Made by a program: the position numbers and the translations under genes
Assembly: GCA_963724765.1 (NCBI GenBank)
Contig: CAVRVY010000004.1
Coordinates: forward strand, 1,088,001 to 1,152,000
DNA from: an uncultured delta proteobacterium
GTDB taxonomy: Bacteria; Desulfobacterota; Binatia; Binatales; Binataceae
Direction: 5' to 3'
Length of the DNA: 64,000 nucleotides
In this document: in pieces, positions 1 through 64,000 of the stretch
Layout: every line of letters starts with the position of its first letter
Numbering within the stretch: the first letter of the stretch is position 1
The notes under the pieces: model-generated
Database searches by the model: none
The model's input: only the letters and a program-made list of their open reading frames with translations
Told to the model about the DNA's origin: nothing

Positions 1-435
1 CAGCGTTTAACATCCTCTGTCTACTGAGCCTACCGCTGGATGCCTGGTGCGCCTTTATTCTTGCCGCAACGTCACGAGACGTTACCTGGCTTCGCTACTC
101 GGTGGCTACATATTCGGCTTTTCGGCCTTTACCCTGGGACACTTGACGTTCGGCGATCTACCTCTGCTAATCGTGTTTCCAGTTCCACTGGCGATATATT
201 TTGCGGCGCGACGAATCGCAGACGAAATATCAGAACGTAAGTTCATCTGGCTGATTGCGTCGCTACTGCTGGCACAGTTCCTCCTTTCGCTCGAGATTTT
301 CGCGACAATGACGATGTTTGGTGCGATCGCCTTGGGCCTGGGACTTATGTTGGCGAACGACAGCCAGATCAAGAAACGCACGTTGGCATTGCTCAAACCC
401 CTGGCCAAAAGCTATGCGGCCACACTGATAGTGGT

Positions 436-469
436 TGGAGTTGACCCGGTTTCGTGGACAGTGGCGGAG
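436..469 (+). repeat. IS3 left inverted repeat
   Basis: Inverted match to 1664-1694. Confidence 0.9.
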
Positions 470-493
470 TGGGGAAAGTGAAGGAGAGCCACG

Positions 494-808
494 ATGCCCA
501 AGAGTCATGCACGGTATGCGCTGGAATACCGGCGCCGAATGGTGGAGCTGGCGCGGGCAGGGCGTAGTCCCGACGATCTCGCGAAGGAGTTCGAGCCGAC
601 CGCCCAGTCGATTCGCAACTGGGTGGCGCAGGCGGAGCGCGATGCGGGCCGTCGTCTTGATGGGCTGACCAGCGACGAGCGGCAGGAGCTTACCCGGCTG
701 CGGCGTGAGAACCGGGTGCTGCGCGAAGAGCGCGAGATACTATCAAAAGCCGCGGCCTGGTTCGCGACGGAGACCGGTTCGGTGCCGTCACGGCGTTCGA
801 ATTCGTGA
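494..808 (+). CDS. IS3 transposase OrfA (HTH + leucine zipper)
   Basis: RYALEYRRRMVEL...SIRNWV...ELTRLRRENRVLREEREILSKAAAWFA, with RBS AAGGAG upstream. Confidence 0.93.
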   Translation: MPKSHARYALEYRRRMVELARAGRSPDDLAKEFEPTAQSIRNWVAQAERDAGRRLDGLTSDERQELTRLRRENRVLREEREILSKAAAWFATETGSVPSRRSNS

Positions 809-1689
809 GCGCGAATCAGGCCATGTACCAGATTGCGACGATGTGCCGGGTGCTGGAGGTCTCCACCAGCGGATACTACGCGTGGTGCCAACGCTCGCCG
901 TCCGCGCGCGCCCAGGCGGACGCGGAACTCACTTCACGGATGAACGCGATTCATGAGAGATCGTACGGGACCTACGGCGCACCGCGCATTCACGCCGAAC
1001 TTGAGGCTGAAGGCATTCAAGTGGGGCGCAAGCGGGTGGCGCGGCTAATGCGCGCGGCAGGCTTGGCCGGCGTGAGCCGGCGCAAGTGGATAACCACCAC
1101 GATGCGTGACCGCAATGCGCGTCCGGCGCCGGACCTGGTCGAGCGCAACTTCATGGCGCCAGGACCGAATCGGTTGTGGGTGGCTGACATCACCTATATC
1201 CCGACCTGGGCTGGTTTCCTGTATCTCGCGGTAGTGTTGGACGCCTTCAGCCGCCGGATCGTGGGCTGGGCGATGGCGACTCATCTGCGCACCGAGCTGG
1301 TGCTCGAAGCACTGAACATGGCGCTGGCGCAGCGGCGGCCCGCCGGGGTGATCCATCATTCCGACCAAGGCACACAGTACACGTCGATCGCCTTCGGGAT
1401 ACGTTGCCGGGAGGCCGGCGCGCGACCCTCGATGGGCTCGGTCGGTGATTGCTTCGACAATGCCATGTGCGAGAGCTTTTTCGCTACGCTCGAATGCGAG
1501 CTGCTCGACCGCCGCCGTTTCCACACCCAAGCCGAGGCGCGCATGGCGGTCTTCGAGTTCATCGAGGGCTGGTACAATCCCCATCGCCGCCACTCCGCCC
1601 TCGACTATCTGTCGCCAATCAACTACGAAAGGAGCCACGACCCAGAGGAGTCAACCGCAAGCCCTCCGCCGTCCACTGAACCGGGGTAA
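805..1689 (+). CDS. IS3 transposase OrfB (rve/DDE integrase core)
   Basis: WVADITY, IHHSDQGTQY and DNAMCESFF motifs. GTGA overlap with the orfA stop, and an AAAAG slippery motif near 745. Confidence 0.95.
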   Translation: MSANQAMYQIATMCRVLEVSTSGYYAWCQRSPSARAQADAELTSRMNAIHERSYGTYGAPRIHAELEAEGIQVGRKRVARLMRAAGLAGVSRRKWITTTMRDRNARPAPDLVERNFMAPGPNRLWVADITYIPTWAGFLYLAVVLDAFSRRIVGWAMATHLRTELVLEALNMALAQRRPAGVIHHSDQGTQYTSIAFGIRCREAGARPSMGSVGDCFDNAMCESFFATLECELLDRRRFHTQAEARMAVFEFIEGWYNPHRRHSALDYLSPINYERSHDPEESTASPPPSTEPG

Positions 1690-1694
1690 CTCCA
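1664..1694 (-). repeat. IS3 right inverted repeat
   Basis: Inverted match to 436-469. Confidence 0.9.
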
Positions 1695-3256
1695 GGTAAG
1701 CCCTTACCTGTACTATTTCTTCGAGTCTGGTTTTACCTCAAGGTCGGTTTGGCCTCCTTCTTTCTTCAACGCTGACTTGCTGAACTTCATCGTTCCTACT
1801 CAAGCCAATGAATTGGGCCGCATTTCTCTCTTGAAATCAGTTTCCGTATGGTTCCCAGGGGGGAGCATCGCTGAAAACGGTGCCTGTCTGAGCTTGCCGC
1901 TCGTAGTGATCGCGGTGTTATATGCGCGACGGCATTGGCGGGAACCTCTTGGCAAGGTATTGACGGAGTTGCTAATCATATTTTGCGTCTTGTCGCTGGG
2001 ACCGATCCTGCATGTGGCAGGTCGCGAGCTTCCCAAGCTATTTACCGTGGCGGTTGCTTATGCAACTGCCGGTCGTCAACGACATCGTCACCGTGCGTCT
2101 AGCAATGTATGCTTTCCTGGATCTTGCCATCATCACATCATTATGGCTTTCCACAACTGACCTGGGATTTTCTTTGAAGTTGGCGGTTGTCTTCTTGGTC
2201 ATCGCCGCTAATACGCCCAACCTGTCTTCGGCCTTTTGGAACCAATCTGTCGATACTCCGTCATTCTTTCGCACAAACCTCTTTCAGAAATACTTGTCCA
2301 AGGGCGAAACGATCCTTGTGCTTCCATATGGAGATAACGGCAACGCCATGCTGTGGCAGGCTCAGGCGAGGATGTTCTTCGCAATGACGGGCGGAATGGC
2401 CCCTCCGGTCGACTCAGATAACCAATATAGATGGCCGATTTTTCCCGCGTTCGTAAAGCGATCCTGGATTCCCAACGCGCCCCAACAATTGAAGGCATTC
2501 CTTATCGCTCACGGAGTGGAAGTGGTCATAATCGAGACTGGGATGCCGCAACATGGCAACGGCTCTTTACTGCCTTGGGTATAGCGCCAATTTAGGGTGG
2601 GCGGAGTCTGGCTTTACAGGCTCGGCACCGAAACTGCCGCCGACCCCGAGGCTGCCCTGCTCGATATGAGAACCCGATTCGATACCGAGCGCCTGTCCGC
2701 TCTTGTGCGAGCTGCAGAAAAGTATCTGTCAGCTGGAGGCGCGCTCTCGTCCTTGACCATGGTTAGCGCGCTCGACCAAAAGCTGTTGGCTCACGATGAA
2801 TTGATCGGCCCATCGGCGCGGTTTGATGCCACCCTAGCTGCACGTCCAGCAATGGTCGATCCTCGATTTGTCTATGGAACGTGGTTGTCTTCGTGGCCCG
2901 GCGATCGCGTGGCCGTAGGAGAGTACGTATGGGATCCCAAACCGCTGATAGCAAGATTTCGCGGTGTCGCTAGAGAGGTATACTTTCCTTTCCCCAACAG
3001 GATATCGTCAGACACGCCACTGCCCGACACGCAAGCATACGGATTTCTGATGATGATCTTCGATCGCGCTCAACTGGTCCAGGCGGCTGAGTTGCTCAAA
3101 CCGCCGACGCCAGTGAGAACGTCTCCGGGTGTGGCTTCGGCCGCACCCGCACCGCTTGTGACCCGATAACAGCGAACAGCCTGGCGAGCGCTTCCGCTCA
3201 AATAACTGGAAGATGCTCTTTGATCGCGAGCAAAGCCGGACAAAGTCCTGACCCGA

Positions 3257-4840
3257 TCAGCGGCCGGCAACGCTCGCCACCGCCACGTTCGGGTGCTGTT
3301 CAGGCTCAGGCGCTTGCTCCGGTTCAATGCGGCGCGGGACCATCCGCGAGCCCTGCTCGGCGCCGCTTTCTTCTTCGAGGTATTGCGCGTCCGAGTTGAC
3401 CCGCCACAGATCGTAGGAGGCGCCCATGATGTTGCGGGCGGCCATCAGCCCGGTCATCATCGCATGGTCCTGATTGTTGTACTTGTGCATGCCGTTGCGG
3501 CCGACCAACTGCAGATTGGGTATCTCGCGCTCGATGAATTCCCGGATCACGTCGACCGCGCGGCGATAGTCTCCGTCGTAGACCGGATATGCCGCGCGCT
3601 GGCGCACCACCGTTCCGTCGGTCACCTGCGCTTCCTTGGCCAGCCCCAGTTTCGCCAGCTCGTGCGTGCCCAGCGCGACCAGGTCCGCGTCGGGCGCGCT
3701 CCACATCGAATCCGAATCAAAGCAGAAGTATTCCAGGCCCAACACGGTATAACGCGGGTCCGGGACCATCCCCGGACTCCAGTTCTTGAAGTTCTGGATG
3801 CGGCCGACGCTGACGCCGGGTTCGTGGATATAGATCCAGTTGTCAGGGAAAAGCTCCGGTTCGTCGATGATGAGCGCGACGGTTATGAAGTCGCGATACC
3901 GCAGACTGCGAGCCGCCTCGGCGACCGCGAGCGGCGCCGGCGGATCGAGCGCGCCGATAAGCTCCCGTATCGGCATGGTCGAGATGAAGTGGCTGCCGCT
4001 GTAGGTATGCCGGCCGTCGGCGGCGGCCGTAGTGACCGAGCTCACGCCGCCTTGCCCGCGTTGAATCGCGACCACCGATTCACCCATTTTGAGCGCGGCG
4101 CCACGGCTCTGTACGGTCTTTGCCAACTCCTCCCACATCTCGCCGGGACCGTGCAGCGGATAACGGAAGCGATCGATCAAAGTCTTGATCACCTGGCCGT
4201 TGCGCTTACCCAGTCCCAAGGCGCGGCGAATCAGCACGCGCATCGAGAGATCCTTGATGCGCTGGGCCGCCCAGTCGGCGCTGATCTCACTGCACGGGAT
4301 ACCCCAAACCTTCTCGGTGTAGCTGCGAAAGAAGGTCTCGTAGAGCCGCCGCCCGAAAGCGTTGACCACCCAGTCCTCGAAGCTGCGAATATCGCGCTTG
4401 GGCCGAACCCGAGCCGCCATGTAACTCAACATGCAGCCGGCTGACTGGAACAGGCCGAGTTGGCTCAGCGCGTCCCAGGTCTCGAGCGGATATTTGAAAA
4501 AACGGCCCCGATAGTAGATGCGCGAGAGCCGCTCACGCTCCAGCATCCGGTCGCCCAGGATATCGCCCCATAGTTTTTCGATCTCGGCGTTCTTGGAGAA
4601 AAACCGGTGACCGCCAATATCGAAGCGAAATCCCTTGTAGCTGACCGTGCGAGCGATGCCGCCGACATGCTGCGGATCCTGTTCCACCACCACCACCGGC
4701 CGTCCGGCTGCTGAAAGCTCATGCGCCGCGGTGAGACCGGCGGGGCCTGCCCCGATGATGACAGTGGCGTCAGCGGCACCGAGGGCCGTCGATTCCGCGC
4801 GCGCGGACTCCGCCGCTCCCCTCTTCTTCTGTGCACTCAT
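3257..4840 (-). CDS. NAD(P)/FAD-dependent oxidoreductase (HemY/UDP-galactopyranose-mutase-like superfamily, typically found near glycosylation genes)
   Basis: IIGAGPAGLTAA Rossmann motif, FDIGGHRFFSK and GRNGMHKYNNQDHAM. Confidence 0.85.
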   Translation of the reverse strand: MSAQKKRGAAESARAESTALGAADATVIIGAGPAGLTAAHELSAAGRPVVVVEQDPQHVGGIARTVSYKGFRFDIGGHRFFSKNAEIEKLWGDILGDRMLERERLSRIYYRGRFFKYPLETWDALSQLGLFQSAGCMLSYMAARVRPKRDIRSFEDWVVNAFGRRLYETFFRSYTEKVWGIPCSEISADWAAQRIKDLSMRVLIRRALGLGKRNGQVIKTLIDRFRYPLHGPGEMWEELAKTVQSRGAALKMGESVVAIQRGQGGVSSVTTAAADGRHTYSGSHFISTMPIRELIGALDPPAPLAVAEAARSLRYRDFITVALIIDEPELFPDNWIYIHEPGVSVGRIQNFKNWSPGMVPDPRYTVLGLEYFCFDSDSMWSAPDADLVALGTHELAKLGLAKEAQVTDGTVVRQRAAYPVYDGDYRRAVDVIREFIEREIPNLQLVGRNGMHKYNNQDHAMMTGLMAARNIMGASYDLWRVNSDAQYLEEESGAEQGSRMVPRRIEPEQAPEPEQHPNVAVASVAGR

Positions 4841-5024
4841 ATTGTGTTCAGCTTAGCCCAAGACGCTGATACGATACAACACACGGTTTAACATGCTTAC
4901 GCACGGTTCAGCGGAGAGAACAAGCTTTCGGCGGTGATTGCGTAAGGAAGCCGGCGACAAGGGCCAGGCCGCGCTTCAGCGCTGACTCCAAACGCGCTAT
5001 GGGAATGACACAGGACCAGCGAGC

Positions 5025-6152
5025 GTGCGCAACATGCGAGTGATTGACGGAGACAGCCACTTTATCGAGCCGCTCGATCTGTTCGAGCGTTATATCGATC
5101 CGGCCTACCGCGACCGCACCGTCCGCGTCGATGTCGATTCCAGTGGCCGCGTCGCCGGCCTAATCGTCGACAACCGGCCGATGCGCATGGCCGACCTCGA
5201 CGAGCTGATGAGCGCCTGCGCCGGGTACGGGCAAAAGGAAGAGGGCCGCAGTATCAGCGACTTCGACCTCTACCGTATCGCGAGCCAAAAGTGGCAGGAC
5301 ATGGACCTGCGCATCGGCTACCTCGACCAGGAAGGCTTCGCCGTGCAGGTGCTCTATCCCACGATGGGACTCTTGTGGGAAAGCTCGGTCGAGGACGCAC
5401 AACTGGCCGACGCGCTCTGCCGCGCGTACAACACCTGGGCCTTCGAACTGGTGGCCGGCCACAAGGATCGATTGTTTCCGGCCGCGCATATCTCGATGCG
5501 CGACGCGGCGCTGGCCGTGCGCGAGATGGCGCGGGTCGCCAGGCTTGGATGCCGCACTGTCTTCGTCGGCGCGGCGCCGATCGGCGGGCGCAGCTTTGGC
5601 AACCCGGACTTCGATCCAATCTGGGCCGCGGCGCAGGAGCTCGACCTGGCCATCGGCATCCATCTCGTCGGCCATCCAAACTATACCGGCAGCCAGTGGT
5701 ACCGCACCGGCAATCCCGGCTTCATGTACATCACGATGATGAACGTGCAGGACCCGCGTATCGCGCTGACCTCGATGATGTACGACGGGGTGTTTGAGCG
5801 CTTCCCGCGCCTGCGCGTCGGCACGATCGAGTCGATGGCCGGATGGGTCGGCGAATGGCTCGAGCGGGTCGACTACCGTTACAAGTACCTCGGGCACACC
5901 TCGCGGATGAGGCATTCGGCGGCCGAGTATTTCGCGCGCAACATCTGGGTCAGCGCCAATCCTGAGGAGCGGATGTTCCCGCTGATAGTGGGCTTTGCCG
6001 GTGACGATCGCTTCTTCATCGGCTCGGACTACCCGCACGCCGAAGGCTTCGTGCATCCGGTGCGCGCCACGCGCGAACTGCTGGGCGCGTTGCCGGAGCG
6101 CTCGGTCGAAAAGATCCTGTGCGACAACACCGCCGCATTTTACCATATCTGA
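5025..6152 (+). CDS. Amidohydrolase family protein (Amidohydro_2-like)
   Basis: IDGDSHFIEP, GVFERFPRLR and GSDYPHAEG motifs. Confidence 0.88.
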   Translation: MRNMRVIDGDSHFIEPLDLFERYIDPAYRDRTVRVDVDSSGRVAGLIVDNRPMRMADLDELMSACAGYGQKEEGRSISDFDLYRIASQKWQDMDLRIGYLDQEGFAVQVLYPTMGLLWESSVEDAQLADALCRAYNTWAFELVAGHKDRLFPAAHISMRDAALAVREMARVARLGCRTVFVGAAPIGGRSFGNPDFDPIWAAAQELDLAIGIHLVGHPNYTGSQWYRTGNPGFMYITMMNVQDPRIALTSMMYDGVFERFPRLRVGTIESMAGWVGEWLERVDYRYKYLGHTSRMRHSAAEYFARNIWVSANPEERMFPLIVGFAGDDRFFIGSDYPHAEGFVHPVRATRELLGALPERSVEKILCDNTAAFYHI

Positions 6153-6185
6153 AGCGCCAGCCAGGCCCGGAGGAAAAAAGCCGTC

Positions 6186-7040
6186 ATGGCAACGAACGTT
6201 TCGGTATGCCTGTCGTTCGATTTCGACGCGATCTCGTTATGGCTCGGGAGCCTGAACGCGACTTCGCCCAGCGCAATCTCGCGCGGCGAGTTCGGCGCCG
6301 TCGCGACCGAGCGGCTGCTGGAAATGCTCGCGCGATGGGACATCAAATCGACCTGGTTCATTCCCGGCCACACCATCGATACCTATCCCGAACTGGTGCG
6401 CCGGGTGGCCGATGCGGGACATGAAATCGGCCATCACAACTACTGCCACGAAAATCCAATCTCGCTCTCGCTCGATCAGGAAAAGCGCGTGCTCGACCGC
6501 GGCACCGATACCATCCGGCGCGTCACAGGAAAGCCGCCGGAGGGATTTCGCTCGCCGGCCTGGGACTTGAGTCCGCACTCGCTCAGCCTGCTGCTCGAGC
6601 GCGGCTTCCTCTACGACAGCAGCCTGATGGGCAACGACTACACGCCCTACTACTGCCGCATCGGCGACGTTCCGGCCAAGGACGGCCCCTACGTCTTCGG
6701 GCGCGAGGTCGAGATGGTGGAGCTGCCGGTGACCTGGGGACTCGACGATTTCCCCGCTTTCGAGTGGCTCTACGGCGTGAACCAGGGGCTCGCGTCACCG
6801 TCGCAGGTTTACGAACGATGGGCTGGCGATTTCGACTACCTGTGTGAGTTCGTTGGCGAGGGCGTGTATTGTCTGACGATGCATCCGCAGGTCATCGGCC
6901 GCGGCCATCGTCTGCTGATGCTCAACCGGCTGGTGGAGCATATGAAGGCGCGTACCGGCGTGAGGTTCAGCACGATGGCCGACGTCGCGCGCGAGTGGAA
7001 ACGCAAACATCCGCTCAAGGATACGCGCACCTCGCGATGA
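6186..7040 (+). CDS. Polysaccharide deacetylase (CE4, PuuE/PgdA-like)
   Basis: SFDFDA, HEIGHHNYCHE, GFRSPAW, YDSSLMG and TMHPQVIGR motifs. Confidence 0.9.
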   Translation: MATNVSVCLSFDFDAISLWLGSLNATSPSAISRGEFGAVATERLLEMLARWDIKSTWFIPGHTIDTYPELVRRVADAGHEIGHHNYCHENPISLSLDQEKRVLDRGTDTIRRVTGKPPEGFRSPAWDLSPHSLSLLLERGFLYDSSLMGNDYTPYYCRIGDVPAKDGPYVFGREVEMVELPVTWGLDDFPAFEWLYGVNQGLASPSQVYERWAGDFDYLCEFVGEGVYCLTMHPQVIGRGHRLLMLNRLVEHMKARTGVRFSTMADVAREWKRKHPLKDTRTSR

Positions 7041-7058
7041 GTACGCATAGGAAATAAA

Positions 7059-7292
7059 ATGGGCGCGGCGATGCAGCTCTATGCCGGCTTCGCGTTGCTG
7101 GTGATCGCGATCGTGGCGATCATCGTGCTCGCGGCGCTCATCAGCAATCTGATAGGCGCGGTGCGGCGACGATTCGGGAGGACTCGACGAGTCGCAGGGA
7201 CTCGCGCACACGACGATTTCTCCAAGCCCGCGGCACCCTCGCGCCCCGCCGCACCCACATTACATTCGAAAGATCCGCCCGCCTCTCGCTGA
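7059..7292 (+). CDS. Small single-TM hypothetical protein
   Basis: Hydrophobic N-terminal helix followed by an RRR stop-transfer. Follows the deacetylase closely. Confidence 0.45.
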   Translation: MGAAMQLYAGFALLVIAIVAIIVLAALISNLIGAVRRRFGRTRRVAGTRAHDDFSKPAAPSRPAAPTLHSKDPPASR

Positions 7293-7557
7293 GCCGGCCC
7301 CCGGCGCGCGACAGCCGCCGCCTAGCTCGACAAGAGCAATCCGTCCTCGATGATTCTTTTTTCCGTGGCGGGAACAAATATGCGAGTGCAATGAGCGGCT
7401 ACGAGACTCATGGCGCGCAATTAAAACAAGTTATGCCTAATGAGGATGTTGTAAGCGTCGATGGAAATTATCGTCGTGCGCGGCCATTTAACGCAAAAAA
7501 TATTTGCGCTTGCAGGCAGGAACCGGGCAAACTTAGCCGCGGGGGGGCCCGCGTTCG

Positions 7558-9228
7558 ATGGACGAGGAGGTACGCTTCCGTCTGCTCTACGATCTCGGCT
7601 GCGCATTCGCCGCGCGAATCGAGATCGATCAACTGATCCCCTTGGTGGTGACCAAGTGCCGCGAAGCGCTGGACGCCGAGGGCGCTTCGGTCCTGCTGCT
7701 GGACGACGATCGCAAAGAGCTCTACTTCCCCTATAACTCCGAGGAAGACCCCGAGATCGCAGAGCGCCTCGTGCGTCTGCGCTTTTCGGCCGAGCTCGGA
7801 ATCGCCGCCGCCGCCTTGAAGAGCGGCAAGGCGCTGGTGGTCAACGACGCGCAGAACGATCCCCGCCTTTACCACGGGATCGACAAAATGACCGGACTGG
7901 TCACCCGCAACGTGCTTGCCGCGCCGCTGTCGACACGCCAGGGAACTATCGGCGTGGTCGAGGTGGTGAACGGGCGCGGCGCGGAGGGATTCACCGAGGG
8001 TGACCTGTCGTTCCTCGAGGCCATCTCGGGCAGCATCGCGATCGCGATCGAGAATGCGCGGCTCTATACCCAGGTGCGCGAGTCCGAGGCCAGCCTGCAA
8101 ACCCAGGTCGGGGCGTTGCGCCGCGACCTGGCCCGTCACGACGCCTTTACTGAAATCGTCGGCACCGGGCCGGCGATGGCGGAGGTGCTGCGGCTGATGG
8201 AGACCGCTGCCGCGTCGTCGATAACGGTGCTCATCCATGGCGAGACCGGCACCGGCAAGGAACTGGTCGCACGCGGACTGCATCGCGCCAGCGCGCGCAG
8301 CGACCATCCGTTTCTCGCGCTCAATTGCGCCGCGATGCCCGAGCCGCTGCTCGAGAGCGAACTCTTCGGCCATCGGCGCGGCGCGTTTACCGGCGCGATC
8401 CGCGACAACCCCGGACTGTTCCGTGCGGCCGCGGGCGGGGTGGTCTTTCTCGACGAGGTCGCCGACATGCCGTTGCCGATGCAGGCCAAGCTGCTGCGCG
8501 TGCTCGAGGAACAGGAAGTCGTGCCCTTGGGTGACAGCTTTCCGCGCAAGGTCGACGTGCGCGTATTGTCGGCGACCAACCGCGATCTCAGAGCGGAGGT
8601 GGCGGCCGGCAGGTTCCGCGAGGATTTGTACTATCGGCTCGCGGTTTTTCCGATTGCGTTGCCGCCGCTGCGGGACCGGCGCGAGGACATCCCGCTGTTG
8701 GCCACGCGCTTTCTCGCCATCGCAACCGAGCAGCAGCGCAAGCCCATCGCCGGTCTCGAACCGGCCGCTCTCGAGCTGCTGACGAAATACGGATGGCCCG
8801 GCAACGTACGTGAACTGCGCAACGAAATCGAGCGCGCGGTGGCGCTGGCGCGATCGAGCGCGAGCGTGGCGCCCGAGCATCTCTCCGCGCCCGTGCGCGC
8901 CCAGGGCGAACTCAACCATGGCGCGCCGACCAATCATGCGGAGCCCGGCCGCGCCAGTCGAGTCACCGCGGCAGCGGCGGCCGTCCAGGCGGCGGCCGCC
9001 CGGGCACCGGCTCGAAGCCAAGAGGCCAAGGGCCAGGAAGCCGAGGGCCAGGAACCTACGGGCGAGGACGCCAAGAGTCCGCTGCGCCGGGCGCGCGCGG
9101 CGTTCGAGACGAATTTCATCGCCAAGGTGCTCGACGAGCATCGAGGCAACGTGTCGCGCGCGGCCATCGCTCTGGGGCTCTCGCGCGCCTCGCTGCAGAA
9201 GAAAATGAAGGAGTACGGCTTGCGCTAA
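7558..9228 (+). CDS. GAF-domain sigma54-dependent enhancer-binding activator (Fis-type HTH)
   Basis: N-terminal GAF, Walker [28 protein letters not shown] and C-terminal [20 protein letters not shown]. Confidence 0.94.
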
Positions 9229-9348
9229 GTTGGCAGTGCCAAGATTAGTGGCATGCGACGGACACAAATGTATCCAGTCGAGATCCTCTGGAGGACAAAT
9301 ATAACTGAGAGATCAAGGATTTAGGCGAATCGAATATTGATCGATAAA

Positions 9349-9364
9349 TGGCATTCGTTTTGCT
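9349..9364 (+). promoter_or_regulatory. Candidate sigma54 -24/-12 promoter
   Basis: TGGCATTCGTTTTGCT (GG-N10-GC), ~130 bp upstream of the receiver gene. Confidence 0.65.
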
Positions 9365-9494
9365 GTTGGGATGGGAGGGACGTCGGTGACTGTGACAATC
9401 GAGGGGGGCTGGTTGGGCGGGGTGGCGACCGTTAAATTCCGACGTTCGGCGAGGCGCAAACTCCGTGCATAACGAAAAGGATCAGGGGGACCCC

Positions 9495-9989
9495 ATGGGC
9501 GTCGGCTCTTCAAATAGTGGCGGTGGGCGGGAGATTCGGGAACTGGAACGCGGCCAGTGGGTGGTCGAACTATGTCGTACCAAACAACCTCGACTGCGAG
9601 TGCTGGTGGTCGAGGATGAACCCGATGCGCAAACCTTGCTGAGATTCATCCTCGAGCCCAGGTACGAAGTCATCACCGCTTCCTCGGGCGAAGAAATGCG
9701 CCGTCAGCTCGAGGCTTATCCCGAGCGCCTGAGCCTGGTCCTGATGGACCTTAAGCTGGAGGGCGACGAAGATGGAGTGACGCTCACCCGGCATCTGCGC
9801 GGCGAAGACCGCTGGAAAGGCATCCCGATCGTCGCGCTTACCGCCTGCTCGACCGGCGATGACTTGCGCCGTGCGATCGAGGCCGGATGCGACGACTACG
9901 TGCCCAAGCCGTTCTACCGCAAGCAGCTCACGGCGCTGGTTGAACGCCTAATCGATAATTCTCAGCGCTGCGAGGATTCCGGCTCGTAG
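9495..9989 (+). CDS. Stand-alone response regulator receiver (CheY/DivK-like)
   Basis: VLVVEDE, LVLMDLKL, IPIVALTA and CDDYVPKPF motifs. Start is uncertain (9465 or 9495). Confidence 0.88.
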   Translation: MGVGSSNSGGGREIRELERGQWVVELCRTKQPRLRVLVVEDEPDAQTLLRFILEPRYEVITASSGEEMRRQLEAYPERLSLVLMDLKLEGDEDGVTLTRHLRGEDRWKGIPIVALTACSTGDDLRRAIEAGCDDYVPKPFYRKQLTALVERLIDNSQRCEDSGS

Positions 9990-10217
9990 CAGACCTACAG
10001 GAACCTAACCGCCGACTCCCCTTCCCGCTGCAGCAAGGGGAGTGAAGAGGTTCTGGTTCCGTTCTCGTTTTTCTGCCGGGCATTTGTAGGGGCCGTTCCG
10101 TGAACGGCCCCCCTTTTCATGCCGGGCGGACTTGATGGTGTTCTTCGTCTGATTGACTTGGACTCGACTCCCGCATTCGTGAGGGATGTCGACAAACACA
10201 AAAAATCGCTCTGCGTC

Positions 10218-10318
10218 GATTCTTCACTTCGGAAGCCTTCGTTCAGGACGACATCACAAAGGCTCCCTCTGTGTCATCCTGAGCGTCAGCCAAGGATCCT
10301 CCGCGAAGCGATGGATCT
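10218..10318. repeat. REP-like inverted intergenic repeat pair
   Basis: CGTTCAGGACGACA (10240-10253) is inverted to TGTCATCCTGAGCG (10272-10285), 12/14 with both mismatches G-U compatible. Resembles GTCATCCTGAGCG...GGATCT-type extragenic palindromes. Confidence 0.5.
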
Positions 10319-10502
10319 TTTTTCCCGCATTTATCCAATCCGTACATAACGCCTGAACGTGACACTTGTACGTAACGCAGAAGTGAATTCCCGACCCCAA
10401 CATTTCGCGGGCGGGTGATTTCTGTTGGCGTTTGGACGGCCCGCCAATCCGGCGGACTTGAACGCGAGCGAGGGCTGTTCTAAAAGAGATCGACGCGGCG
10501 AT

Positions 10503-10817
10503 ATGAGACAGCTTTTTTCAAAGTCGGAACGGCGAGCCCTCAGTTCGGTTCTGGCCGTCCTCATCGTGTTGGCCAGCCTTCCATTGACCGCTGGCGTCGT
10601 CATCGCTTTCGGATCGAGCCAACCGGAATTCACCGTCAACATTTGCCAGCCAATCCAAGCGTTAGATCACGTGTCGAACACCATGGTTGCTCGCCCGGCT
10701 GCGGTCCTACGCGAGTTCGTGCCCTGTGATCTGGGTTCGGTCACGGCAGAGCCAACCGTTCGAATGATCGAGTGTCCAGCAACACCCGATACCCCACCCC
10801 CCAGGCAATCCGTCTAA
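10503..10817 (+). CDS. Small exported/TM protein with Cys residues and a Pro-rich C-terminus (DUF2946/CutF-like leader appearance)
   Basis: TM segment VLAVLIVLASLPLTAGVVI, 3 Cys, ends PATPDTPPPRQSV. First ORF of the Cys-rich operon. Confidence 0.6.
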   Translation: MRQLFSKSERRALSSVLAVLIVLASLPLTAGVVIAFGSSQPEFTVNICQPIQALDHVSNTMVARPAAVLREFVPCDLGSVTAEPTVRMIECPATPDTPPPRQSV

Positions 10818-10926
10818 CAGCGTTCCTGCAAGCAACAGGCTTCTTGATTTGATTCGTGACGCCGCAGGCGTCGGGAGTCGAGCTTTCGTCAAGGCGGTCA
10901 CCTCAATGAGCCGCCGGAGAATATGT

Positions 10927-11940
10927 ATGAAATGGATTGGAGCGACTGCGCTCTCGTCGCTAACGGATACGCGTGTGCCCAATTTTTGGCGCAGGGCCGG
11001 ACGTCTGCTGATCGCGGCCGTCCTGCTCATTAGCCTGGCGCCGAGGCTCGCCTGGGCCTGCGCTTGCGGATGCGGTGTTTTCGACGTTGGCACCCCCTCG
11101 CTCTTTCCTGCTGGTGCGGGAGGCACGGTGTGGCTCGAGTACGATTTCATGAATCAGTACATTAACTGGCACGCGACCGGGCCATCCTCTGGCATCAACA
11201 ATAGCGATAAACAAATCAAAACAGATTTTCTAACCGCGGGCGGTCAATACATGTTCAATCGGAGTTTCGGGTTAATGGTGACCGTCCCCTATACGATCAG
11301 GACGTTCAGGACGCAGGGCACCGGCGACGAGATCGACCAGTACAACCATGCCAATTTTGGCGACGTGCGCATTTGGGGCATGTACACGGGACTACAAGAG
11401 GACATGTCGCTCGGATTGTTAGCCGGATTCAAGCTACCAACCGGTGACCACACCTATAACGACTTTGATCGCGACACCTCGATTGGAACGGGAAGCACAG
11501 ACCTTCTGCTCGGCGCCTTTAAGCAGGGAACCTTCCCCAGCCGGATCGGGAACGCCAAGCTGACTTTTCTAGATCGCCCTTTTTATTATTTTGCACAGGT
11601 CCAGTACGAATATCCATTTGCGAGTACAGGAAACTACACCCCGGGCAAGGAATTCGACGGCGCGGTGGGCACCTACTACAACTTCGGCCAGGTCGGGCCG
11701 CTCAAAGAACTCGCTCCGATGCTTACGGTTCTCGCGTCGGTCCGTGGGCATGATATGGGCTCGGAAGCGGACCCTCCAGACAGCGGTTACGATCGTGTGC
11801 TGCTCGCCCCTGGGGGCGAAATCAGACTCGGAGTTCTCAGATTCTATGCCGATGTCGAATTTCCGATTTTCCAATTCGTGAACGGATACCAGTTGACCAC
11901 TCCATATCTGATCAAAACGATTTTCAGCTACGATTTCTGA
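10927..11940 (+). CDS. Outer-membrane beta-barrel transporter (MetA-pathway/SphA-like porin appearance) with N-terminal CACGC motif
   Basis: Signal peptide ending AWA|CACGC, alternating beta strands, GFKLPTG and GTGSTD motifs, C-terminal Phe (FSYDF). Start is uncertain. Confidence 0.75.
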   Translation: MKWIGATALSSLTDTRVPNFWRRAGRLLIAAVLLISLAPRLAWACACGCGVFDVGTPSLFPAGAGGTVWLEYDFMNQYINWHATGPSSGINNSDKQIKTDFLTAGGQYMFNRSFGLMVTVPYTIRTFRTQGTGDEIDQYNHANFGDVRIWGMYTGLQEDMSLGLLAGFKLPTGDHTYNDFDRDTSIGTGSTDLLLGAFKQGTFPSRIGNAKLTFLDRPFYYFAQVQYEYPFASTGNYTPGKEFDGAVGTYYNFGQVGPLKELAPMLTVLASVRGHDMGSEADPPDSGYDRVLLAPGGEIRLGVLRFYADVEFPIFQFVNGYQLTTPYLIKTIFSYDF

Positions 11941-11949
11941 GGATATGGC

Positions 11950-12513
11950 TTGAAAATGCGCCCAACCTTCTCAGTGCTCGCATTTTTGGTGATGATCCTG
12001 GCGATCGTGCCTGCCTTTAGCGCGCTCGCCGCCGGCGAGGTTGGCCAGGCAGCACCGGCACTCGTGGTTCAGGAGCTAAGTGGTCAGAATTTCGACCTCG
12101 CAGCACTGCGCGGCAAGGTCGTAATCGTCAACTTCTGGGCCACGTGGTGTCCGCCCTGCCGTGAGGAAATGCCTACCCTGGATGCATTCTACCGGCGTTA
12201 TCACGGTGAGGGGCTGGAGATGATCGGTCTGAGCGCCGACCGCCCGCATGATCGATCCGACGTAATAAAGATGATGCAATCGTTCAGCTATCCGGCGGCG
12301 ATGTTGGACGACGCCAAAGTCAACGGGTTCGGCGGCCCCAACGCGTTGCCCGTGACATTTATTATCGATGGCAAGGGAATGGTTCGCGCCAGGCTTACGC
12401 CCGATGAAACGCGAGTGACGGAGAAAACCCTCGATAGCGTGGTACTTCCGTTGCTCCATCAGAAAGCCGCGGCACAAACTTCATCGGTTAAGAATTCGAC
12501 CGGGAACCCTTAG
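11950..12513 (+). CDS. TlpA/ResA-family thiol-disulfide oxidoreductase, exported
   Basis: VNFWATWCPPCREEMP and LPVTFIID motifs plus a signal peptide. Confidence 0.92.
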   Translation: MKMRPTFSVLAFLVMILAIVPAFSALAAGEVGQAAPALVVQELSGQNFDLAALRGKVVIVNFWATWCPPCREEMPTLDAFYRRYHGEGLEMIGLSADRPHDRSDVIKMMQSFSYPAAMLDDAKVNGFGGPNALPVTFIIDGKGMVRARLTPDETRVTEKTLDSVVLPLLHQKAAAQTSSVKNSTGNP

Positions 12514-12578
12514 TGCCGAGCACAAATGTTAGCGACCCGATGTGTGCCAGACGGGTGTATGATTTTTAAGTGATTCCA

Positions 12579-12968
12579 ATGAAGACGCTGATCCTCGCTG
12601 CTGCTGTACTGCTGACCGGATGCGCCACGACGAAGACCCCGCCATCCGACGTGGACGCGCGGGTCATGCTGCAGCAAAGGAAGAGTCACGAAATCGCCGT
12701 GCGCGAGCAGCAATGCATCGACGAAACAGAAACTCGTAGCAATGATCAGGTCGCGCGGATCGCGGCGGCTTCCGACCCCGATGAAGAAATGCTGATGCAG
12801 AAAGCGAACGATGAGCGAGATCGCGAACTTTACCAATGCAGGACGGCCGCAGATCGTGAAAATGATGAACTCACTTCCAGCGAACGTGCGCAATATCAGG
12901 ATGACGTGCAGGACGAACGCGATCGCAGCGCGCTGATGATGATTCTTACGACTTCGAGTCCGCGCTGA
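12579..12968 (+). CDS. Helical lipoprotein of unknown function
   Basis: Lipobox LLTG|C, charged coiled-coil body with two further Cys. Confidence 0.7.
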   Translation: MKTLILAAAVLLTGCATTKTPPSDVDARVMLQQRKSHEIAVREQQCIDETETRSNDQVARIAAASDPDEEMLMQKANDERDRELYQCRTAADRENDELTSSERAQYQDDVQDERDRSALMMILTTSSPR

Positions 12969-12988
12969 AGTCTATAAGGAGAAGTGCG

Positions 12989-13666
12989 ATGCATTCTCTG
13001 CGAACCGCAGCGCCGATCAGCATCAGCCTCTTCCTAACGATGCTGATTGTTCTCGCCGCCGCGGTGACTCTGATGGGTTGTCGTCCGCAGGCTCAGGATA
13101 TTGGGGAGCGTGGAGGATTCGCGATGCGCGATGCCTCTGACTGCTTGCCCGATATCACCTTAGTCGATCAGCATGGCCGCAACGTTTCTCTGGCCTCCTT
13201 GAAGGGGAAACCGGTGCTGTTCGATTTCATCTACACCTCCTGTCCCGGACCGTGCCTTCTGCTCACAGCACGAATGAAAAAGGTCGCAGACCGACTGGGA
13301 TCCAAACTTGGAACGGACGCTCGTATCGTGTCGATAACCGTTGACCCCGAACATGATCAGCCCAAGCAGCTTCTCGCATATGCAAGTGCCCAGGGCGCCA
13401 ATGTTAATGGCTGGCTGTTTTTGACGGGAACGCCCAAGCAGATCGAAGATGAGATGGCACGATTCAAGTTGATTCGCCAGCGTGAAGCCGATGGAACGGT
13501 CGATCATGTTCTCGAATTCTTCCTGGTTGATGCGAACGGTCGCGCGTTGCTGCAGTACATGGGCGAAAAAGCCGAACCGGATCAGGTGGCGAACGACGTA
13601 GAGCGGGCGGCGGCAGGTGAGTCGGTAACGGCTGGAGATGGCGCAAACGTAGCGGTTGCCCTTTAG
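12989..13666 (+). CDS. SCO1/SenC/PrrC copper chaperone, probable lipoprotein
   Basis: FIYTSCPGPC (CxxxC), SITVDPEHD and VDH His ligand. RBS AAGGAG. Confidence 0.92.
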   Translation: MHSLRTAAPISISLFLTMLIVLAAAVTLMGCRPQAQDIGERGGFAMRDASDCLPDITLVDQHGRNVSLASLKGKPVLFDFIYTSCPGPCLLLTARMKKVADRLGSKLGTDARIVSITVDPEHDQPKQLLAYASAQGANVNGWLFLTGTPKQIEDEMARFKLIRQREADGTVDHVLEFFLVDANGRALLQYMGEKAEPDQVANDVERAAAGESVTAGDGANVAVAL

Positions 13667-13677
13667 GAGGTGAGCGC

Positions 13678-14280
13678 ATGAAGTCGTCACGGGCATCCAT
13701 AGCATCGTTGATGGCTCTAGCGTGTGTCTCTGCCGCAGCGATTCTTGTCGCTCGAACGCACGCCCGCGGCCTGACCAGCTCTGCGCTGACAATCAGGGCG
13801 GTCGCGCATCAGTGGTGGTGGGAATTCGACTATCCGTCGCTCGGTATCAAGACCAGCGATGTTTTGTACGTTCCCAGCGCTACAAACGTTCGCCTGGAGC
13901 TTGCCTCCGCCGACGTGATCCACAGCTTCTGGATTGCCGGGATGAAGGAATCCGTAGACATTCTTCCAGGCAAGACGCACCCGCTTGATCTAGTCGTCAA
14001 CTCACCGGGCGAGCTCTATGGAAATTGCGACTCCGGTTGTGGCTGTGGAACTGTCTGCATGCGATTTCGCGTGCTGGCGAGCAGTCCCGGGAAATTCGAG
14101 CGATGGGTGGCGCGCGAGCGTTTGCTTCGCGCGGAGTTCAAGCCGCCGCCCAAGGTTGACGCACCAGCTTGCGCCTTGAATACCGGCTACCAGCGCCGCT
14201 TGGGCCACAATTTGCACGAGAGTCATTTGCAACGGTTGCTTAATGGAGACGAATCAACTGGCAAAAGCCCCTCGCACTGA
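13678..14280 (+). CDS. Orphan cytochrome c oxidase subunit II-like cupredoxin domain with atypical Cys-rich metal loop
   Basis: AHQWWWEFDYP and SADVIHSFWI motifs. GNCDSGCGCGTVCM replaces CxExCGxxHxxM. RBS AGGAGG. Confidence 0.85.
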   Translation: MKSSRASIASLMALACVSAAAILVARTHARGLTSSALTIRAVAHQWWWEFDYPSLGIKTSDVLYVPSATNVRLELASADVIHSFWIAGMKESVDILPGKTHPLDLVVNSPGELYGNCDSGCGCGTVCMRFRVLASSPGKFERWVARERLLRAEFKPPPKVDAPACALNTGYQRRLGHNLHESHLQRLLNGDESTGKSPSH

Positions 14281-14289
14281 TTTGCTCAA

Positions 14290-14862
14290 ATGACTTCGGC
14301 AGTGTCGGGGCGCCTGCCTCAAGCGAGGAGTTTCGGATCGCAGGTTCTGCGCGATCTCGGCGGCGTTGCAGTGCTCGCGCTCGTGGCCCTGGGGGTCGGA
14401 CTCGTGATGAACCGGGTCTCGTCGCAGCCGCTCCCGATCGTCTATCAGACGCCCGAACAGCGGTTCGACGCCGAGCTTACGACTCTGGTTGCGGCGCCGC
14501 CGTTTAAAATCGCGCCGGCGGCAACTGTCGGGCTCGAGGAATTCAGTTCGGCCGTCAAAAGCAAGAGCGCGCTCATCCTCGACGCGCGCCCGTCTGTCTT
14601 CTTCGAACAGGGACATGTGCCTGGCGCGCTCAATCTCTCTCGCGACCGCTTCGCGCATGATTATCGGCATCTTGCGTCCGTACTGAAGCCCGCCGTTGAT
14701 AAGCCGATCATCGTGTACTGCTCCGGCGGCGACTGCCATGATAGCCGGCTGGTCGCGAACGCCATGCTGAGCCTCGGCTTCAGCAACGTCAGCGTGTTTA
14801 CAGGCGGATGGGAGGCATGGTCGGCGGCTGGGCTGCCAATATCCAAAGGCACTCTGCGATGA
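14290..14862 (+). CDS. Membrane-anchored rhodanese-like protein
   Basis: N-terminal TM, ILDARP, GHVPGALNL, IIVYCSGGDCHDS and GGWEAW. Confidence 0.9.
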   Translation: MTSAVSGRLPQARSFGSQVLRDLGGVAVLALVALGVGLVMNRVSSQPLPIVYQTPEQRFDAELTTLVAAPPFKIAPAATVGLEEFSSAVKSKSALILDARPSVFFEQGHVPGALNLSRDRFAHDYRHLASVLKPAVDKPIIVYCSGGDCHDSRLVANAMLSLGFSNVSVFTGGWEAWSAAGLPISKGTLR

Positions 14863-15311
14863 TGGTTCCCCAGGATGCGCGCCGGGACTACATCGTGCTC
14901 GGAGCCAGCCTCGCCCTAGGCGCCATATTTGTTTATGCGGGCATCGACAAGATACACGACCCGCTGCAGTTCGCTGACAGCATCGCTGCGTTCGGTATCC
15001 TGCCGGCGGCGTTCATTAGTTTGCTCGCGTTGAGTCTGCCGCCATTCGAGATCGCATGCGGCCTCCTGTTGCTCTGGCCTCCAACCAGACGGGTCGGGGC
15101 GCTCGCGATAGCGCTCATCTCTGTAGTCTTTTTCTCGGCGCTGCTGTCTGCGCTGGTGCGAGGTTTAACGCTAGACTGCGGCTGCTTCGGGATCGGTCCG
15201 CCGTCGCGTCCGAGGATGTGGCTGGAGCTCGCGCTGAACGTGGTGTTTCTCTTGGGCGCGCTGTCCGTTTATCTGCGCTCGATAGTGCGAGTGCAGGTGC
15301 GCGCGCCGTGA
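14859..15311 (+). CDS. MauE/DoxX-family membrane protein
   Basis: GAIFVYAGIDKI, EIACGLLLL and RGLTLDCGCFG motifs. ATGA overlap with the rhodanese gene. Confidence 0.88.
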   Translation: MMVPQDARRDYIVLGASLALGAIFVYAGIDKIHDPLQFADSIAAFGILPAAFISLLALSLPPFEIACGLLLLWPPTRRVGALAIALISVVFFSALLSALVRGLTLDCGCFGIGPPSRPRMWLELALNVVFLLGALSVYLRSIVRVQVRAP

Positions 15312-15422
15312 GCACGCCTGCAATCAAGGTATGACCAATACGGCCCCTCGGGAAGCTTCGCTACGGGCAGGCATTGCATCGGTTCAACGAGCGTCGGCCG
15401 TCCGCCATCTTATGGCGCCCCG

Positions 15423-17879
15423 CTAGTGGTTCAACGCAGGTAGCGGAATTGTCAGAGTGTCGTAGACCGTAATTCTCGGACCGTAGGCCGCCTGGAAGAT
15501 CCCGATCCCTTCGGCAGGCCTGATCAGGTTAGTCCGGTCGAGAATGTTGAGCAGCGTGATCCGGTCCGTAATTTCGCCGATGTGCGGCAACTGAAAGCTT
15601 CTTTGTCCGCTCAGGTCGATCTGAACGACGTTCGGCAGAGATTCCAAATCGGCGAAGCCCCCGCGCAATCCACTGCTATAGAGAGCATCAACGCTGAACA
15701 CATATGGTTTCCAGCGATAGGTAGCGCCGCCCGAGGCGCCGTAGAGCGGCTGATGATCGAGCACGATATAGTGTCGGTTGATGTACCCGAGCTCGTCGGG
15801 GTCGAAGTTAAACTCCCCGGTCGCCACTCCTTTCTGCATGTTCCTGCCGATCGTAGTACTGCCATGGATTGAGAGATTGTCGGCTTTATAAGTGACCGTG
15901 GTCTCCGTCCCCCAGATGTAGCCATGCCTATAGTTGAAGGGCGCGAAAATCGGCACATCTCCGAACTGGCCCGTATCGAGGTAATGGCCCGTGTATTCAT
16001 AAAACCCATCTTCCGAGATCGCGATGTGCTTCGTCAGTTGATGTACTATACCGGCATCTAACTCATAGTCGTCCTCGGTTTCGGGCGTGACGATTCCAGT
16101 GCCTGCCAAGCCGGTGGTTCCAGCAAACGCCGCGGGGGCGCCGGGCGAGATGCCTTGAAAGCTCGGCACCTGCATGTACCGAGCAAACCCGGCGTGGAGC
16201 GTGGTGTCGAGCCGTGGGACAAAGACCAGATTGACTGTCGGATCGATTTGATTGTTGTAAGTAAAGCCGCTCAAACGATCCCAGCGTACGCCAAAATTTG
16301 CTCGTAGCTTCTCGGTGATTTGCCAGGTGTCTTCCAGATAGATCCCGGACAATAGATTGATCTTGTTGGTATTGTTTATTACCCGAACGGGAAAGAAAGG
16401 AGGTCCAGTCTGATCGCCGGCCGCATCGACGTTGAACACCAGTGAGCTGTCGTCCGCCTCGACCGCGTATTCACCAAGATAGAAGCCCGCACCGAGCGTA
16501 CGTGCGCCAAGCTTGTAAGTCAGATCACCTTGAAGCGTGTTGTCGAAATCGCTGTGGAACGCGGTTGACGCCACTCCCTGATAGATGAGTTCGCCAATCC
16601 GATCGGGTTCGAATTTCTGCGAGATATAGTGGGTCGAATACGAGAGCTGGTAAGCAAGCCCGGGCTCAGGCGCTCCATTCAGTGCAAGAATGCCCAGATA
16701 GTCACGAAAGTTCAGAAATGAGTTGATATCGGCTGACGGAAAATTGCTCACGCCGGTTAGTTCGAACTCTGGTGCGAGGTTCGCTCGATTGGGTAACTGG
16801 TTGTTGCTCGCGGCGACCGAGGTAATGAGACTCAGCCGAGTGGTCGGAGTCAAGTTGTAGGCAAAGAAGCCGAATCCCTGACCCTGATTGGTATGGTCGT
16901 GAATCGCATCCGGCGCCGGGGTAGCGGAGCTGAACGCGGTGTTGCTCTGGCTATAGAGCCCGCTGATGTAATAGCTGAAGTTACCGTCGCAGCCGCCGTA
17001 CTGAAAGCTAGGCTGAACGGTATTCCGTTGCCCGCCGTACATGCTGACGCTACCGCCCGGTTGTTCGCACCCGTCCTTTGTTTGAATGTTCACCACACCG
17101 CCGGTGGCATAGCTGTAGCGCGACGGCAGAATCCCATCGAGCAGGCTCAGTTGCTTGATGAACATTGGATTGATCATGGAGAGAAAGGGCGGATTGGTAT
17201 TGATGTCGAGGGGGACCATGACTCCATTGATCTGGTACTGGAATTGAGGCCCTTCCGTGTTGCGTATGTGGATCTGCTGATTCTGGTCGATCGCGACGCC
17301 GGGCATCTGCGCCAGTACATCCGTGATCGTGGTGTTATCGCCGCGCGGTAAGTTGGAAATATCCTGTGCCGTTACGGTGTATCTGTTGGCGCCGGTGGTG
17401 GAGACGCCGTTTGGTGCGCGAATCTGGCTGGTCTGAACGGGAAGCGTCAGCGCCGTCTGTGCGCCAAGGGTAATCGAGATCGTCTTTCCGGCACTCTGTG
17501 GAAAGACAATAATCTTGTTTGCCGGCCTGAAGCCCGACTTTAGAGCTACCAGCGAGAAAACGCCCGGATTTGGTGGTGCGATTTTAAACCGTCCGTCTGC
17601 GCCGGTGGTGGCACGAGCGACGGCGTGGCCATGTTCGTCCTGCAATTCGAGGTTCACCTGAGCCAGAGGCCGGCCCAGCGCATCGGTGATCGTCCCGGAC
17701 ACTTGTTGCGCGGCGGCCAGACAGGGAGGTACAAGGCCAAGGACCAGCAGGCCCGCTAGTACCAAATGCCACATTCGCCAGGGCGTTTGCTCTGCCTTTC
17801 GGCTCGTTAGGAACCTCGACCGGGGTAATCGTACGGTCGCTGCTTCGTATTCGTGGACGCTTCGCTTTGAGACGTTCAT
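15423..17879 (-). CDS. TonB-dependent receptor with N-terminal carboxypeptidase-regulatory-like domain
   Basis: VSGTITDALGRPL, plug motifs (DVLAQMPGV, YQINGV, GGVVNIQTK) and barrel YLEDTWQITEKLRANFGVRWD. True start is likely 17879 or 17774, since the track start at 18020 runs through the Fur box. Confidence 0.9.
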   Translation of the reverse strand: MNVSKRSVHEYEAATVRLPRSRFLTSRKAEQTPWRMWHLVLAGLLVLGLVPPCLAAAQQVSGTITDALGRPLAQVNLELQDEHGHAVARATTGADGRFKIAPPNPGVFSLVALKSGFRPANKIIVFPQSAGKTISITLGAQTALTLPVQTSQIRAPNGVSTTGANRYTVTAQDISNLPRGDNTTITDVLAQMPGVAIDQNQQIHIRNTEGPQFQYQINGVMVPLDINTNPPFLSMINPMFIKQLSLLDGILPSRYSYATGGVVNIQTKDGCEQPGGSVSMYGGQRNTVQPSFQYGGCDGNFSYYISGLYSQSNTAFSSATPAPDAIHDHTNQGQGFGFFAYNLTPTTRLSLITSVAASNNQLPNRANLAPEFELTGVSNFPSADINSFLNFRDYLGILALNGAPEPGLAYQLSYSTHYISQKFEPDRIGELIYQGVASTAFHSDFDNTLQGDLTYKLGARTLGAGFYLGEYAVEADDSSLVFNVDAAGDQTGPPFFPVRVINNTNKINLLSGIYLEDTWQITEKLRANFGVRWDRLSGFTYNNQIDPTVNLVFVPRLDTTLHAGFARYMQVPSFQGISPGAPAAFAGTTGLAGTGIVTPETEDDYELDAGIVHQLTKHIAISEDGFYEYTGHYLDTGQFGDVPIFAPFNYRHGYIWGTETTVTYKADNLSIHGSTTIGRNMQKGVATGEFNFDPDELGYINRHYIVLDHQPLYGASGGATYRWKPYVFSVDALYSSGLRGGFADLESLPNVVQIDLSGQRSFQLPHIGEITDRITLLNILDRTNLIRPAEGIGIFQAAYGPRITVYDTLTIPLPALNH

Positions 17880-17991
17880 AACGCGTACTGACAATCCTCG
17901 GGGTGGCGCACCAGCCTCGCCTGCCGCGGACTTGGCGAGTGTCTCGGTACAGTTGTTGGGTTGGCTGACACGACGCTTAAGCCATGAAGCA

Positions 17992-18014
17992 ATATTGAGA
18001 ATGATTCTCAATAT
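17992..18014. promoter_or_regulatory. Fur-type operator (perfect 11-1-11 palindrome)
   Basis: ATATTGAGAAT-G-ATTCTCAATAT contains TGAGAATnATTCTCA and lies directly upstream of the TBDR. Confidence 0.8.
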
Positions 18015-18154
18015 CTGCATAAGCCTGATTTGTCAAATCTTCGGTACGTCGATGTGGCGAAGGCGCTGAACGTTACGCGCTGCGAGTTGCCCCGCCGGAC
18101 AAGAGCCACCAATCCAGCAGGACGAACGCGATCGCAGCGCGTTTATGACGATTC

Positions 18155-19363
18155 TTACGACTTCGAATCGACGCTGAAGAAATTTTCAGGCGGCGCGAAA
18201 ATCACGCGCTCCGTGTGGCGCGCGATCATCAAGTCCTCATTGGTCGGAATGACGCGCACCGTGCACAGACTGGCCGGCGCACTGATCGGATTCGCGCATG
18301 CGTCGTTGCGCTGCGGGTCCAGTTTGATCCCCATGTACTCAAGGCCGCGGCACACCTCGAGCCTGACAGGGGCGGCCCGCTCTCCGATACCGCCGGTAAA
18401 AACCAGCAGATCGAGGCCTCCGAGCACGGCCGCCAGCGCTCCGATTTGCTTGCGCACCTGGTAGCAGAACATCTCGATCGCCAGCGCGGCAGCCGGCTCC
18501 GCCGCCCTTTTTTCCAGCAGCATTTTCACGTCGGAGCTGATTGCCGAGACACCAAGCAGGCCCGACTCGTGATTGACGAGCCGCTCCAGGCGCCGGCCGT
18601 CATAGCCCTTCGCGTTGATGAGATAAACCATCAGCCCTGGATCCAGGTCGCCGCTTCGCGTGCCCATCATGAAGCCGCCGGTCGGCGTGAAGCCCATCGT
18701 GGTATCCACCGCGCGCCGCTCGCGCACGGCCGCCATGCTGGCGCCGTTTCCAAGGTGCGCGATTACGATGCGCGCGGGAGCCGCGGGGCCGAGCGCCTCC
18801 ATGATGTATTCGTAGGAGATCCCATGAAACCCGTAGCGCCAGATCCCCTCGTCCCACAACGCGCGAGGTAGCGCAAAACGACGCGCCACCTCGGGCATCT
18901 GCCGATGGAAGCCGGTATCGAAGCACGCCACCTGCGGGCGGCCTGGAAACCGCGAGGCCACGGTCTCGATTCCTTCGATCTCAGCCGGAAGATGGAGCGG
19001 CGCAAAGGGAATCAGGACTCGTAATGCGTCGATGAGCGCCGGCGTGACGCGCTCGGGAGTGAAGTGGTGCGGACCGCCATGGACCAGGCGATGGCCGATG
19101 GCGTCGGGCCGCGGCAGCCGCAGCCGATCCATCTCGTCGAAAAGCGCACCGGGGGCATCCGCCGATCGCGGGAAGCTCCGCGCGGCATCGCTGAGCGTTG
19201 TGCCCTGGCGATCGCGGATCCAAAGCCGCCCGCTGCCGAGTCCTATCCCTTCCGCCTCCCCTTCGGCGAGCAGTTCCTCTCCGTTCGTGGCAAGCCGATG
19301 GAGCGCAAACTTGTCGGAGGAAGATCCGCTGTTGAAGGAAAGTATGACGTGCGAAGCATCCAC
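18155..19363 (-). CDS. ackA: Acetate/propionate kinase
   Basis: NSGSSS, GHRLVHGG, APLH, FDTGFH, YGFHGISY, HLGNGAS, GTRSGDLDP, FTGGIGE and PTNED motifs. Confidence 0.93.
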   Translation of the reverse strand: MDASHVILSFNSGSSSDKFALHRLATNGEELLAEGEAEGIGLGSGRLWIRDRQGTTLSDAARSFPRSADAPGALFDEMDRLRLPRPDAIGHRLVHGGPHHFTPERVTPALIDALRVLIPFAPLHLPAEIEGIETVASRFPGRPQVACFDTGFHRQMPEVARRFALPRALWDEGIWRYGFHGISYEYIMEALGPAAPARIVIAHLGNGASMAAVRERRAVDTTMGFTPTGGFMMGTRSGDLDPGLMVYLINAKGYDGRRLERLVNHESGLLGVSAISSDVKMLLEKRAAEPAAALAIEMFCYQVRKQIGALAAVLGGLDLLVFTGGIGERAAPVRLEVCRGLEYMGIKLDPQRNDACANPISAPASLCTVRVIPTNEDLMIARHTERVIFAPPENFFSVDSKS

Positions 19364-19459
19364 CGCGCGTAATGCCTCCGATGCGTCCCGGGCGCTATGG
19401 GCGCTGTTCGACGTTGACTTGCGCTGCCTTGCAAATTTCCCGCAAATTTTCCGCGAAGC

Positions 19460-21827
19460 TCAATGCGGCCATTTCCAGTTGCGAATCTCGGGCTGGTCGA
19501 TGCCGTTGGCCAGGGCGTAGTCGAGGTTCTCGCAAATCTGGTCCTTCAGCCAGTCTTTGACGTGAGCGCCAGTGACCCGCAGCCGGGCGACGCGATCGAT
19601 CGCGTCGATGGCAAGGTTGAAGCGGTCGGTCTGGTTTTCGATTGCGAGTTGGAGCGGAGTGTTGATGCTCCCGAACTCCTTGTAGCCGCGCACGTGCAGA
19701 TTGACGTGATTCGCTCTGCGGTAGGCGAGCTTGTGAATCAGCGACGCGTATCCGTGAAAATTGAAGATGACCGGCTTGTCGATCGTGAACAGGCTGTCGA
19801 AGTCGCGGTCGGTAAGACCGTGCGGATGTTCGCTGCTCGGTTAAAGCTTGAACAGGTCCACGACATTGACGAAGCGGATTTTCAGGTCGGCGATTTTCTC
19901 CCGCAATATCGCCACCGCCGCGAGCGCCTCGATCGTCGCCACGTCGCCCGCGCTTGCGATCACCACGTCGGGCTCGGCGCCCTGGTCGTTGCTGGCCCAT
20001 GACCATAGTCCGATACCTTTGCTGCAATGTTTGATCGCGGAATCCATATCGAGAAACTGCGGATGCGCCTGCTTGTCGGCGACGATGATGTTGATGTAGT
20101 CGGTGCTGCGCAGGCAGTGATCCGCGACGCTCAAAAGGCAGTTGGCGTCGGGCGGCAGATAGATCCGCGTCACCCGAGGGCTCTTGTTGGTGACCACGTC
20201 GATGAATCCCGGGTCCTGATGCGTGAAGCCGTTATGATCCTGACGCCACACGGTGGAACTGATCAGGATATTGAGCGAGGAAACCGGCGCCCGCCATAAA
20301 ACTTCGTTTTTCGCCTTCTCCAGCCATTTGGCGTGCTGGTTCACCATCGAGTCGACGATGTGGGCGAAGGCCTCGTAGGTATTGAAGAGGACGTGGCGGC
20401 CGGTCAGCACGTAGCCTTCCATCCAGCCCTCCAGCGTGTGCTCGCTCAGCATCTCCATGACCCGGCCGTCGGGAGAGAGTTCGCCGCCGTCGGCGTCCTC
20501 GGGTTTCCTTTCGGCGAGCCAGGTTTTGCGAGAGGCCTCGTAGATCGCCTGCAACCGGTTAGACGCGGTCTCGTCGGGGCCGAAGACGCGAAAATTGTCC
20601 ATGTTGTCGCGCATCACGTCGCGCAAAAACTGGCCAAGCACGTAAGTGTTTTCGGCCGCTGATTGTCCGGGCCGCGCGACTTCGAGCCGGTAATCGCGAA
20701 AATCCGGCAAGCGCAACGGGCGGCGCAGCAAGCCGCCGTTGGCGTGCGGATTGGCACTGATGCGGCGGCTTCCGGCCGGCGCGAGGGCGCGCAGTTCGGG
20801 AATCAGCCGGCCCTTCGCGTCGAAAAGATCGTGTGGCCGGTAGCTCAGCATCCATTCCTCGAGCAGTTTAAGATGCGCGGGATTTGCAACGACGTCGGGT
20901 TATCGGCACCTGATGCGCCCGCCAGGAGCCCTCGAGCTTATGGCCGTCGAACTCTTTGGGCGCGGTCCAGCCCTTCGGGGTGCGCAGTATTATCATCGGC
21001 CAACGCGGCCGGCGCGGCACCCCGGTGCGTCGCGTCTCTTCCTGGATCGCGCGAATTTCAGCGAGACAGCGTTCCAGCGTGGACGCCATCTGTTGATGCA
21101 TCGTCGGCGGATCGTCGCCCTCGACCACGTAAGGCTTGTAGCCGTAGCCGACAAAAAGATTCTCGAGCTCGTCGGCCGGGATGCGGGCGAGGATTGTAGG
21201 GTTCGCGATCTTGTAGCCGTTGAGGTGCAGAATCGGCAGCACGGCGCCGTCGCGGATCGGATTGAGGAATTTGTTCGAGTGCCACGAGGTCGCCAGCGGG
21301 CCGGTCTCCGCCTCGCCGTCGCCCACCACCGCGGCCACGATCAGATTGGGATTGTCGAACGCGGCGCCGAAAGCGTGAGACAGGCTATAGCCGAGTTCCC
21401 CGCCCTCATGAATCGACCCCGGCGTCTCCGGGGTGCAATGACTGCCGATTCCTCCGGGAAACGAGAAGAGCCTGAAGAACGTTTTCAATCCCTCCTCGTC
21501 CTGGCTGCGATCGGGATAGACCTCCGTATAGGTTCCTTCGAGATAGCTGTTGGCGAGCATCGCAGGCGCGCCATGGCCGGGGCCTGAGATATAGAGCACG
21601 TTGAGGTCATACTCGCGGATGAGCCGGTTGAGGTGCACCCAGATGAAACTCTGGCCGGGGTCTGAGCCCCAATGACCGAGCAGGCGATGCTTGACGTGGT
21701 CGGGCCGCAGAGGCTCCTTCAGCAGCGGATTGTCGCGCAGGTAGAGCATCCCCACGGCCAGGTAGTTGCAGGCCCGCCAATACGCGTCGATCAGTTCTAT
21801 TTGCCTGGTCGAGAGACTAACGGACAT
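19460..21827 (-). pseudogene. xfp: Phosphoketolase (XFP), one frameshift plus one in-frame stop
   Basis: [39 protein letters not shown] and FNFHGY motifs. An extra G at 20897-20899 shifts the frame, and TAA at 19841-19843 falls in LFKL*PSSEHPHG where Gln is expected. Confidence 0.88.
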
Positions 21828-22164
21828 GAACGATGCTCCGGCGCATTCTGGCGGTCGCGAATGCGGGATTTCTGTATATTCAGCTTCGCCCAATCGTGCA
21901 GGGCGGGCAATACAGCACGGCGCCAACGCTCCGTAGGCGCCGGCAGGAAGAACAAAAAAGACCAGAATAAATAAAGCCTTGCGAAATCTGTCAGTGAGAA
22001 CTACGCAATTTGACCATTTGCAGATATAAATGCATTTGTATGACGCTGACAGTACGCGGCCATGACAGAGCGGTGAAAAAAGTGTCGTGTCGGGGCCTGC
22101 GGTGGAGGCTTGCCGAATCCCCTCCGACGCGTAAGCCGGGGTCTAACGACATGGTTCCGCATCC

Positions 22165-25100
22165 GTGATCGACAAGCTCAAGGCTGGCGCGCAGCGCACC
22201 TGGGCGCAGACGCTTGGCCGCGGCGGTTTCGGCGGCCGGCGTTGGATGCGCCGGACCTGCATCACCATTATCGTCGTGGTGGTGCTTTTCGGCCTCGTGG
22301 GCTTTGTCGGCGTGCCGCTGGTCGCGCAATACGTCGTGGCCGGCCGCCTGGCCGCCAGTCTCCATCGCCCCGTCAGCATGAAAAGGGTTCGCTTCAATCC
22401 TTACAGGCTGCGGCTCAGTATAAAAAACCTGCATATAGGAGATCGGGCCGCATCCGACCCCTTCGTCGACATCGGGCACATCCTGGTCAAGGTTTCGTGG
22501 ACCTCGCTGTTCCGGCTGGCGCCGGTGGTCGGTGAAGTGGCAGTCGATCGTCCTGCGATTCATATCGTTCGCACCGCCGAGCAGCGTTTCAACTTCTCCG
22601 ACCTGCTAGAGAGTTCGCCGACGCCCACGCCCAGCACACCCGCCAAGCCGCAGCGCTTCGCGGTATCCAACATTCAGATTCACGAGGGTCAGGTACACTT
22701 CGACGACAAGGTGCTGAACGAGCAGCATACGCTCGAACACCTCGAGCTCGACGTCCCTTTCATCGCCAACCTGCCGGCGGACGTGAACATCTTCGTGCAG
22801 CCGCTGCTCCAGATGGTGGTCGATGGGAGCCCGCTGCGCATCGCCGGCAAGGCCAAGCCGTTCGCCGTCCCACCGGAGTCCGTGATCGATCTCAACCTTC
22901 ATCGGCTGAGTCTCCCGCTCTATGTCGGCTACGCGCCCGAGAAGCTGCCGTTGAAGATTCCGCAGGGGACGCTTTCCTCCCAGTTGCAGGTGCATTTCGT
23001 CAACGCGGCGAGCGCTCCAAAGATCCGAGTGGGCGGAGAGTTGGCGCTCGACCAGCTTGACGTGCGCGACGCGGCCAATGCGCCGCTGGCCGGATTCAAA
23101 CATATGTCGGTGGTGCTGAAGGAAATCGAGCCGCTGGAGAGCATCACGCACCTGGGCAAAATATATCTCGACGGCCTGACGGTTCACGTGGTGCGCAACC
23201 CGGACGGCACGATCAACCTGGCCTCGCTGGCGGCAAGCAAACCCGCTCCCGCCGCGGCTGCCGCCCGGGCGACGCCGGGCCCGGCCGCGGCGAGCCTTGC
23301 GGCCGCGAAGCCGTCCGCGACGCTCAATCCCACGGCCGCGAAAATGGCCGCCGCGGCAACAACTCCGGCCGCCAGCCCGACGCCCGCGGCGAACATCGCG
23401 CAGCTAACCGCGAACGCTCCCCCCGCGGCCGCGCAGAGGCCGCAACCGGCGGCCACGGCCAAGCCGTCCGCTCACGCCGATTTTTCGATGGACGTGCTGG
23501 AGCTGACCAACGGCGCGGTGGAGATTACCGACAACAGCGCTGCGCCGCCGGCGGCGCTCGCGCTGCGCGGCCTGCACGTCGGGCTGAAGGACCTGCGGAC
23601 GGTCGGCCAGAAGGCGCCGGCGCCTTTTGAGCTGGGCACGACGCTTGGCGGCGGCGGCTCGATCGCGGTCAAGGGAGCGCTCGACCTCGCGCATTCGCAG
23701 GCGACTACGGATATCACGCTCGACGCGATCGACATCCCGGCGCTACAGGGATTCGCCGAGCCGTTTATGGCGGCCACCGTCGCCTCCGGCAAGCTGACCG
23801 CGCATGCCAATGTCCAGACCCTCTTCGCCACCGGACGGTTCAACATACATGCGGCGCCCGCGAGCATCTCATTCGACAAGTTCGAGTTGCGCGCGCAGCA
23901 CGAGAGCGTAAATCCGATCGGATGGAACAAGCTGAGCGCGTCGATTGGACAGGTCGATCTCGCTACGCATCAGGCGACGGTCACCGAAGTGCGCTCCGAC
24001 GGACTGCATGTGTTCGTCCGGCGCGAGCGCAACGGCCAGTTGAGCCTCGCCTCGCTGATGCGCAGGGCCGCCTCGCCTGAGGCGGCGCCGGCCGCCGTCG
24101 CGCCCCCCGCGCGCGGACGCGCCGCGGCGCGACAGCAGCAGAAAACAACGGCCGAGAAAAAGCCGGCAACGCGCGAGCAGCGCGCGGCCGCGGCGCGCGA
24201 GCGCCGCAGGACCGGCCGGAGTAGTAAGACCGCTGCGCGCGCTCCCGCAGCCGCGCCGACACCATCGCCCGGTCAATGGCGCTACCAGGTCGCCTCCGTA
24301 GCGATCGAAAAAACTGAAATCCGGGTCGAGGACGACATGATGCCGCGGAAGGTCGCGATGGCCGTTGTGCCGCTCAACCTTCATCTGAAAAACGTGTCGA
24401 ACGATCTCGCCAAACCGATCACGGTCGACCTCGACGGCATCCTCAACCGCAAGGGCAGCTTCAAGGTGACGGGCACGGCCGCGCCAACGCCGCTCAAACT
24501 GAATCTTCGTGTCGTCACCCGCCGCCTCGATCTCGCGCCGTTCGATCCCTACTTCACCAGCCATCTCAACACCAAGATCGCCAGCGCCGCCCTGACCATG
24601 AACGGCGCGGTCGGGGTATCCAACGAACGCAAGGTGATGCGCGTGAGCTACCGCGGCGATGCCGCACTCGGCAGCGTCAAGATGCTCGACAAGGTGACCA
24701 ACGACAGCTTTTTGCGTTGGAACTCGTTCAGTGCGAACGGAATCAATTTCAGCCTGGGCTCGGGCCCGCCAAAGGTCCATGTCGCGTCCCTCGATCTCGG
24801 CAACTTCTACGCGCGCGTCATTCTCAATGCCGACGGCCGCCTGAACCTGCGCGACGTTACGGCGAATCCGGAAGCGGCGCGGACCTCGCTCACGCGCGCG
24901 CATGGAGCGCCGGGCGCTACGGCGCCGGCGCCTGCGCTCGCACCAGCACCATCAGCGACACCCACGCCAAGTCCTTCATTAAGTCCGGCCACCGCGAGCA
25001 ACGAGGCGGGCGCAACCGCACCGACGGCTGGGGCAAGTCCGGCCGCAGCGCCGAGTCCGGCTCCGCTTCCGGCCGACCTCAGAATTGGGCGGATTACGCT

Positions 25101-26268
25101 TCACGGCGGACAGGTCAACTACACCGACAACTTCATCAAGCCCAACTATTCGGCCGACCTCAGCCAAATGAGTGGGAAGGTAGGAACGTTCGGCACCAGC
25201 TCGACGACACCGGCCGACGTCGAACTCGACGGACAGGTTAACGGCAACGCGCCGCTGACAATCAGCGGATCGGTCAATCCGCTCACCCCGTTGGCGTTCG
25301 TCGACATCAAGGCCAAGGCCGAGAACGTGGAGTTGACCGACCTCTCGGCCTACTCGACCAAATATACCGGCTACCCGATAACCAAGGGCACGCTGACGGT
25401 CGACGTGCATTACCTGCTCGACCAGCAAAAGCTCACCGCCGAGAACCACATCTTCATCGACCAACTGACCTTTGGCGACAAGGTGGAAAGTCCCAACGCG
25501 CTCAATCTGCCGATCCGCCTCGCGGTCGCGCTGCTCAAGAACTCCCAGGGCCAGATCGATCTGCATCTTCCGGTGTCCGGCTCGCTGTCCGATCCGCAAT
25601 TCAGCGTCGGCGGGATCGTGCTGCACGCGATCGTGGGCCTGATCATGCGGGCGGTGACTTCGCCCTTCAGCCTGATCGCGGCGGCCGTCGGCGGCAGCAG
25701 CGGGAACGGCGAGGATCTGAACTACGTCGTGTTCTCACCCGGCTGGGCAAGCATAACCCCGGCCGCCAGGAGCAAGCTCGACACGGTCGCCAAGGCCTTG
25801 CAAGCCCGGCCCGCGCTGACGCTTGACATCTGCGGACGGGTCGATCCGAAGTTCGATCGCGCGGGCCTGCCTGAGGCGCTGGTCGCGCAAAGCGTCGCCA
25901 AGCAGAAGTTGCTGGACAACGACCAGAATCCGGCCGAGGTGGACCTGGAGACCGTCCAGATCACGCCGGATGAGTACAACAAGTACTTAAAGCGCGCCTA
26001 CAAGGCGGCGAACTTCGACAAGCCTCGCGATCTCCTCGGGCTTAACAAATCGCTACCGCCCGACGAGATGAAAAAACTGATGATCGCCAACACCAAGGTC
26101 ACCGACGCCGACCTCAAGCAGCTTGCCGAAGCTCGCGCCAAGGCGGTTCGCAAGGCGCTCAGCGCGAAGATCGCACCGGCGCGGCTGGTCGTGGCCGCGC
26201 CCAAGCTCAACGCCGACGGCATCAAGGATAGCGGCAAGACCACGCGCGCCGATCTTTCACTCCAGTGA
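22165..26268 (+). CDS. DUF748-repeat (AsmA-like) envelope protein with C-terminal OmpA-like region
   Basis: N-terminal TM, repeated FNPY/FNFSDLL/GTINL/GQLSL/GRLNL units, LAVALLKNSQGQIDLHLPVSGSLSDPQFS and LAEARAKAV, with Ala/Pro-rich linkers. Confidence 0.85.
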   Translation: MIDKLKAGAQRTWAQTLGRGGFGGRRWMRRTCITIIVVVVLFGLVGFVGVPLVAQYVVAGRLAASLHRPVSMKRVRFNPYRLRLSIKNLHIGDRAASDPFVDIGHILVKVSWTSLFRLAPVVGEVAVDRPAIHIVRTAEQRFNFSDLLESSPTPTPSTPAKPQRFAVSNIQIHEGQVHFDDKVLNEQHTLEHLELDVPFIANLPADVNIFVQPLLQMVVDGSPLRIAGKAKPFAVPPESVIDLNLHRLSLPLYVGYAPEKLPLKIPQGTLSSQLQVHFVNAASAPKIRVGGELALDQLDVRDAANAPLAGFKHMSVVLKEIEPLESITHLGKIYLDGLTVHVVRNPDGTINLASLAASKPAPAAAAARATPGPAAASLAAAKPSATLNPTAAKMAAAATTPAASPTPAANIAQLTANAPPAAAQRPQPAATAKPSAHADFSMDVLELTNGAVEITDNSAAPPAALALRGLHVGLKDLRTVGQKAPAPFELGTTLGGGGSIAVKGALDLAHSQATTDITLDAIDIPALQGFAEPFMAATVASGKLTAHANVQTLFATGRFNIHAAPASISFDKFELRAQHESVNPIGWNKLSASIGQVDLATHQATVTEVRSDGLHVFVRRERNGQLSLASLMRRAASPEAAPAAVAPPARGRAAARQQQKTTAEKKPATREQRAAAARERRRTGRSSKTAARAPAAAPTPSPGQWRYQVASVAIEKTEIRVEDDMMPRKVAMAVVPLNLHLKNVSNDLAKPITVDLDGILNRKGSFKVTGTAAPTPLKLNLRVVTRRLDLAPFDPYFTSHLNTKIASAALTMNGAVGVSNERKVMRVSYRGDAALGSVKMLDKVTNDSFLRWNSFSANGINFSLGSGPPKVHVASLDLGNFYARVILNADGRLNLRDVTANPEAARTSLTRAHGAPGATAPAPALAPAPSATPTPSPSLSPATASNEAGATAPTAGASPAAAPSPAPLPADLRIGRITLHGGQVNYTDNFIKPNYSADLSQMSGKVGTFGTSSTTPADVELDGQVNGNAPLTISGSVNPLTPLAFVDIKAKAENVELTDLSAYSTKYTGYPITKGTLTVDVHYLLDQQKLTAENHIFIDQLTFGDKVESPNALNLPIRLAVALLKNSQGQIDLHLPVSGSLSDPQFSVGGIVLHAIVGLIMRAVTSPFSLIAAAVGGSSGNGEDLNYVVFSPGWASITPAARSKLDTVAKALQARPALTLDICGRVDPKFDRAGLPEALVAQSVAKQKLLDNDQNPAEVDLETVQITPDEYNKYLKRAYKAANFDKPRDLLGLNKSLPPDEMKKLMIANTKVTDADLKQLAEARAKAVRKALSAKIAPARLVVAAPKLNADGIKDSGKTTRADLSLQ

Positions 26269-26360
26269 GCGAGCGAAACACATCGCAACGTGGCGGCATA
26301 GATTGCGGGACTATAGCCGGATGGCGATCTGAATAACGAGAGCGATTGAACTGCGGCGCA

Positions 26361-26759
26361 TCACCCGCTGTTCGTTTCAGCCTGTGCGGTTGGACTTTTC
26401 ATTCCCGTACGGGCGACCAGAGCGCAGATGAGGGCAACGACACCGGCGATAGCGAAACACTCCCACCATTGCAGCCATATATGGAGCAACAGGATAAGAG
26501 CCGCCAATAAACAGGCGCCCGCGATAACTCCCGCGCAGACCATCACCAGCCCAGCGATCGCGCGGTCGGCCATCGCCACCAGGGCCGGAGCAATCCTGGC
26601 CTCCACTAGCTGGAGTTCCAGTTGTATGACGCGCGAGAGGTCCTCAAGCATCCGTCCCAGCAGCGTCGTCCATTCCGCCGCCGTAGCGGAGCCATTAGCG
26701 GCCGTACTACGTTGATATTGTCGTGTCGCGGTTCCGGGATCCATCGTTCCATACCTCAC
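26361..26759 (-). CDS. YqjE/phage-holin-3-like membrane protein
   Basis: LEDLSRVIQLELQLVEARI followed by two TMs. Located in an ElaB-type cluster. Confidence 0.7.
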   Translation of the reverse strand: MRYGTMDPGTATRQYQRSTAANGSATAAEWTTLLGRMLEDLSRVIQLELQLVEARIAPALVAMADRAIAGLVMVCAGVIAGACLLAALILLLHIWLQWWECFAIAGVVALICALVARTGMKSPTAQAETNSG

Positions 26760-27006
26760 TCAGCGCCGCTCCGAGCAGTCCGCCCAGGATCAGGATTGTC
26801 AGCGGTCCATTGCCGCGATTGCCCGCCGCGAAACCGAGCGCGCCGGCGATGCATGTCGACAACAATGGGTGGCACTCCACCAGATACACTGGCTGAAGCT
26901 GCGTACTGACGGTTTCAACCTTCCGATTGACCTCAGTTACGGTTTGATGGAGATTTTGCCGCGCCTCTTCCAGTTCGTCTTTGATCCGATCGATGTTGTC
27001 TTCCAT
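26707..27006 (-). CDS. DUF3618-like small protein
   Basis: IDRIKDELEEARQNLHQTV...HPLLS...AGALGF. Confidence 0.6.
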   Translation of the reverse strand: MEDNIDRIKDELEEARQNLHQTVTEVNRKVETVSTQLQPVYLVECHPLLSTCIAGALGFAAGNRGNGPLTILILGGLLGAALSEVWNDGSRNRDTTIST

Positions 27007-27229
27007 TTTGTTCAGATAGAGCCTCGATCGCGTTCACTACCGCCGTACCGGCGAAACTCCGTCCGATAAACAGTCCCAGTGCGAGGCCCAGGCGGCTGCG
27101 TAATCCGCCGCCGAACAAAAACCCAGCCCCCGCAGAGAGCGTCAGGGCGCGCAACGGCCGCCGCCGGACGCTCGATGCCAGCCGCTCGAGTTCGCTCGAA
27201 GTGGGTTCCGATCTAGCTGTTGAACTCAT
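26933..27229 (-). CDS. Small membrane protein (ElaB C-terminal-like, RRRPL...AGAGFLFG)
   Basis: Gly-rich TM and position within the cluster. Confidence 0.55.
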   Translation of the reverse strand: MSSTARSEPTSSELERLASSVRRRPLRALTLSAGAGFLFGGGLRSRLGLALGLFIGRSFAGTAVVNAIEALSEQNGRQHRSDQRRTGRGAAKSPSNRN

Positions 27230-27245
27230 CTCGCATGGCCCGCGG

Positions 27246-27491
27246 CTATAAGGAAATCTGTCTTAGGGCTTTCGCCGCGACGTAACCGATTACAAATGCT
27301 CCCGCCAACGCGAGCCAGGGCTGGCGTTGAACGAACTCGGCCATGCCATCCGACACCTCGCCCGCGTAATCCATTCCTTTGGATACATACTCGCGTGCAT
27401 TCTCGTATCCCTCGCGCCCCATATCTTTGGCGGCGTCCATAGTATCGTTCATAGCTGAAGCGGCTTCCTTGGTTAGGTTGTCCTTGTCCAT
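27246..27491 (-). CDS. DUF883/ElaB/YqjD-like tail-anchored protein
   Basis: FVQRQPWLALAGAFVIGYVAA C-terminus and RBS GAGGAG. Confidence 0.78.
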   Translation of the reverse strand: MDKDNLTKEAASAMNDTMDAAKDMGREGYENAREYVSKGMDYAGEVSDGMAEFVQRQPWLALAGAFVIGYVAAKALRQISL

Positions 27492-27647
27492 TTTTGATCT
27501 TCTCCTCAACTTTCACGAAGGGTCGGATGCTTTTCGGCTGTCATCCACCCCGGTTTGCTGACTGTTTTGTGTTCGCACCACGAGTCGAGGCCACCGAAAT
27601 TCGTTCGCGTAGGCGGCTTCAAGCTCGCGCAGACGGCTTCAAGATGG

Positions 27648-27806
27648 TCAAACGGGCCTTCGCATTACCATGCTCACGATAAACAGGATGATGAAGATTA
27701 CGAAGAGGATTCTCGCCATATCCGACGCGGTTCCGGCGATGCCACCGAATCCGAGCACGCCAGCAACGATTGCAATCACGAGACAAACAATTGCCCAATA
27801 CAACAT
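27648..27806 (-). CDS. DUF1328 (UPF0391/YtjA-like) 52-aa membrane protein, absent from the ORF track
   Basis: Translated by hand: [60 protein letters not shown]. Confidence 0.9.
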
Positions 27807-27925
27807 GTTTCTCTTTCCTCCAGCTTGTTGGCCTCAAGTGAGAAAAAGAGGCCATGCCGCCGCGAGTGAATCTCACTCGGCCGGCCGGGTTTATCCAGCC
27901 TGCTTGCGGGTACGCCTGACCGTGG

Positions 27926-27941
27926 AGCAAGGCATGTGCCG
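27926..27941 (-). promoter_or_regulatory. Candidate sigma54 -24/-12 promoter for the DUF1328-ElaB cluster
   Basis: Minus strand CGGCACATGCCTTGCT (GG-N10-GC), 120 bp upstream of the DUF1328 ATG. Confidence 0.7.
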
Positions 27942-28255
27942 GTGCGGGATCTGAAGCTTAACTTCGCGGCAACCAGCTACCGAAACCAAACCAGCACAAG
28001 AGTTTTCTCGATGCTGGCAGGCGTTTTTGTCAACTGCTCGTCCGGGCCCCAGTGGAGTCCCTTTTTTGCCGGAGATGAACAAATTGCAAACCGTCCTTGC
28101 AACGCAATATCAGTTTTTCAGCGCTTTCCTGGATGGCCTTCGTCTTGCTGAGTTCTTTGGACATAGCGGCGTGGCCGCATACTAATTTCAGATCTCCCAG
28201 CTCTGGGGGATATGAAGCACGAGGCGAGATAATCGTTAGATTCGAAGGAGGTCGT

Positions 28256-28684
28256 ATGAAAAAAGCATTTGGGTTGAATTTTGCGTTGATGATTGTGGCG
28301 GCGCTGGTGCTGGGGATGGTTGTGATTGCCCCGGTTTTTGCACAGGAAGACAATGGATCCACCAGTCAATCGATGCATCGGGCGGGAGACTCTGCTGAAA
28401 ACGCGGCATCGGATACAGGCCAGGCGGTTAAGCACGCGTATCACGGTACGGTGACTGCGGTGTCGGATACCACGATCACCGCGAAGGTCAAAACTGCCTT
28501 GCATGAAAACAAGATCACCAAGGGCGCTGACATTCACGTCACGACGGTTGCAGGCGTCGTAACGCTCAAGGGCTCGGTGCCGGCCGCCGACACTTCGAAA
28601 ACCGCGCAAGATGTCGCGCGACAGACCAGTGGTGTCAAAGAGGTGAGGAACGAGTTGGTGATGGCGCCCACGGCAACGCGATAG
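28256..28684 (+). CDS. BON-domain (OsmY-like) periplasmic protein
   Basis: Signal peptide, SDTTITAKVKTAL...IHVTTVAGVVTLKG...GVKEVRNEL, RBS AAGGAGG. Confidence 0.9.
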   Translation: MKKAFGLNFALMIVAALVLGMVVIAPVFAQEDNGSTSQSMHRAGDSAENAASDTGQAVKHAYHGTVTAVSDTTITAKVKTALHENKITKGADIHVTTVAGVVTLKGSVPAADTSKTAQDVARQTSGVKEVRNELVMAPTATR

Positions 28685-28716
28685 CGGAAGAGAAAAATCG
28701 CGATCTCATTTTGTCT

Positions 28717-28760
28717 TGGCGGGTATGAGCCTTGGTCGGCTCGTACCCGCCATTGTTTTT
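28717..28760 (+). terminator. Intrinsic terminator after the BON gene
   Basis: TGGCGGGTATGAGCC-TTGGTC-GGCTCGTACCCGCCA stem followed by TTGTTTTT. Confidence 0.8.
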
Positions 28761-29137
28761 GTAATATTTAGCTTCAGCATTCCATTAACCTCAACATTCC
28801 ATCGAGTAGACGCCAAGCAGTAACAAGCCTCATCAGCAATTAACCATCGGCTGAAGATGCATCTGGGATCAGCAGGATGTGCAGGCAGACTTCACTAAAC
28901 GTCTAGAAAGCGACGTGAATGGCTTCCGCCACTGGAGGCGAAGTTCAGATATCGGCGCGCGAGATGTTCCACTTCGGCCGCAGAAATTACTGCGGCCGTG
29001 GCTTGGTTTATGCGCAAAGAGTCTGAGGATTTTCCGATCTGACTCGACGGGAAATTGTTACTCCAAGTACCAGTAACGTTTACCGAACAGTTCGTCACCA
29101 ATCACGGAAAACATTGGCGATTCCGTGCAATACGCAG

Positions 29138-29153
29138 CGGCATGAGCTTTGCC
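29138..29153 (+). promoter_or_regulatory. Candidate sigma54 -24/-12 promoter of the EPS operon
   Basis: CGGCATGAGCTTTGCC (GG-N10-GC), 44 bp before the wza ATG. Confidence 0.6.
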
Positions 29154-29196
29154 TTCCGTAAACCACGACCGCCGCGAATGGGACAAAAAGAGCGCC

Positions 29197-30036
29197 ATGA
29201 AGAAATCACGACTTATTTGCTGCAACGCCGACACGCCGCGTGACAACGCGCGGCCTCAGCATGGATCACGCTCAACGCTGGGGCTGCTGAAGGTATCGCT
29301 CGGCGCCGCGCTGTGCGCTCTCGCGCTTTACGGATGCTCCGCATCAGCCTCGTCCTCTTCGCGCGGGGACACTGCGGCGGTCGCTCAACCTCAAGCCCCG
29401 AACCTATCGCCGGAGCAGTGCCTCAATGGGTCCGTAATTCAAACGTCGAACGATCAGCAAAACTATCACATACAGCCCGGCGATCAGTTGGCGATCAACT
29501 TCTATTTAAATCCCGAATTCAACGATCAGGTCCCGGTGAATCCCGATGGCAAGATAACCATGCGTCTGATCGGGGCGATAGATGCTGCCGGGATGACGCC
29601 GTCCGAACTGGCCGGCCAAATCGACAAGGACTACCTGAGCGAGCTGCGTTCGCCCGACGCCGCGGTCATCGTGAAGAACATGCCCGGTCGCCAGATCTAT
29701 GTCCAAGGTCAAGTCAATCGTCCAGGCGCATTTCCCCTGGCGCCAGGGATGACCGCATTGCAAGCGCTGGCGGACGCCGGCGGGGTCACGCCCGACGCTG
29801 CCGACAACAACGTGGTGCTAATCCGGCGTGACGCGTGCGGCCGTCCCACGGGTGAAAAGCTCGACTTGGCCAGCGCGGCTGACAATCCGGGCAAGGGTGA
29901 GGACGCGGCGCTGATGCCCTACGACGTGCTGGTGGTGCCGCGCAGCCGTATCGCGAATATGGATCTGTTCGTAAAGCAATACATTCGTGACCTGCTGCCA
30001 GTCCAACCTTATCTGTCGATGACCCCCGGGCTGTAA
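29197..30036 (+). CDS. wza: Polysaccharide export lipoprotein (Wza/OPX)
   Basis: Lipobox LYG|C, YHIQPGDQL, VNPDGKI, IYVQGQVNRPG (SLBB) and PYDVLVVP. Confidence 0.9.
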   Translation: MKKSRLICCNADTPRDNARPQHGSRSTLGLLKVSLGAALCALALYGCSASASSSSRGDTAAVAQPQAPNLSPEQCLNGSVIQTSNDQQNYHIQPGDQLAINFYLNPEFNDQVPVNPDGKITMRLIGAIDAAGMTPSELAGQIDKDYLSELRSPDAAVIVKNMPGRQIYVQGQVNRPGAFPLAPGMTALQALADAGGVTPDAADNNVVLIRRDACGRPTGEKLDLASAADNPGKGEDAALMPYDVLVVPRSRIANMDLFVKQYIRDLLPVQPYLSMTPGL

Positions 30037-30063
30037 CCCGGTTCGCGGAGGATTCGGACCACC

Positions 30064-31578
30064 ATGATACTGCGCGATTTGAATTATTGGACGGAATTGC
30101 TATTCCGGCGAAAAAACGCCTTCCTCGAAACTGCGGGGATCATCTTCGGATTAGTGCTGCTCGGCACGCTGCTGTGGCCGCCGCTGTACGAGTCCAGCGC
30201 CAAGATTTTCGTCCAGAACAACCGCGCACAGTTGCTGGTCTCGCCGGATCTTCAAAGTGAGTCCTCGCAAAATCCGGGGATCGTCGCCAACCCGGTCAGC
30301 GAGCAGGATCTAAATTCGGAAGTCGAATTGCTGACCAGCATTCACCTGGTCAAGCTGGCCATCGCAGGTCTCCCACTGCCGCACGATACCGCGGGTAGCG
30401 GGCTGCTGCAGGACACGGTGGGTCTCGCGCTGCAGATCCCAAGCAGCGGTTATCGGCTGCTGCACGATTCGCCGTCGCCTAGTGCGCGCGACCAATGGGC
30501 GCTCAAGCTCGCGCACCACGTGGGCGTCTCGGTGATCAAGCGCTCCAACATCATCGAGGTTGATTTCAGCGCCCATGACTCGCGCTGGGCGCACGACTTC
30601 CTGTCGCGGTTGATTACTCAGTATCAGGCGTATCATGCGGGGCTCTCGAACGACCCTGAAGCGGAACAGTTCTTCGATCAGCAGGCCAAGCAGCTTAACG
30701 GCCGGCTCAATGTGTCGGAGGACAAGCTGCGCGAATTCCAGATCCAGACCGGAATAACCAGTCTCAGCGATCAGAAGCAGGCGCTGGTGACGCGGCTGTC
30801 TGATCTGCAGCTCCAGAACGCGAAGAATTCCTCCGACCTGGCTTCGGCGCAGCAGCAGGTCGCCTCACTCAGCCAGGAACTCCAGGCGACGCCGCAGCAG
30901 ATCAGCAAGGAAACACGGTCGGTACAAAACATGGCGCTGCAGGCGATCAAACCCCAAGTGATGCAGCTTGAGGCCGAGCGCGCCGAACTTCTCAGCCGCT
31001 ACCAGCCAACCAGCAAGCGGATAACCGAGATCGACGCCAAACTCGCGGCGGCTCATCGGATCCTCGACCGTGAGAACCACCTCGAGATCCAGGAGTCCAG
31101 CACCGATCTCAATCCGGTCTGGGTGACTCTCGAGCAGAGCTTGAAACAGGCCGAAGCGAACGCCGCCTCCCTGAAGGCGAGCCACGAGGTGCTCGATACG
31201 CAGGTCGAAGCGATGCGCCAGCAGCTTACCGACATGGTCAACAACGGGCTGTCAATCGAGCGGCTGTCGCGCCAGGTTGAGAGCGATAAGGACGCTTATC
31301 TCGCGTACGTGCGCAAGGGTGAAGAAGCGCGCGCGGCGCAAGGCCTCAACCTCAACAAAATCCTGAACGTCAGCCTGGCACAGGCGCCGACCCAGCCCCT
31401 GTCGCCGTTCTTCCCGGTCATCTGGCTGAATCTCCTGGCCGGCGCCGTGCTGGCCGCCGGCGCGGGCTTCGCGGCCGCATATTGGGAAGAGCAACGCGAC
31501 CCCAGAATTTATTCGGCCGCTGCTGTCGAGGAAGCGAGCGGTATGACCACCATCGCTATCCTTCGCAACGAGGCGTAA
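30064..31578 (+). CDS. Polysaccharide co-polymerase (GumC/Wzc periplasmic part, no kinase domain)
   Basis: Two TMs flanking a long coiled coil, PPLYESSAKI, SEVELLTS and KRSNIIEV. Confidence 0.88.
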   Translation: MILRDLNYWTELLFRRKNAFLETAGIIFGLVLLGTLLWPPLYESSAKIFVQNNRAQLLVSPDLQSESSQNPGIVANPVSEQDLNSEVELLTSIHLVKLAIAGLPLPHDTAGSGLLQDTVGLALQIPSSGYRLLHDSPSPSARDQWALKLAHHVGVSVIKRSNIIEVDFSAHDSRWAHDFLSRLITQYQAYHAGLSNDPEAEQFFDQQAKQLNGRLNVSEDKLREFQIQTGITSLSDQKQALVTRLSDLQLQNAKNSSDLASAQQQVASLSQELQATPQQISKETRSVQNMALQAIKPQVMQLEAERAELLSRYQPTSKRITEIDAKLAAAHRILDRENHLEIQESSTDLNPVWVTLEQSLKQAEANAASLKASHEVLDTQVEAMRQQLTDMVNNGLSIERLSRQVESDKDAYLAYVRKGEEARAAQGLNLNKILNVSLAQAPTQPLSPFFPVIWLNLLAGAVLAAGAGFAAAYWEEQRDPRIYSAAAVEEASGMTTIAILRNEA

Positions 31579-31586
31579 CCCCCGCC

Positions 31587-32693
31587 ATGTATCACCAGCA
31601 CTTCAGGCTTAGCGGTCCGCCATTCCAGTTCACGCCTACGCCGGGCGCGCTCTACCTGGGCAAAACCCATCGCGAAGGGCTGGCCGCGCTGGAATGGAGC
31701 CTGCTGCATGAGCCGACCGGGTTCACCTTGCTGGTGGGCGAGAGCGGAATCGGCAAGACCACGCTGGTGTGCTCGATCCTGGCCCAATGCTACCCCAACG
31801 TTCGCAGCGCATACGTCACCAGCCCCAAGCTGAACTTCGATCAGATGATGCAGATGATTATGTCGCAATTCCTGCAGGCGACGGGCGGTCAGACCAAGCT
31901 CCAGTTGATCGAGAGCTTCACGCGGCTGCTCGAGGAAGTCGGGCCAGGTCAGCGTCTCACCATCGTCCTCGACGAAGCCCAGGAACTTGCCGACGAGACG
32001 CTGGAAGAATTCAGGCTGCTCTCGAACCTCGACACGGCGGCAGAGCGGCGGTTGCAGCTCATCTTCGTGGGGCAGCCGGAGCTGATAGAGCGTCTGACAA
32101 GTTCCCGCATGCTCAGTCTGAACCAGCGAATCGGCGCGCGCGTGTTGCTCAAACCGCTGCAGGCGGCCGAAGTGCGCGAATATATCGATTGCCGGCTGCG
32201 CACCAGGGGCGGTGCAGCGAACAAGATATTCGCCTCGGCCGCGCTCGATCATCTGGTGCGGCACAGCCGCGGAATCCCGCGGCGGATAAACATTCTGTGT
32301 CACAACTCGATGCTGCTGGGGTTTGCGGCCGGGCGCGCAAAGGTCAGCCTGACGATGGCCAGGACCGCCGTCAACGAATTCGAAAACCTGCTCGGCACCA
32401 AATCGGCATCGCACGATCAAGCGGCGCTCGCGCCGCGCGCGATGCGCCACTTCGTCGCAAGGACGGCGCTGGCGGTGGCCGCGCTGGTATTGGTTGCGCT
32501 CGGCGTCCTTTACGTCTGGTCATCCCAGGCCTGGTTCGGCATAAGTCCGACGCACGCGAGCCTGAGTGGAAAAGCTCTCCGGCCCGTGACGGCTCCCGCG
32601 ACCATGCCGGACCCGGAGGTTTTGTCAGGGTCGCTACTGCCGGCGCTGGTGGCTGCCACCAGCAGCCGCTATTCCGCCGGTGCCCAATCATGA
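31587..32693 (+). CDS. ExeA/GspA-like AAA ATPase of EPS loci
   Basis: MYHQHFRLSGPPFQFTP, GESGIGKT, LDEAQ, VGQPEL, GIPRRINILC and a C-terminal TM. Confidence 0.9.
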   Translation: MYHQHFRLSGPPFQFTPTPGALYLGKTHREGLAALEWSLLHEPTGFTLLVGESGIGKTTLVCSILAQCYPNVRSAYVTSPKLNFDQMMQMIMSQFLQATGGQTKLQLIESFTRLLEEVGPGQRLTIVLDEAQELADETLEEFRLLSNLDTAAERRLQLIFVGQPELIERLTSSRMLSLNQRIGARVLLKPLQAAEVREYIDCRLRTRGGAANKIFASAALDHLVRHSRGIPRRINILCHNSMLLGFAAGRAKVSLTMARTAVNEFENLLGTKSASHDQAALAPRAMRHFVARTALAVAALVLVALGVLYVWSSQAWFGISPTHASLSGKALRPVTAPATMPDPEVLSGSLLPALVAATSSRYSAGAQS

Positions 32694-33445
32694 GCAAATA
32701 CTACGAAGCGATAACTCGCCCGCAACAGCCGCGCCAGGTCGACGACCAGCATCGCGTGGATACTTCCGTATTCGCCGGCAACAACGCGGCGGCGCACTCG
32801 CTGGTTCCGCTTCCGATCCTCGAGCACGTTCCGGCCGCGGTGGCGCGCGCGAGCGCGATCCGCAATCTCACCGAGCGTCTGGCGCCCCTGGCGGTGGTCT
32901 CAAGGTCCACCCGCCTGGCGGTGACCGGATGTCGTCCGGGCGACGGCGCGTCGACGGTGGCGACGGCGATTGCCATCGACATCAGCCAGCGCCTGGGCCT
33001 GCGCACGATGCTGGTCGACGCCCACCTGCGGCATCCGACGCTTCATCGCCTATTCCAGCATCCCGGCCGGCGAACGCCCGAGCTGGTGCTCGATGGCGCG
33101 TTGCAGATCCGCGCCACCGAATGGCCCCGGCTGGAGCTGGTTACCTGCTGCCTGTCGAGTCCCGATTCGCAACGGCAGTTGTTCGATGAATTCGAAACGC
33201 TGTTCAGCGGGTATTCGGCCGTGATCGTCGATCTCGGCGTGACCCGGCTCGACGCGCGAATGCTGCCGCTGGCCAGGCCCGAAGATCCGATTGTCATGGT
33301 CGTGCGTCAGGGCCATACGGAGCGGCGCGAACTGGCCACGACCGCCAGCGCCTTGCGCGCGGCGAACCGTTCTCTGGCCGGCGTGATTCTTAACGATGCA
33401 GCCGATCCGGTTGCGAAACCACTACGGAGACTGTTGGGAACATGA
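32690..33445 (+). CDS. CpsD/CapB-like BY-kinase homolog with degenerate Walker A
   Basis: TGCRPGDGASTVA, LVDAHLRHP, VIVDLG and AGVILN motifs. Confidence 0.8.
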   Translation: MSKYYEAITRPQQPRQVDDQHRVDTSVFAGNNAAAHSLVPLPILEHVPAAVARASAIRNLTERLAPLAVVSRSTRLAVTGCRPGDGASTVATAIAIDISQRLGLRTMLVDAHLRHPTLHRLFQHPGRRTPELVLDGALQIRATEWPRLELVTCCLSSPDSQRQLFDEFETLFSGYSAVIVDLGVTRLDARMLPLARPEDPIVMVVRQGHTERRELATTASALRAANRSLAGVILNDAADPVAKPLRRLLGT

Positions 33446-34551
33446 GTCAACTTGCAAGTGCAGCGGAGTTGGGAACGTCTGAGGTGCGCGACCGCAACGG
33501 CGGTGCCGATACACAGGCGGCGCGCCGCCTGCGCGGCGTTGCAGTGGTCGGCCTGGGCTACTGGGGTCCCAACTGGGTACGCAACTTTTATCAACTGCGC
33601 TGCGCCGAACGTGTCATCGCCTGCGACCTCGATCGCGGCCGCTGCGAGCGCATCAGCAACCTCTATCCGGCCGCCGAAACCGACCTGAGCTTCGAGGACG
33701 TACTTGAAGACCCTGACATCGAGGGCGTGATAATCGCGACCCCGGTGAGCCGCCACTACCCGATGGCGCGCCGCGTGCTGGAAGCCGGCAAATCGGTGCT
33801 GGTCGAGAAGCCGCTGGCGATGTCACCGACGGAGGCGACCGAGCTGATGCGACTGGCGCGCGCGCGCGGCGGCGTGCTGATGGCCGGACATACGTTCGAG
33901 TACAGCTCGCCGGTGCTCAAAATCCACGAGGTCATATCGGCGGGCGAGCTGGGCGAGGTTTTCTACGTGAGCTCGATTCGGGCCAACCTCGGACTGTTCC
34001 AGCACGACGTCAACGTGGTCTGGGACCTCGCCACGCACGACATTTCGATCATCCTCATGGTCATGGGCCGGATGCCGGAGTCCGTGAGCTGCCAGGGGCA
34101 GAGCCATTACCGGCGCGGGGTCGAGGACGTGGCGCTGCTGGCCTTGCACTTCGCGGACAATGTGATCGCCTTCGTTCAAGTGAGCTGGCTCGACCCCAAC
34201 AAGATTCGCCGCACCACCATCGTGGGCTCGCGCAAGATGCTGGTCTACGACGACACCGCCTTGCAGGAGAAGATTCGCATCTACGATAAGGGCGTCGACA
34301 TGCAGCGCTACTACGACACCTTCGGCGATTTCCAATTCTCCTACCGCTACGGTGACATCCAGATCCCGCGGATCGAGGAGGCGGAGCCGCTCAAGGCCGA
34401 GTGCGAACACTTCGCCGACTGTATCCTCAACGGGCGCACGCCGCGCACCGACGGGCTCTCAGGTGCGCGCGTGGTAAGCGTGCTCCACGCGGCGAACCTT
34501 TCGCTGAAACACGGCGGACGCAAAATCACGGTCGAAATCCCACGGGTGTGA
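33442..34551 (+). CDS. Gfo/Idh/MocA oxidoreductase (WbpB/WlbA-like sugar-nucleotide dehydrogenase)
   Basis: VGLGYWG, VLVEKPLA and WDLATHD motifs. Confidence 0.9.
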   Translation: MSQLASAAELGTSEVRDRNGGADTQAARRLRGVAVVGLGYWGPNWVRNFYQLRCAERVIACDLDRGRCERISNLYPAAETDLSFEDVLEDPDIEGVIIATPVSRHYPMARRVLEAGKSVLVEKPLAMSPTEATELMRLARARGGVLMAGHTFEYSSPVLKIHEVISAGELGEVFYVSSIRANLGLFQHDVNVVWDLATHDISIILMVMGRMPESVSCQGQSHYRRGVEDVALLALHFADNVIAFVQVSWLDPNKIRRTTIVGSRKMLVYDDTALQEKIRIYDKGVDMQRYYDTFGDFQFSYRYGDIQIPRIEEAEPLKAECEHFADCILNGRTPRTDGLSGARVVSVLHAANLSLKHGGRKITVEIPRV

Positions 34552-34553
34552 GC

Positions 34554-35093
34554 ATGAGCGACGATATCCAAGCGCCGCGGTTTGCCTGCGTGGCCGACGA
34601 CGTTCGGCTCGGCCCGCGCGTCCGTTTGAGTCCGTTCGTCAACCTGTACGGATGCGAAATTGGCGAGGACACGCGCCTGGGCGCCTTCGTCGAGGTCCAG
34701 CGCGACGCCACCATAGGCCGGCGCTGCAAGATTTCCAGCCACACCTTCATCTGCTCGGGTGTGACGATTGAGGACGAGGTGTTCATCGGTCACGGCGTGG
34801 TTTTCATCAATGACCGCAATCCCCGGGCAACTACCGCGGACGGCGCGCCGCAAACCGAGAGCGATTGGCGAATGGAAAGCACGGTGGTGCGCCGCGGCGC
34901 GTCTATCGGAAGCGGTTCGGTGATCCTGTGTGGCATCGAAATCGGCGAGCGCGCGATGGTTGGCGCCGGCGCGGTGGTTACGCACAACGTGCCGCCGAAC
35001 GAGGTAGTGGCCGGCAATCCGGCTCGCGTGCGCCGCTCGATAACGTCGCACGAACAGACATACCCCGATAAGAGAGGTTCTAATGCAGATTAA
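34554..35093 (+). CDS. Hexapeptide N-acyltransferase (WbpD/WlbB/FdtC-like)
   Basis: FVNLYGCEIG, KISSHTFICSGVTIEDEVFIGHGV and VAGNPAR. Confidence 0.9.
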   Translation: MSDDIQAPRFACVADDVRLGPRVRLSPFVNLYGCEIGEDTRLGAFVEVQRDATIGRRCKISSHTFICSGVTIEDEVFIGHGVVFINDRNPRATTADGAPQTESDWRMESTVVRRGASIGSGSVILCGIEIGERAMVGAGAVVTHNVPPNEVVAGNPARVRRSITSHEQTYPDKRGSNAD

Positions 35094-36291
35094 ATTTGTC
35101 GATCTGGTGTCACAGAACGCGGAAATCCGCGAGCGCGTGGAACGCGAACTGATCAAAATTCATTTCGACGCCGGCTACATCGGCGGTCCGCAGGTCAAAG
35201 CCTTCGAGGAAGAGTTCGCGGCGTTCCTCGGCGCGCGCCACGCAATCTCGCTCGGCAGCGGCACCGATGCGATCCGCTTGGCGCTGCTCGCGGTCGGAGT
35301 AGGTCCCGGCACCGAAGTGATCACGACGCCAATGACCTTCATCGCGACCGCGGCCGCCATCCGTCAAACCGGCGCCCGGCCAACCCTGGTCGACATCGAT
35401 CCGGAGACTTGCAACATCGATCCGCGCGCGCTGCGCAGATACCTGGAAGAGCGGCGCCGCCGCTCGCCGCACGGCCTGCGCGCGATCGTGCCGGTACATC
35501 TATATGGACTGCCGGCGGCAATGCGCGAGATCCAGGAGATCGCGGTGGAATTTGGCCTGCGAATCGTCGAGGACGCGTGCCAGGCCCACGGCGCTTCGTT
35601 GCACGACGGCCAGCGCTGGCGGTTCGCCGGAACGCTCGGCGCGGCCGGATGCTTCAGCTTCTACCCGGGCAAGAACCTTGGCGCATGGGGTGACGGTGGC
35701 GCGGTCGTAACCGACAACGACGAACTGGCGGAACGGGTAAGAATGCTTCGCGACCACGGGCGCATCTCGCACTACGCCCACCAGGACTACGGTTACAATT
35801 CGCGTCTCGACGCGGTCCAGGCGGCGGTGCTGCGCGCCAAGCTCGAGCGGCTGGCCGACTGGAACAGGCGCCGGCGCGAGATCGCGGAAAGCTATCGTCA
35901 ACTGCTTGACGGCGCGGACCTCGAGCTGCCCACCGAGCCCGAGGGATTTGCGTCCGCCTATCACCTGTTCGCCATTCGCAGCCGCCAGCGCGACGCAATC
36001 CGGCAAGCCCTGCTAAGCCAGAACATCGAGTGCGGCATCCATTATCCCGTGCCCCTGCATCTGCAACCGGCCTGCCGTGATCTCGGCTACCGGCCCAAGG
36101 ATTTTCCGGTGAGCGAGCGGATCGCCGACACCGAGCTATCGCTCCCGATGCATCCGCATCTGACCGACGCCGAGGTGCGGCGGGTGGCCGAGGTTGTGAT
36201 CGCAGCCGTGAGCAAGCGTCCAACCATCTTCGCCGGCGAGCATCGCCGAAATTCGGCCGTCTCTGCTCTCCCCCCGGAGCGTGGCGAGTGA
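35083..36291 (+). CDS. DegT/DnrJ/EryC1/StrS aminotransferase
   Basis: SGTDA, PVHLYG, EDACQAHG and FSFYPGKNLGAWGDGG. Confidence 0.93.
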   Translation: MQIKFVDLVSQNAEIRERVERELIKIHFDAGYIGGPQVKAFEEEFAAFLGARHAISLGSGTDAIRLALLAVGVGPGTEVITTPMTFIATAAAIRQTGARPTLVDIDPETCNIDPRALRRYLEERRRRSPHGLRAIVPVHLYGLPAAMREIQEIAVEFGLRIVEDACQAHGASLHDGQRWRFAGTLGAAGCFSFYPGKNLGAWGDGGAVVTDNDELAERVRMLRDHGRISHYAHQDYGYNSRLDAVQAAVLRAKLERLADWNRRRREIAESYRQLLDGADLELPTEPEGFASAYHLFAIRSRQRDAIRQALLSQNIECGIHYPVPLHLQPACRDLGYRPKDFPVSERIADTELSLPMHPHLTDAEVRRVAEVVIAAVSKRPTIFAGEHRRNSAVSALPPERGE

Positions 36292-36294
36292 AGC

Positions 36295-37731
36295 ATGTTC
36301 GCTGGCGAACTACAAAGACAGAAAGCGCTGTTTGCGGCTTGTGACGGCGTAGCGCTGATCGCCGCATTCGCGGCGGCGCTAATGCTGCACGACCCGTCGG
36401 GCGCTATGGAAGAGCGCCTGTTGCAAGACAACCCGGCGCTCCTGTGCCTCAGTGTGTTGGCGGTCGTCGGTCTGTGGGTGCTGGTGTTCCGCGCCTGCGA
36501 CCTCTACCGGATGCGCAACGGCGGCCTGCAGGAATCGGTCAACATCGTACGCGGCTGCTCGTACGCTGCACTGCTGACCGTGCTGGTCGGGTTCCTGGCG
36601 CACGTGGATGTTTCGCGGCTCACCGTGACGTTGGCCTATCTGCTCAGCATCCCGGCCGTCACGGTTGAACGGATGGCGACCCGGCAATGCATCCGCCGCT
36701 TCTACGCCAATCCCAAAAACGCGATTCCGCTGGTGCTGATCGGATGCAACCGGTTTGCGCGCTACCTGTGCGACCAGATCCTCGACCAGATGACGCCGTA
36801 CGAGATGGTGGGTTTTCTCGAAGACGATGGCGACATCCGCCAATACCGCGGCTGTCCGGTTTTCGGCCCTGCCGAGCGCATCGGCGAAATCGCCGCGCTT
36901 TATCCCTGCCTCGAAGCCGCCATCGTGCTGCCCGACGCGCCGCGCGAGCGGCACGAGGCGATCATCGGACTGTGCGAGCAGCAGCGCGTGCGCTGGTGGC
37001 TGATGCCGTGGGTATCGAAGTGGCCCAACGGCGGCTTGCGAGTCGATATGTTCGGCGTGGTGCCGCTCATCAGTCCGCGCGGCTCGAACATCGAGGGCCT
37101 GAACTTCGCGCTGAAGCGGGCGTTCGACGTGGCCGTAGGCGCGTTGCTGCTGATCGTCGCTGCCCCGATGCTCGCGGTGGGCGCGCTCGCCATCCGGCTC
37201 TTCGACGGCGGCCCGATCCTGTTCCGCCAGACGCGTATCGGGATGCGCGGCCGGCCCTTTAGCATGCTCAAACTGCGCACGATGCGATCGGCCAACGACG
37301 ATTCGTCGCATCGCGATTACGTCCGGCAATGGATTCGTCAGGGCGAGTCCGCGGCGCAGGACGGCTCCGGCGGCGAGCGCGTGTTCAAGCTCGCCCACGA
37401 TCAGCGCGTGACTCCCGTCGGCCGCTGGCTGCGCCGCTTCAGCGTCGATGAACTGCCGCAGCTCATCAACGTGATCCGTGGCGAGATGAGCCTCATCGGC
37501 CCCCGCCCTGCCCTGCCCTACGAGCTCGAGCTGTACGAGCCGTGGCATCTGCGCCGCCTGCAGGCAGCGCCCGGCATAACCGGTCTATGGCAGGTCAGCG
37601 GCCGCAACCATCTCTCGTTTGACGAGATGGTCCGTCTCGACGTGCAATATCTCCAGAGCTGGTCGTTCTCCGGCGATCTGCGAATCCTGGTCAGAACCGT
37701 TCCCGCACTGCTTCGCGGAGGGGGAGTGTGA
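36295..37731 (+). CDS. Polyprenyl-phosphate priming sugar transferase (WcaJ-like)
   Basis: N-terminal TMs, KRAFDV, LKLRTM, DELPQLINVIRGEMSLIGPRP and PGITGLWQVSGR. Confidence 0.93.
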   Translation: MFAGELQRQKALFAACDGVALIAAFAAALMLHDPSGAMEERLLQDNPALLCLSVLAVVGLWVLVFRACDLYRMRNGGLQESVNIVRGCSYAALLTVLVGFLAHVDVSRLTVTLAYLLSIPAVTVERMATRQCIRRFYANPKNAIPLVLIGCNRFARYLCDQILDQMTPYEMVGFLEDDGDIRQYRGCPVFGPAERIGEIAALYPCLEAAIVLPDAPRERHEAIIGLCEQQRVRWWLMPWVSKWPNGGLRVDMFGVVPLISPRGSNIEGLNFALKRAFDVAVGALLLIVAAPMLAVGALAIRLFDGGPILFRQTRIGMRGRPFSMLKLRTMRSANDDSSHRDYVRQWIRQGESAAQDGSGGERVFKLAHDQRVTPVGRWLRRFSVDELPQLINVIRGEMSLIGPRPALPYELELYEPWHLRRLQAAPGITGLWQVSGRNHLSFDEMVRLDVQYLQSWSFSGDLRILVRTVPALLRGGGV

Positions 37732-39242
37732 GCGGGGTGCCAGTAGAGCCGCCTATCGAATCGTACTCCGCGGAGCCTCTCCACTCGCTGTGGCAGGCGG
37801 TCGCGCGCAGCGTGCGCGACAACGTAATCGCCGAATTCGTCGTTCAGGCGGTGCGCCTGGGCGGCTTCGTGTTGCTGGCGCGCGCGCTTAGCCCGGACCA
37901 ATTCGGCGTTTTCAGGGTACTCCTGGTGGTCGCAGTCCTCGCGACCCTGAGCAATGATGCGGGCCTCCCGGACGCGTTGGTCCAGCGCAAGGAAATCACC
38001 GCGGCCCATCAGGCCACGGCCTGGTGGCTGAGCATGCTGACGGCGCTAGGCGCGGCCGTCATCTTATATTTCGCGGCCCCCTGGATCGCGATAGCAATGG
38101 ACATGCCGGGACTGACCGGCGGTGCACGGCTCTTGTGCATTCCGATCCTGCTCGACGCAACGACCGTGGTCCCGTGCGCCCGGTTGCGCCGGAAGCTTAA
38201 CTTCGGCGCGCTGGCGGCTGCGGATGTCGTGGCGGAGGTGGCCTTCATTTTAGTCGCGCTGCTGGTGTTGTGGCGCGGGCTGCCGGCGTGGAGCCTGCCG
38301 GGAGGCCTCGCGGCGCGCTTCGCCGTGCATGCCGTCGCGATCTGGATTGCGGATCCGCATGTGCCGCGCGGGTGGCCGACGAGACAAGCCGCGCGCGACT
38401 TTGCCCGCTTTTCGATCACCGCCTGGGGCAGCCGAATCATCTACGTGTTCTCTTCCAACGCGGACTACCTGCTGGTCGGACGCCTGCTCGGCAGCTCAGC
38501 GCTGGGTTTCTATGGGATGGCGTGGGACCTGCTGCGATTCGTGCCCGATCGCCTGTATCGGGTTGCCGGGCGGGTAACGTTTCCGGCGTTCTGCCAACTA
38601 CAGGAAGACCGCGAAGCGCTCGCCCAAGCTTACCTCGACTTCTTCGACTACATGGCTCGTGTGATCCTGCCGATTGCGGCATGCGCGGCAATCGCGGCCC
38701 CGGAAATCCTGCGCACGGTTTACGGCCCTCAGTGGTTGCCCTCGGCGCTGCCGATGAGGCTGCTCGCGCCGGGCCTGGCGCTGTGCGGACTGCGGCTGGG
38801 AATCGGCTCGGTATATTACAGTAAGAACCGCCCCGAGCTCGACATATATCTGCACGGCGTACGGCTAACGTTGCTCGTAATAACGGTGCTGGGGCTCTCG
38901 CGCTACGGACTGTTCGGCGTCAGCGTGGGCATGAGCGTGGTCGAGGGCGTTGTAAGCGTGGCCGGGCAGGCGATCGCGTGCGCGTTGATCGATCTCAGGC
39001 TGCGCGACCTGGCCCGGGCCGCAATTCCTTCGCTGCGCCTGACCGCGCTTTGCGCGCTTGCGACCGTAGGCGGAAAGACCGCCGCGACGTACGCCGAGGC
39101 TCACGGCGCTATAGTCCTGGTTGCCGCCGCAGTGCCGCCGGCGCTGGTCTATCTATGGCTTGAGCGCTCGAACGCGATGGACCTGCTCGGCAGGGCATTT
39201 GTGCCTGCCGCGGACGCGCAGGTCAAACCGTCGCAGGCATAA
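37728..39242 (+). CDS. wzx: Oligosaccharide flippase (Wzx/PST family)
   Basis: LARALSPDQFG, DAGLPDALVQ and NADYLLVGRLLGSSALGFY, with many TMs. Confidence 0.88.
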   Translation: MSGVPVEPPIESYSAEPLHSLWQAVARSVRDNVIAEFVVQAVRLGGFVLLARALSPDQFGVFRVLLVVAVLATLSNDAGLPDALVQRKEITAAHQATAWWLSMLTALGAAVILYFAAPWIAIAMDMPGLTGGARLLCIPILLDATTVVPCARLRRKLNFGALAAADVVAEVAFILVALLVLWRGLPAWSLPGGLAARFAVHAVAIWIADPHVPRGWPTRQAARDFARFSITAWGSRIIYVFSSNADYLLVGRLLGSSALGFYGMAWDLLRFVPDRLYRVAGRVTFPAFCQLQEDREALAQAYLDFFDYMARVILPIAACAAIAAPEILRTVYGPQWLPSALPMRLLAPGLALCGLRLGIGSVYYSKNRPELDIYLHGVRLTLLVITVLGLSRYGLFGVSVGMSVVEGVVSVAGQAIACALIDLRLRDLARAAIPSLRLTALCALATVGGKTAATYAEAHGAIVLVAAAVPPALVYLWLERSNAMDLLGRAFVPAADAQVKPSQA

Positions 39243-39299
39243 GCGTGAACACCGCGACATGGAAAAAGAGACCGCTACGATGACGCCGAGTTACCGAGC

Positions 39300-40021
39300 A
39301 TGAAGAACTATATCGCCATCACCACTATCATCCCTGGATCCAGCCGCAGCATCTGCCGCGCAACGGCACGCGCGCGCCGGGCGGCGAGTCGGTGATCATG
39401 CGTTTTCTGCCGCGCGACGCGTGGGATGGCTACGACGCCATCCTGCGGCTCGACGCCGACCTGACCTTCAAGCCGCAGTTCGCCGAGTTGTTGCTGGCCG
39501 AATTGGAAAAAGACCCGCGTCTCGGGATTGCCGGGCCCACGCTGTATGAAACGCGTGGCGCGCACTGGCGTGAGGTGCCGGCACCCTCGTTCCACACCCG
39601 CGGCGCCGCCAAGTTTTACAGCAGCGCCTGCTTCGCCGCGATTGGCGGGCTCGAGGCGGGGCTCGGCTGGGACACGATCGACGAAGTGCGGGCGATGATG
39701 CTTGGTTTCGGCACCCGAAACTTCCGGCACATCCGTGCCTATCATCATCGCCCGCAGGGCGCCGCCGGCGGCTTGTGGCAAGGCCGTAAGGCGGCCGGGC
39801 GGGCCGCCTACAACGTCGGCTACTCGCCCCTGTTTGTGGCGGCGCGTGCGCTGCGCCTGGGGCTCAAGTGGCCGCCGCTGATCGGCGGCATGGGACTGAT
39901 GGCCGGCTATCTCGAAAGCGCGGTACAGCGATCGCCGCGGCCAGTCTCGCCAGCGCTGATCAGATTCGTGCGTCGTCAACAGATACGCAGGCTTCTCATG
40001 ATGGAGTCGGTATGGCGCTGA
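39300..40021 (+). pseudogene. GT2 glycosyltransferase with apparent internal N-terminal deletion and frameshift
   Basis: MKNYIAIT (39300-39323) jumps out of frame to HPWIQ...LRLDADL...GLGWDTID. The usual PAxDE...DDGSTD segment is absent. Confidence 0.7.
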
Positions 40022-41232
40022 GCCTCAAGATGCCGATTGATCAAGCCGCGATTCCGGAAAGCGGCCAGCGGGTCGAATCCCCTGCGCGCAACGATGCGTT
40101 CAGCTTCTGGAAGCTGCCCGAGCAGTGGCGCGAGGCCCTGGAGCCGGTCATCGGGCCGTCCGAGGCTACCGCAGAACGCTTCTTGTTCGAGCAGTACCTG
40201 CCAGAGGTCGATCGTCATCCGCCTTCCGCGATGCGCGCATACTACTGCGTCAAACGCCTCATTCCACAAGGCCTGCGCCATCGCCTCAACTCGGCGGCTG
40301 TCCGTGTGCGTACGCGACTGGAGTTTCCGCGCTGGCCGTGCGAGAGCGCGTTGGTTGAATTCTGGCGCGACTGGCTGAGGCAGGGCCTGGAAATCCACGG
40401 CGCAACGGACGGATGGCACATCGGCTTTTGGCCGGACAACGCAAAGTGCTGCATCGTGCTCACGCATGACGTGGAGACTCGGAAGGGCTTCGATCGGATG
40501 GAGATGATCGCGGAACTCGAAGAACGACACGGCTTTCGTTCGGCCTGGAACCTGCCGCTTGCGCAATACCCGATCGATTGGCAACGCGTGGAGCGGCTGC
40601 GCTCGCGCGGCTTCGAATTCGGCGCGCACGGCCTGTGCCATGACGGCCGTCTGTTCCGCAGCCATCGCGATTTTGCCGAGCTCGCGCCGATCCTCGAGCG
40701 GCTCGCCGCCGAACACGATCTCCGCGGCTTCCGTTCCCCCTCGACGCTGCGCGATCCGAGAGCGATCGCCACCATGGCCTTCGACTTTGATTCCAGTTTC
40801 GCCGACACCGATCCCTACGAACCGCAACCCGGCGGAACCTGCAGCCTGTTCCCGTTTCATCTCTCGCGCCTGGTCGAATTGCCCTACACGCTGCCGCAGG
40901 ACCATACCATGATTCATCTGCTCCGCCGAAGCCCGCTGCCGGTGTGGACGATGAAGGCAAAATGGATTGCCTCGCTGGGCGGGATGATTCTTACCCTCAC
41001 GCATCCCGACTATTGCGGCGATGGCGTTTATCTCGCGGCCTACGAGGAACTGCTCAAGCGGCTTGGCGAGATCGATACGGCGTGGCGCGCGTTGCCCGCC
41101 GAGGTCGCCGGATGGTGGAGGCAGCGCGCACAGCTACGGCTCCAGGTCGACAACGGCCGGCCGAGCATAACCGGTCTGGGAGCAGCGCGTGCGACCGCGC
41201 GGCGGCTCAGCGAAGAACCCCTGGCGAATTAG
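40012..41232 (+). CDS. Polysaccharide deacetylase-like (CE4) protein
   Basis: VLTHDVE, GAHGLCHDG, GFRSPS, ELPYTLPQD and LTHPDY. Confidence 0.82.
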   Translation: MALSLKMPIDQAAIPESGQRVESPARNDAFSFWKLPEQWREALEPVIGPSEATAERFLFEQYLPEVDRHPPSAMRAYYCVKRLIPQGLRHRLNSAAVRVRTRLEFPRWPCESALVEFWRDWLRQGLEIHGATDGWHIGFWPDNAKCCIVLTHDVETRKGFDRMEMIAELEERHGFRSAWNLPLAQYPIDWQRVERLRSRGFEFGAHGLCHDGRLFRSHRDFAELAPILERLAAEHDLRGFRSPSTLRDPRAIATMAFDFDSSFADTDPYEPQPGGTCSLFPFHLSRLVELPYTLPQDHTMIHLLRRSPLPVWTMKAKWIASLGGMILTLTHPDYCGDGVYLAAYEELLKRLGEIDTAWRALPAEVAGWWRQRAQLRLQVDNGRPSITGLGAARATARRLSEEPLAN

Positions 41233-41241
41233 GAGCGCGCT

Positions 41242-42444
41242 GTGGCCCGTGTCCTGCTCATAGCCTATACCACTTACGTCCACGACGGACGCGTCAAGCG
41301 CCACGCCGAGGCGCTGGCCGAACGCGGCGATCATGTCGACGTAATCTGTCTCGATAGTGGCCACAACGGTGTGCTCGACGGCGTCAACGTAATCGGTCTC
41401 CAGATGCCGCGTTACCGGGGCGCCAGCCGCTCCAGCTACGTGCGCAGCTACCTGCGGTTTTTCGGAAAAGCGTCGTGGGCCGCGCTGCGGCTGAGCCTCG
41501 TCGCGCGCTACGACATCGTAATCGTTTGCACGATGCCCGACGCGGCGGTGCTATGCGCGCTTCCGGCCAAGCTGCTCGGCAGCAGGGTCGTGCTCGACAT
41601 CCATGACACGATGCCGGAGCTGTATCTGGACAAGTTTGGCGGCCGGCGCGGCGCCATCGGCGCCCGCCTGCTGATGCTGGAGGAGCGCACGAGCGCAGGC
41701 TGCGCCGACCGGGTGCTGGCGGTGCACGCGCTTCATCGCGACCGGTTGATAGAGGCGGGAGTTCCGGCGCACAAGATCAGAACGGTGATGAACGCTCCCG
41801 ACCCGGCGCTCTTCAGCCCGAGGCCGGATCGGCAAGAGCGCGCCGATGGCATCTTCATCGTGGCTTGTCACGGCACGCTGACGCGCCGACTAGGGCTGGA
41901 TATCGCGATCGAAGCGATCGCCCTGCTCCATCCGCGAATACCCGGTCTGCGCATGATGGTGATCGGGACGGGCGACTATCTCGAGACGGCCAGGCAACTC
42001 GTTACCCTCAAGCAGCTTGACGGATGCATAAGCTTTATCGATCAAGTTCCCGTCCAGGAGTTGCCACGGCTGCTTGCTGAGGCCGACGTCGGGCTGGTGC
42101 CAAACCGCGCGAGCAACGCGACCCATCTTATGCTTCCGGTCAAGCTGCTCGATTATGCGGCGCTGGGCATCCCGACGATCGCGGCCCGCCTGCGCACGAT
42201 CGAGCACTACTTCGGCGAGCGTGCCGTGAGGTTTGTCGAACCAGGTGATGTCGTCGGGTTGGCGGCGGCAATCGAGGAGCTCTACCGCGACCGGGCGCGC
42301 CGCGCCGAACTGGCGTCCAATGCCCGCCGGGCGGTGGAACGTATCGGTTGGCCGGCCCAACGGGCGGAATACTACCGCGCCATAGACTCGCTGTTCGAAA
42401 AGCCGCCGTCGGCGGCGCACTACGGTCCGGAACGGGCAGCGTGA
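41242..42444 (+). CDS. GT4 glycosyltransferase
   Basis: DGRVKRHAEAL, LDIHD, HGTLTRRLG and PVKLLDY. Confidence 0.9.
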   Translation: MARVLLIAYTTYVHDGRVKRHAEALAERGDHVDVICLDSGHNGVLDGVNVIGLQMPRYRGASRSSYVRSYLRFFGKASWAALRLSLVARYDIVIVCTMPDAAVLCALPAKLLGSRVVLDIHDTMPELYLDKFGGRRGAIGARLLMLEERTSAGCADRVLAVHALHRDRLIEAGVPAHKIRTVMNAPDPALFSPRPDRQERADGIFIVACHGTLTRRLGLDIAIEAIALLHPRIPGLRMMVIGTGDYLETARQLVTLKQLDGCISFIDQVPVQELPRLLAEADVGLVPNRASNATHLMLPVKLLDYAALGIPTIAARLRTIEHYFGERAVRFVEPGDVVGLAAAIEELYRDRARRAELASNARRAVERIGWPAQRAEYYRAIDSLFEKPPSAAHYGPERAA

Positions 42445-42448
42445 GACA

Positions 42449-43279
42449 ATGCGAAAACGATTGAGGAGGAAACCAGTGGAGCAAGGGGAGACACTGATTG
42501 TTGGCTTGGGCGAAGTCGGCGCGGCGCTGGCGGAAGTCATCGAGCGCCGAGGGCCGGTGCTGCGTCACGACATCGAGCCGCGCGAATTCGACGCGCCGAT
42601 CGGCGTGATGCATGTCTGCATTCCATTTCAATCGAGCGCGCAGTTCGAGGACGCAGTGTGCCAGTACGTCGAGCGCTTCGATCCCGCGCTGACGATCGTC
42701 AACAGCACGGTAATTCCAGGAACCACGAGCGCGCTCGCGCGGCGCACCGGTAAACCCGTCGCGTACAGTCCCGTGCGCGGCAAACACGTGCGGATGGCGC
42801 AGGACATGTTGCGCTACGTCAAGTACGTGGCGGCGGCTGAAGAAGAAGTCGCCGTGCGAGCCCAACGTCATTTCGAGAACGCCGGAATCAAGACCCGGCG
42901 AATGAAACGGCCGGAAACGCTGGAACTGGCCAAGCTTGCGGAGACGACCTATTTCGGCGTGCAGATTGCGTTCGCCCAGGATCTCGATCGTTACGCCCGC
43001 CGCGTTGGTGCCGACTACGAGGAGGCCATCAACTTTTTCGAGGAGGTCGACTTCCTGCCTCGGACCCGCTACTTCCCCGGGGTAATCGGCGGCCATTGCG
43101 TTATCCCCAACATCCAACTGCTGCGCAAGGTTGCCGACTCGCCCCTGCTCAACGCAGTGCTGGAGTCGAATTCGCTGCGCACCAGCGAGCTGGAACCGTC
43201 CAAAAACGAAGTGCGCCGGCGCAAATCAGCGAGACGCGAGTCTCACAAACGCGATGGCGACGTGCTTTCTCATCGATAG
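42449..43279 (+). CDS. Short UDP-glucose/GDP-mannose dehydrogenase-like protein (no C-terminal UDP-binding domain)
   Basis: IVGLGEVG, STVIPGTT, YSPVRG, ELAKLAET and PGVIGGHC with the catalytic Cys. Confidence 0.78.
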   Translation: MRKRLRRKPVEQGETLIVGLGEVGAALAEVIERRGPVLRHDIEPREFDAPIGVMHVCIPFQSSAQFEDAVCQYVERFDPALTIVNSTVIPGTTSALARRTGKPVAYSPVRGKHVRMAQDMLRYVKYVAAAEEEVAVRAQRHFENAGIKTRRMKRPETLELAKLAETTYFGVQIAFAQDLDRYARRVGADYEEAINFFEEVDFLPRTRYFPGVIGGHCVIPNIQLLRKVADSPLLNAVLESNSLRTSELEPSKNEVRRRKSARRESHKRDGDVLSHR

Positions 43280-43458
43280 CGTAGCGGCGAGCGCCGGCTG
43301 CACGGCGGCCCGTTTGCGCGGCTGCGCGGCGCCCGAATCGTGCACTACCAGTTTCGCAGACTAGCGCTCGCGCATCCCGATGGAGGAGATTTCAGCCGCG
43401 ATTCGCGGGGTGCGCGGACGACCGACGCGCTGGACGCTCGTCCAACGTCGCCCATGCT

Positions 43459-44316
43459 TCAGGACACGGAGGATTGCGAAGCAACAGCCTCGCCATTTTC
43501 GAGCTTCCGCCGGTCGGAGGCAAAAAGCGAACGCCATCGGCGGCCGCGCTTCGAGAGGCTCTCGAAAAGCGCCTGCGCTGTTCGTCCGACCCACGGTATG
43601 CCAGCACAGAGGTAAGTATGCTCTTTAATGAGCTGTCCTCCGAATGACATTTTGAACTGGGTTATCCCGTTGGTCTTGTCCTCCTGGATCCCACCAAGAT
43701 CGTAGTTGTTAAACCCTTGTTCTCGATAGGCACATATCTCATGCCAATGGAGGAATCGATTTATGTTACCGCATAGGCGCGAGGTCTCGCGATCATCGAA
43801 ACGCCGGCTGGCAGAATACAGAAGCCGCGCGCGGCCAATCTCGCCGTCGCGCAGCAGGACGTGTCCACACACGGGCTTTTCATCCAGGTATGCCATGAAC
43901 GTGTCGGCGTATCCCTCGTATCGGCTGAGCGCGCTTTCATCGATCGCCAAAAGCTCCGGCTTCGAGCGGGCGAGATCGTAATAAAGTGCTAGAAATTCCG
44001 CGGCCATCTCGGTACCGTCGCGGCGGATCCTGACCCGATTGCCCAGTTTTTCGGCCTGTCGAACCTCATAGCGAGTGTTCTTGGCGACCCCTTTCGAGAT
44101 TGTATCCAGTGAAGCAGTCAGATCTATGCATATCGTCGCGCTTCTATAGTGCCCGACCACACGATTTGCGATCGGAAGCTCGGTCGCGGTCCAGAATAAC
44201 CTGGCTATTTGAGTCGGCTTTGAGTGCTCGGTCAGCTCGGTAAGCGCCCCCTCGGTGGGAAAAAACACCGCCTTGTATGGCAAGAGGCCTACCAGCTTGC
44301 GATCTATCGTGATCAT
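43459..44316 (-). CDS. FemAB/GNAT-fold acyl/aminoacyl transferase-like protein
   Basis: IDLT...KNTRYEVRQAEK, LHWHEI and YDLGGI...GITQFKMSFGG. Confidence 0.75.
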   Translation of the reverse strand: MITIDRKLVGLLPYKAVFFPTEGALTELTEHSKPTQIARLFWTATELPIANRVVGHYRSATICIDLTASLDTISKGVAKNTRYEVRQAEKLGNRVRIRRDGTEMAAEFLALYYDLARSKPELLAIDESALSRYEGYADTFMAYLDEKPVCGHVLLRDGEIGRARLLYSASRRFDDRETSRLCGNINRFLHWHEICAYREQGFNNYDLGGIQEDKTNGITQFKMSFGGQLIKEHTYLCAGIPWVGRTAQALFESLSKRGRRWRSLFASDRRKLENGEAVASQSSVS

Positions 44317-44531
44317 TTAGTTCTGTCCTCGATCGTGCTCAATGCGCTTGCGCCACGTCAACGCGGCAGCATTAACGGCGATATAAATCGCTTCTCATAA
44401 GGTCCTGGGGTGAATGTCGCGGGGTGGGCGGGGAAGGGGACCCGGGTCGAGCATTTCTTTAGCCAAGGCAGCTCCTTGACGCAGCTCGCCAAGCACACTT
44501 TGCCAAGAGCCGATCATTGCCCATAAAGTTG

Positions 44532-44547
44532 AGCAATCCTGGTGCCA
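44532..44547 (-). promoter_or_regulatory. Near-consensus sigma54 -24/-12 promoter
   Basis: Minus strand TGGCACCAGGATTGCT, ~215 bp upstream of the FemAB-like gene. Confidence 0.75.
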
Positions 44548-44842
44548 GCGGACGTTGCGGCAAAAACCTAAGCACTCAAGCGGAGTTTGGGCCGCTTTGC
44601 TGATTTCGCAGTAGTAAGCGTTCGGTAAAATGGTCCCTGGCACCGAAACAGTTGCTATGACCGCCTGGCAATTGTCGCCTGGTCTAATTTAACCTCAGGC
44701 CTGAAAAGGCGGCGCTCCAGGGCTGGGTAACAGGGGTGATTCCTGTAACCGCTACATTCGAGAGTCGCCGCCCTTGATAGTTTCGGCGCAACGCACGCTC
44801 GAACCGCACCGCACGGAATCATCCGGTGCGAATGGGGGGCCT

Positions 44843-45565
44843 CTACGAGGCGGCCGAACCAGGAGTCTGTTCGAGCCGATGCAGCGGTTTGCTACCGGAG
44901 AGCACTGCGAATATCAAGTTGCGGTAAGAGCAAGCGACCTCGACGAATCCGGCTTCGCGCATCCACGCGAGCTGCTGGCCGACGCTCGCAGGCAAGTCCT
45001 GTTTCATTCGCTCGAGCGCGGAGGTCAGGTCGCGCTCGCCGGCCTTCAACTCACGGGCGCGCTTGATCCACATGTCGCGCGCGCGGCGGTCGATAGCCGC
45101 GGTCTCGCCCGCGACCTGGTCCGCATTGATGAAGACGCCGCCGGGCGTCAGGTACTTGAAGATATCGGCGAAAAGATGGCGCTTGCCGATGTCGGGTAGA
45201 TGATTGACCGCCAGGGCTGACACGACCGCGTCGTAGGACTTAGACGGGGCGGCCGCGGCGAAATCGGCGGTCACGAATCGCACGCGCTTGCCGAGCCGCT
45301 TCAAACGCTGGCGCGCAACCATCAGCATCTCAGGCGTGAGGTCGAACAACGTGAGCCGCGCCTTCGGGAACGCTTCCGCGATCATCGCGGATAAGAGGCC
45401 GGTACCGGCGCCCAAGTCGAGCACCTCGAAGCGAGCGTCGGGCGCGAATGGCAACAACTCGAGCGCCGCGCGATAGAAATCATCGAAGCATGGAACCAGC
45501 TTACGACGCGCACGATCATACGTGTCGGCGCTGGCCGCGAACGCCTTGCGAACCGCCTGGGCCAT
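44843..45565 (-). CDS. Class I SAM-dependent methyltransferase
   Basis: VLDLGAGTG, YDAVVSALA and LTPGGVFINAD. Confidence 0.9.
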   Translation of the reverse strand: MAQAVRKAFAASADTYDRARRKLVPCFDDFYRAALELLPFAPDARFEVLDLGAGTGLLSAMIAEAFPKARLTLFDLTPEMLMVARQRLKRLGKRVRFVTADFAAAAPSKSYDAVVSALAVNHLPDIGKRHLFADIFKYLTPGGVFINADQVAGETAAIDRRARDMWIKRARELKAGERDLTSALERMKQDLPASVGQQLAWMREAGFVEVACSYRNLIFAVLSGSKPLHRLEQTPGSAAS

Positions 45566-45759
45566 CCTGAGAAGCCTACCGATTGATCTTGCCTTGAGCG
45601 AGCCCTGGCTATCGGCATCTTGGCTACCCCGCGAAACTGATTGGAGCAAACAACTCTGGAAGGCGCATGCCCGCCATCCACCAATCGTGTCCTGCTCTAA
45701 GGTCCATTACTCAGCTCGTTGATCTGGCGGTTCAGATAGCCTCCGATGCCGGGCCTGAC

Positions 45760-46056
45760 TTACTCCAAGGATGCACAACTTGGTCGGCAGTCGAGCGTCT
45801 GGGTCATGTGGCAGGTATTCTGGCATTGTACCGTACATGCCGCGACGCCTTCGTCGTACTCATCGCCACTCAGGTTAAGACCGGTAATAGTACTCTGACA
45901 GGATGGTTCGCACTTGCAACTGCTACTGGTGAAGGTTTTGTTTAAGCAACTTCTTACACATACCGCAAATGGATGCATTGTCGGATTTGAAAATGTAAAT
46001 CCCGGAAGAACCGCCATCAGGTAGATTCCTGCTACCAAACTCAATAGCCGCTTCAT
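45760..46056 (-). CDS. Small secreted 10-Cys protein with CX3C motifs
   Basis: Strong RBS GGGAGGAG, Sec-type signal MKRLLSLVAGIYLMAVL..., and 10 Cys in the mature part. Confidence 0.7.
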   Translation of the reverse strand: MKRLLSLVAGIYLMAVLPGFTFSNPTMHPFAVCVRSCLNKTFTSSSCKCEPSCQSTITGLNLSGDEYDEGVAACTVQCQNTCHMTQTLDCRPSCASLE

Positions 46057-46118
46057 ATACTCTCCTCCCGCTCGCGATCTATGTCTCTAATAACCGCGCC
46101 GCCAGTTGATTGTCGATA

Positions 46119-48575
46119 TTAGTTACTCACGTTTACTGGCACCGATACAGTCGCGAGAACCGCGTTGCTGGTGGAAAATGCTTCGATCACCAACGTATGC
46201 GAGCCATTGGATACGGTGGTGGTATCAAAGCTGATATTGCAACTGCCGCCTGACGGCGAGCATACATTACCGTCGCCGGTCCCATCTGGGTAATTCTTGG
46301 CCCACGACACGCTCGACGACACCTGGGTTTGAATCGTGATCGTGCCGCTGATCGTCGCACCGCTGAGCGGCGACAAGACCGTAAGCGCCGTGGTCCCGAC
46401 CGGAGTTGGAGTGGCGGTTGGCGTCGGCGCCGGGGTTGGCGTCTTGGCCGGCGTTGGCGTAACAACCGGAGTCGCAGTAACGGTTGGCGTCGGCGCCGGG
46501 GTTGGCGTCTTGGCCGGCGTTGGCGTAACAACCGGAGTCGCAGTAACGGTTGGCGTCGGCGCCGGGGTTGGCGTCTTGGCCGGCGTTGGCGTAACAACCG
46601 GAGTCGCAGTAACGGTTGGCGTCGGCGTAGAGCCATTGCTCACGGTCACTGCCACGGACACAGTAGCGAGAACCGCGTTGCTGGTGGAAAAGGCTTTGAT
46701 CACCAACGTATGCGAGCCATTGGACACGGTGGTGGTATCAAAGCTGATATTGCAGCTGCCGCCTGACGGCCCGCATATATTCCCGTTGCCGGTGCCATCT
46801 GGATAATTTTTGGCCCACGACACGCTCGACGAGACCTTGGTTTGAATCGTGATCGTGCCACTGATGGTCGCGCCGTTGAGCGGCGACAAGACCGTAAGCG
46901 CCGTGGTCCCGACCGGAGTTGGAGTGGCGGTTGGCGTCGGCGCAGGGGTTGGCGTCTTGACCGGCGTTGGAGTAACGACCGGAGTCGGAGTAACGGTTGG
47001 CGCCCCAACCGGGGTTGGCGTGGGAGTCGCGCTCCTCGTGGACGTTGGGGACGCACTTGGTGTGGGGGTGGCTGTAGTGGTCGGAGTAGGAGTGGCCGAT
47101 CCGGAGACAAATTCATTCAGCACGTTAGCGGTGATTTGCTCAGCAGCAGAGTTGACCAACGATGGAGAAGGGCTATAGGGGCTTACAGCGGACAGGCCAT
47201 AGGTCCAATCCATGCTTCCGGTGGAAAATACCCATGCTCCACTGCTGGCCTGATACAGGCTCATGTTTGCAATCTGAGTTCCCTCATCTTGAAAAGGAGA
47301 GCTCGTCAGTGTAACTGTTCCCGTGGGCGAGCCCGCGTCTACGGCATCTACTTCGTAACCCAAGAGACCCGGCAAGCTATCACCACTTTGCAATCCGGAA
47401 TTATTGAACACCCAGCTCGAGGTATCGCCGATTGCTATCGATGCACTAACTGGTTCGTAATCAATATACATCTGTCCGATCATGGCGTCTTCCGGCGTAG
47501 CAGGATAAGACCCGTGTGGCAGGCGCCACTCGGTCGTAATCAGGTAATTGGTCGACGAATTGGCAGCGTCAGGATCCTGCGATGCGGCTTCTTTATAAGC
47601 TACTATTGTGCGATTTGCGGCACCCGTCAGCGTGCTGGATTGGTAGCGAATCTGCCAAAAACATTCGTTCGCAGAAAAAAAGCCCAGGTTCACTCCAGCA
47701 TCGCGCGCAGCGGTGACGTTGTTGCGCATTTCCCAAGACCAATATTCGTCATGACCTACGATTAGAAACCCTTTATGCTGGAGAATCAGCGCGGGGCTGG
47801 TGTGGGTATCCACATCCGTGGTGTAGGTCACGTTGTAACCCTGCTGTTCCAGAAAGGCCAGCATATTGAATTCCCAACTAAAAAAATCTCCCGTGCCACG
47901 ATTAATCGCAGCATATGGCCTGTTGTAGGAAACCATGACAGCGGGATAAGCACTTGACGACGCGCCCTCAGTATTAAGAGTGGGAGCTGACGAACTGTTG
48001 AAAGCGTAAAGGGATTTACCACCCCAATCGTTGTAAGCCTGATAAGTGTTTGTACTTTGTTGAAACAGCAGATCGGAGGTGCTGGAATCATTTCTGACTA
48101 CGAATATGATATATGACTGCAAACCCGAGGTGGTTCCCGTCAGCTTAGCCAGGTAGATTCCGCTCGTCCAGTTACTTCCTGTGGTGAGAACGTAGGGGTT
48201 GATCCAATTGCACTCTAAGAACCCAGTGGTGGGATCAGGAGTCGGAATCGTTTGATTCGTGCCGGCGACGGTAACGGGCCCGAACATCAGCCGGGCACCG
48301 AGCCCTTGGTAGTAACCCATCCGGTAAACCGAGATTTGATATTGTGGGTCGGTGGTCGTAACAAAAAGCGAAATCTGCCCGCCTTGATTCACGCTTGTAA
48401 GATTGGCGTAACCAGCGATTGTATTGTCGGATGCAGGATTGGTAAGCAACCAGTTGGGTGTGCCTGGATTCGCGTTTTCTATCTGAATCGGGTTCTGCGA
48501 CGAGGCGATGATCAGGCGCAACAACATCAGTGCAAATATTGCAGTCGCCACAGAGACAATTAGAAATTTTTTCAT
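46119..48575 (-). CDS. Secreted N,N-dimethylformamidase-beta-like (DUF6605) domain plus Pro/Thr linkers plus two Ig-like domains
   Basis: IQIENANPGT, YRMGYYQG, TYQAYNDWGGKSLY, VSYNRPY, GHDEYWS and LLGYEVD motifs. Duplicated VLSPL..ATISGTI...DTTTVSNGSHTL modules. Confidence 0.85.
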   Translation of the reverse strand: MKKFLIVSVATAIFALMLLRLIIASSQNPIQIENANPGTPNWLLTNPASDNTIAGYANLTSVNQGGQISLFVTTTDPQYQISVYRMGYYQGLGARLMFGPVTVAGTNQTIPTPDPTTGFLECNWINPYVLTTGSNWTSGIYLAKLTGTTSGLQSYIIFVVRNDSSTSDLLFQQSTNTYQAYNDWGGKSLYAFNSSSAPTLNTEGASSSAYPAVMVSYNRPYAAINRGTGDFFSWEFNMLAFLEQQGYNVTYTTDVDTHTSPALILQHKGFLIVGHDEYWSWEMRNNVTAARDAGVNLGFFSANECFWQIRYQSSTLTGAANRTIVAYKEAASQDPDAANSSTNYLITTEWRLPHGSYPATPEDAMIGQMYIDYEPVSASIAIGDTSSWVFNNSGLQSGDSLPGLLGYEVDAVDAGSPTGTVTLTSSPFQDEGTQIANMSLYQASSGAWVFSTGSMDWTYGLSAVSPYSPSPSLVNSAAEQITANVLNEFVSGSATPTPTTTATPTPSASPTSTRSATPTPTPVGAPTVTPTPVVTPTPVKTPTPAPTPTATPTPVGTTALTVLSPLNGATISGTITIQTKVSSSVSWAKNYPDGTGNGNICGPSGGSCNISFDTTTVSNGSHTLVIKAFSTSNAVLATVSVAVTVSNGSTPTPTVTATPVVTPTPAKTPTPAPTPTVTATPVVTPTPAKTPTPAPTPTVTATPVVTPTPAKTPTPAPTPTATPTPVGTTALTVLSPLSGATISGTITIQTQVSSSVSWAKNYPDGTGDGNVCSPSGGSCNISFDTTTVSNGSHTLVIEAFSTSNAVLATVSVPVNVSN
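46415..46627. repeat. 66-bp perfect tandem repeat (~3.2 copies) encoding the Pro/Thr linker
   Basis: GTCTTGGCCGGCGTT recurs at 46441, 46507 and 46573. The unit is 22 aa. Confidence 0.92.
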
Positions 48576-48738
48576 CAAAAATCCCCCGCGTCGGACGGCT
48601 GCCGACTCAACAGATTGGGGTCGGTCAGGACGTTCGGTGTTAAAAATCGACCTCGGCTCGACGAGTCCAGAGTAAAACTTGCAAGTCCGGGTATAGCGAA
48701 ACTTGGAAGGTTGCAACTCTTGGTAAGTTACTTGCCCG

Positions 48739-48754
48739 AGCAATAACCGTTCCT
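48739..48754 (-). promoter_or_regulatory. Weaker candidate sigma54 promoter for the DUF6605 gene
   Basis: Minus strand AGGAACGGTTATTGCT (GG-N10-GC). Confidence 0.4.
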
Positions 48755-49099
48755 TGTTGCGTAGGGAAGAAGTAAGCGGCAGTGTGGCACTTTCAAGAAG
48801 AATCAGATGCTGTTCGGTTAGTTAAAGTTACTATGGTGGAACGAATTGCATGTAGAATTTCCCTTCTGTAAGAGCCTCGGGCGTTTTGGAGAATTTACCT
48901 GTCTTGGGCATGTGAACGCGGCAGATGCGGTGTCTCGGACGCGAAACAGCAGCAAGCCGAGCATCGAGCGCGTAACGCCCGGTCCATCCTGAGGAACCTC
49001 GCGCATTGACCGTTTCTTGAGCGCGTCGTGGGCCCGTGATTTGACACTGGCGAAGATGAAGTGAAAGTCTGTTGGCAACCCAGCCAACGCGGAGGCAGC

Positions 49100-49492
49100 A
49101 TGGCAACCGTGAAGCTTATTGAGTACGGCGACGGAAGCCCGGAGGTCCGGGCCGTCTATGACGACATCATGGCTACCCGGAAAACTGATTGGATCAACAA
49201 TTTCTGGAAGGCGCTCGCCCACCATCCACAGACCCTCAGGCGAACCTGGGAAAGCGTCAAGGAGGTGATGGCGCCGGGCGCCCTCGATCCGCTGGTCAAG
49301 GAGATGATCTATATCGCGGTCAGCGCGACCAATGGCTGCGAATATTGCATCCGGTCGCATACCGCGGGCGCGCGCAAGGCAGGCATGACCGAGACCATGC
49401 TCGGCGAACTGATGGCGGTCGTTGGAATGGCGAACGAGACGAATCGCCTGGCCAACGGCTATCAGGTCGACATCGACGAACCCTTCAAATAG
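49100..49492 (+). CDS. Carboxymuconolactone decarboxylase/AhpD-like protein
   Basis: INNFWKALA and KEMIYIAVSATNGCEYCIRSH, RBS GGAGG. Confidence 0.9.
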   Translation: MATVKLIEYGDGSPEVRAVYDDIMATRKTDWINNFWKALAHHPQTLRRTWESVKEVMAPGALDPLVKEMIYIAVSATNGCEYCIRSHTAGARKAGMTETMLGELMAVVGMANETNRLANGYQVDIDEPFK

Positions 49493-49541
49493 TAATGTTG
49501 TCCGTCTCTTGCGTTACTCTATTTAGAGGACTGAGACAGAG

Positions 49542-49961
49542 ATGATAACGGGCGGATGCTTGTGCGGAGCTGTACGATACGAGGCTCAGGGGAATCCCCT
49601 GTTTGCGGTTCACTGCCACTGCCGCGACTGCCAGCGGGCATCTGGAACCGGGCATGTGCCGGTTATGGGTATGCCAAAGCCGCTGTTTAGGGTCACGGGC
49701 AAGACCAGGAGCTACGCGGCGGCGGGAATGAGCGGACTAAAGTCCATCCGGCACTTCTGTTTGACTTGCGGCAGCCTCCTCTTCGGAATGCCTGAGGTTG
49801 CCCCGGACGCCGTCAGCGTCTATGTCGGTAGCCTGGACGACCCGTCGGTGTTTCGGCCAGAGGCTATTCTATTCGCGCGCGATCGTCCGAGTTGGGATGG
49901 GATCGTGGGAGGCCTGCCGGAATTCGATACGATGCCTGTGCCACCGACGAATGCCCAGTGA
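49542..49961 (+). CDS. GFA (glutathione-dependent formaldehyde-activating/CENP-V) family protein
   Basis: GGCLCGAVRY, CHCRDCQR and RHFCLTCGS. Confidence 0.92.
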   Translation: MITGGCLCGAVRYEAQGNPLFAVHCHCRDCQRASGTGHVPVMGMPKPLFRVTGKTRSYAAAGMSGLKSIRHFCLTCGSLLFGMPEVAPDAVSVYVGSLDDPSVFRPEAILFARDRPSWDGIVGGLPEFDTMPVPPTNAQ

Positions 49962-50111
49962 GCGAGTGAAACTCGGGCGCGCGATTCAACGTCTCTGACG
50001 GGCCGCCCTATGCGCCTCGGATTTCGCAAACCGCAACCCCTGGTCGCTTGATTTCAGCATCAGCCCAGAATCCAACTTGCCCGCTGGCCAGAACTGCGTT
50101 TGTATAACCGG

Positions 50112-50800
50112 GTGTATAATGCACCGGTTGCTGATACCTCGCTCGTCGGCTGTCCCCACTGCGATCTGGTGCAGCGACTGCCTGATCTCGCGCCGGGCGC
50201 CTCGGCGCGATGCCCGCGCTGTAACGAGGAACTGTGGCGGCGGCACGAGGACCATCTGAACCGGACGCTCCGCTGACGATCGCAGCCGCGGTGCTGTACG
50301 TCATAGCGAATACCGTTCCCATGCTCGGCCTTACGATCGTTGGGCGCGAAGCCTCGACCACCGTGATCGGAGGCGCCGAGCACCTGTGGCAGGACGGGCA
50401 GAAGATCGTCGGCGCCCTCGTACTGTTCACCGCCGTCATCGCACCCGCGCTGCAGATCGGTTTCATGCTGGCGATCACGCTCGGAGCCCATCGCGAACGC
50501 CCACGAAAATGGGTGGGAACGCTGCTCCGCCATCACCCGACCACGCGGCTGTGGAGCATGATCGAGGTCATGCTGCTCGGCGTGCTGGTGGCGCTCATCA
50601 AGATTGCTGATTAAGCGACGGTAATTCCGGGGATGGCGCTGTTCGTGCTGGGGGCGCTCGTTTTCCTGCTCGCCGCGATCCAGGCGAACTTCGACGCGCG
50701 CGAGGTGTGGGACAGGATCGAGTGGGCGGACGCAAGCTCGCGTCCCGAGCATGCTGACGACCGGCACGCTGACAATCGAATGGCCGAGGCAAGGTGGTGA
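50112..50800 (+). pseudogene. pqiA: Paraquat-inducible protein A, first copy, with frameshift and in-frame stop
   Basis: CPHCD...ARCPRC zinc ribbon, frame break near 50270 (NRTL|PLTIAAA), WSMIEV, and TAA at 50612-50614 inside IKIAD*ATVIPG. The frame resumes to 50800. Confidence 0.82.
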
Positions 50801-51438
50801 GCGCCGCTGCGCCAACCGCGATGCAGCAGGGGCTGCAGAGCTGCGATACGTGCGGTCTGCTTTCCCGCCCCGTGCCGGGCGCGAGCGATGGCCGCTGTCC
50901 GCGCTGCGATGAGGAGCTGGCATTTCGCAAACCCGACAGCCTCCAGCGTACCTGGGCTTTCCTGATCGCCGCGGCGGTCTGTTACATCCCGGCCAACGTC
51001 CTTCCCGTCTTGACCACGACCACCGCCGCCGGCGCCGAGTCTGACACCATCCTGCAGGGCGTCGTGCTGCTGTGGTCGCCAAGCGGATGGCCGCTGTCGA
51101 TCATCGTACTCGTCGCGAGCATCATGATTCCGAGCGCCAAGATCCTCGCGCTGGCCTACCTGCTCATCAGCGTGCAGCGCGGTTCGATCAAGAATAACCA
51201 GCAGCGTATCCGGCTGTATCGGACCGTCGAATTCATCGGACGCTGGTCGATGGTCGACGTGTTTGTCGACACCTTTACCGCCGCGCTCATCCAACTTCAG
51301 CCGCTGATGTCGGTCGAGCCGGGGCCGGGCCTGTTCTTCTTCGCCGCGGTCGTGGTGCTGACGATGCTTGCGGCTGAATCCTTTGACCCTCGATTGATCT
51401 GGGATGCCACAAATATGAAAGAGGTTCGACATGGCTGA
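50794..51438 (+). CDS. pqiA: Paraquat-inducible protein A, second copy
   Basis: CDTC...CPRC, YIPANVLPV, IGRWSMVDVFV and FDPRLIWD. Confidence 0.92.
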   Translation: MVSAAAPTAMQQGLQSCDTCGLLSRPVPGASDGRCPRCDEELAFRKPDSLQRTWAFLIAAAVCYIPANVLPVLTTTTAAGAESDTILQGVVLLWSPSGWPLSIIVLVASIMIPSAKILALAYLLISVQRGSIKNNQQRIRLYRTVEFIGRWSMVDVFVDTFTAALIQLQPLMSVEPGPGLFFFAAVVVLTMLAAESFDPRLIWDATNMKEVRHG

Positions 51439-53023
51439 CCCGCAAACACCGCCCGCTCCAGTCCCCGAATCGAGGGCGGTCGCCAGGAGGCAAACCAGGC
51501 TCTCGGTGGTCTGGATTATTCCAATCGTGGCGGCGCTGGTCGGCGTCTGGGTCGCCGTGGCGAGGATTCGGAGCGAGGGGCCGAAGATCACGATCATGTT
51601 CCAGTCGGCCGAAGGGCTCGAAGCCGGCAAGACCAAGATCAACTACAGAGGTGTCGATGTCGGCACGATTACGGCGATCCGGCTGTCGCAAGATCACCAG
51701 CGCGTGATAGCCACGGCGCAAATGGCGCCCCGGACCGAGGACTTCCTGGTCGAAGACACGCGGCTATGGGTGGTGCGGCCGCGGATTTCGGGCGCCAACG
51801 TGACCGGTTTGGGCACCCTCATCTCCGGGGCCTATATCGGAATGGAAATCGGCACTTCTACAGAGTCCAAGCGCGACTTTGTGGCGCTCGAGACACCGCC
51901 GGTCATAACCGGCAATGCGCCCGGGCGTTTCTTCGTACTGAAGACCCCCCACCTGGGCTCGCTGGACACCGGCACGCCGATGTTCTTCCGACGACTGCAG
52001 GTGGGCCAGGTTTCCTCGTACGAACTCGACAAGGACGGCCTGTCCTTTACGCTCAAGGTATTCGTGAGGGCGCCGTACGATCAGTACGTCACGCCGAACA
52101 CGCGTTTTTGGCAAGCGAGCGGAATCGATATGCAGCTCTCGGCCAACGGACTGAGCCTGCAGACCCAGTCGTTGCTGTCGATCCTGATCGGCGGCATCGC
52201 GTTCGAAACGCCGGCAGACGATCAGGCCCTACCCGCCGCCGAGGCGAACACCGTCTTTACGCTGTTCGAGGACCGCGCCAGGGCCTTCGAGCCCCCCGCC
52301 CGCAGTCCGCAGACCTTTGAGCTCATTTTCAATGAATCGGTCCGCGGGCTAACGCCCGGCGCGCCGGTAGAACTGCGCGGCATCAAGATTGGCGAGGTCG
52401 CGGATATTCGTGCGCAATTCGATCTCAAGACCTTCCAGTACCTGGTGCCGGTGACCATCCACCTGGACGCGCAGCGGCTGGGGGTCAAGCTCATCGATCT
52501 GAAGCCCGGCGCGGATATCGCGGCGATGCGCAGGCAGTTGATCGATTCAATGGTGGCTCACGGAGTCCGCGCGCAACTACGGACCGGAAACCTGCTGACC
52601 GGAGCCGCGTTCGTGGCGTTCGACTTTTTCCCCGGCGTCCCCCCCCCCGCGAAGGTGGACTGGTCGCAAAAGCCGGTGCAACTGCCGACCACTCCGGGGC
52701 AGCTCGAAGCGACCGAAGCAAAGGTGACGAATATTATCAACAAGCTCGACAAGATGCCCCTTCAGCAGATCGGCGACGGACTGCGCAAAGCGATCGACGA
52801 CCTCGACGTGACGCTGATGTCCGCGAATCACACCCTGGTGAGCGCGCGCGGCACGATCGACAACGCCAACAATTTCGTCGAGCCGAATTCCGTGCAGGCC
52901 CAGGAGATGAACAGCACGCTGCAGGAGGTGAGCCGCGCGGCCCGCTCGTTACGCGTGCTTGCGGACTATCTCGATCGCCATCCCGAGGCGCTGCTGCGCG
53001 GCAAGCGCGGGGAGGCAAAGTGA
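51431..53023 (+). CDS. pqiB: PqiB intermembrane transport protein (3 MCE/MlaD domains)
   Basis: VWIIPIVA, AEGLEAGKT, GLGTLISGAYI, SVRGLTPGAPV and HPEALLRG. Confidence 0.93.
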   Translation: MADPQTPPAPVPESRAVARRQTRLSVVWIIPIVAALVGVWVAVARIRSEGPKITIMFQSAEGLEAGKTKINYRGVDVGTITAIRLSQDHQRVIATAQMAPRTEDFLVEDTRLWVVRPRISGANVTGLGTLISGAYIGMEIGTSTESKRDFVALETPPVITGNAPGRFFVLKTPHLGSLDTGTPMFFRRLQVGQVSSYELDKDGLSFTLKVFVRAPYDQYVTPNTRFWQASGIDMQLSANGLSLQTQSLLSILIGGIAFETPADDQALPAAEANTVFTLFEDRARAFEPPARSPQTFELIFNESVRGLTPGAPVELRGIKIGEVADIRAQFDLKTFQYLVPVTIHLDAQRLGVKLIDLKPGADIAAMRRQLIDSMVAHGVRAQLRTGNLLTGAAFVAFDFFPGVPPPAKVDWSQKPVQLPTTPGQLEATEAKVTNIINKLDKMPLQQIGDGLRKAIDDLDVTLMSANHTLVSARGTIDNANNFVEPNSVQAQEMNSTLQEVSRAARSLRVLADYLDRHPEALLRGKRGEAK

Positions 53024-53619
53024 TGGCACGCCGCATTGCGCATCTGGTGATCTCTATCGCGTTCGTCGCGGCTGCCTTATCCGGCTGCGGCACCTCGGCG
53101 CCGTCGCGGTTCTACACGCTTGACTCTACCGCGGCGCCCGACGGCGCGGCGCCCGTCGGCGACGCGATCATGGTCGGTCCGGTTTCCGTACCCGCCTCGG
53201 TCGATCGGCCGGAGTTCGTGCTCCAGGCCGCGCCCAACCGTGTCGACGTGGACGAGTTCAATCGATGGGCCGCGCCGCTCAACGATAGTATAGCGCAGGC
53301 CGTCGCCGGCAACCTGGTCAAACTGCTCGGCACGCCAAACGTGGCCGCGGCGCCACTGGCAAACTTCGATCCGTCCTATCGAGTTACGATCGACGTCCAG
53401 CGCTTCGAGTCGGTGCCGGGCCAGGCGGCGCTGGTCGAGGCAATGTGGACGGTGCGCAGGACGGCAGGCGGAGAAACGCGCTCGGGCCGCACGGTCGCGC
53501 GCGAGCCAGTGCAGGGCGACGGGTTCGACGCGCTCGCGGCAGCGCGCAGCCGCGCGATCGCGAAGTTGAGCGGCGATATCGCCAGCGCGATCCGGGCGGA
53601 GGCCGCAACGAAGTCGTAG
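53020..53619 (+). CDS. pqiC: PqiC lipoprotein
   Basis: Lipobox LSG|C, RFYTL, DRPE and RWAAPL. Confidence 0.9.
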   Translation: MMARRIAHLVISIAFVAAALSGCGTSAPSRFYTLDSTAAPDGAAPVGDAIMVGPVSVPASVDRPEFVLQAAPNRVDVDEFNRWAAPLNDSIAQAVAGNLVKLLGTPNVAAAPLANFDPSYRVTIDVQRFESVPGQAALVEAMWTVRRTAGGETRSGRTVAREPVQGDGFDALAAARSRAIAKLSGDIASAIRAEAATKS

Positions 53620-53751
53620 CGGCTGGCTCCGCGAGAGTGATCGGATCGATCGATTTTGCCGCTAGGTCCGGCTGGAAATTTGATATAAGCGGTTATCGCT
53701 GAGTGATACGCCCGTAACGGATGAGCGCCGCAAGAACCATAGGAGGAGGCG

Positions 53752-54760
53752 ATGAGCGATTACGAAGTCCTCGAAGTGCCTAATGTCCTTCTGCAGAACG
53801 GAGGGCTGTTCCGGATTGCTCAGCTGGCTTACAAGACCCTCGGGACGCTGAATAGCGCCCGCGACAATGCCGTGCTGGTGCCGACGTGGTACACGGGAAC
53901 GCATAACGACATCGAAACTTTCATGGTTGGCGAGGGCCGCGCCCTTGACCCGCGCAAATATTTCATCGTGATGACGAACCTGCTGGGCAATGGGATATCC
54001 TCGTCGCCCAGCAACACCCCATCGCCGAGCGAACGCGGCCGCTTTCCCAAAGTCACGATCCATGACAACGTCCGCCTTCAACAACTTTTGCTTACTCAGA
54101 AACTGGGCATCGCACGTATTCGTCTTGTGACCGGATGGTCGATGGGCGCGTGCCAGACCTTCGAGTGGGCGGCGCAGTTTCCGGAGATGGTGCGCGCGGC
54201 GTGCCCGATCGCCGGCTCAGCGCGGACGGCTTCGTACAATAAAGTCTTTCTGCTCGCTTTGCAGCGCGCGCTGGAACTGGACCCGGTCTTCGCCGACGGC
54301 TTCTACGATCGCCCTCCCGTCAATGGGCTGAAGGCTTTCGCCGCGATCTATGCGGGATGGGGAACGTCGGAGCCCTTCTACCGGACAGAGGTCTAACCGA
54401 GCCTTCGGCGCGGGCGACTACCAGGAGCACGTCGCTTCTTTCTGGGAGCCGTTCTTCATGCGCTGCGACGCGAACAACCTGCTCTCGCAGCTATGGACCT
54501 GGCTGCACGGCGATATCAGCCACAATCCAGTCTATAACGGCAACTTCGAGGCCGCGCTTGGCGCAATCAAGGCGCGCACCATCGTCGCACCGGTGGACAA
54601 CGACCGCTACTTTCCGCCCGCGGACAGCGAATATGAGGCGCAACACATACGAGGCGCCAAGTGCCACGTCATATCTTCGGTCTGGGGACATATGGCACCG
54701 ATGAACCCGCGCGACAATCCAGCGATAGACAGCCTTCTCCACGAGCTACTGGCGGACTGA
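53752..54760 (+). pseudogene. Homoserine O-acetyltransferase-like alpha/beta hydrolase, frameshifted
   Basis: LAYKTLGTLN, GNGISSSPS and GWSMG nucleophile. An extra A at ~54395 (TAC->TAAC) shifts the frame. The C-terminal half has DRYFPP and WGH. Confidence 0.82.
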
Positions 54761-54930
54761 GTTTGCACGCGGGGAAAAAAGTCCCCATCGTCACGGCGAT
54801 TACCCGGCGAGCGAGCCCTCAACCCGCTCCAGCCCGGTGCCTGCCGATCGAAACCTCGGAATCTCTTCTCGCCTATTCTGCGCGGACTACTACAGCCTCG
54901 CAGGAAGGGAAACAACCATAGTACGCATGG

Positions 54931-55698
54931 TCATCTAAGCATGGATGACAGCAGTCTCTGGATCGGTTCCTGACTTACGGTAATCAAGCCGCGCTCGGGC
55001 TGATTGAGATCCAGGATGACGTAGACGACGAAACTTGCGAGCATGATGAAGCAGATTGTGCCCGCAAGGTCGGCTTTTTCTGAAGCTCCCTGCTCGCGCC
55101 CGACCAGCATCGAGGCGACGACAGCGGCCACCAGCAGCAGTAACACGACGCTCGCCGGCAGCCGGTCCCGTATCGCAGCGAGGCGAGCGGCGTGATTACT
55201 GGTTACGCCATTTAGCGTATTGGTCAGCGAGACTGCGATCGGCGTACCGGCTACCAGGGCTTGATCGACGAGAACGGTCATCTGGTCCTGCATCTGTTGC
55301 ATCCGCCCAAGCGCGTTTTCGAGCGTGGCCTCGTCAATCCTTCGCCCGGACAACTCGACGCGCAGCCTGGTGTAGTCACGGATGACGGACTGCAATTTGG
55401 TTCGCACGGGCTCCTTTATGAGACTCGCGCAGGTATAGAAGTCGCCGATGGCACTGCTGTCGGCGACGAGCGTCAGCCGGCGCTGATCGTACCTGACGAT
55501 CGCCATCGAGAAGGTGAAGCCCAGCAGCAAGCCCAGGAGCGCAAGACTCGCGTCCTCGAATTTGGACACCGGCACCTCGCCGGACTCGATCCGCAGCCGT
55601 CGTCCGTGCCAACGTCCGAACTGCCAAGCGGCGAACATCGCCAACCCGAGCGCCAAAGCGGTTAACCACGCTTCAATGTCTGCAAAGATGCTGCCCAT
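54931..55698 (-). CDS. DUF4239/bestrophin-like membrane protein
   Basis: LLGLLLGFTFSMA..RYDQRR and ILDLNQPERGLI. Confidence 0.78.
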   Translation of the reverse strand: MGSIFADIEAWLTALALGLAMFAAWQFGRWHGRRLRIESGEVPVSKFEDASLALLGLLLGFTFSMAIVRYDQRRLTLVADSSAIGDFYTCASLIKEPVRTKLQSVIRDYTRLRVELSGRRIDEATLENALGRMQQMQDQMTVLVDQALVAGTPIAVSLTNTLNGVTSNHAARLAAIRDRLPASVVLLLLVAAVVASMLVGREQGASEKADLAGTICFIMLASFVVYVILDLNQPERGLITVSQEPIQRLLSSMLR

Positions 55699-55997
55699 GT
55701 CTTAGGTCCATCATGTTTTTCGCATCGGCATCTTTAACAGAAACCTCAATTCATTGCGCGCACAGAATCGGCGCGAGCAAGCGTCCTGTCTCGGGTCGGG
55801 GCACGCCTGGTGCGGCTCAGTCTTCCACCAGCCGCGAAGCGCCAATATCGGACCAAGGTCCGATGGTTCCTGCTCGTAGGGAAGGCGAAACTGACGCCGG
55901 CGTTCCATCACATGCGGTAGATTATGCGAAAACCCGCAAGGCTTACCTCGGGCAGCGGCTCGGACATGCGCGCCATCCCGAGATGGAGTCGCTCTGA

Positions 55998-57074
55998 ATG
56001 AACAGCGAGAACGGATCCGAGCGAAGCATCGAACTGTGGATAGGTGTGGCGGCTGTGACGTTGCTCGTGGCCGGTTGCCTGCTGATCCTGAGCCCATTCA
56101 TATCTGCGGCGCTGTGGGCGGCGATTCTGTGCTTCACCACGTGGCCGATGTTCCTGCGACTCGATGCTGCGCTGGGCGCAAGGCGCTCGCTCGCGGCGTT
56201 GATAGCGACCCTGGCTATTGCGGCGATCATCGCCGTGCCAGTTGTGATCCTTGGAGCGACGCTGGCGAGCAACATCTCGGCCCTGATCAGCGCGGCTCAG
56301 CGGCTAGCCGATCAAGGGCCGCCAAAACTACCCGAATGGATAGCCGAAATTCCGCTGGTCGGTAGCCAGTTCGCCAATCACTGGAATCAACTGAGCGAAA
56401 GCAGTTCCGCGCGCATCGCGGCACTGATGAAATGGCTACCCGCGGCCAAGGAGTTCGTGCTGGGCAGCGGTCGCGCAGTGGGTAAAGGAATATTTCAAGT
56501 CATCCTGAGCCTGCTCATCGTGTTTTTTCTTTACCGCGACGGAGAAACCGCCGCCAAACGGCTGCACGCCACTATCGACCGGATCACAAAAGGAAACGGA
56601 GAACATCTTCTGGAGGTGGTGGGCTCGACGGTGCGATCGGTGCTGTATGGAGTTCTCGGGACCGCGCTGTTGCAGGGCGTGATGGCCGCGTTAGGGTTCG
56701 CGGTCGCGGGAGTTCCGGGAGCTCCGTTTCTTGGATTCGTTACCTTCCTCGTGTCGGCGATTCCCGCTGGCCCCCTGCTGGTCGCCGCATCGGCTGCCTT
56801 CTGGTTGTATCGGCAAGGAGCGACGGGATGGGCCGTCTTCATGATAATTTGGGGCTTGCTGGTGGGCACCCTGGACAACGTCGTGAAACCTATGTTGATT
56901 AGCCGCGGCGGCGGCACGACTCCGGTGGTCGTCGTGATGCTCGGGGTGTTGGGCGGTGCGATGGCGTTCGGACTGATCGGGCTCTTCCTGGGCCCGGCGC
57001 TTCTGGCGGTCGGCTACAGCCTTTTCGCCGCGTGGTCGTCCTCTGTGGCGGGGCAAGATCTCCGCGAAATCTGA
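55998..57074 (+). CDS. AI-2E (PerM/YdiK) family transporter
   Basis: PFISAALWAAIL, DNVVKPMLI and GVLGG..AFGLIGLFLGP. Confidence 0.9.
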   Translation: MNSENGSERSIELWIGVAAVTLLVAGCLLILSPFISAALWAAILCFTTWPMFLRLDAALGARRSLAALIATLAIAAIIAVPVVILGATLASNISALISAAQRLADQGPPKLPEWIAEIPLVGSQFANHWNQLSESSSARIAALMKWLPAAKEFVLGSGRAVGKGIFQVILSLLIVFFLYRDGETAAKRLHATIDRITKGNGEHLLEVVGSTVRSVLYGVLGTALLQGVMAALGFAVAGVPGAPFLGFVTFLVSAIPAGPLLVAASAAFWLYRQGATGWAVFMIIWGLLVGTLDNVVKPMLISRGGGTTPVVVVMLGVLGGAMAFGLIGLFLGPALLAVGYSLFAAWSSSVAGQDLREI

Positions 57075-57088
57075 CCCATGTCGCGACC

Positions 57089-59539
57089 CTACGGCTGCAC
57101 CTCGCTATTCAATTGCATGAGTTGCTGGCGCACCTGCGCGTCGTTCGGCTCGAGTTCCGCCAGACGCTTCGCATAACCGGCCGCCTTTCCTGGATTTCCA
57201 GCGCTCCGGTAAAAGTTCACCAGCGCAGCAAGCGCCTCACGATCGTAAGGATGCCTGGCGACATCGTCCTCCAGCACATCGATCGCCTTCTCATTGCGCC
57301 CCGCGCTGTTGAGCGCCACCGCGTACACGTACGCGAAGCGTGCGTTCGCGGGTTCCAGCCGCGCGGCCGCCGCCAGATGGTCGAGCGCCTCCTGCTCATG
57401 TCCCTGACGCACCAGCAGCAGGCCGAGCGCATGCTGGAGCGCACCATCGCTCGGTGAACGGACGATGGCCTCGCGGAGCACGCGTTCGCCGTCAGCTTCG
57501 CGCCCGAGCACGCGATCGAGATCGGCGAGATTCACCGCCGCAGGCGTAAAGGATGAATCAAGCGAGAGCGCCGTGACGAGTTCGCGCTCCGCTTCAGCAA
57601 ATCGTTTTTCCGTGGCGAATAGCGAGGCGAGATTGCTATGAGCCTCCGGACGGTCCGCGTTCAATTCCTGCGCGGCGACATACTCGGCGATAGCCTTTTC
57701 GAGCGCCGCGTCCGCGGTTCTCGGCAAGGCATCCGCAGGCGCCCCCGCTAGCGCCTGTGCCGCCTCGATTCGCACGGCGCGCACGGGGTCATTGAGAAGA
57801 AGCGTTGAGACGCCGCGAATCGCATGGGGATCCGCATCAGGCAACGCGCGGGCGGCGGCGCGTCTGACCAGCGGCGAAACCACGCGCGCGCCCTCGCCCA
57901 CCGGCGCCGCACTGGCAGCTTCGGGATCGTTGGCCATGAGCGCGAGCGCGCTCGCGCGAGCTATCGCCGGCTGTTCGCGGTCCGCGAACAGCCGCGCGAG
58001 CGACCTTTGAGCCTCCGGAGCGCCAATCGCTCCCGCATGCATCGCCTCGGCGAACCGCTGAAATCCCGTGGGTTCGTGACCGTACCACTTTGTCACCAGA
58101 TTGGCCGCCCAGCCGGCGGACTTGTCGCGATGACATCTGTTACAGGCGTTAGGCACACCGATCTTTACCGAGAGATCGGGGCGTGGAATGCGGATACTGT
58201 GATCGCGCCGCGCATCCACGACCATATAGATTCGCGCCGGCATATGACATTCCACGCAGCGCGAGCCGGGAGAGCCGGCCTTGTGGAAATGGTGCTGCGC
58301 GGAATCGTACTTCTGCGCCGCATGGCATTGAAGGCAGACGCCGCTGCCCGGCACGCGAAGCCTCAAACTGTGCGGCTCGTGACAGTCGCTGCAAGTCACT
58401 CCCGCGTGGAACATCCTGCTCTGGATGAACGAGCCATACTCGTAAACTTCGTCCTTGATCTGGCCGTCCGGATAGTAGAGGTTGTCATCGAGCAATGAGA
58501 CCCGATAGTCATCGCCCACGGGCTGGCCGTGTACATAATCTTCATGGATTTGGCTTCGCCGTGAATGACATCGTGCGCACGTTTGGATTTCACGTTCCGA
58601 TTGGCGCGGAGCACTGCGGACCGCGTTCCCGCTCGCACGATCGATCTTCCAGCTCACTCCTTTGCGCTCGTCAAGCGCGATCGGCAGGCCATGATTCGCC
58701 TCGTAATGATGCCGGCCGCCGCTTCTCGCCGCCCACGCCACGTGATTGGAACCCGGGCCATGGCATGCTTCGCAAGCGACATCGATTTCGGCATACGCGG
58801 TGGCATACGTGCGCGTGGTGAGATGATAGTTTTTGCGCAAATTGGTCGAATGGCAGTCGGCGCACATGAAGTTCCAGTTTTGATCGACTCCGGTCCAATG
58901 CAGCGGATCGCCGGCGCTTAGCTTTCGATCGGGATACAGATGGAACCAGCGCTGGCCGCCACTTTCGCGGGCGCGGCTATCCCACGCAATCCGGAGCGCC
59001 TGAAGCCGGCCACCCGGCATCCCGACCAGGTATTGCTGCAACGGCGCAACACCGAAGGTGAATTTGATTTCGTAGTCGTGAAGCGCACCGTCCGGTCCGT
59101 CGGTCCGTACCATGAACTTGGCGCCGCGCCGGAACAGGCGTGACGTCACCACGCCATCAGACAAGCTTGCGTCGTTGAAGTCGCCAAGCACCGTAGAGTC
59201 GGTTGCCGGCTGCATGGCGAGCTCGTGATGCGATCCTTTCCACAGCCTCAACTCGCGCTCGTGACATCCGCCACAGACTGCGGCGCCGACGAAGGCGGCT
59301 GTGGGCGCGGACGATACTTTGTCCGCAGTCGCGTCATCGCGGGACGCCCGATGGCTCACCGTGCGCGCCATCAAAACGATCGCTGCGAAAACGATCGCGG
59401 CGATCGGCAGGAACGATGCCGGTATCCTAAGGCCGCGTGATGCAGTCTTCAGTGGCGAGGCCTGCGAAACTTGCTGTGCGACGCCGTCCGCCTTGCCAGA
59501 TTGGGGTTCCGTCTTTGCGCGTTTTCGCTTCCTGGCCAA
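57089..59539 (-). CDS. Membrane-anchored octaheme c-type cytochrome with HEAT and TPR repeats
   Basis: Eight CxxCH motifs (CGGCH, CADCH, CEACH, CARCH, CSDCH, CLQCH, CVECH, CNRCH), DPVRAVR HEAT motif and C-terminal TPRs. Confidence 0.88.
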   Translation of the reverse strand: MARKRKRAKTEPQSGKADGVAQQVSQASPLKTASRGLRIPASFLPIAAIVFAAIVLMARTVSHRASRDDATADKVSSAPTAAFVGAAVCGGCHERELRLWKGSHHELAMQPATDSTVLGDFNDASLSDGVVTSRLFRRGAKFMVRTDGPDGALHDYEIKFTFGVAPLQQYLVGMPGGRLQALRIAWDSRARESGGQRWFHLYPDRKLSAGDPLHWTGVDQNWNFMCADCHSTNLRKNYHLTTRTYATAYAEIDVACEACHGPGSNHVAWAARSGGRHHYEANHGLPIALDERKGVSWKIDRASGNAVRSAPRQSEREIQTCARCHSRRSQIHEDYVHGQPVGDDYRVSLLDDNLYYPDGQIKDEVYEYGSFIQSRMFHAGVTCSDCHEPHSLRLRVPGSGVCLQCHAAQKYDSAQHHFHKAGSPGSRCVECHMPARIYMVVDARRDHSIRIPRPDLSVKIGVPNACNRCHRDKSAGWAANLVTKWYGHEPTGFQRFAEAMHAGAIGAPEAQRSLARLFADREQPAIARASALALMANDPEAASAAPVGEGARVVSPLVRRAAARALPDADPHAIRGVSTLLLNDPVRAVRIEAAQALAGAPADALPRTADAALEKAIAEYVAAQELNADRPEAHSNLASLFATEKRFAEAERELVTALSLDSSFTPAAVNLADLDRVLGREADGERVLREAIVRSPSDGALQHALGLLLVRQGHEQEALDHLAAAARLEPANARFAYVYAVALNSAGRNEKAIDVLEDDVARHPYDREALAALVNFYRSAGNPGKAAGYAKRLAELEPNDAQVRQQLMQLNSEVQP

Positions 59540-59623
59540 GGCGATTAGTGACGCTCGAATCGAGTGCGCGAGACGCCAGACATGACAGGCGTCCTGGCGA
59601 TTATGATTTCGGCTCCGGCGCGC

Positions 59624-60352
59624 CTACTGCATCCGCCATCCGGCCCGCGCAGTGTAGTCGGTCACTGTCTTGACGATCTGGTCGGATGTCTTCTTGGCCA
59701 GACTGCTGGTGGCTGAGCTGTAAGTCTTGGCTCCGCCGACGGCCGCATTCACGCCCACAACTGCCGCCGCGCCGCCACCCGCCGCCACGCCGACCGGAGC
59801 CATTACCGCCGCTCCAGGCATTTTGCCACTGTCGGCGTGCGTGCTGAATGCGAGCACCTGATTTAAATTGCCGCCGATGCGCTGGTACATCGACACATTA
59901 CTGTCCAGGGTCGAAGCTCCTGTGCCGAAGCCGATAACCAGCCGACGCAACCGGTTACCCTCGCTGATATTACTCAGAGCGCCGTCAACTATAAGGATGT
60001 TGCCTCCGGCTACGTAGGTTCCACGCTGAACGCAAACCGCATTGTAGCCCTCCCCTGTCAGGTCGGAGACGACCTGCTGACAAATCGCCTGTGTGGTGTC
60101 ACGCGCTATCTGTAGCTGAGCCGCATTTTCGTTATCGCCGGTCGCGCCGCGGTAGGCTCTCTGAATGATGCTCTGGTTAAGCGTAACGTCCGCCGCATCC
60201 GCCGCAAATGGATAGACCACGATCTGGGTGGGACGATCATAGTCGGCAGGCCCGCGCTGGGCCTGTTGCGTCACCGCCGCACCCGCGCATCCGGAAACCA
60301 CAAGCGCACAAAAGACATAAGGTCGGAAGAACTGACTCCATCTCACGCTCAT
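59624..60352 (-). CDS. DUF4410-like lipoprotein
   Basis: Lipobox VSG|C, EGNRLRRLVIGFGTG and DSGKMPG. Confidence 0.8.
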   Translation of the reverse strand: MSVRWSQFFRPYVFCALVVSGCAGAAVTQQAQRGPADYDRPTQIVVYPFAADAADVTLNQSIIQRAYRGATGDNENAAQLQIARDTTQAICQQVVSDLTGEGYNAVCVQRGTYVAGGNILIVDGALSNISEGNRLRRLVIGFGTGASTLDSNVSMYQRIGGNLNQVLAFSTHADSGKMPGAAVMAPVGVAAGGGAAAVVGVNAAVGGAKTYSSATSSLAKKTSDQIVKTVTDYTARAGWRMQ

Positions 60353-60544
60353 CTCTGTTTCGATCCTCTTGGTTGTTGCTCATCTCTTCCCCGGCGTATG
60401 GCTTGGACGGGGGCTTCCGGCCTTCGCCTGATGGCTGCTTTTTTCGAATCGTCGGTGCCGACGTCGGCGGCGGCACATGGACCAGCGCCTTGTGAACTAT
60501 ATACTTGCCGCGCGCCGGGCAAGTCTCATCGCCAGCCGCAGTCT

Positions 60545-61252
60545 TCAGCTTATCCAGCCCCGGTCCTGAAATCTGATTCTGAGTTGCTCCGCAATTTCGT
60601 CGGCGGTCGCCTTGGCTCTGCCCTCGAGCGTGTTCCTGCCGCTCGTCTCACCATAGATTTTCATTCCGCCGACGACGATCAGGCCTACCGGATTGCCGGT
60701 GGCAATGGCGATAGCGGCCGGCGCGGCAATTCCCGGGGTCTTGTTTCCGGAGGAGCTGAGCGTCCCCGACCCCAGTTTGCGCAAGCCTTGCGAGGTCATC
60801 AAGTAGCCTTCCACCACGGTATCCATCTCGGAGGTCCCCGAACCGAATCCAATAGCGAAACGCTTGACGGCACTGCCACCTTCGGCGGAGACGAGATAAC
60901 CACGGATTACGCCGTCGCCGACTTGAGGCGACGAGCCAGGTCCGGCCTGCACAGCCGAAAGTCCCATGCCCTGGATATCCGCAACCAACTGCTTGGCGAT
61001 CAGAGCGCCGAACTGACGGCCGGTTTGGATCTGCTCGGCCGTTGGTGGCGTGCTGGGCGCACTAATCTCGCTGCCGATAGAGGAATCCGAGGGAACGTCG
61101 GAGGGCGCGGCGACGAAGTCGTATACCCAGATCTGATTGGGGCGGGCGATCGCCTCGTTGACCATCGGCGTCTGCTGGGTGACGTTCGTCGAGGCGCAGC
61201 CGGCAATCGCCAGGGCGAAAAGGTACGGAACTGTACGGCTACGAAGCCTCAT
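60545..61252 (-). CDS. DUF4410-like lipoprotein (paralog)
   Basis: Lipobox IAG|C, RPNQIWVYDF, RFAIGFGSG and GNKTPG. Confidence 0.8.
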   Translation of the reverse strand: MRLRSRTVPYLFALAIAGCASTNVTQQTPMVNEAIARPNQIWVYDFVAAPSDVPSDSSIGSEISAPSTPPTAEQIQTGRQFGALIAKQLVADIQGMGLSAVQAGPGSSPQVGDGVIRGYLVSAEGGSAVKRFAIGFGSGTSEMDTVVEGYLMTSQGLRKLGSGTLSSSGNKTPGIAAPAAIAIATGNPVGLIVVGGMKIYGETSGRNTLEGRAKATADEIAEQLRIRFQDRGWIS

Positions 61253-61337
61253 CGCAAATCTCCCGATATGGTTCGCCGAGGCGTTGGCTAAACGCTGCGG
61301 CGCGCCCGTCTACGCGCGTTTTGTCTCAAACGATGCC

Positions 61338-63784
61338 TCAGTCCTCTGCAGCCTTATCCAGTTCAAGAAGCTCCTGGTCCTTTTCCTCGACTGCTTTGTC
61401 GACCGGCTTCATATCCTGCACCGCGATGGTCACCTGGTGGATTTTGCCGGTGAATTTATTCTCGCCTTGCTTGTAGTCTTCGGTCACCGGGGTCTCCATA
61501 TCCTCGCCGACGTCGGCGCCCTCGTCGGCTGAAAAAACCATCGCGTTCGTGTGGTCGACGCGTCCCTCTGCGACCTTCTTGTCATTGACGAAAATCGTTC
61601 CGGTGCCGCCCGCTCCCATCCCGCCGTCGTATAGGCGAACTCGTAGCGGATAGTTGCGTTGCCAGGCGGAATTGGTTGCTTGGCCGCGACTGTGTACCGT
61701 TTCAGACCTACCCAGTTGTAGGTGTAAATTGGCCGGCCGTTCTTGAGATATAGCGTCCATCCGCCAAAGCGCCCGCCCTGGCATAAGATTACGCCGTTCG
61801 CGTTTTTATCCGGGACGTCGACCTCGGCTGTGATTGAGTGGGAGCGGTTCTTCACATTAATGAAGACGTTCTCCATCATTCCGGTCATACCCTCATAGAC
61901 CGTGAGCGATTTACGGCCCGCCATCAGGTCAGGCCGCCCTGCCAAGGCTGCGTTTGCGCGCTCGATTGTTCGATCGTCAATGGGCAGTACATGGTATTTG
62001 ACCGCTTCGATCATGAATGAGTTCTGCATCTGCTTGAGCTTGTCGCGGTTGCTCGCGGCGAGATCGTTGGCAAGGCTGAAATCATTTTCGGTGCTGTACA
62101 ATTCCCACTTGTCATCCGCGAGAGAGGCTCGTGGCTTCATCTCCCACGGCGCCTTGTGAACGGTGCCCGCCAGCCAACCGTCCTGGTAAAGGCCCCGGTT
62201 GCCAAATATCTCGAAGTACTGCACCGTATGGCGGCTCTTGGCGTTGGCTTGGTCGAATGTGTACATCATGCTCACGCCCTGGATTGGGATCTGCGCGGCG
62301 CCGTTTACCATTTTGGGCTCTGGCAATTCCGCGGCCTCCAAAATGGTGGGAGCCACGTCTATAACGTGATGGAATTGCGAACGGACTTCGTTCTTCGCCT
62401 TGATTCGCTTTGACCAATAGATGACCAGTGGATTGCGCGTGCCGCCGAAGCTCGAGGCGACCTGCTTGGTCCAGGTAAACGGCGTATCGCCGGCAACGGC
62501 CCATCCGGCGGCGTAGTGACTATAGGACAGCGGACCGCCCAGGTCGTTCATGCGGCTCAACTGTTCTTGAATGCTCTCCGGCACGCCGTTGAAGTAGGTC
62601 ATCTCGTTGAAGAGACCCTGCATGCCCCCTTCGGCGCTCGCTCCATTGTCGCCGACGATGTAGAACACGAGCGTGTTGTCCAACTGGCCCGTGTCCTGGA
62701 TGGCCTGAATCAGACGGCCAATCTCATGGTCGGTCATTTCTCCAAACCCCGCGAAAACCTCCATCTGATGCGCGAATAGCTTCTTCTCATCCGAGGTCAG
62801 CGCATCCCAGTCCTTGATGGCCTTCGGTTTCGGCGCGAGCTTCGTACCGGGCGGCACCACGCCCAGCTTTATCTGCCGCGCCAGCGTCTGCTCTCGCACT
62901 TTGTCCCAGCCCTGATCGAACTGGCCCTTATATTTCGCGATCCACTCCTTCGGCACCTGATGCGGCGCGTGAACAGCCCCCGGCGCATAGTAGATGAAAA
63001 ACGGCTTGTTTGGAGTCAGCGCCTTCTGCGTGCGCATCCAGTTGATCGCCTGATCGGTCATGTCGGTAGTGAAATGATAGTTGCGGTCGTGCGGAGGTTC
63101 GATCTTTACCATTCCGTCAAAGAGCATCGGCGACCATTGATTAGTCTCGCCGCCGATGAATCCATAGAACTTGTCGAAGCCTGAACGGATCGGCCACCGG
63201 TCGGTCGGGCCGGACACGCTGAGCTCCCAGGCTGCCGTCTCGTGCCACTTGCCGAACGCGGCGGTGCTGTAGCCATTGAGCCGGAGCGTCTCGGCGAGCG
63301 GTGCGACGCTGGCGGGGCGCACGCCGGTTTGTCCCGGAAAAGCGGTTGCCACTTCCATGATCGCGCCGGTGTTTACCACATGATGATTGCGGCCGGTCAG
63401 AAGCGCGGCACGCGTCGGCGAGCAGAGCGCCGTGGTATGGAACTCGTTGTAGCGAAGTCCGTCAGCAGCGAGCTTTTCGAGCGTCGGCATACGGACTGGC
63501 CCACCGAAGGCGCTGGCCTGGCCGAATCCCATGTCGTCGATCAGCACGATCAATACGTTGGGAGCGCCCGCCGGCGCCTTGACCTCGAATCGGGGTGGAG
63601 GCGTAGCCCTGCGTGCGTCAAGTTCCGTGATTGCCGGATACCTGGGCTCCGGGATCGGCAGCACGGTGCGATCCAGCGGAGCATCTTGAGCCGACGCTGC
63701 GCGCGCCACGCAGGCCGCCGCGGTCACGACAAGAACCACCATCCAGATTCTCGCTATCGATCTGTTCGCGACCTCAGGTTTCAT
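61338..63784 (-). pseudogene. Exported arylsulfatase (AtsA-like) with C-terminal frameshift
   Basis: PNVLIVLIDD, CSPTRAALLTG, GKWH and WELY motifs. A +2 slip near 61630 (TAT AC GAC) shifts the frame, and the C-terminus YDGGMGAGG...FTGKI continues in another frame to 61338. Confidence 0.85.
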
Positions 63785-63877
63785 GGCGTACTCCGCCGGC
63801 GATGCTCGGACCTTAATTGGTCGCGTTACGAAATCGCGCTCGGTGACTTGCATACTCATCGCGGCACACCGGCTGGT

Positions 63878-63957
63878 AAATCAGACCTTGGTCCGATGCG
63901 TCCCGAGCATCCGAACCGAACCTTGACGCCAAAGCGAATCCGACCAAGGTCTGATTT
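63878..63957. repeat. 20-bp inverted repeat (19/20) with 40-bp spacer
   Basis: AAATCAGACCTTGGTCCGAT ... ATCCGACCAAGGTCTGATTT. Confidence 0.85.
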
Positions 63958-64000
63958 CGTAGTTGTGCATAATCTGAGCATGCTGGACGTGAGCATCGGT

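Follow-up and report, generated by a model that had tools for sequence, protein, structure and literature searches.

A modular, Binataceae-specific envelope gene cluster with thiol-redox proteins and an optional orphan cupredoxin, possibly engaged in copper trafficking

We describe an eight-gene envelope cluster from an uncultured soil bacterium of the Binataceae. It is modular and specific to this family; on balance, it probably moves copper through the envelope and reduces thiols there, with an orphan cupredoxin, loaded by SCO, as an optional component. The cluster spans positions 10503–15311 of the window, the 64,000-nucleotide stretch analyzed herein (assembly GCA_963724765.1, contig CAVRVY010000004.1, positions 1,088,001–1,152,000, forward strand). 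All eight open reading frames (ORFs; g1 to g8) of the original prediction were found on the + strand. The originally noted spacing of mostly 9 to 20 bp or overlap held for 5 of the 7 junctions and failed for the other two: the gaps from g1 to g7 are, in order, 109, 9, 56, 20, 11, and 9 nt, and the last 55 nt of g7 are shared with g8 (4 nt with a possible alternative g8 start at 14859). A promoter-like element on the same strand (TTGAAC, 17 nt, TAAAAG; 10458–10486), which was not among the matches of a consensus scan, ends 16 nt 5′ of the g1 ATG, and the upstream block CTTGAACGCGAGCGAGGGCTGTTCTAgAA together with the ATGAGAC start is kept in all 9 aligned upstream regions. As anticipated, each of the eight products carries an N-terminal hydrophobic segment or lipobox, read by eye off the ORF translations, and every Cys motif originally pointed out is kept in orthologue alignments.

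The first gene, g1 (10503–10817), encodes a 104-aa exported or membrane-anchored protein assigned to no Pfam or NCBIfam family. Once taken for a Cys-rich leader, it proved rather to be a conserved small exported protein with a single invariant Cys, C48, in N-I-C-Q-P-I-Q, and the tail P-D-T-P-P-P-K (21 orthologues aligned). Only 154 relatives, nearly all of ~100 aa, were found among 1.84 billion representatives; 31 of these were tested against Pfam, of which 30 gave no match at E 0.01, and the match of the remaining one was weak and far below its cut-off. The product of g2 (10927–11940), which has no Pfam family, is a predicted outer-membrane β-barrel: its signal peptide, as read from the sequence, ends in ...AWA and is followed by the mature N-terminus C-A-C-G-C-G, with the WACACGC motif present in 23/23 orthologues. 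Its AF2 model (pLDDT 69.6) has 12 strands, and the best Foldseek matches, FapF (5o67) and a COG4313 channel (4rl8; E 2e-8 to 3e-7, TM ~0.7, target-normalised), place the modeled protein in the 12-stranded channel fold of the FapF/COG4313 kind. The small, highly charged lipoprotein g4 (12570–12968; lipobox L-T-G-C), also without a Pfam family, retains C18 in 31/31, C49 in 30/31, and C90 in 31/31 orthologues at only 27–50% identity.

Three further products are related to thiol-redox proteins. The periplasmic TlpA/ResA-like thioredoxin g3 (11950–12513) matches Pfam AhpC-TSA (E 2.6e-22) and Redoxin (E 1.7e-19), as well as the NCBIfam ResA and TlpA models, both under cut-off, and the C67/C70 pair of its W-C-P-P-C motif is kept in 43/43 sequences. 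In g7 (14290–14862), an N-terminal membrane anchor precedes a rhodanese domain (PF00581; 70.6 bits, E 1.7e-19) with the loop C144-S-G-G-D-C149-H150, the numbered residues of which are found in 27/27 sequences; NCBIfam matches were weak, to rhodanese/DsbD-fusion and rhodanese (seleno)protein models. The polytopic membrane protein g8 (14808–15311) is of the MauE/DoxX type (MauE, PF07291; 101.9 bits, E 4.3e-29), and both cysteines of its D-C124-G-C126 motif are kept in 26/26. In relatives, g7 and g8 are always paired, at 13/31 loci with the atypical cupredoxin and 13/18 base loci (flanks examined). On contig C2 of the host genome, a second MauE copy and another thioredoxin-like gene lie ~350 bp apart and probably form the conventional MauE pair.

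The SCO1/SenC lipoprotein g5 (12989–13666; lipobox L-M-G-C; PF02630, 96 bits, E 2.3e-27) combines C-P-G-P-C with a distal His, and C85, C89, and H173 occur in 27/27 sequences. An SCO gene adjoins g6 in all 30 assessable loci, directly upstream in 29 and directly downstream in one (L034). The membrane-anchored cupredoxin g6 (13678–14280) is, judging by its sequence, derived from cytochrome oxidase subunit II: it matches COX2 (PF00116; 51 bits, E 1.4e-13), scores 105 bits against TIGR02866, under the 147.7 cut-off, and its AF2 model (pLDDT 73.6), with a single N-terminal helix, matches the CoxB periplasmic domain (4w9z; Foldseek TM 0.74). In a tree of 79 COX2-type rows, the atypical cupredoxins group as a single clade (SH-like support 100). 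Their motif, H82-x34-C117-D-S-G-C121-G-C123-G-T-V-C127-M128, with C165 in the C-terminal tail, has all seven numbered residues invariant in 18/18 aligned proteins and is complete at 30/31 loci, the H-x34-C spacing being confirmed in six distant copies; the sole natural variant (L022) has lost C127 and C165 together. Compared with the CuA site of COX2, g6 keeps His1, Cys1, Cys2, and Met, has lost His2 and Glu, and has gained two invariant Cys; in the closest solved relative, 2yev_B, FCAELCGASHARM aligns with nCdsgCGcgtvCm. The patch H-Q-W-W-W-E-F-D-Y, which we take to correspond to the COX2 electron-entry region, is strictly conserved.

g6 is an orphan, away from COX1. The five COX1 matches of the host genome all lie outside the window, the nearest >200 kb from it; each of the four canonical COX2 genes is located ~2 kb or less from a COX1 match, and the fifth match, a weaker one (178 bits) in a 783-aa open frame, has no COX2 match beside it. 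As first noted, COX1/COX3, MADH heavy chain, and nosZ families are absent from the 28 window ORFs of at least 250 aa scanned outside the cluster. Homologous g6 loci do not always accompany a conventional oxidase either: only 2/31 (L021 and L038) lie beside COX1, and the other 29 have none in the flanks examined.

Across 121 sampled Binataceae genomes, g2 was found in 66 and the atypical g6 in 22, of which 21 also carry g2. The module of barrel, TlpA, lipoprotein, rhodanese, and MauE occurs without the cupredoxin in 45 of the 66 barrel genomes (about two thirds), and one genome (G095) contains the module in three copies. In a genome of the same genus (L088), g1–g4 and g7–g8 are present without SCO and cupredoxin; hence, the barrel and thiol-redox genes are not solely for building the cupredoxin. 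Core gene order is kept across Binataceae species, and in several genera the cluster lies inside a housekeeping lipid A gene block. The original notion of one eight-gene system is thus borne out for the core synteny and the Cys motifs and has to be given up for a fixed gene set.

Gene neighborhoods were compared between 31 atypical (g6-bearing) loci and 18 base loci without g6, within the flanks examined. CopC/CopD were found at 3/31 atypical loci and at 4/18 (CopC) and 3/18 (CopD) base loci, YHS at 4/31 and 1/18, at least one SCO copy at 30/31 and 12/18, PCYCGC at 8/31 and 10/18, and FtrD-like proteins at 14/31 and 13/18, respectively; a ZIP transporter lies upstream at 7/31 atypical loci. 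The relatives' CopC and CopD adjoin SCO paralogues. The copper reading gains support from the presence of CopC/CopD, YHS, several SCO paralogues, and PCYCGC near the relatives' clusters. CopC/CopD were found neither in the window's cluster nor in the host genome, and PCYCGC and FtrD-like proteins are absent from this cluster and present elsewhere in the genome, so the copper link leans on SCO, the COX2 ancestry, and the relatives. No particular copper client is singled out, since the copper monooxygenase PmoB showed no association with the presence of g2 or g6 (31/52 versus 35/69; 9/22), and PCuAC was not found in the host genome and occurs in 1/121 family genomes.

Onto the observed gene content, folds, conserved residues, synteny, and modularity, we place a mechanism for which we infer the metal (copper), the direction (import), the electron route (g8/g7/g3), and the nuclearity of the g6 site. 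The base module would comprise g1, g2, g3, g4, g7, and g8, with g2 as the outer-membrane channel bearing the Cys triad C-A-C-G-C at its mature N-terminus, g1, with its single invariant Cys, as a small exported partner, and g4 as a lipoprotein with two conserved Cys. Alongside g3, the putative TlpA-like reductase, g7 (C-x4-C loop) and g8 (C-x-C pair) may pass reducing power across the inner membrane, which would keep Cys-based Cu(I) ligands reduced. The host genome would carry g5 and g6 as a cassette inserted into the base module, in which the SCO lipoprotein may reduce and metallate g6, a COX2 descendant on a single helix that has presumably given up its COX1 partnership. Replacement of His2 and Glu and addition of two Cys point to a thiolate-rich copper centre, and the retained H-Q-W-W-W-E-F-D-Y patch suggests that g6 is still a redox or Cu(I) hand-off protein. 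SCO proteins can also be thiol-disulfide reductases instead of copper donors, and the four clustered Cys of g6 could form disulfides rather than bind metal; the joint loss of C127 and C165 in L022 could equally mean a disulfide pair.

We consider it unlikely that the cluster is a defence against copper stress and not a supply route, with the thioredoxin, MauE, and rhodanese repairing copper-damaged periplasmic thiols, like Salmonella Scs, and the Cys-rich barrel N-terminus, SCO copies, PCYCGC, and cupredoxin sequestering or exporting Cu(I). Scs itself is a precedent, being a copper-induced operon of Dsb-like enzymes with the membrane-bound TlpA-like ScsD (10.64898/2026.05.22.727170). The patchy distribution (g6 in 22/121, g2 in 66/121 genomes) and multiple module copies suit an accessory or stress role no less than supply. 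Msr, Fe/Mn SOD, and Usp genes were each seen at single loci beside the cluster or the SCO paralogue (in L021, the Fe/Mn SOD is within the cluster), and the barrel might equally serve as an exit. However, the ~150 neighboring ORFs scanned at 13 relatives' loci include no copper efflux ATPase, no RND pump, and no multicopper oxidase, and the placement within a lipid A gene block also speaks against this explanation. CopC/CopD, ZIP, and SCO are tied more often to uptake and delivery. YcnJ-like import is named in a review (PMC7558416).

Less probable still is a chemistry not centred on copper, in which the Cys motifs would serve for sulfane sulfur or for a thiophilic metal other than copper (Zn, Cd, Hg, Ag). 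The rhodanese would then provide persulfide for a centre in g6 that holds polysulfide or bridging sulfide, which covers the Cu–S idea. The conserved catalytic Cys of the rhodanese, the four close Cys of g6 (more than CuA needs), the upstream ZIP transporters, and the iron-sulfur membrane protein annotation of FtrD-like proteins (Pfam name) are in line with it, but the rhodanese–MauE pair, present in 13/18 g6-less clusters and missing from 18/31 g6 loci (flanks examined), does not belong to g6 alone; a dithiol redox role suits the C-x4-C-H loop and the weak rhodanese/DsbD-fusion matches better than sulfur transfer does, and SCO, COX2 ancestry, CopCD, and YHS point toward copper. That g6 is an alternative subunit II assembled in trans with a genomic COX1 is very improbable, its clear COX2 homology, W-rich patch, and two COX1-adjacent loci being outweighed by one N-terminal helix instead of two (AF2 model), the missing second His ligand and Glu, the TIGR02866 score under cut-off, the four canonical COX1 genes each with its own nearby COX2, and the 29/31 loci without COX1 in the flanks examined.

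Returning to the copper-trafficking and thiol-reducing system, we found no description in print of one with such composition. Bradyrhizobium CoxB (COX2) has the maturation factors ScoI and TlpA (PMC6669012), and the title of PDB entry 4txv, a TlpA–CoxB mixed disulfide, marks the TlpA/SCO/COX2-type trio as a known maturation unit. The cluster likewise groups a TlpA-like thioredoxin, an SCO (CxxxC...H), and a COX2-fold cupredoxin that keeps His1, Cys1, Cys2, Met, and the H-x34-C spacing; however, this client is a one-helix orphan without a COX1 partner, in which His2 and Glu are missing and two invariant Cys as well as the tail Cys have been added, and PCuAC (PcuC), the known pathway's second chaperone, was not found in the host genome. 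FapF/COG4313 channels, according in part to entry titles, move amyloid subunits or hydrophobic compounds. They (5o65/5o67, 4rl8) share with g2 the 12-stranded fold and similar size (Foldseek E 2e-8, TM ~0.7), whereas g2 is only 12–16% identical, has no Pfam match, and carries the invariant mature C-A-C-G-C, of which no mention was found in texts on those families. Outer-membrane copper routes include porins, TonB-dependent NosA/OprC, and chalkophore receptors, and OprC binds Cu(I) through Cys/Met/His (review PMC7558416), so that outer-membrane proteins with copper sites built on Cys have a precedent; g2, with its presumed role in copper passage, is a small barrel that has neither a TonB box region nor a plug domain, and it is not a TonB-dependent receptor. 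ScsABCD of Salmonella, a copper-induced periplasmic thiol oxidoreductase system (10.64898/2026.05.22.727170), resembles the cluster as a copper-linked operon joining a TlpA-like reductase and a membrane electron conduit. The cluster has neither a DsbD-like ScsB nor a DsbA/G-like ScsC, containing the MauE–rhodanese pair instead, and adds the barrel, SCO, and cupredoxin. MauE and MauD act in methylamine dehydrogenase maturation and, as here, a MauE-family membrane protein is clustered with a periplasmic thioredoxin-like protein, but MADH genes are absent from the window ORFs scanned. In the DoxX-SseA-SodA membrane oxidoreductase complex of Mycobacterium tuberculosis, a DoxX-superfamily protein and a rhodanese function in thiol homeostasis; a similar pairing of genes is seen here, with Fe/Mn SOD also in the L021 cluster, although g8 is MauE and not DoxX proper, and g7 is an anchored rhodanese of the periplasm that has a C-x4-C loop. 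Finally, CopC/CopD (YcnJ-type) copper import and sco-linked copper operons are known, and the relatives' clusters similarly hold CopC and CopD beside SCO paralogues; the differences are that CopC was not found in the host genome and that the Binataceae clusters add PCYCGC, FtrD-like proteins, g1, g2, and g4.

All eight genes originally predicted at 10503-15311 were found there as open reading frames in a single orientation on the + strand; we refer to them as g1 to g8. The gaps from g1 through to g7 measure 109, 9, 56, 20, 11, and 9 nt, and g7 overlaps g8. Pfam placed g3 among the thioredoxin-fold AhpC-TSA/Redoxin proteins, g5 in SCO1/SenC, g6 in the COX2 periplasmic domain, g7 in rhodanese, and g8 in MauE, so that each of the TlpA, SCO, cupredoxin, rhodanese, and MauE identities proposed from the sequence is matched by a family. 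The small exported protein g1, the barrel g2, and the lipoprotein g4 had no Pfam match; g1 and g2 had none in NCBIfam either, where g4 drew two weak sub-threshold matches and nothing else.

The g6 product is homologous to the cupredoxin domain of COX2, with a PF00116 score of 51.2 bits (cut-off 22) and a family profile that recovered Thermus caa3 subunit II (2yev_B), its closest solved relative, at E 2.1e-30, and its score against TIGR02866, the NCBIfam COX2 equivalog, is 105.2 bits, below the cut-off of 147.7. Among 810 candidates scored, 570 proteins were relatives at E ≤ 0.001; the best 120 of these are 54-100% identical to g6 and are named, if at all, oxidase subunit II or hypothetical. 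The consensus of CuA ligands is H...C-x-E-x-C-x3-H-x2-M. In 18 aligned g6 members, H82, C117, C121, G122, C123, C127, M128, and C165 are invariant, among them all four Cys of the cupredoxin motif first noted, and the W46-W47-W48-E-F-D-Y block is likewise invariant. These columns, read with the 2yev_B alignment, in which FCAELCGASHARM is set against nCdsgCGcgtvCm, indicate that g6 has kept His1 (H-x34-C spacing), both Cys, and the Met of CuA, that the Glu position is occupied by Ser/Ala and the His2 position by Thr or variable residues, and that two new Cys, at +6 and +10, flank the lost His2. The AF2 model (pLDDT 73.6) has a single N-terminal helix (residues 4-33) followed by the cupredoxin domain, as against the two N-terminal transmembrane helices and adjoining COX1 expected of COX2, and Foldseek matched the domain to the CoxB periplasmic domains 4w9z and 4txv_D at TM 0.74-0.75.

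To set this protein among its relatives, we fetched 80 COX2-type loci, one genome per species. The cupredoxin is of the atypical, g6 type in 31 of them (L006-L035 and L038), and the canonical CuA motif, C-x-E-x-C-G-x-x-H-x-x-M, is visible in the other 49. In a FastTree tree of 79 rows (2 of the 80 loci were removed by coverage or stop filters, and support is SH-like only), the atypical proteins form one clade with SH-like support of 100, which includes the variant in L022. That locus (9001-9600, in a Candidatus Binatus soli record) holds the sole atypical cupredoxin with an altered motif, C-D-S-G-C-A-C-A-T-G-S-M, the motif being complete in the remaining 30; C127 is changed to Ser, G122 to Ala, and the tail C165 to Trp, a joint loss that hints that C127 and C165 act as a pair. 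In a phylum-wide sample of 401 genomes, a DNA pattern for the g6 motif turned up in 2, both from the window's family, and in none of the 396 outside it; G029, a family member without the pattern, is the genome of the L022 variant.

The company of g6 is SCO rather than COX1. Of 30 loci that could be assessed, 29 have an SCO gene immediately upstream of the cupredoxin, and L034 has one immediately downstream; COX1 lies near the cupredoxin in 2 of 31 loci, L021 and, as COX1 fragments, L038. All five COX1 matches of the window's own genome, G000 (5.4 Mb, 4 contigs, 97% complete), fall outside the window. The absence of COX1 from the window and the stand-alone character of the cupredoxin, both asserted in the original prediction, are thus upheld. 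Four of the five matches, the canonical COX1 genes, each have their own canonical COX2 nearby; the fifth, a weaker match in a 783-aa open frame, appears to be a quinol NO-reductase-like protein. From these sequences we infer that the g6 site would be thiolate-rich and that g6 would function without COX1. The Cys of g6 could also form disulfides, which would argue against a copper site; the assignment to copper draws on the SCO gene, the descent from COX2, and the presence of CopCD, YHS, and SCO genes in relatives.

Across 121 sampled genomes of the family, atypical g6 is present in 22, of which the six least similar copies were motif-checked and the rest share at least 55% identity with g6, a level at which all fetched loci were atypical; g2 is present in 66, including 21 of the 22 genomes with g6 (the 121-genome tallies include the unpublished G044 and G087 for g2 and G072 for PmoB). 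This patchy distribution fits a stress role too. A role for the cluster in serving a copper monooxygenase was rejected, as g2 occurs in 31 of 52 PmoB-positive and 35 of 69 PmoB-negative genomes and 9 of the 22 g6 genomes are PmoB-positive, which amounts to no association in either case among genomes that are related and thus not independent. PCuAC (PF04314), on which CuA assembly by ScoI and PcuC depends, had no match in G000 (97% complete), nor was CopC found there, two absences that weigh against the copper reading; g6 as a specific PCuAC substitute was dismissed, because PCuAC is missing family-wide (present in 1 of 121 genomes) whether g6 is present or absent. Elsewhere in G000, some 2.3 kb separate a PmoB/AmoB homologue (E 9e-83) from a downstream SCO paralogue (contig C3, 1551089-1554916), which might serve as a second copper chaperone linked to the monooxygenase.

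Comparison of loci showed that the cluster is modular. Within the fetched flanks of the 31 atypical loci, an SCO of any kind was found in 30, g2 and g3 in 25 each, g1 in 22, g4 in 17, an FtrD-like gene in 14, g7 with g8 in 13, PCYCGC in 8, ZIP in 7, YHS in 4, and CopC/CopD in 3. Eighteen g2 loci, from 16 genomes without atypical g6, contain g3 in 17, g1 in 14, g4, g7 with g8, and FtrD-like in 13 each, SCO in 12, PCYCGC in 10, and CopC in 4. In L088, from a genome of the same genus, g1-g2-g3-g4-g7-g8 are present with nothing between g4 and g7, and g5-g6 therefore behaves as a cassette inserted into a base module of g1-g4 and g7-g8. The idea of one operon-wide system accordingly stands insofar as the cluster genes recur together in relatives, but they are separable; likewise the original prediction as a whole is borne out in its motifs and conserved gene company, but not in taking the eight genes as one fixed set. 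The types of g1, g2, g4, and g6 each have one copy in G000. In several genera the entire cluster lies between lpxI/GFO and lpxB, a slot that in G000 holds only an SCO paralogue (L086), the cluster being elsewhere. Three copies of the base module were seen in a single genome, G095 (L095, L096, and L097), with FtrD-like in all three and g1 found in two, besides g2, SCO, PCYCGC, TlpA, g4, rhodanese, and MauE; one of these copies, accompanied by CopC/CopD, is located within the lipid A gene block. Wherever CopC-CopD occur in these clusters, they are preceded by a conserved protein, about 300 aa long and matching no Pfam family (L013:10723-11649, L016:10727-11641, L024:9947-10855, and relatives).

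In the window, g1-g8 look like a single unit, given a strong terminator-like hairpin (10089-10111) that closes the upstream response-regulator gene, a promoter-like element (TTGAAC-17 nt-TAAAAG, 10458-10486) located 16 nt 5' of the g1 ATG and kept in 9/9 aligned upstream regions, the gap sizes, and a convergent gene on the - strand (15423-18020) that begins 111 nt past g8 and encodes a TonB-dependent receptor with a CarboxypepD_reg N-domain. Of 49 loci in relatives, 6 have a receptor related to this one (38-87% identity) close to the cluster. Scanning 9900-15700 against Rfam at E 0.1 yielded no match. Upstream, Pfam identified a GAF-domain sigma-54 activator (7558-9228, +), 3' of which are a sigma-54-like site, TGGCATTCGTTTTGC, with 1 mismatch (9349-9363) and a lone response-regulator gene (9465-9989, +). 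The hairpin stands between this pair and g1, and the pair is kept upstream of the cluster in L006, L007, and L010 only. The sigma-54 promoter pattern (≤2 mismatches) had 67 matches against 70 expected, with none in 10112-10502, and so lends no support to the activator driving the cluster. The GC content is 57.9% for the cluster (55-58% for g1-g6) and 55.9% for the receptor gene, against a genome mean of 62.1%; relocation or horizontal acquisition of the cluster is possible. The window also contains an integrase-type gene (805-1689) and an XFP phosphoketolase gene (19841-21926, -) split by a frameshift or assembly error, with XFP_N in ORF 20868-21926 and, in ORF 19841-20851, XFP followed by the first part of XFP_C, which breaks off at 77 of 202 positions.

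The Cys residues of the other products are also conserved. The motifs originally read as CACGC in g2, WCPPC in g3, CPGPC with a distal His in g5, CSGGDC in g7, and DCGC in g8 all held across orthologues: ...W-A-C-A-C-G-C-[GS] after a signal-peptide-like stretch (23/23), C67/C70 (43/43), C85/C89/H173 (27/27), C144/C149/H150 (27/27), and C124/C126 (26/26). With AhpC-TSA, Redoxin, and Thioredoxin_8 matches, CxxC, and a signal/anchor, g3 is of the TlpA/ResA type, yet its score of 74.6 with the TlpA equivalog model (cut-off 230) makes it TlpA-like rather than an equivalog. SCO1/SenC membership of g5 (PF02630, 96 bits, cut-off 22.8) and the MauE domain of g8 (PF07291, 101.9 bits, cut-off 27) are clear of threshold. 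A predicted rhodanese, g7 (PF00581, 70.6 bits, cut-off 22.2) has the catalytic Cys, C144, and an unusual second loop Cys, C149, and weakly resembles rhodanese/DsbD-fusion families of NCBIfam. Conserved Cys of g4 are C18 (31/31), C49 (30/31), and C90 (31/31). In g1, of which 154 relatives were found among 1.84 billion representatives, C48 is the single invariant Cys and the tail reads P-D-T-P-P-P-K; 30 of 31 tested relatives had no Pfam match at E 0.01, and the remaining one was weak, far below cut-off. No MADH genes, the usual company of MauE, were detected among the 28 window ORFs of ≥250 aa, a size class above the small subunit (<250 aa). A second MauE-like gene in G000 (contig C2, 433949-434966) and a thioredoxin-like gene some 350 bp away may make up a conventional MauE/MauD pair.

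Well-defined copper centres are few in biology; CuA is one of them, and its assembly is a model problem for metalloproteins. During that assembly, the Cys residues of both SCO and the CuA site are reduced by a thioredoxin in the periplasm, with SCO contributing to copper loading. In the mechanism we propose as the likeliest, g2 with g1 and g4 would bind Cu(I) at the outer membrane or let it through, g7 (C-x4-C-H loop) and g8 (C-x-C pair) would bring reducing power to the periplasm, and g3 and g5 would do for g6 what TlpA and SCO do for CoxB. The joint reading, in which g6 is an undescribed kind of copper centre and g1/g2 a new class of outer-membrane copper channel with a MauE-rhodanese reductant, is tentative, and we think it rather unlikely to hold in its entirety. 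Under it, the g6 site would be a thiolate-rich derivative of CuA in which flanking Cys have taken the place of the second His; it might contain more than two coppers or be sulfide-bridged, and would be loaded by a dedicated SCO; g1/g2 would be a small channel using its N-terminal Cys triad, and a MauE-rhodanese conduit would replace DsbD/CcdA as its source of reductant. Irrespective of that reading, g6 is a strongly conserved natural offshoot of CuA that has kept its assembly factors, lost its oxidase partner, and had half of its ligand set rewritten, and is for these reasons a ready test case for copper-site evolution. Four unnamed families (g1, the g2 barrel, g4, and PCYCGC) are placed in a testable copper/thiol context, and the MauE-rhodanese pair is suggested as a route for reductant in the periplasm. 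Binataceae abound in soils, many of them with copper monooxygenases and several haem-copper oxidases, so their copper supply matters to carbon cycling.

In the literature we found no published description of the cluster, of a Cys-rich COX2-like protein, or of a MauE-rhodanese pairing, and the passages retrieved from the main Binatota genomics paper (PMC8262859) mention neither cupredoxin nor MauE, rhodanese, or "cytochrome c oxidase." The TlpA-SCO-CoxB maturation logic is established (PMC6669012; PDB 4txv). Copper routes across the outer membrane described in parts of PMC7558416 are porins, the TonB-dependent NosA/OprC, and chalkophore receptors. The g2 barrel has at least 2768 relatives, and the 120 listed are all unnamed or "hypothetical," none with a precomputed Pfam domain. 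By sequence, g2 stands apart from the COG4313/FapF outer-membrane channels, matching no Pfam family at E 0.01, whereas its AF2 model (pLDDT 69.6, Cys segment of low confidence) has their fold, a predicted 12-stranded barrel that Foldseek matched to FapF and a COG4313 channel at E 2e-8 to 3e-7 and 12-16% identity.

Follow-up and report, generated by a model that had tools for sequence, protein, structure and literature searches.

A conserved, cysteine-rich and apparently lineage-restricted rewiring of the CuA domain, part of a probable copper-supply cassette

Introduction

In the quinol oxidases, the COX2 domain of subunit II (CyoA, QoxA) has a changed CuA loop. CyoA has lost the copper ligands, which the engineered form 1cyx restores, and it remains in the oxidase. 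According to a review, CuA coordination does not vary among oxidases and N2O reductases (PMC6696091). Within the CuA site, the glutamate contributes only a backbone carbonyl (PMC6669012). The cysteines of CoxB are reported to be reduced by TlpA and then to enter a stable, copper-bridged complex with ScoI, and this ScoI–Cu–CoxB complex has been proposed as a temporary Cu depository made of four cysteines (PMC6669012). CupA of Streptococcus pneumoniae is a cupredoxin chaperone with a single anchor and a thiolate-rich binuclear Cu(I) site (PMC7558416). PmoD/AmoD, also a cupredoxin, has a non-canonical CuA-like site and is encoded near CopC/CopD (PMC6189053).

Here we describe a Cys-rich COX2-like protein encoded in the window, the whole 64-kb stretch of DNA that was analyzed (Table 1). 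The nearest described system is the caa3-type subunit II (CoxB/CtaC; PF00116, TIGR02866), with that of Binatia themselves the closest. The two share the cupredoxin fold, the QWWW motif, the His-x34-Cys spacing, the bridging Cys pair, the Met and the loop length; their domains are 40–47% identical, and they lie on one branch of the tree. Unlike CoxB, the Cys-rich protein lacks the second His, the Glu and the cytochrome c domain, has one TM helix instead of two, carries three extra Cys, is shorter (median length 200 versus 352 aa) and comes from an operon without subunit I. It resembles CyoA and QoxA in the altered CuA loop of its COX2 domain, and these proteins are its top structural matches (1cyx, Z 15.3; 7xmc, Z 14.3). 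It differs from CyoA in keeping four side-chain ligands, adding Cys and standing apart from subunit I.

Other copper proteins can also be compared. CupA matches the fold (4f2e, Z 9.1, rmsd 1.7 over 85 residues) at 11% identity, but has a different ligand set, is cytoplasmic and serves the exporter CopA; no CopA-like ATPase is conserved in the cassette, and CupA would be a functional analogue only. The PmoD site spans a homodimer in another part of the fold and involves no CuA loop, whereas the Cys-rich protein keeps and rewires that loop. The PmoD motif Cx7MxHxnC, as given in PMC6189053, was not seen in it, and PmoD was not among the 50 fold matches listed, which leaves a lower-ranking match possible. 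PcuC (PCuAC) and the ScoI–Cu–CoxB intermediate take part, together with Sco and TlpA, in a copper relay in the periplasm (PMC6669012). PcuC, whose ligands are His and Met, has no sequence relationship to the Cys-rich protein; what is proposed here is that a CoxB-derived thiolate domain fills a similar slot. Functionally the Cys-rich protein may be similar to CupA or PcuC, and it is reminiscent of PmoD, yet none of them is a close relative.

Results and discussion

A COX2 domain with a rewired CuA loop

The gene is preceded by a ribosome-binding site, AGGAGG, at 13665-13670. Its product matches Pfam COX2 (PF00116), and no other Pfam family, above the gathering score (E 1.4e-13, 51.2 bits versus a cut-off of 22), and scores 105.2 with NCBIfam CoxB (TIGR02866), below the curated cut-off of 147.7. 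AlphaFold models gave a COX2 barrel (mean pLDDT 77 at full length, 89 for residues 35-168), of which the loop is the least confident part (block pLDDT 63-68). Oxidase subunits II ranked first in fold searches (Foldseek, VIA), the best match being of CyoA/CoxB type (Z 15.3, rmsd 2.7 over 129 residues). The protein belongs to the COX2 domain family, but not to the CuA-bearing subunits II.

The loop, CDSGCGCGTVCM, was aligned by HMMER without gaps to the CxExCGxxHxxM of solved subunits II (best, 2yev_B of a caa3 oxidase; E 3e-24). Hence C117, C121 and M128 occupy canonical ligand positions; S119 stands at the Glu position, and T125 has taken the place of the second His; two Cys, C123 and C127, are additional. 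An earlier note on this DNA, made from the letters alone, had read QWWWEFDYP, DVIHSFW, the bridging Cys pair and the Met as retained, Glu as replaced by Ser and the second His by Thr, and the alignment agrees on every point. Because the Glu gives only its backbone carbonyl (PMC6669012), its change to Ser removes no CuA ligand, and the sole CuA ligand lost is the second His. One half of the ligand set is kept complete (His82, Met128 and bridging Cys117 and Cys121), and three Cys are gained (123, 127 and 165). The note had recognized the two in the loop; it overlooked C165.

Hydropathy also supports the single N-terminal hydrophobic segment that had been noted (best 19-residue window from residue 6, mean 2.28). 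It may be a membrane anchor or a signal peptide; mean K+R is 1.9 before and 2.6 after the segment in 128 members, so that charge does not favor a periplasmic domain. The His-containing tail is real in this protein (H177, H180, H183, H200) but is not conserved. Tails of homologs hold 0-8 His at variable positions, which rules out a His-rich tail as a conserved metal site.

Table 1. Features of the Cys-rich gene and its neighbors (positions in the window)
Feature	Position	Strand	Basis or occurrence
Small exported ORF, 104 aa, conserved C(Q/H/R)P, C-terminal PDxPPP	10503..10817	+	25/32 loci
Predicted outer-membrane protein, mature N-terminus ACACGCG	10849..11940	+	26-27/32 loci
TlpA/ResA-like thiol-disulfide oxidoreductase, CPPC	11950..12513	+	26/32 loci
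Small lipoprotein-like protein without family	12570..12968	+	17/32 loci
SCO1/SenC: CPGPC, distal His, extra invariant N-terminal Cys	12989..13666	+	Pfam E 2.3e-27
Cys-rich COX2-like cupredoxin gene, 200 aa	13678..14280	+	Profile matches, AlphaFold models, fold matches
Single hydrophobic segment, residues 6-24	13693..13749	+	Hydropathy and flanking charge, 128 family members
QWWWEFDYP motif	13810..13836	+	W46 invariant, 149/149 aligned members
His82 in DVIHSFW, first CuA histidine, 35 residues ahead of Cys117 as in canonical CoxB	13921..13923	+	
Rewired loop C117-D-S-G-C121-G-C123-G-T-V-C127-M128	14026..14061	+	Tandem CxxxC-G-CxxxC, then Met
Conserved tail Cys165 (P-x-C)	14170..14172	+	Lost together with C123 or C127
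Rhodanese-domain protein, C(S/A)GG(D/E/A)C loop, accessory	14290..14862	+	14/32 loci
MauE/DoxX membrane protein, CGC motif, accessory	14808..15311	+	13/32 loci

The loop defines a family under purifying selection

A protein search returned 570 relatives among 810 candidates, and the 120 closest were aligned. C117, C121, C123 and M128 were found in all 119 sequences covering the loop, C127 in 118 of these, His82 in 119/120 and Cys165 in 116 of the 117 that cover it. Position 125 was T, A, S or K in all 119 and never His. Close homologs thus lack the canonical His; had they all kept the canonical His/Glu, the earlier note would have seen decay or error at this locus.

A loop pattern divided 402 fetched proteins into 154 His-less, 231 canonical and 17 unclassified, mostly fragments. 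Since this pattern requires C117, C121 and M128, the informative counts are those of C123 and C127, each present in 152/154 His-less loops versus 1/231 canonical loops. The 154 sequences, from all of which the loop His is absent, extend down to about 37% identity. The Glu position holds Ser in 115 aligned members, Ala in 29 and another residue in 5 (n = 149). Spacing from His82 to the first Cys (34 residues between) is kept in 142/151 members and is one shorter in 9, while W46 is present in 149/149 and D79 in 146/149. Databases label members only as subunit II or hypothetical. Searches of the open-access literature returned no paper that seems to describe the family, although an entry in a genome table could have escaped them.

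Selection was assessed from pairwise dN/dS between the window gene and the 32 genome loci. The median was lowest in the loop (0.08, 25 usable pairs), followed by the domain (0.16, 30), the tail (0.43, 26) and the N-terminus (0.53, 27). Cys codons switch between TGC and TGT among loci. No stop codon, as selenocysteine variants would have, occurs within the loop in any of the 32 loci. On these comparisons the family is conserved and under purifying selection, and the rewired motif, which the earlier note had thought might define a family, does so. The idea of an error, or of a coxB copy in decay, draws on frameshifted or truncated metagenomic relatives (17/402 proteins did not fall into either class by the loop pattern). 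Yet 154 sequences share the His-less loop over a wide range of identity, dN/dS is 0.08-0.16, and Cys codons vary synonymously. The loop Cys, the Met and His82 are kept across the closest 120 homologs, which likewise argues against chance or error. We give decay or error a negligible probability and, on sequence grounds, consider it excluded.

Range, origin and loss of oxidase features

A scan of GTDB genomes, of which the best 80 of 454 loci were kept, yielded 32 loci with the Cys-rich loop and 48 with a canonical one. Titles of the 32 name Binatia, Binataceae or Binatus in 12 cases, only 'delta proteobacterium' in 19 and 'Proteobacteria' in 1. Their close identity suggests that the family is confined to one lineage, an estimate that members matching neither search pattern would escape. 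This soil lineage is reported to carry copper monooxygenases (PMC8262859).

In a tree built with the loop removed, 25 sampled members formed one clade (support 100/99). The family and 14 Binatia-type CoxBs fell on one side of a branch from 30 other CoxBs (97/86), and a quick tree with 65/149 members gave the same picture. Because the tree rests on 99 columns, with outgroups picked by similarity and no tested root, the Cys-rich protein likely, though not certainly, arose as a duplicate of the lineage's own caa3-type CoxB. A separate canonical CoxB accompanies it in at least five genomes (L009/L075, L011/L071, L014/L079, L017/L076 and L018/L035).

Much of what marks an oxidase subunit is gone. 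Canonical relatives have two TM helices, whereas the family has one hydrophobic segment and a median of 44 residues before the WWW motif. CxxCH, the mark of a fused cytochrome c, occurs in 184/231 canonical proteins versus 0/154 family members. Glu, His and Lys are present in 212/214, 214/214 and 207/214 canonical rows and each in 0/149 aligned members, and Asp94 is relaxed (84/149 versus 209/214). The lost Lys is presumably a contact to subunit I; we take W46 to be the electron-entry Trp and place both W46 and D79 on the electron-entry face. The bovine equivalents of the Glu, the His and Asp94 are E198, H204 and D173, which belong to a water cluster between subunits I and II; E198 carries the Mg (PMC12901375).

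Searches for subunit I (tblastn with A-type and ba3-type queries, and a motif scan) found none in the window or in 30/32 loci. Within 8 kb, in fetched flanks, subunit I accompanies 48/48 canonical loci versus 2/32 Cys-rich ones, 5 of which have <3 kb of upstream sequence. Both cases are upstream operons. L016 has an A-type oxidase operon (I/III/IV; L016 1-2272) ahead of the cassette. In L034, SCO and the Cys-rich gene are preceded by a ba3-type oxidase operon (L034 3647-7914), which is frameshifted and encodes a subunit II of its own that contains the His. The cassette of L016 also has an inserted gene (L016 5933-6631) that reads by eye like an Fe/Mn superoxide dismutase.

One might take these two loci as a sign that the protein is an alternative subunit II, joining a subunit I whose gene lies elsewhere. 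Oxidase subunits II are, after all, the best structural and sequence matches, and ba3-type subunits II likewise have one TM helix and Gln for Glu (PMC6696091, PMC12901375). We nevertheless find this reading very improbable, given the lack of subunit I in 30/32 loci and the 64-kb window, the separate CoxB of at least five genomes, and the subunit II that the L034 oxidase already has. The interface itself has eroded, with Glu, His and Lys gone and Asp94 relaxed.

A third extra cysteine that is lost with a loop cysteine

C165 is present in 146/151 members with a sufficiently long tail. Four members lack C123 (P0136, P0286) or C127 (P0065, P0129), and all four also lack C165. Among the remaining 147, only P0101 lacks C165; its domain is that of P0072, and its tail looks frameshifted. 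On a tree of 147 rows the four occupy separate branches (4 changes), and with 0-2 changes at 27 near-invariant sites they show no general decay. Fisher's test of the co-loss gave p 2e-7 with rows treated as independent; a tree-aware sign test gave p 0.25, its 3 pairs on well-supported branches being too few for significance. In each loss two Cys disappear, and one of the extra Cys stays. C123, C127 and C165 act as one unit, which may be a metal site or a disulfide plus one ligand. DAPAC resembles DAPCAICH, which had prompted the idea that C165 is left over from the missing cytochrome c domain, as its first heme Cys. This is unsupported: profile-profile comparison aligned the shared helix only, and the spacing is 22 versus 27-28 residues.

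A disulfide plus one ligand would suit a retuned, working CuA. C123 or C127 would be the terminal ligand and the other would be disulfide-bonded to C165, giving an electron shuttle that operates without subunit I, for example to reduce Cu(II) or to aid metal uptake. Two Cys would then go, and one extra Cys stay, in every loss. The exact retention of the His82-x34-Cys spacing, loop length, bridging Cys pair and Met would also be explained, as would the near-invariance of W46 and D79. A His-to-Ala CuA azurin reportedly retains a binuclear site. PmoD, moreover, forms a CuA-type center from a non-canonical ligand set (PMC6189053). However, the only conserved candidates for redox partners in the cassette are thiol proteins, the protein has no cytochrome c domain, and the review cited above describes CuA coordination as invariant across oxidases and N2O reductases (PMC6696091). 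The retained loop Cys may be either one, which is odd for a fixed ligand. We regard a retuned CuA as plausible, the chief rival of the reading preferred below, though the less likely of the two.

The gene lies in a cassette with SCO and TlpA

In the window, a same-strand run comprises a small leader, an outer-membrane protein, TlpA, a small lipoprotein, SCO, the COX2-like gene, a rhodanese and MauE. The COX2-like gene has its ribosome-binding site partly within the SCO stop codon. SCO immediately precedes this gene in 29/32 loci and adjoins it in 31/32, the exception beginning at a contig edge. The 32 loci are mostly close kin, so that synteny counts are not independent and overstate independence; SCO adjoins the Cys-rich gene also in the most divergent loci (L030, L031 and L034). 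It is often present in two or three copies per locus, and several loci have up to four paralogs. The earlier note had suggested that the protein could be a client of the adjacent SCO, TlpA and rhodanese. The link to SCO and TlpA has good support from synteny (SCO adjacent in 31/32, TlpA in 26/32); that to rhodanese is weaker (14/32).

The upstream SCO has an extra Cys (DCLP) ahead of the thioredoxin fold in 24/24 aligned rows. Directly upstream SCOs cluster, yet 4 changes are needed on a quick tree, so that a dedicated SCO clade is suggestive only. Two SCO-COX2 'fusions' (P0282, P0337) look like read-through or frameshift products, as the internal Met and hydrophobic segment are kept and P0337 is visibly frameshifted; we set them aside as evidence of partnership.

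The outer-membrane protein probably starts downstream of 10849, and ACACGCG begins the mature chain in all 26 rows that include the N-terminus. It had no Pfam or NCBIfam match. Its atlas neighbors include a cluster with 13% PF13557, a lead only, which would suggest a PF13557-like barrel, and we consider it a candidate metal-capturing plug. The small ORF upstream has features of a CutF/CruR-like leader and fits filters for such leaders (PMC9973294): it has <150 aa, PP within the last 15 residues (PDTPPP) and a same-strand downstream gene. Its hydrophobic, export-like N-terminus was read by eye. CxxC and CxxxC are absent from it, one Cys alone being conserved, and a longer reading (10425-10817) had no Pfam match, DUF2946 included. 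It is a candidate metal-sensing arrest peptide with one Cys in place of CxxC. Rfam searches over 9000-18500 gave nothing at gathering scores, and counts from a promoter/terminator scan equaled the shuffle level. Folding of leader-to-OMP intergenic regions gave no clear signal (median z -1.0 over 25 regions); a GACGCC/GGCGTC hairpin recurs by eye in these regions.

Downstream, the rhodanese (two-Cys loop CSGGDC) and MauE/DoxX (CGC) travel as a pair in 13-14/32 loci, possibly as a membrane electron or sulfur relay for TlpA. Further neighbors among the 32 loci are FtrD-like (14), PCYCGC (8), ZIP (7), YHS (5) and CopC/CopD (3) genes, of which the FtrD-like and ZIP genes would also suit iron or zinc. 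In 8/32 loci (among them L008 6828-7292 and L016 6805-7278), SCO genes flank a gene for a PCYCGC protein (PF13798) that bears an additional CxxxHCCC segment, a hint that PF13798, a family of unknown function, handles copper. A PCuAC motif scan gave matches in 0/80 loci and none in the window, a weak result because no positive control accompanied the pattern. A TonB-dependent receptor (15423-18020, - strand) faces the cassette; a relative is nearby in only 3/32 loci.

Such surroundings would also suit a protein that acts in a thiol-redox relay, or that binds a soft metal other than copper (Zn, Ag, Hg or Fe-S), in concert with TlpA, rhodanese and MauE/DoxX; copper would then be incidental. The tandem CxxxC and distant Cys look like relay cysteines, neighbors are rich in Cys motifs (CACGCG, CYCGC, CSGGDC, CGC), and FtrD-like and ZIP genes are present in 14/32 and 7/32 loci. 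But His82 and Met128 are kept, needlessly for a pure thiol relay; the tightest partner is an SCO with intact CxxxC and His; and rhodanese and MauE are absent from more than half of the loci. We judge this explanation plausible, but of low probability.

A possible copper buffer or relay

The explanation we prefer, and give about an even chance, is that the protein is an SCO-loaded, thiolate-rich Cu(I) buffer or relay in a copper-supply cassette. Purifying selection on a conserved domain (dN/dS 0.16; loop, 0.08) and a CoxB origin (clade 100/99; branch with Binatia CoxB 97/86) point this way, as do the lost oxidase features (Glu/His 0/149, CxxCH 0/154). So does the context, with SCO directly upstream in 29/32 loci and with CopC/CopD, PCYCGC, YHS, FtrD-like, ZIP and CutF-like leader genes. 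So too does the absence of C165 from 4/4 members without C123 or C127 and from 1/147 others. TlpA and ScoI are known partners of CoxB cysteines (PMC6669012), and CupA sets a precedent for a cupredoxin chaperone with a thiolate-rich binuclear Cu(I) site (PMC7558416). A CoxB-shaped, thiolate-rich domain beside SCO and TlpA and without oxidase contacts would most simply be an SCO client that stores Cu(I) and hands it on. The idea of a thiolate-rich Cu site, store or chaperone, raised in the earlier note, fits the evidence.

Under this buffer or relay model, a CoxB duplicate would have left the oxidase and taken up copper handling. Its ancestry and neighbors suggest that the domain would be anchored on the periplasmic face of the inner membrane, where TlpA would keep its thiols reduced. 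The adjacent SCO would dock on the CoxB-like loop and deliver copper to it, much as ScoI supplies CoxB. In place of the lost His, the additional thiolates would bind at least two Cu(I); their site would be rich in sulfur and open to exchange, unlike a sealed, purple CuA. Imported copper would be buffered there and relayed, under copper scarcity, to clients such as the true oxidase.

Several observations count against this model. W46 and D79 are near-invariant, which fits a redox role equally. The loss of C165 along with just one loop Cys could also reflect a disulfide and a single terminal ligand. The flanking charge (1.9 versus 2.6), the FtrD-like and ZIP neighbors and the kin-dominated synteny counts weaken it further.

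More tentatively, the protein might be a natural sulfur-enriched CuA derivative that keeps its His/Met half-site. Cys123, Cys127 and Cys165 might provide a thiolate terminal ligand of a redox-active dicopper center or a third Cu(I) site, that is, a multi-copper thiolate cluster on a CoxB scaffold. It could then be a CoxB decoy that parks SCO-delivered copper, standing in for PcuC in oxidase assembly in Binatia.

In this family the CuA domain has genuinely been rewired, under selection and seemingly in one lineage, and the gene lies in a probable copper-supply cassette. A scaffold under selection in which one His is traded for thiolates is a natural experiment on the role of the second His. The family bears on whether Cys-terminal or higher-nuclearity CuA can exist, and the protein is small and expressible. 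If the preferred reading is true, a respiratory subunit has been recycled as a metal-handling protein. The family also marks an undescribed Cys-rich copper cassette with a CACGCG outer-membrane protein, TlpA, several SCOs, a PCYCGC protein and an arrest-peptide-like leader.

Other observations

L025 has a further small cupredoxin at about 250-600 (- strand), 7.5 kb from the Cys-rich gene; it is frameshifted, and its loop, CxHxCGxGHxxM, is canonical. Elsewhere in the window, ORF translations read by eye indicate an exopolysaccharide export and synthesis cluster at 29149-42444 (+ strand), with Wza/Wzc-like proteins, a flippase, glycosyltransferases and an ExeA-like ATPase. A phosphoketolase-like gene at 19395-21926 (- strand), beside acetate kinase, is split across several frames, which may reflect sequencing frameshifts.
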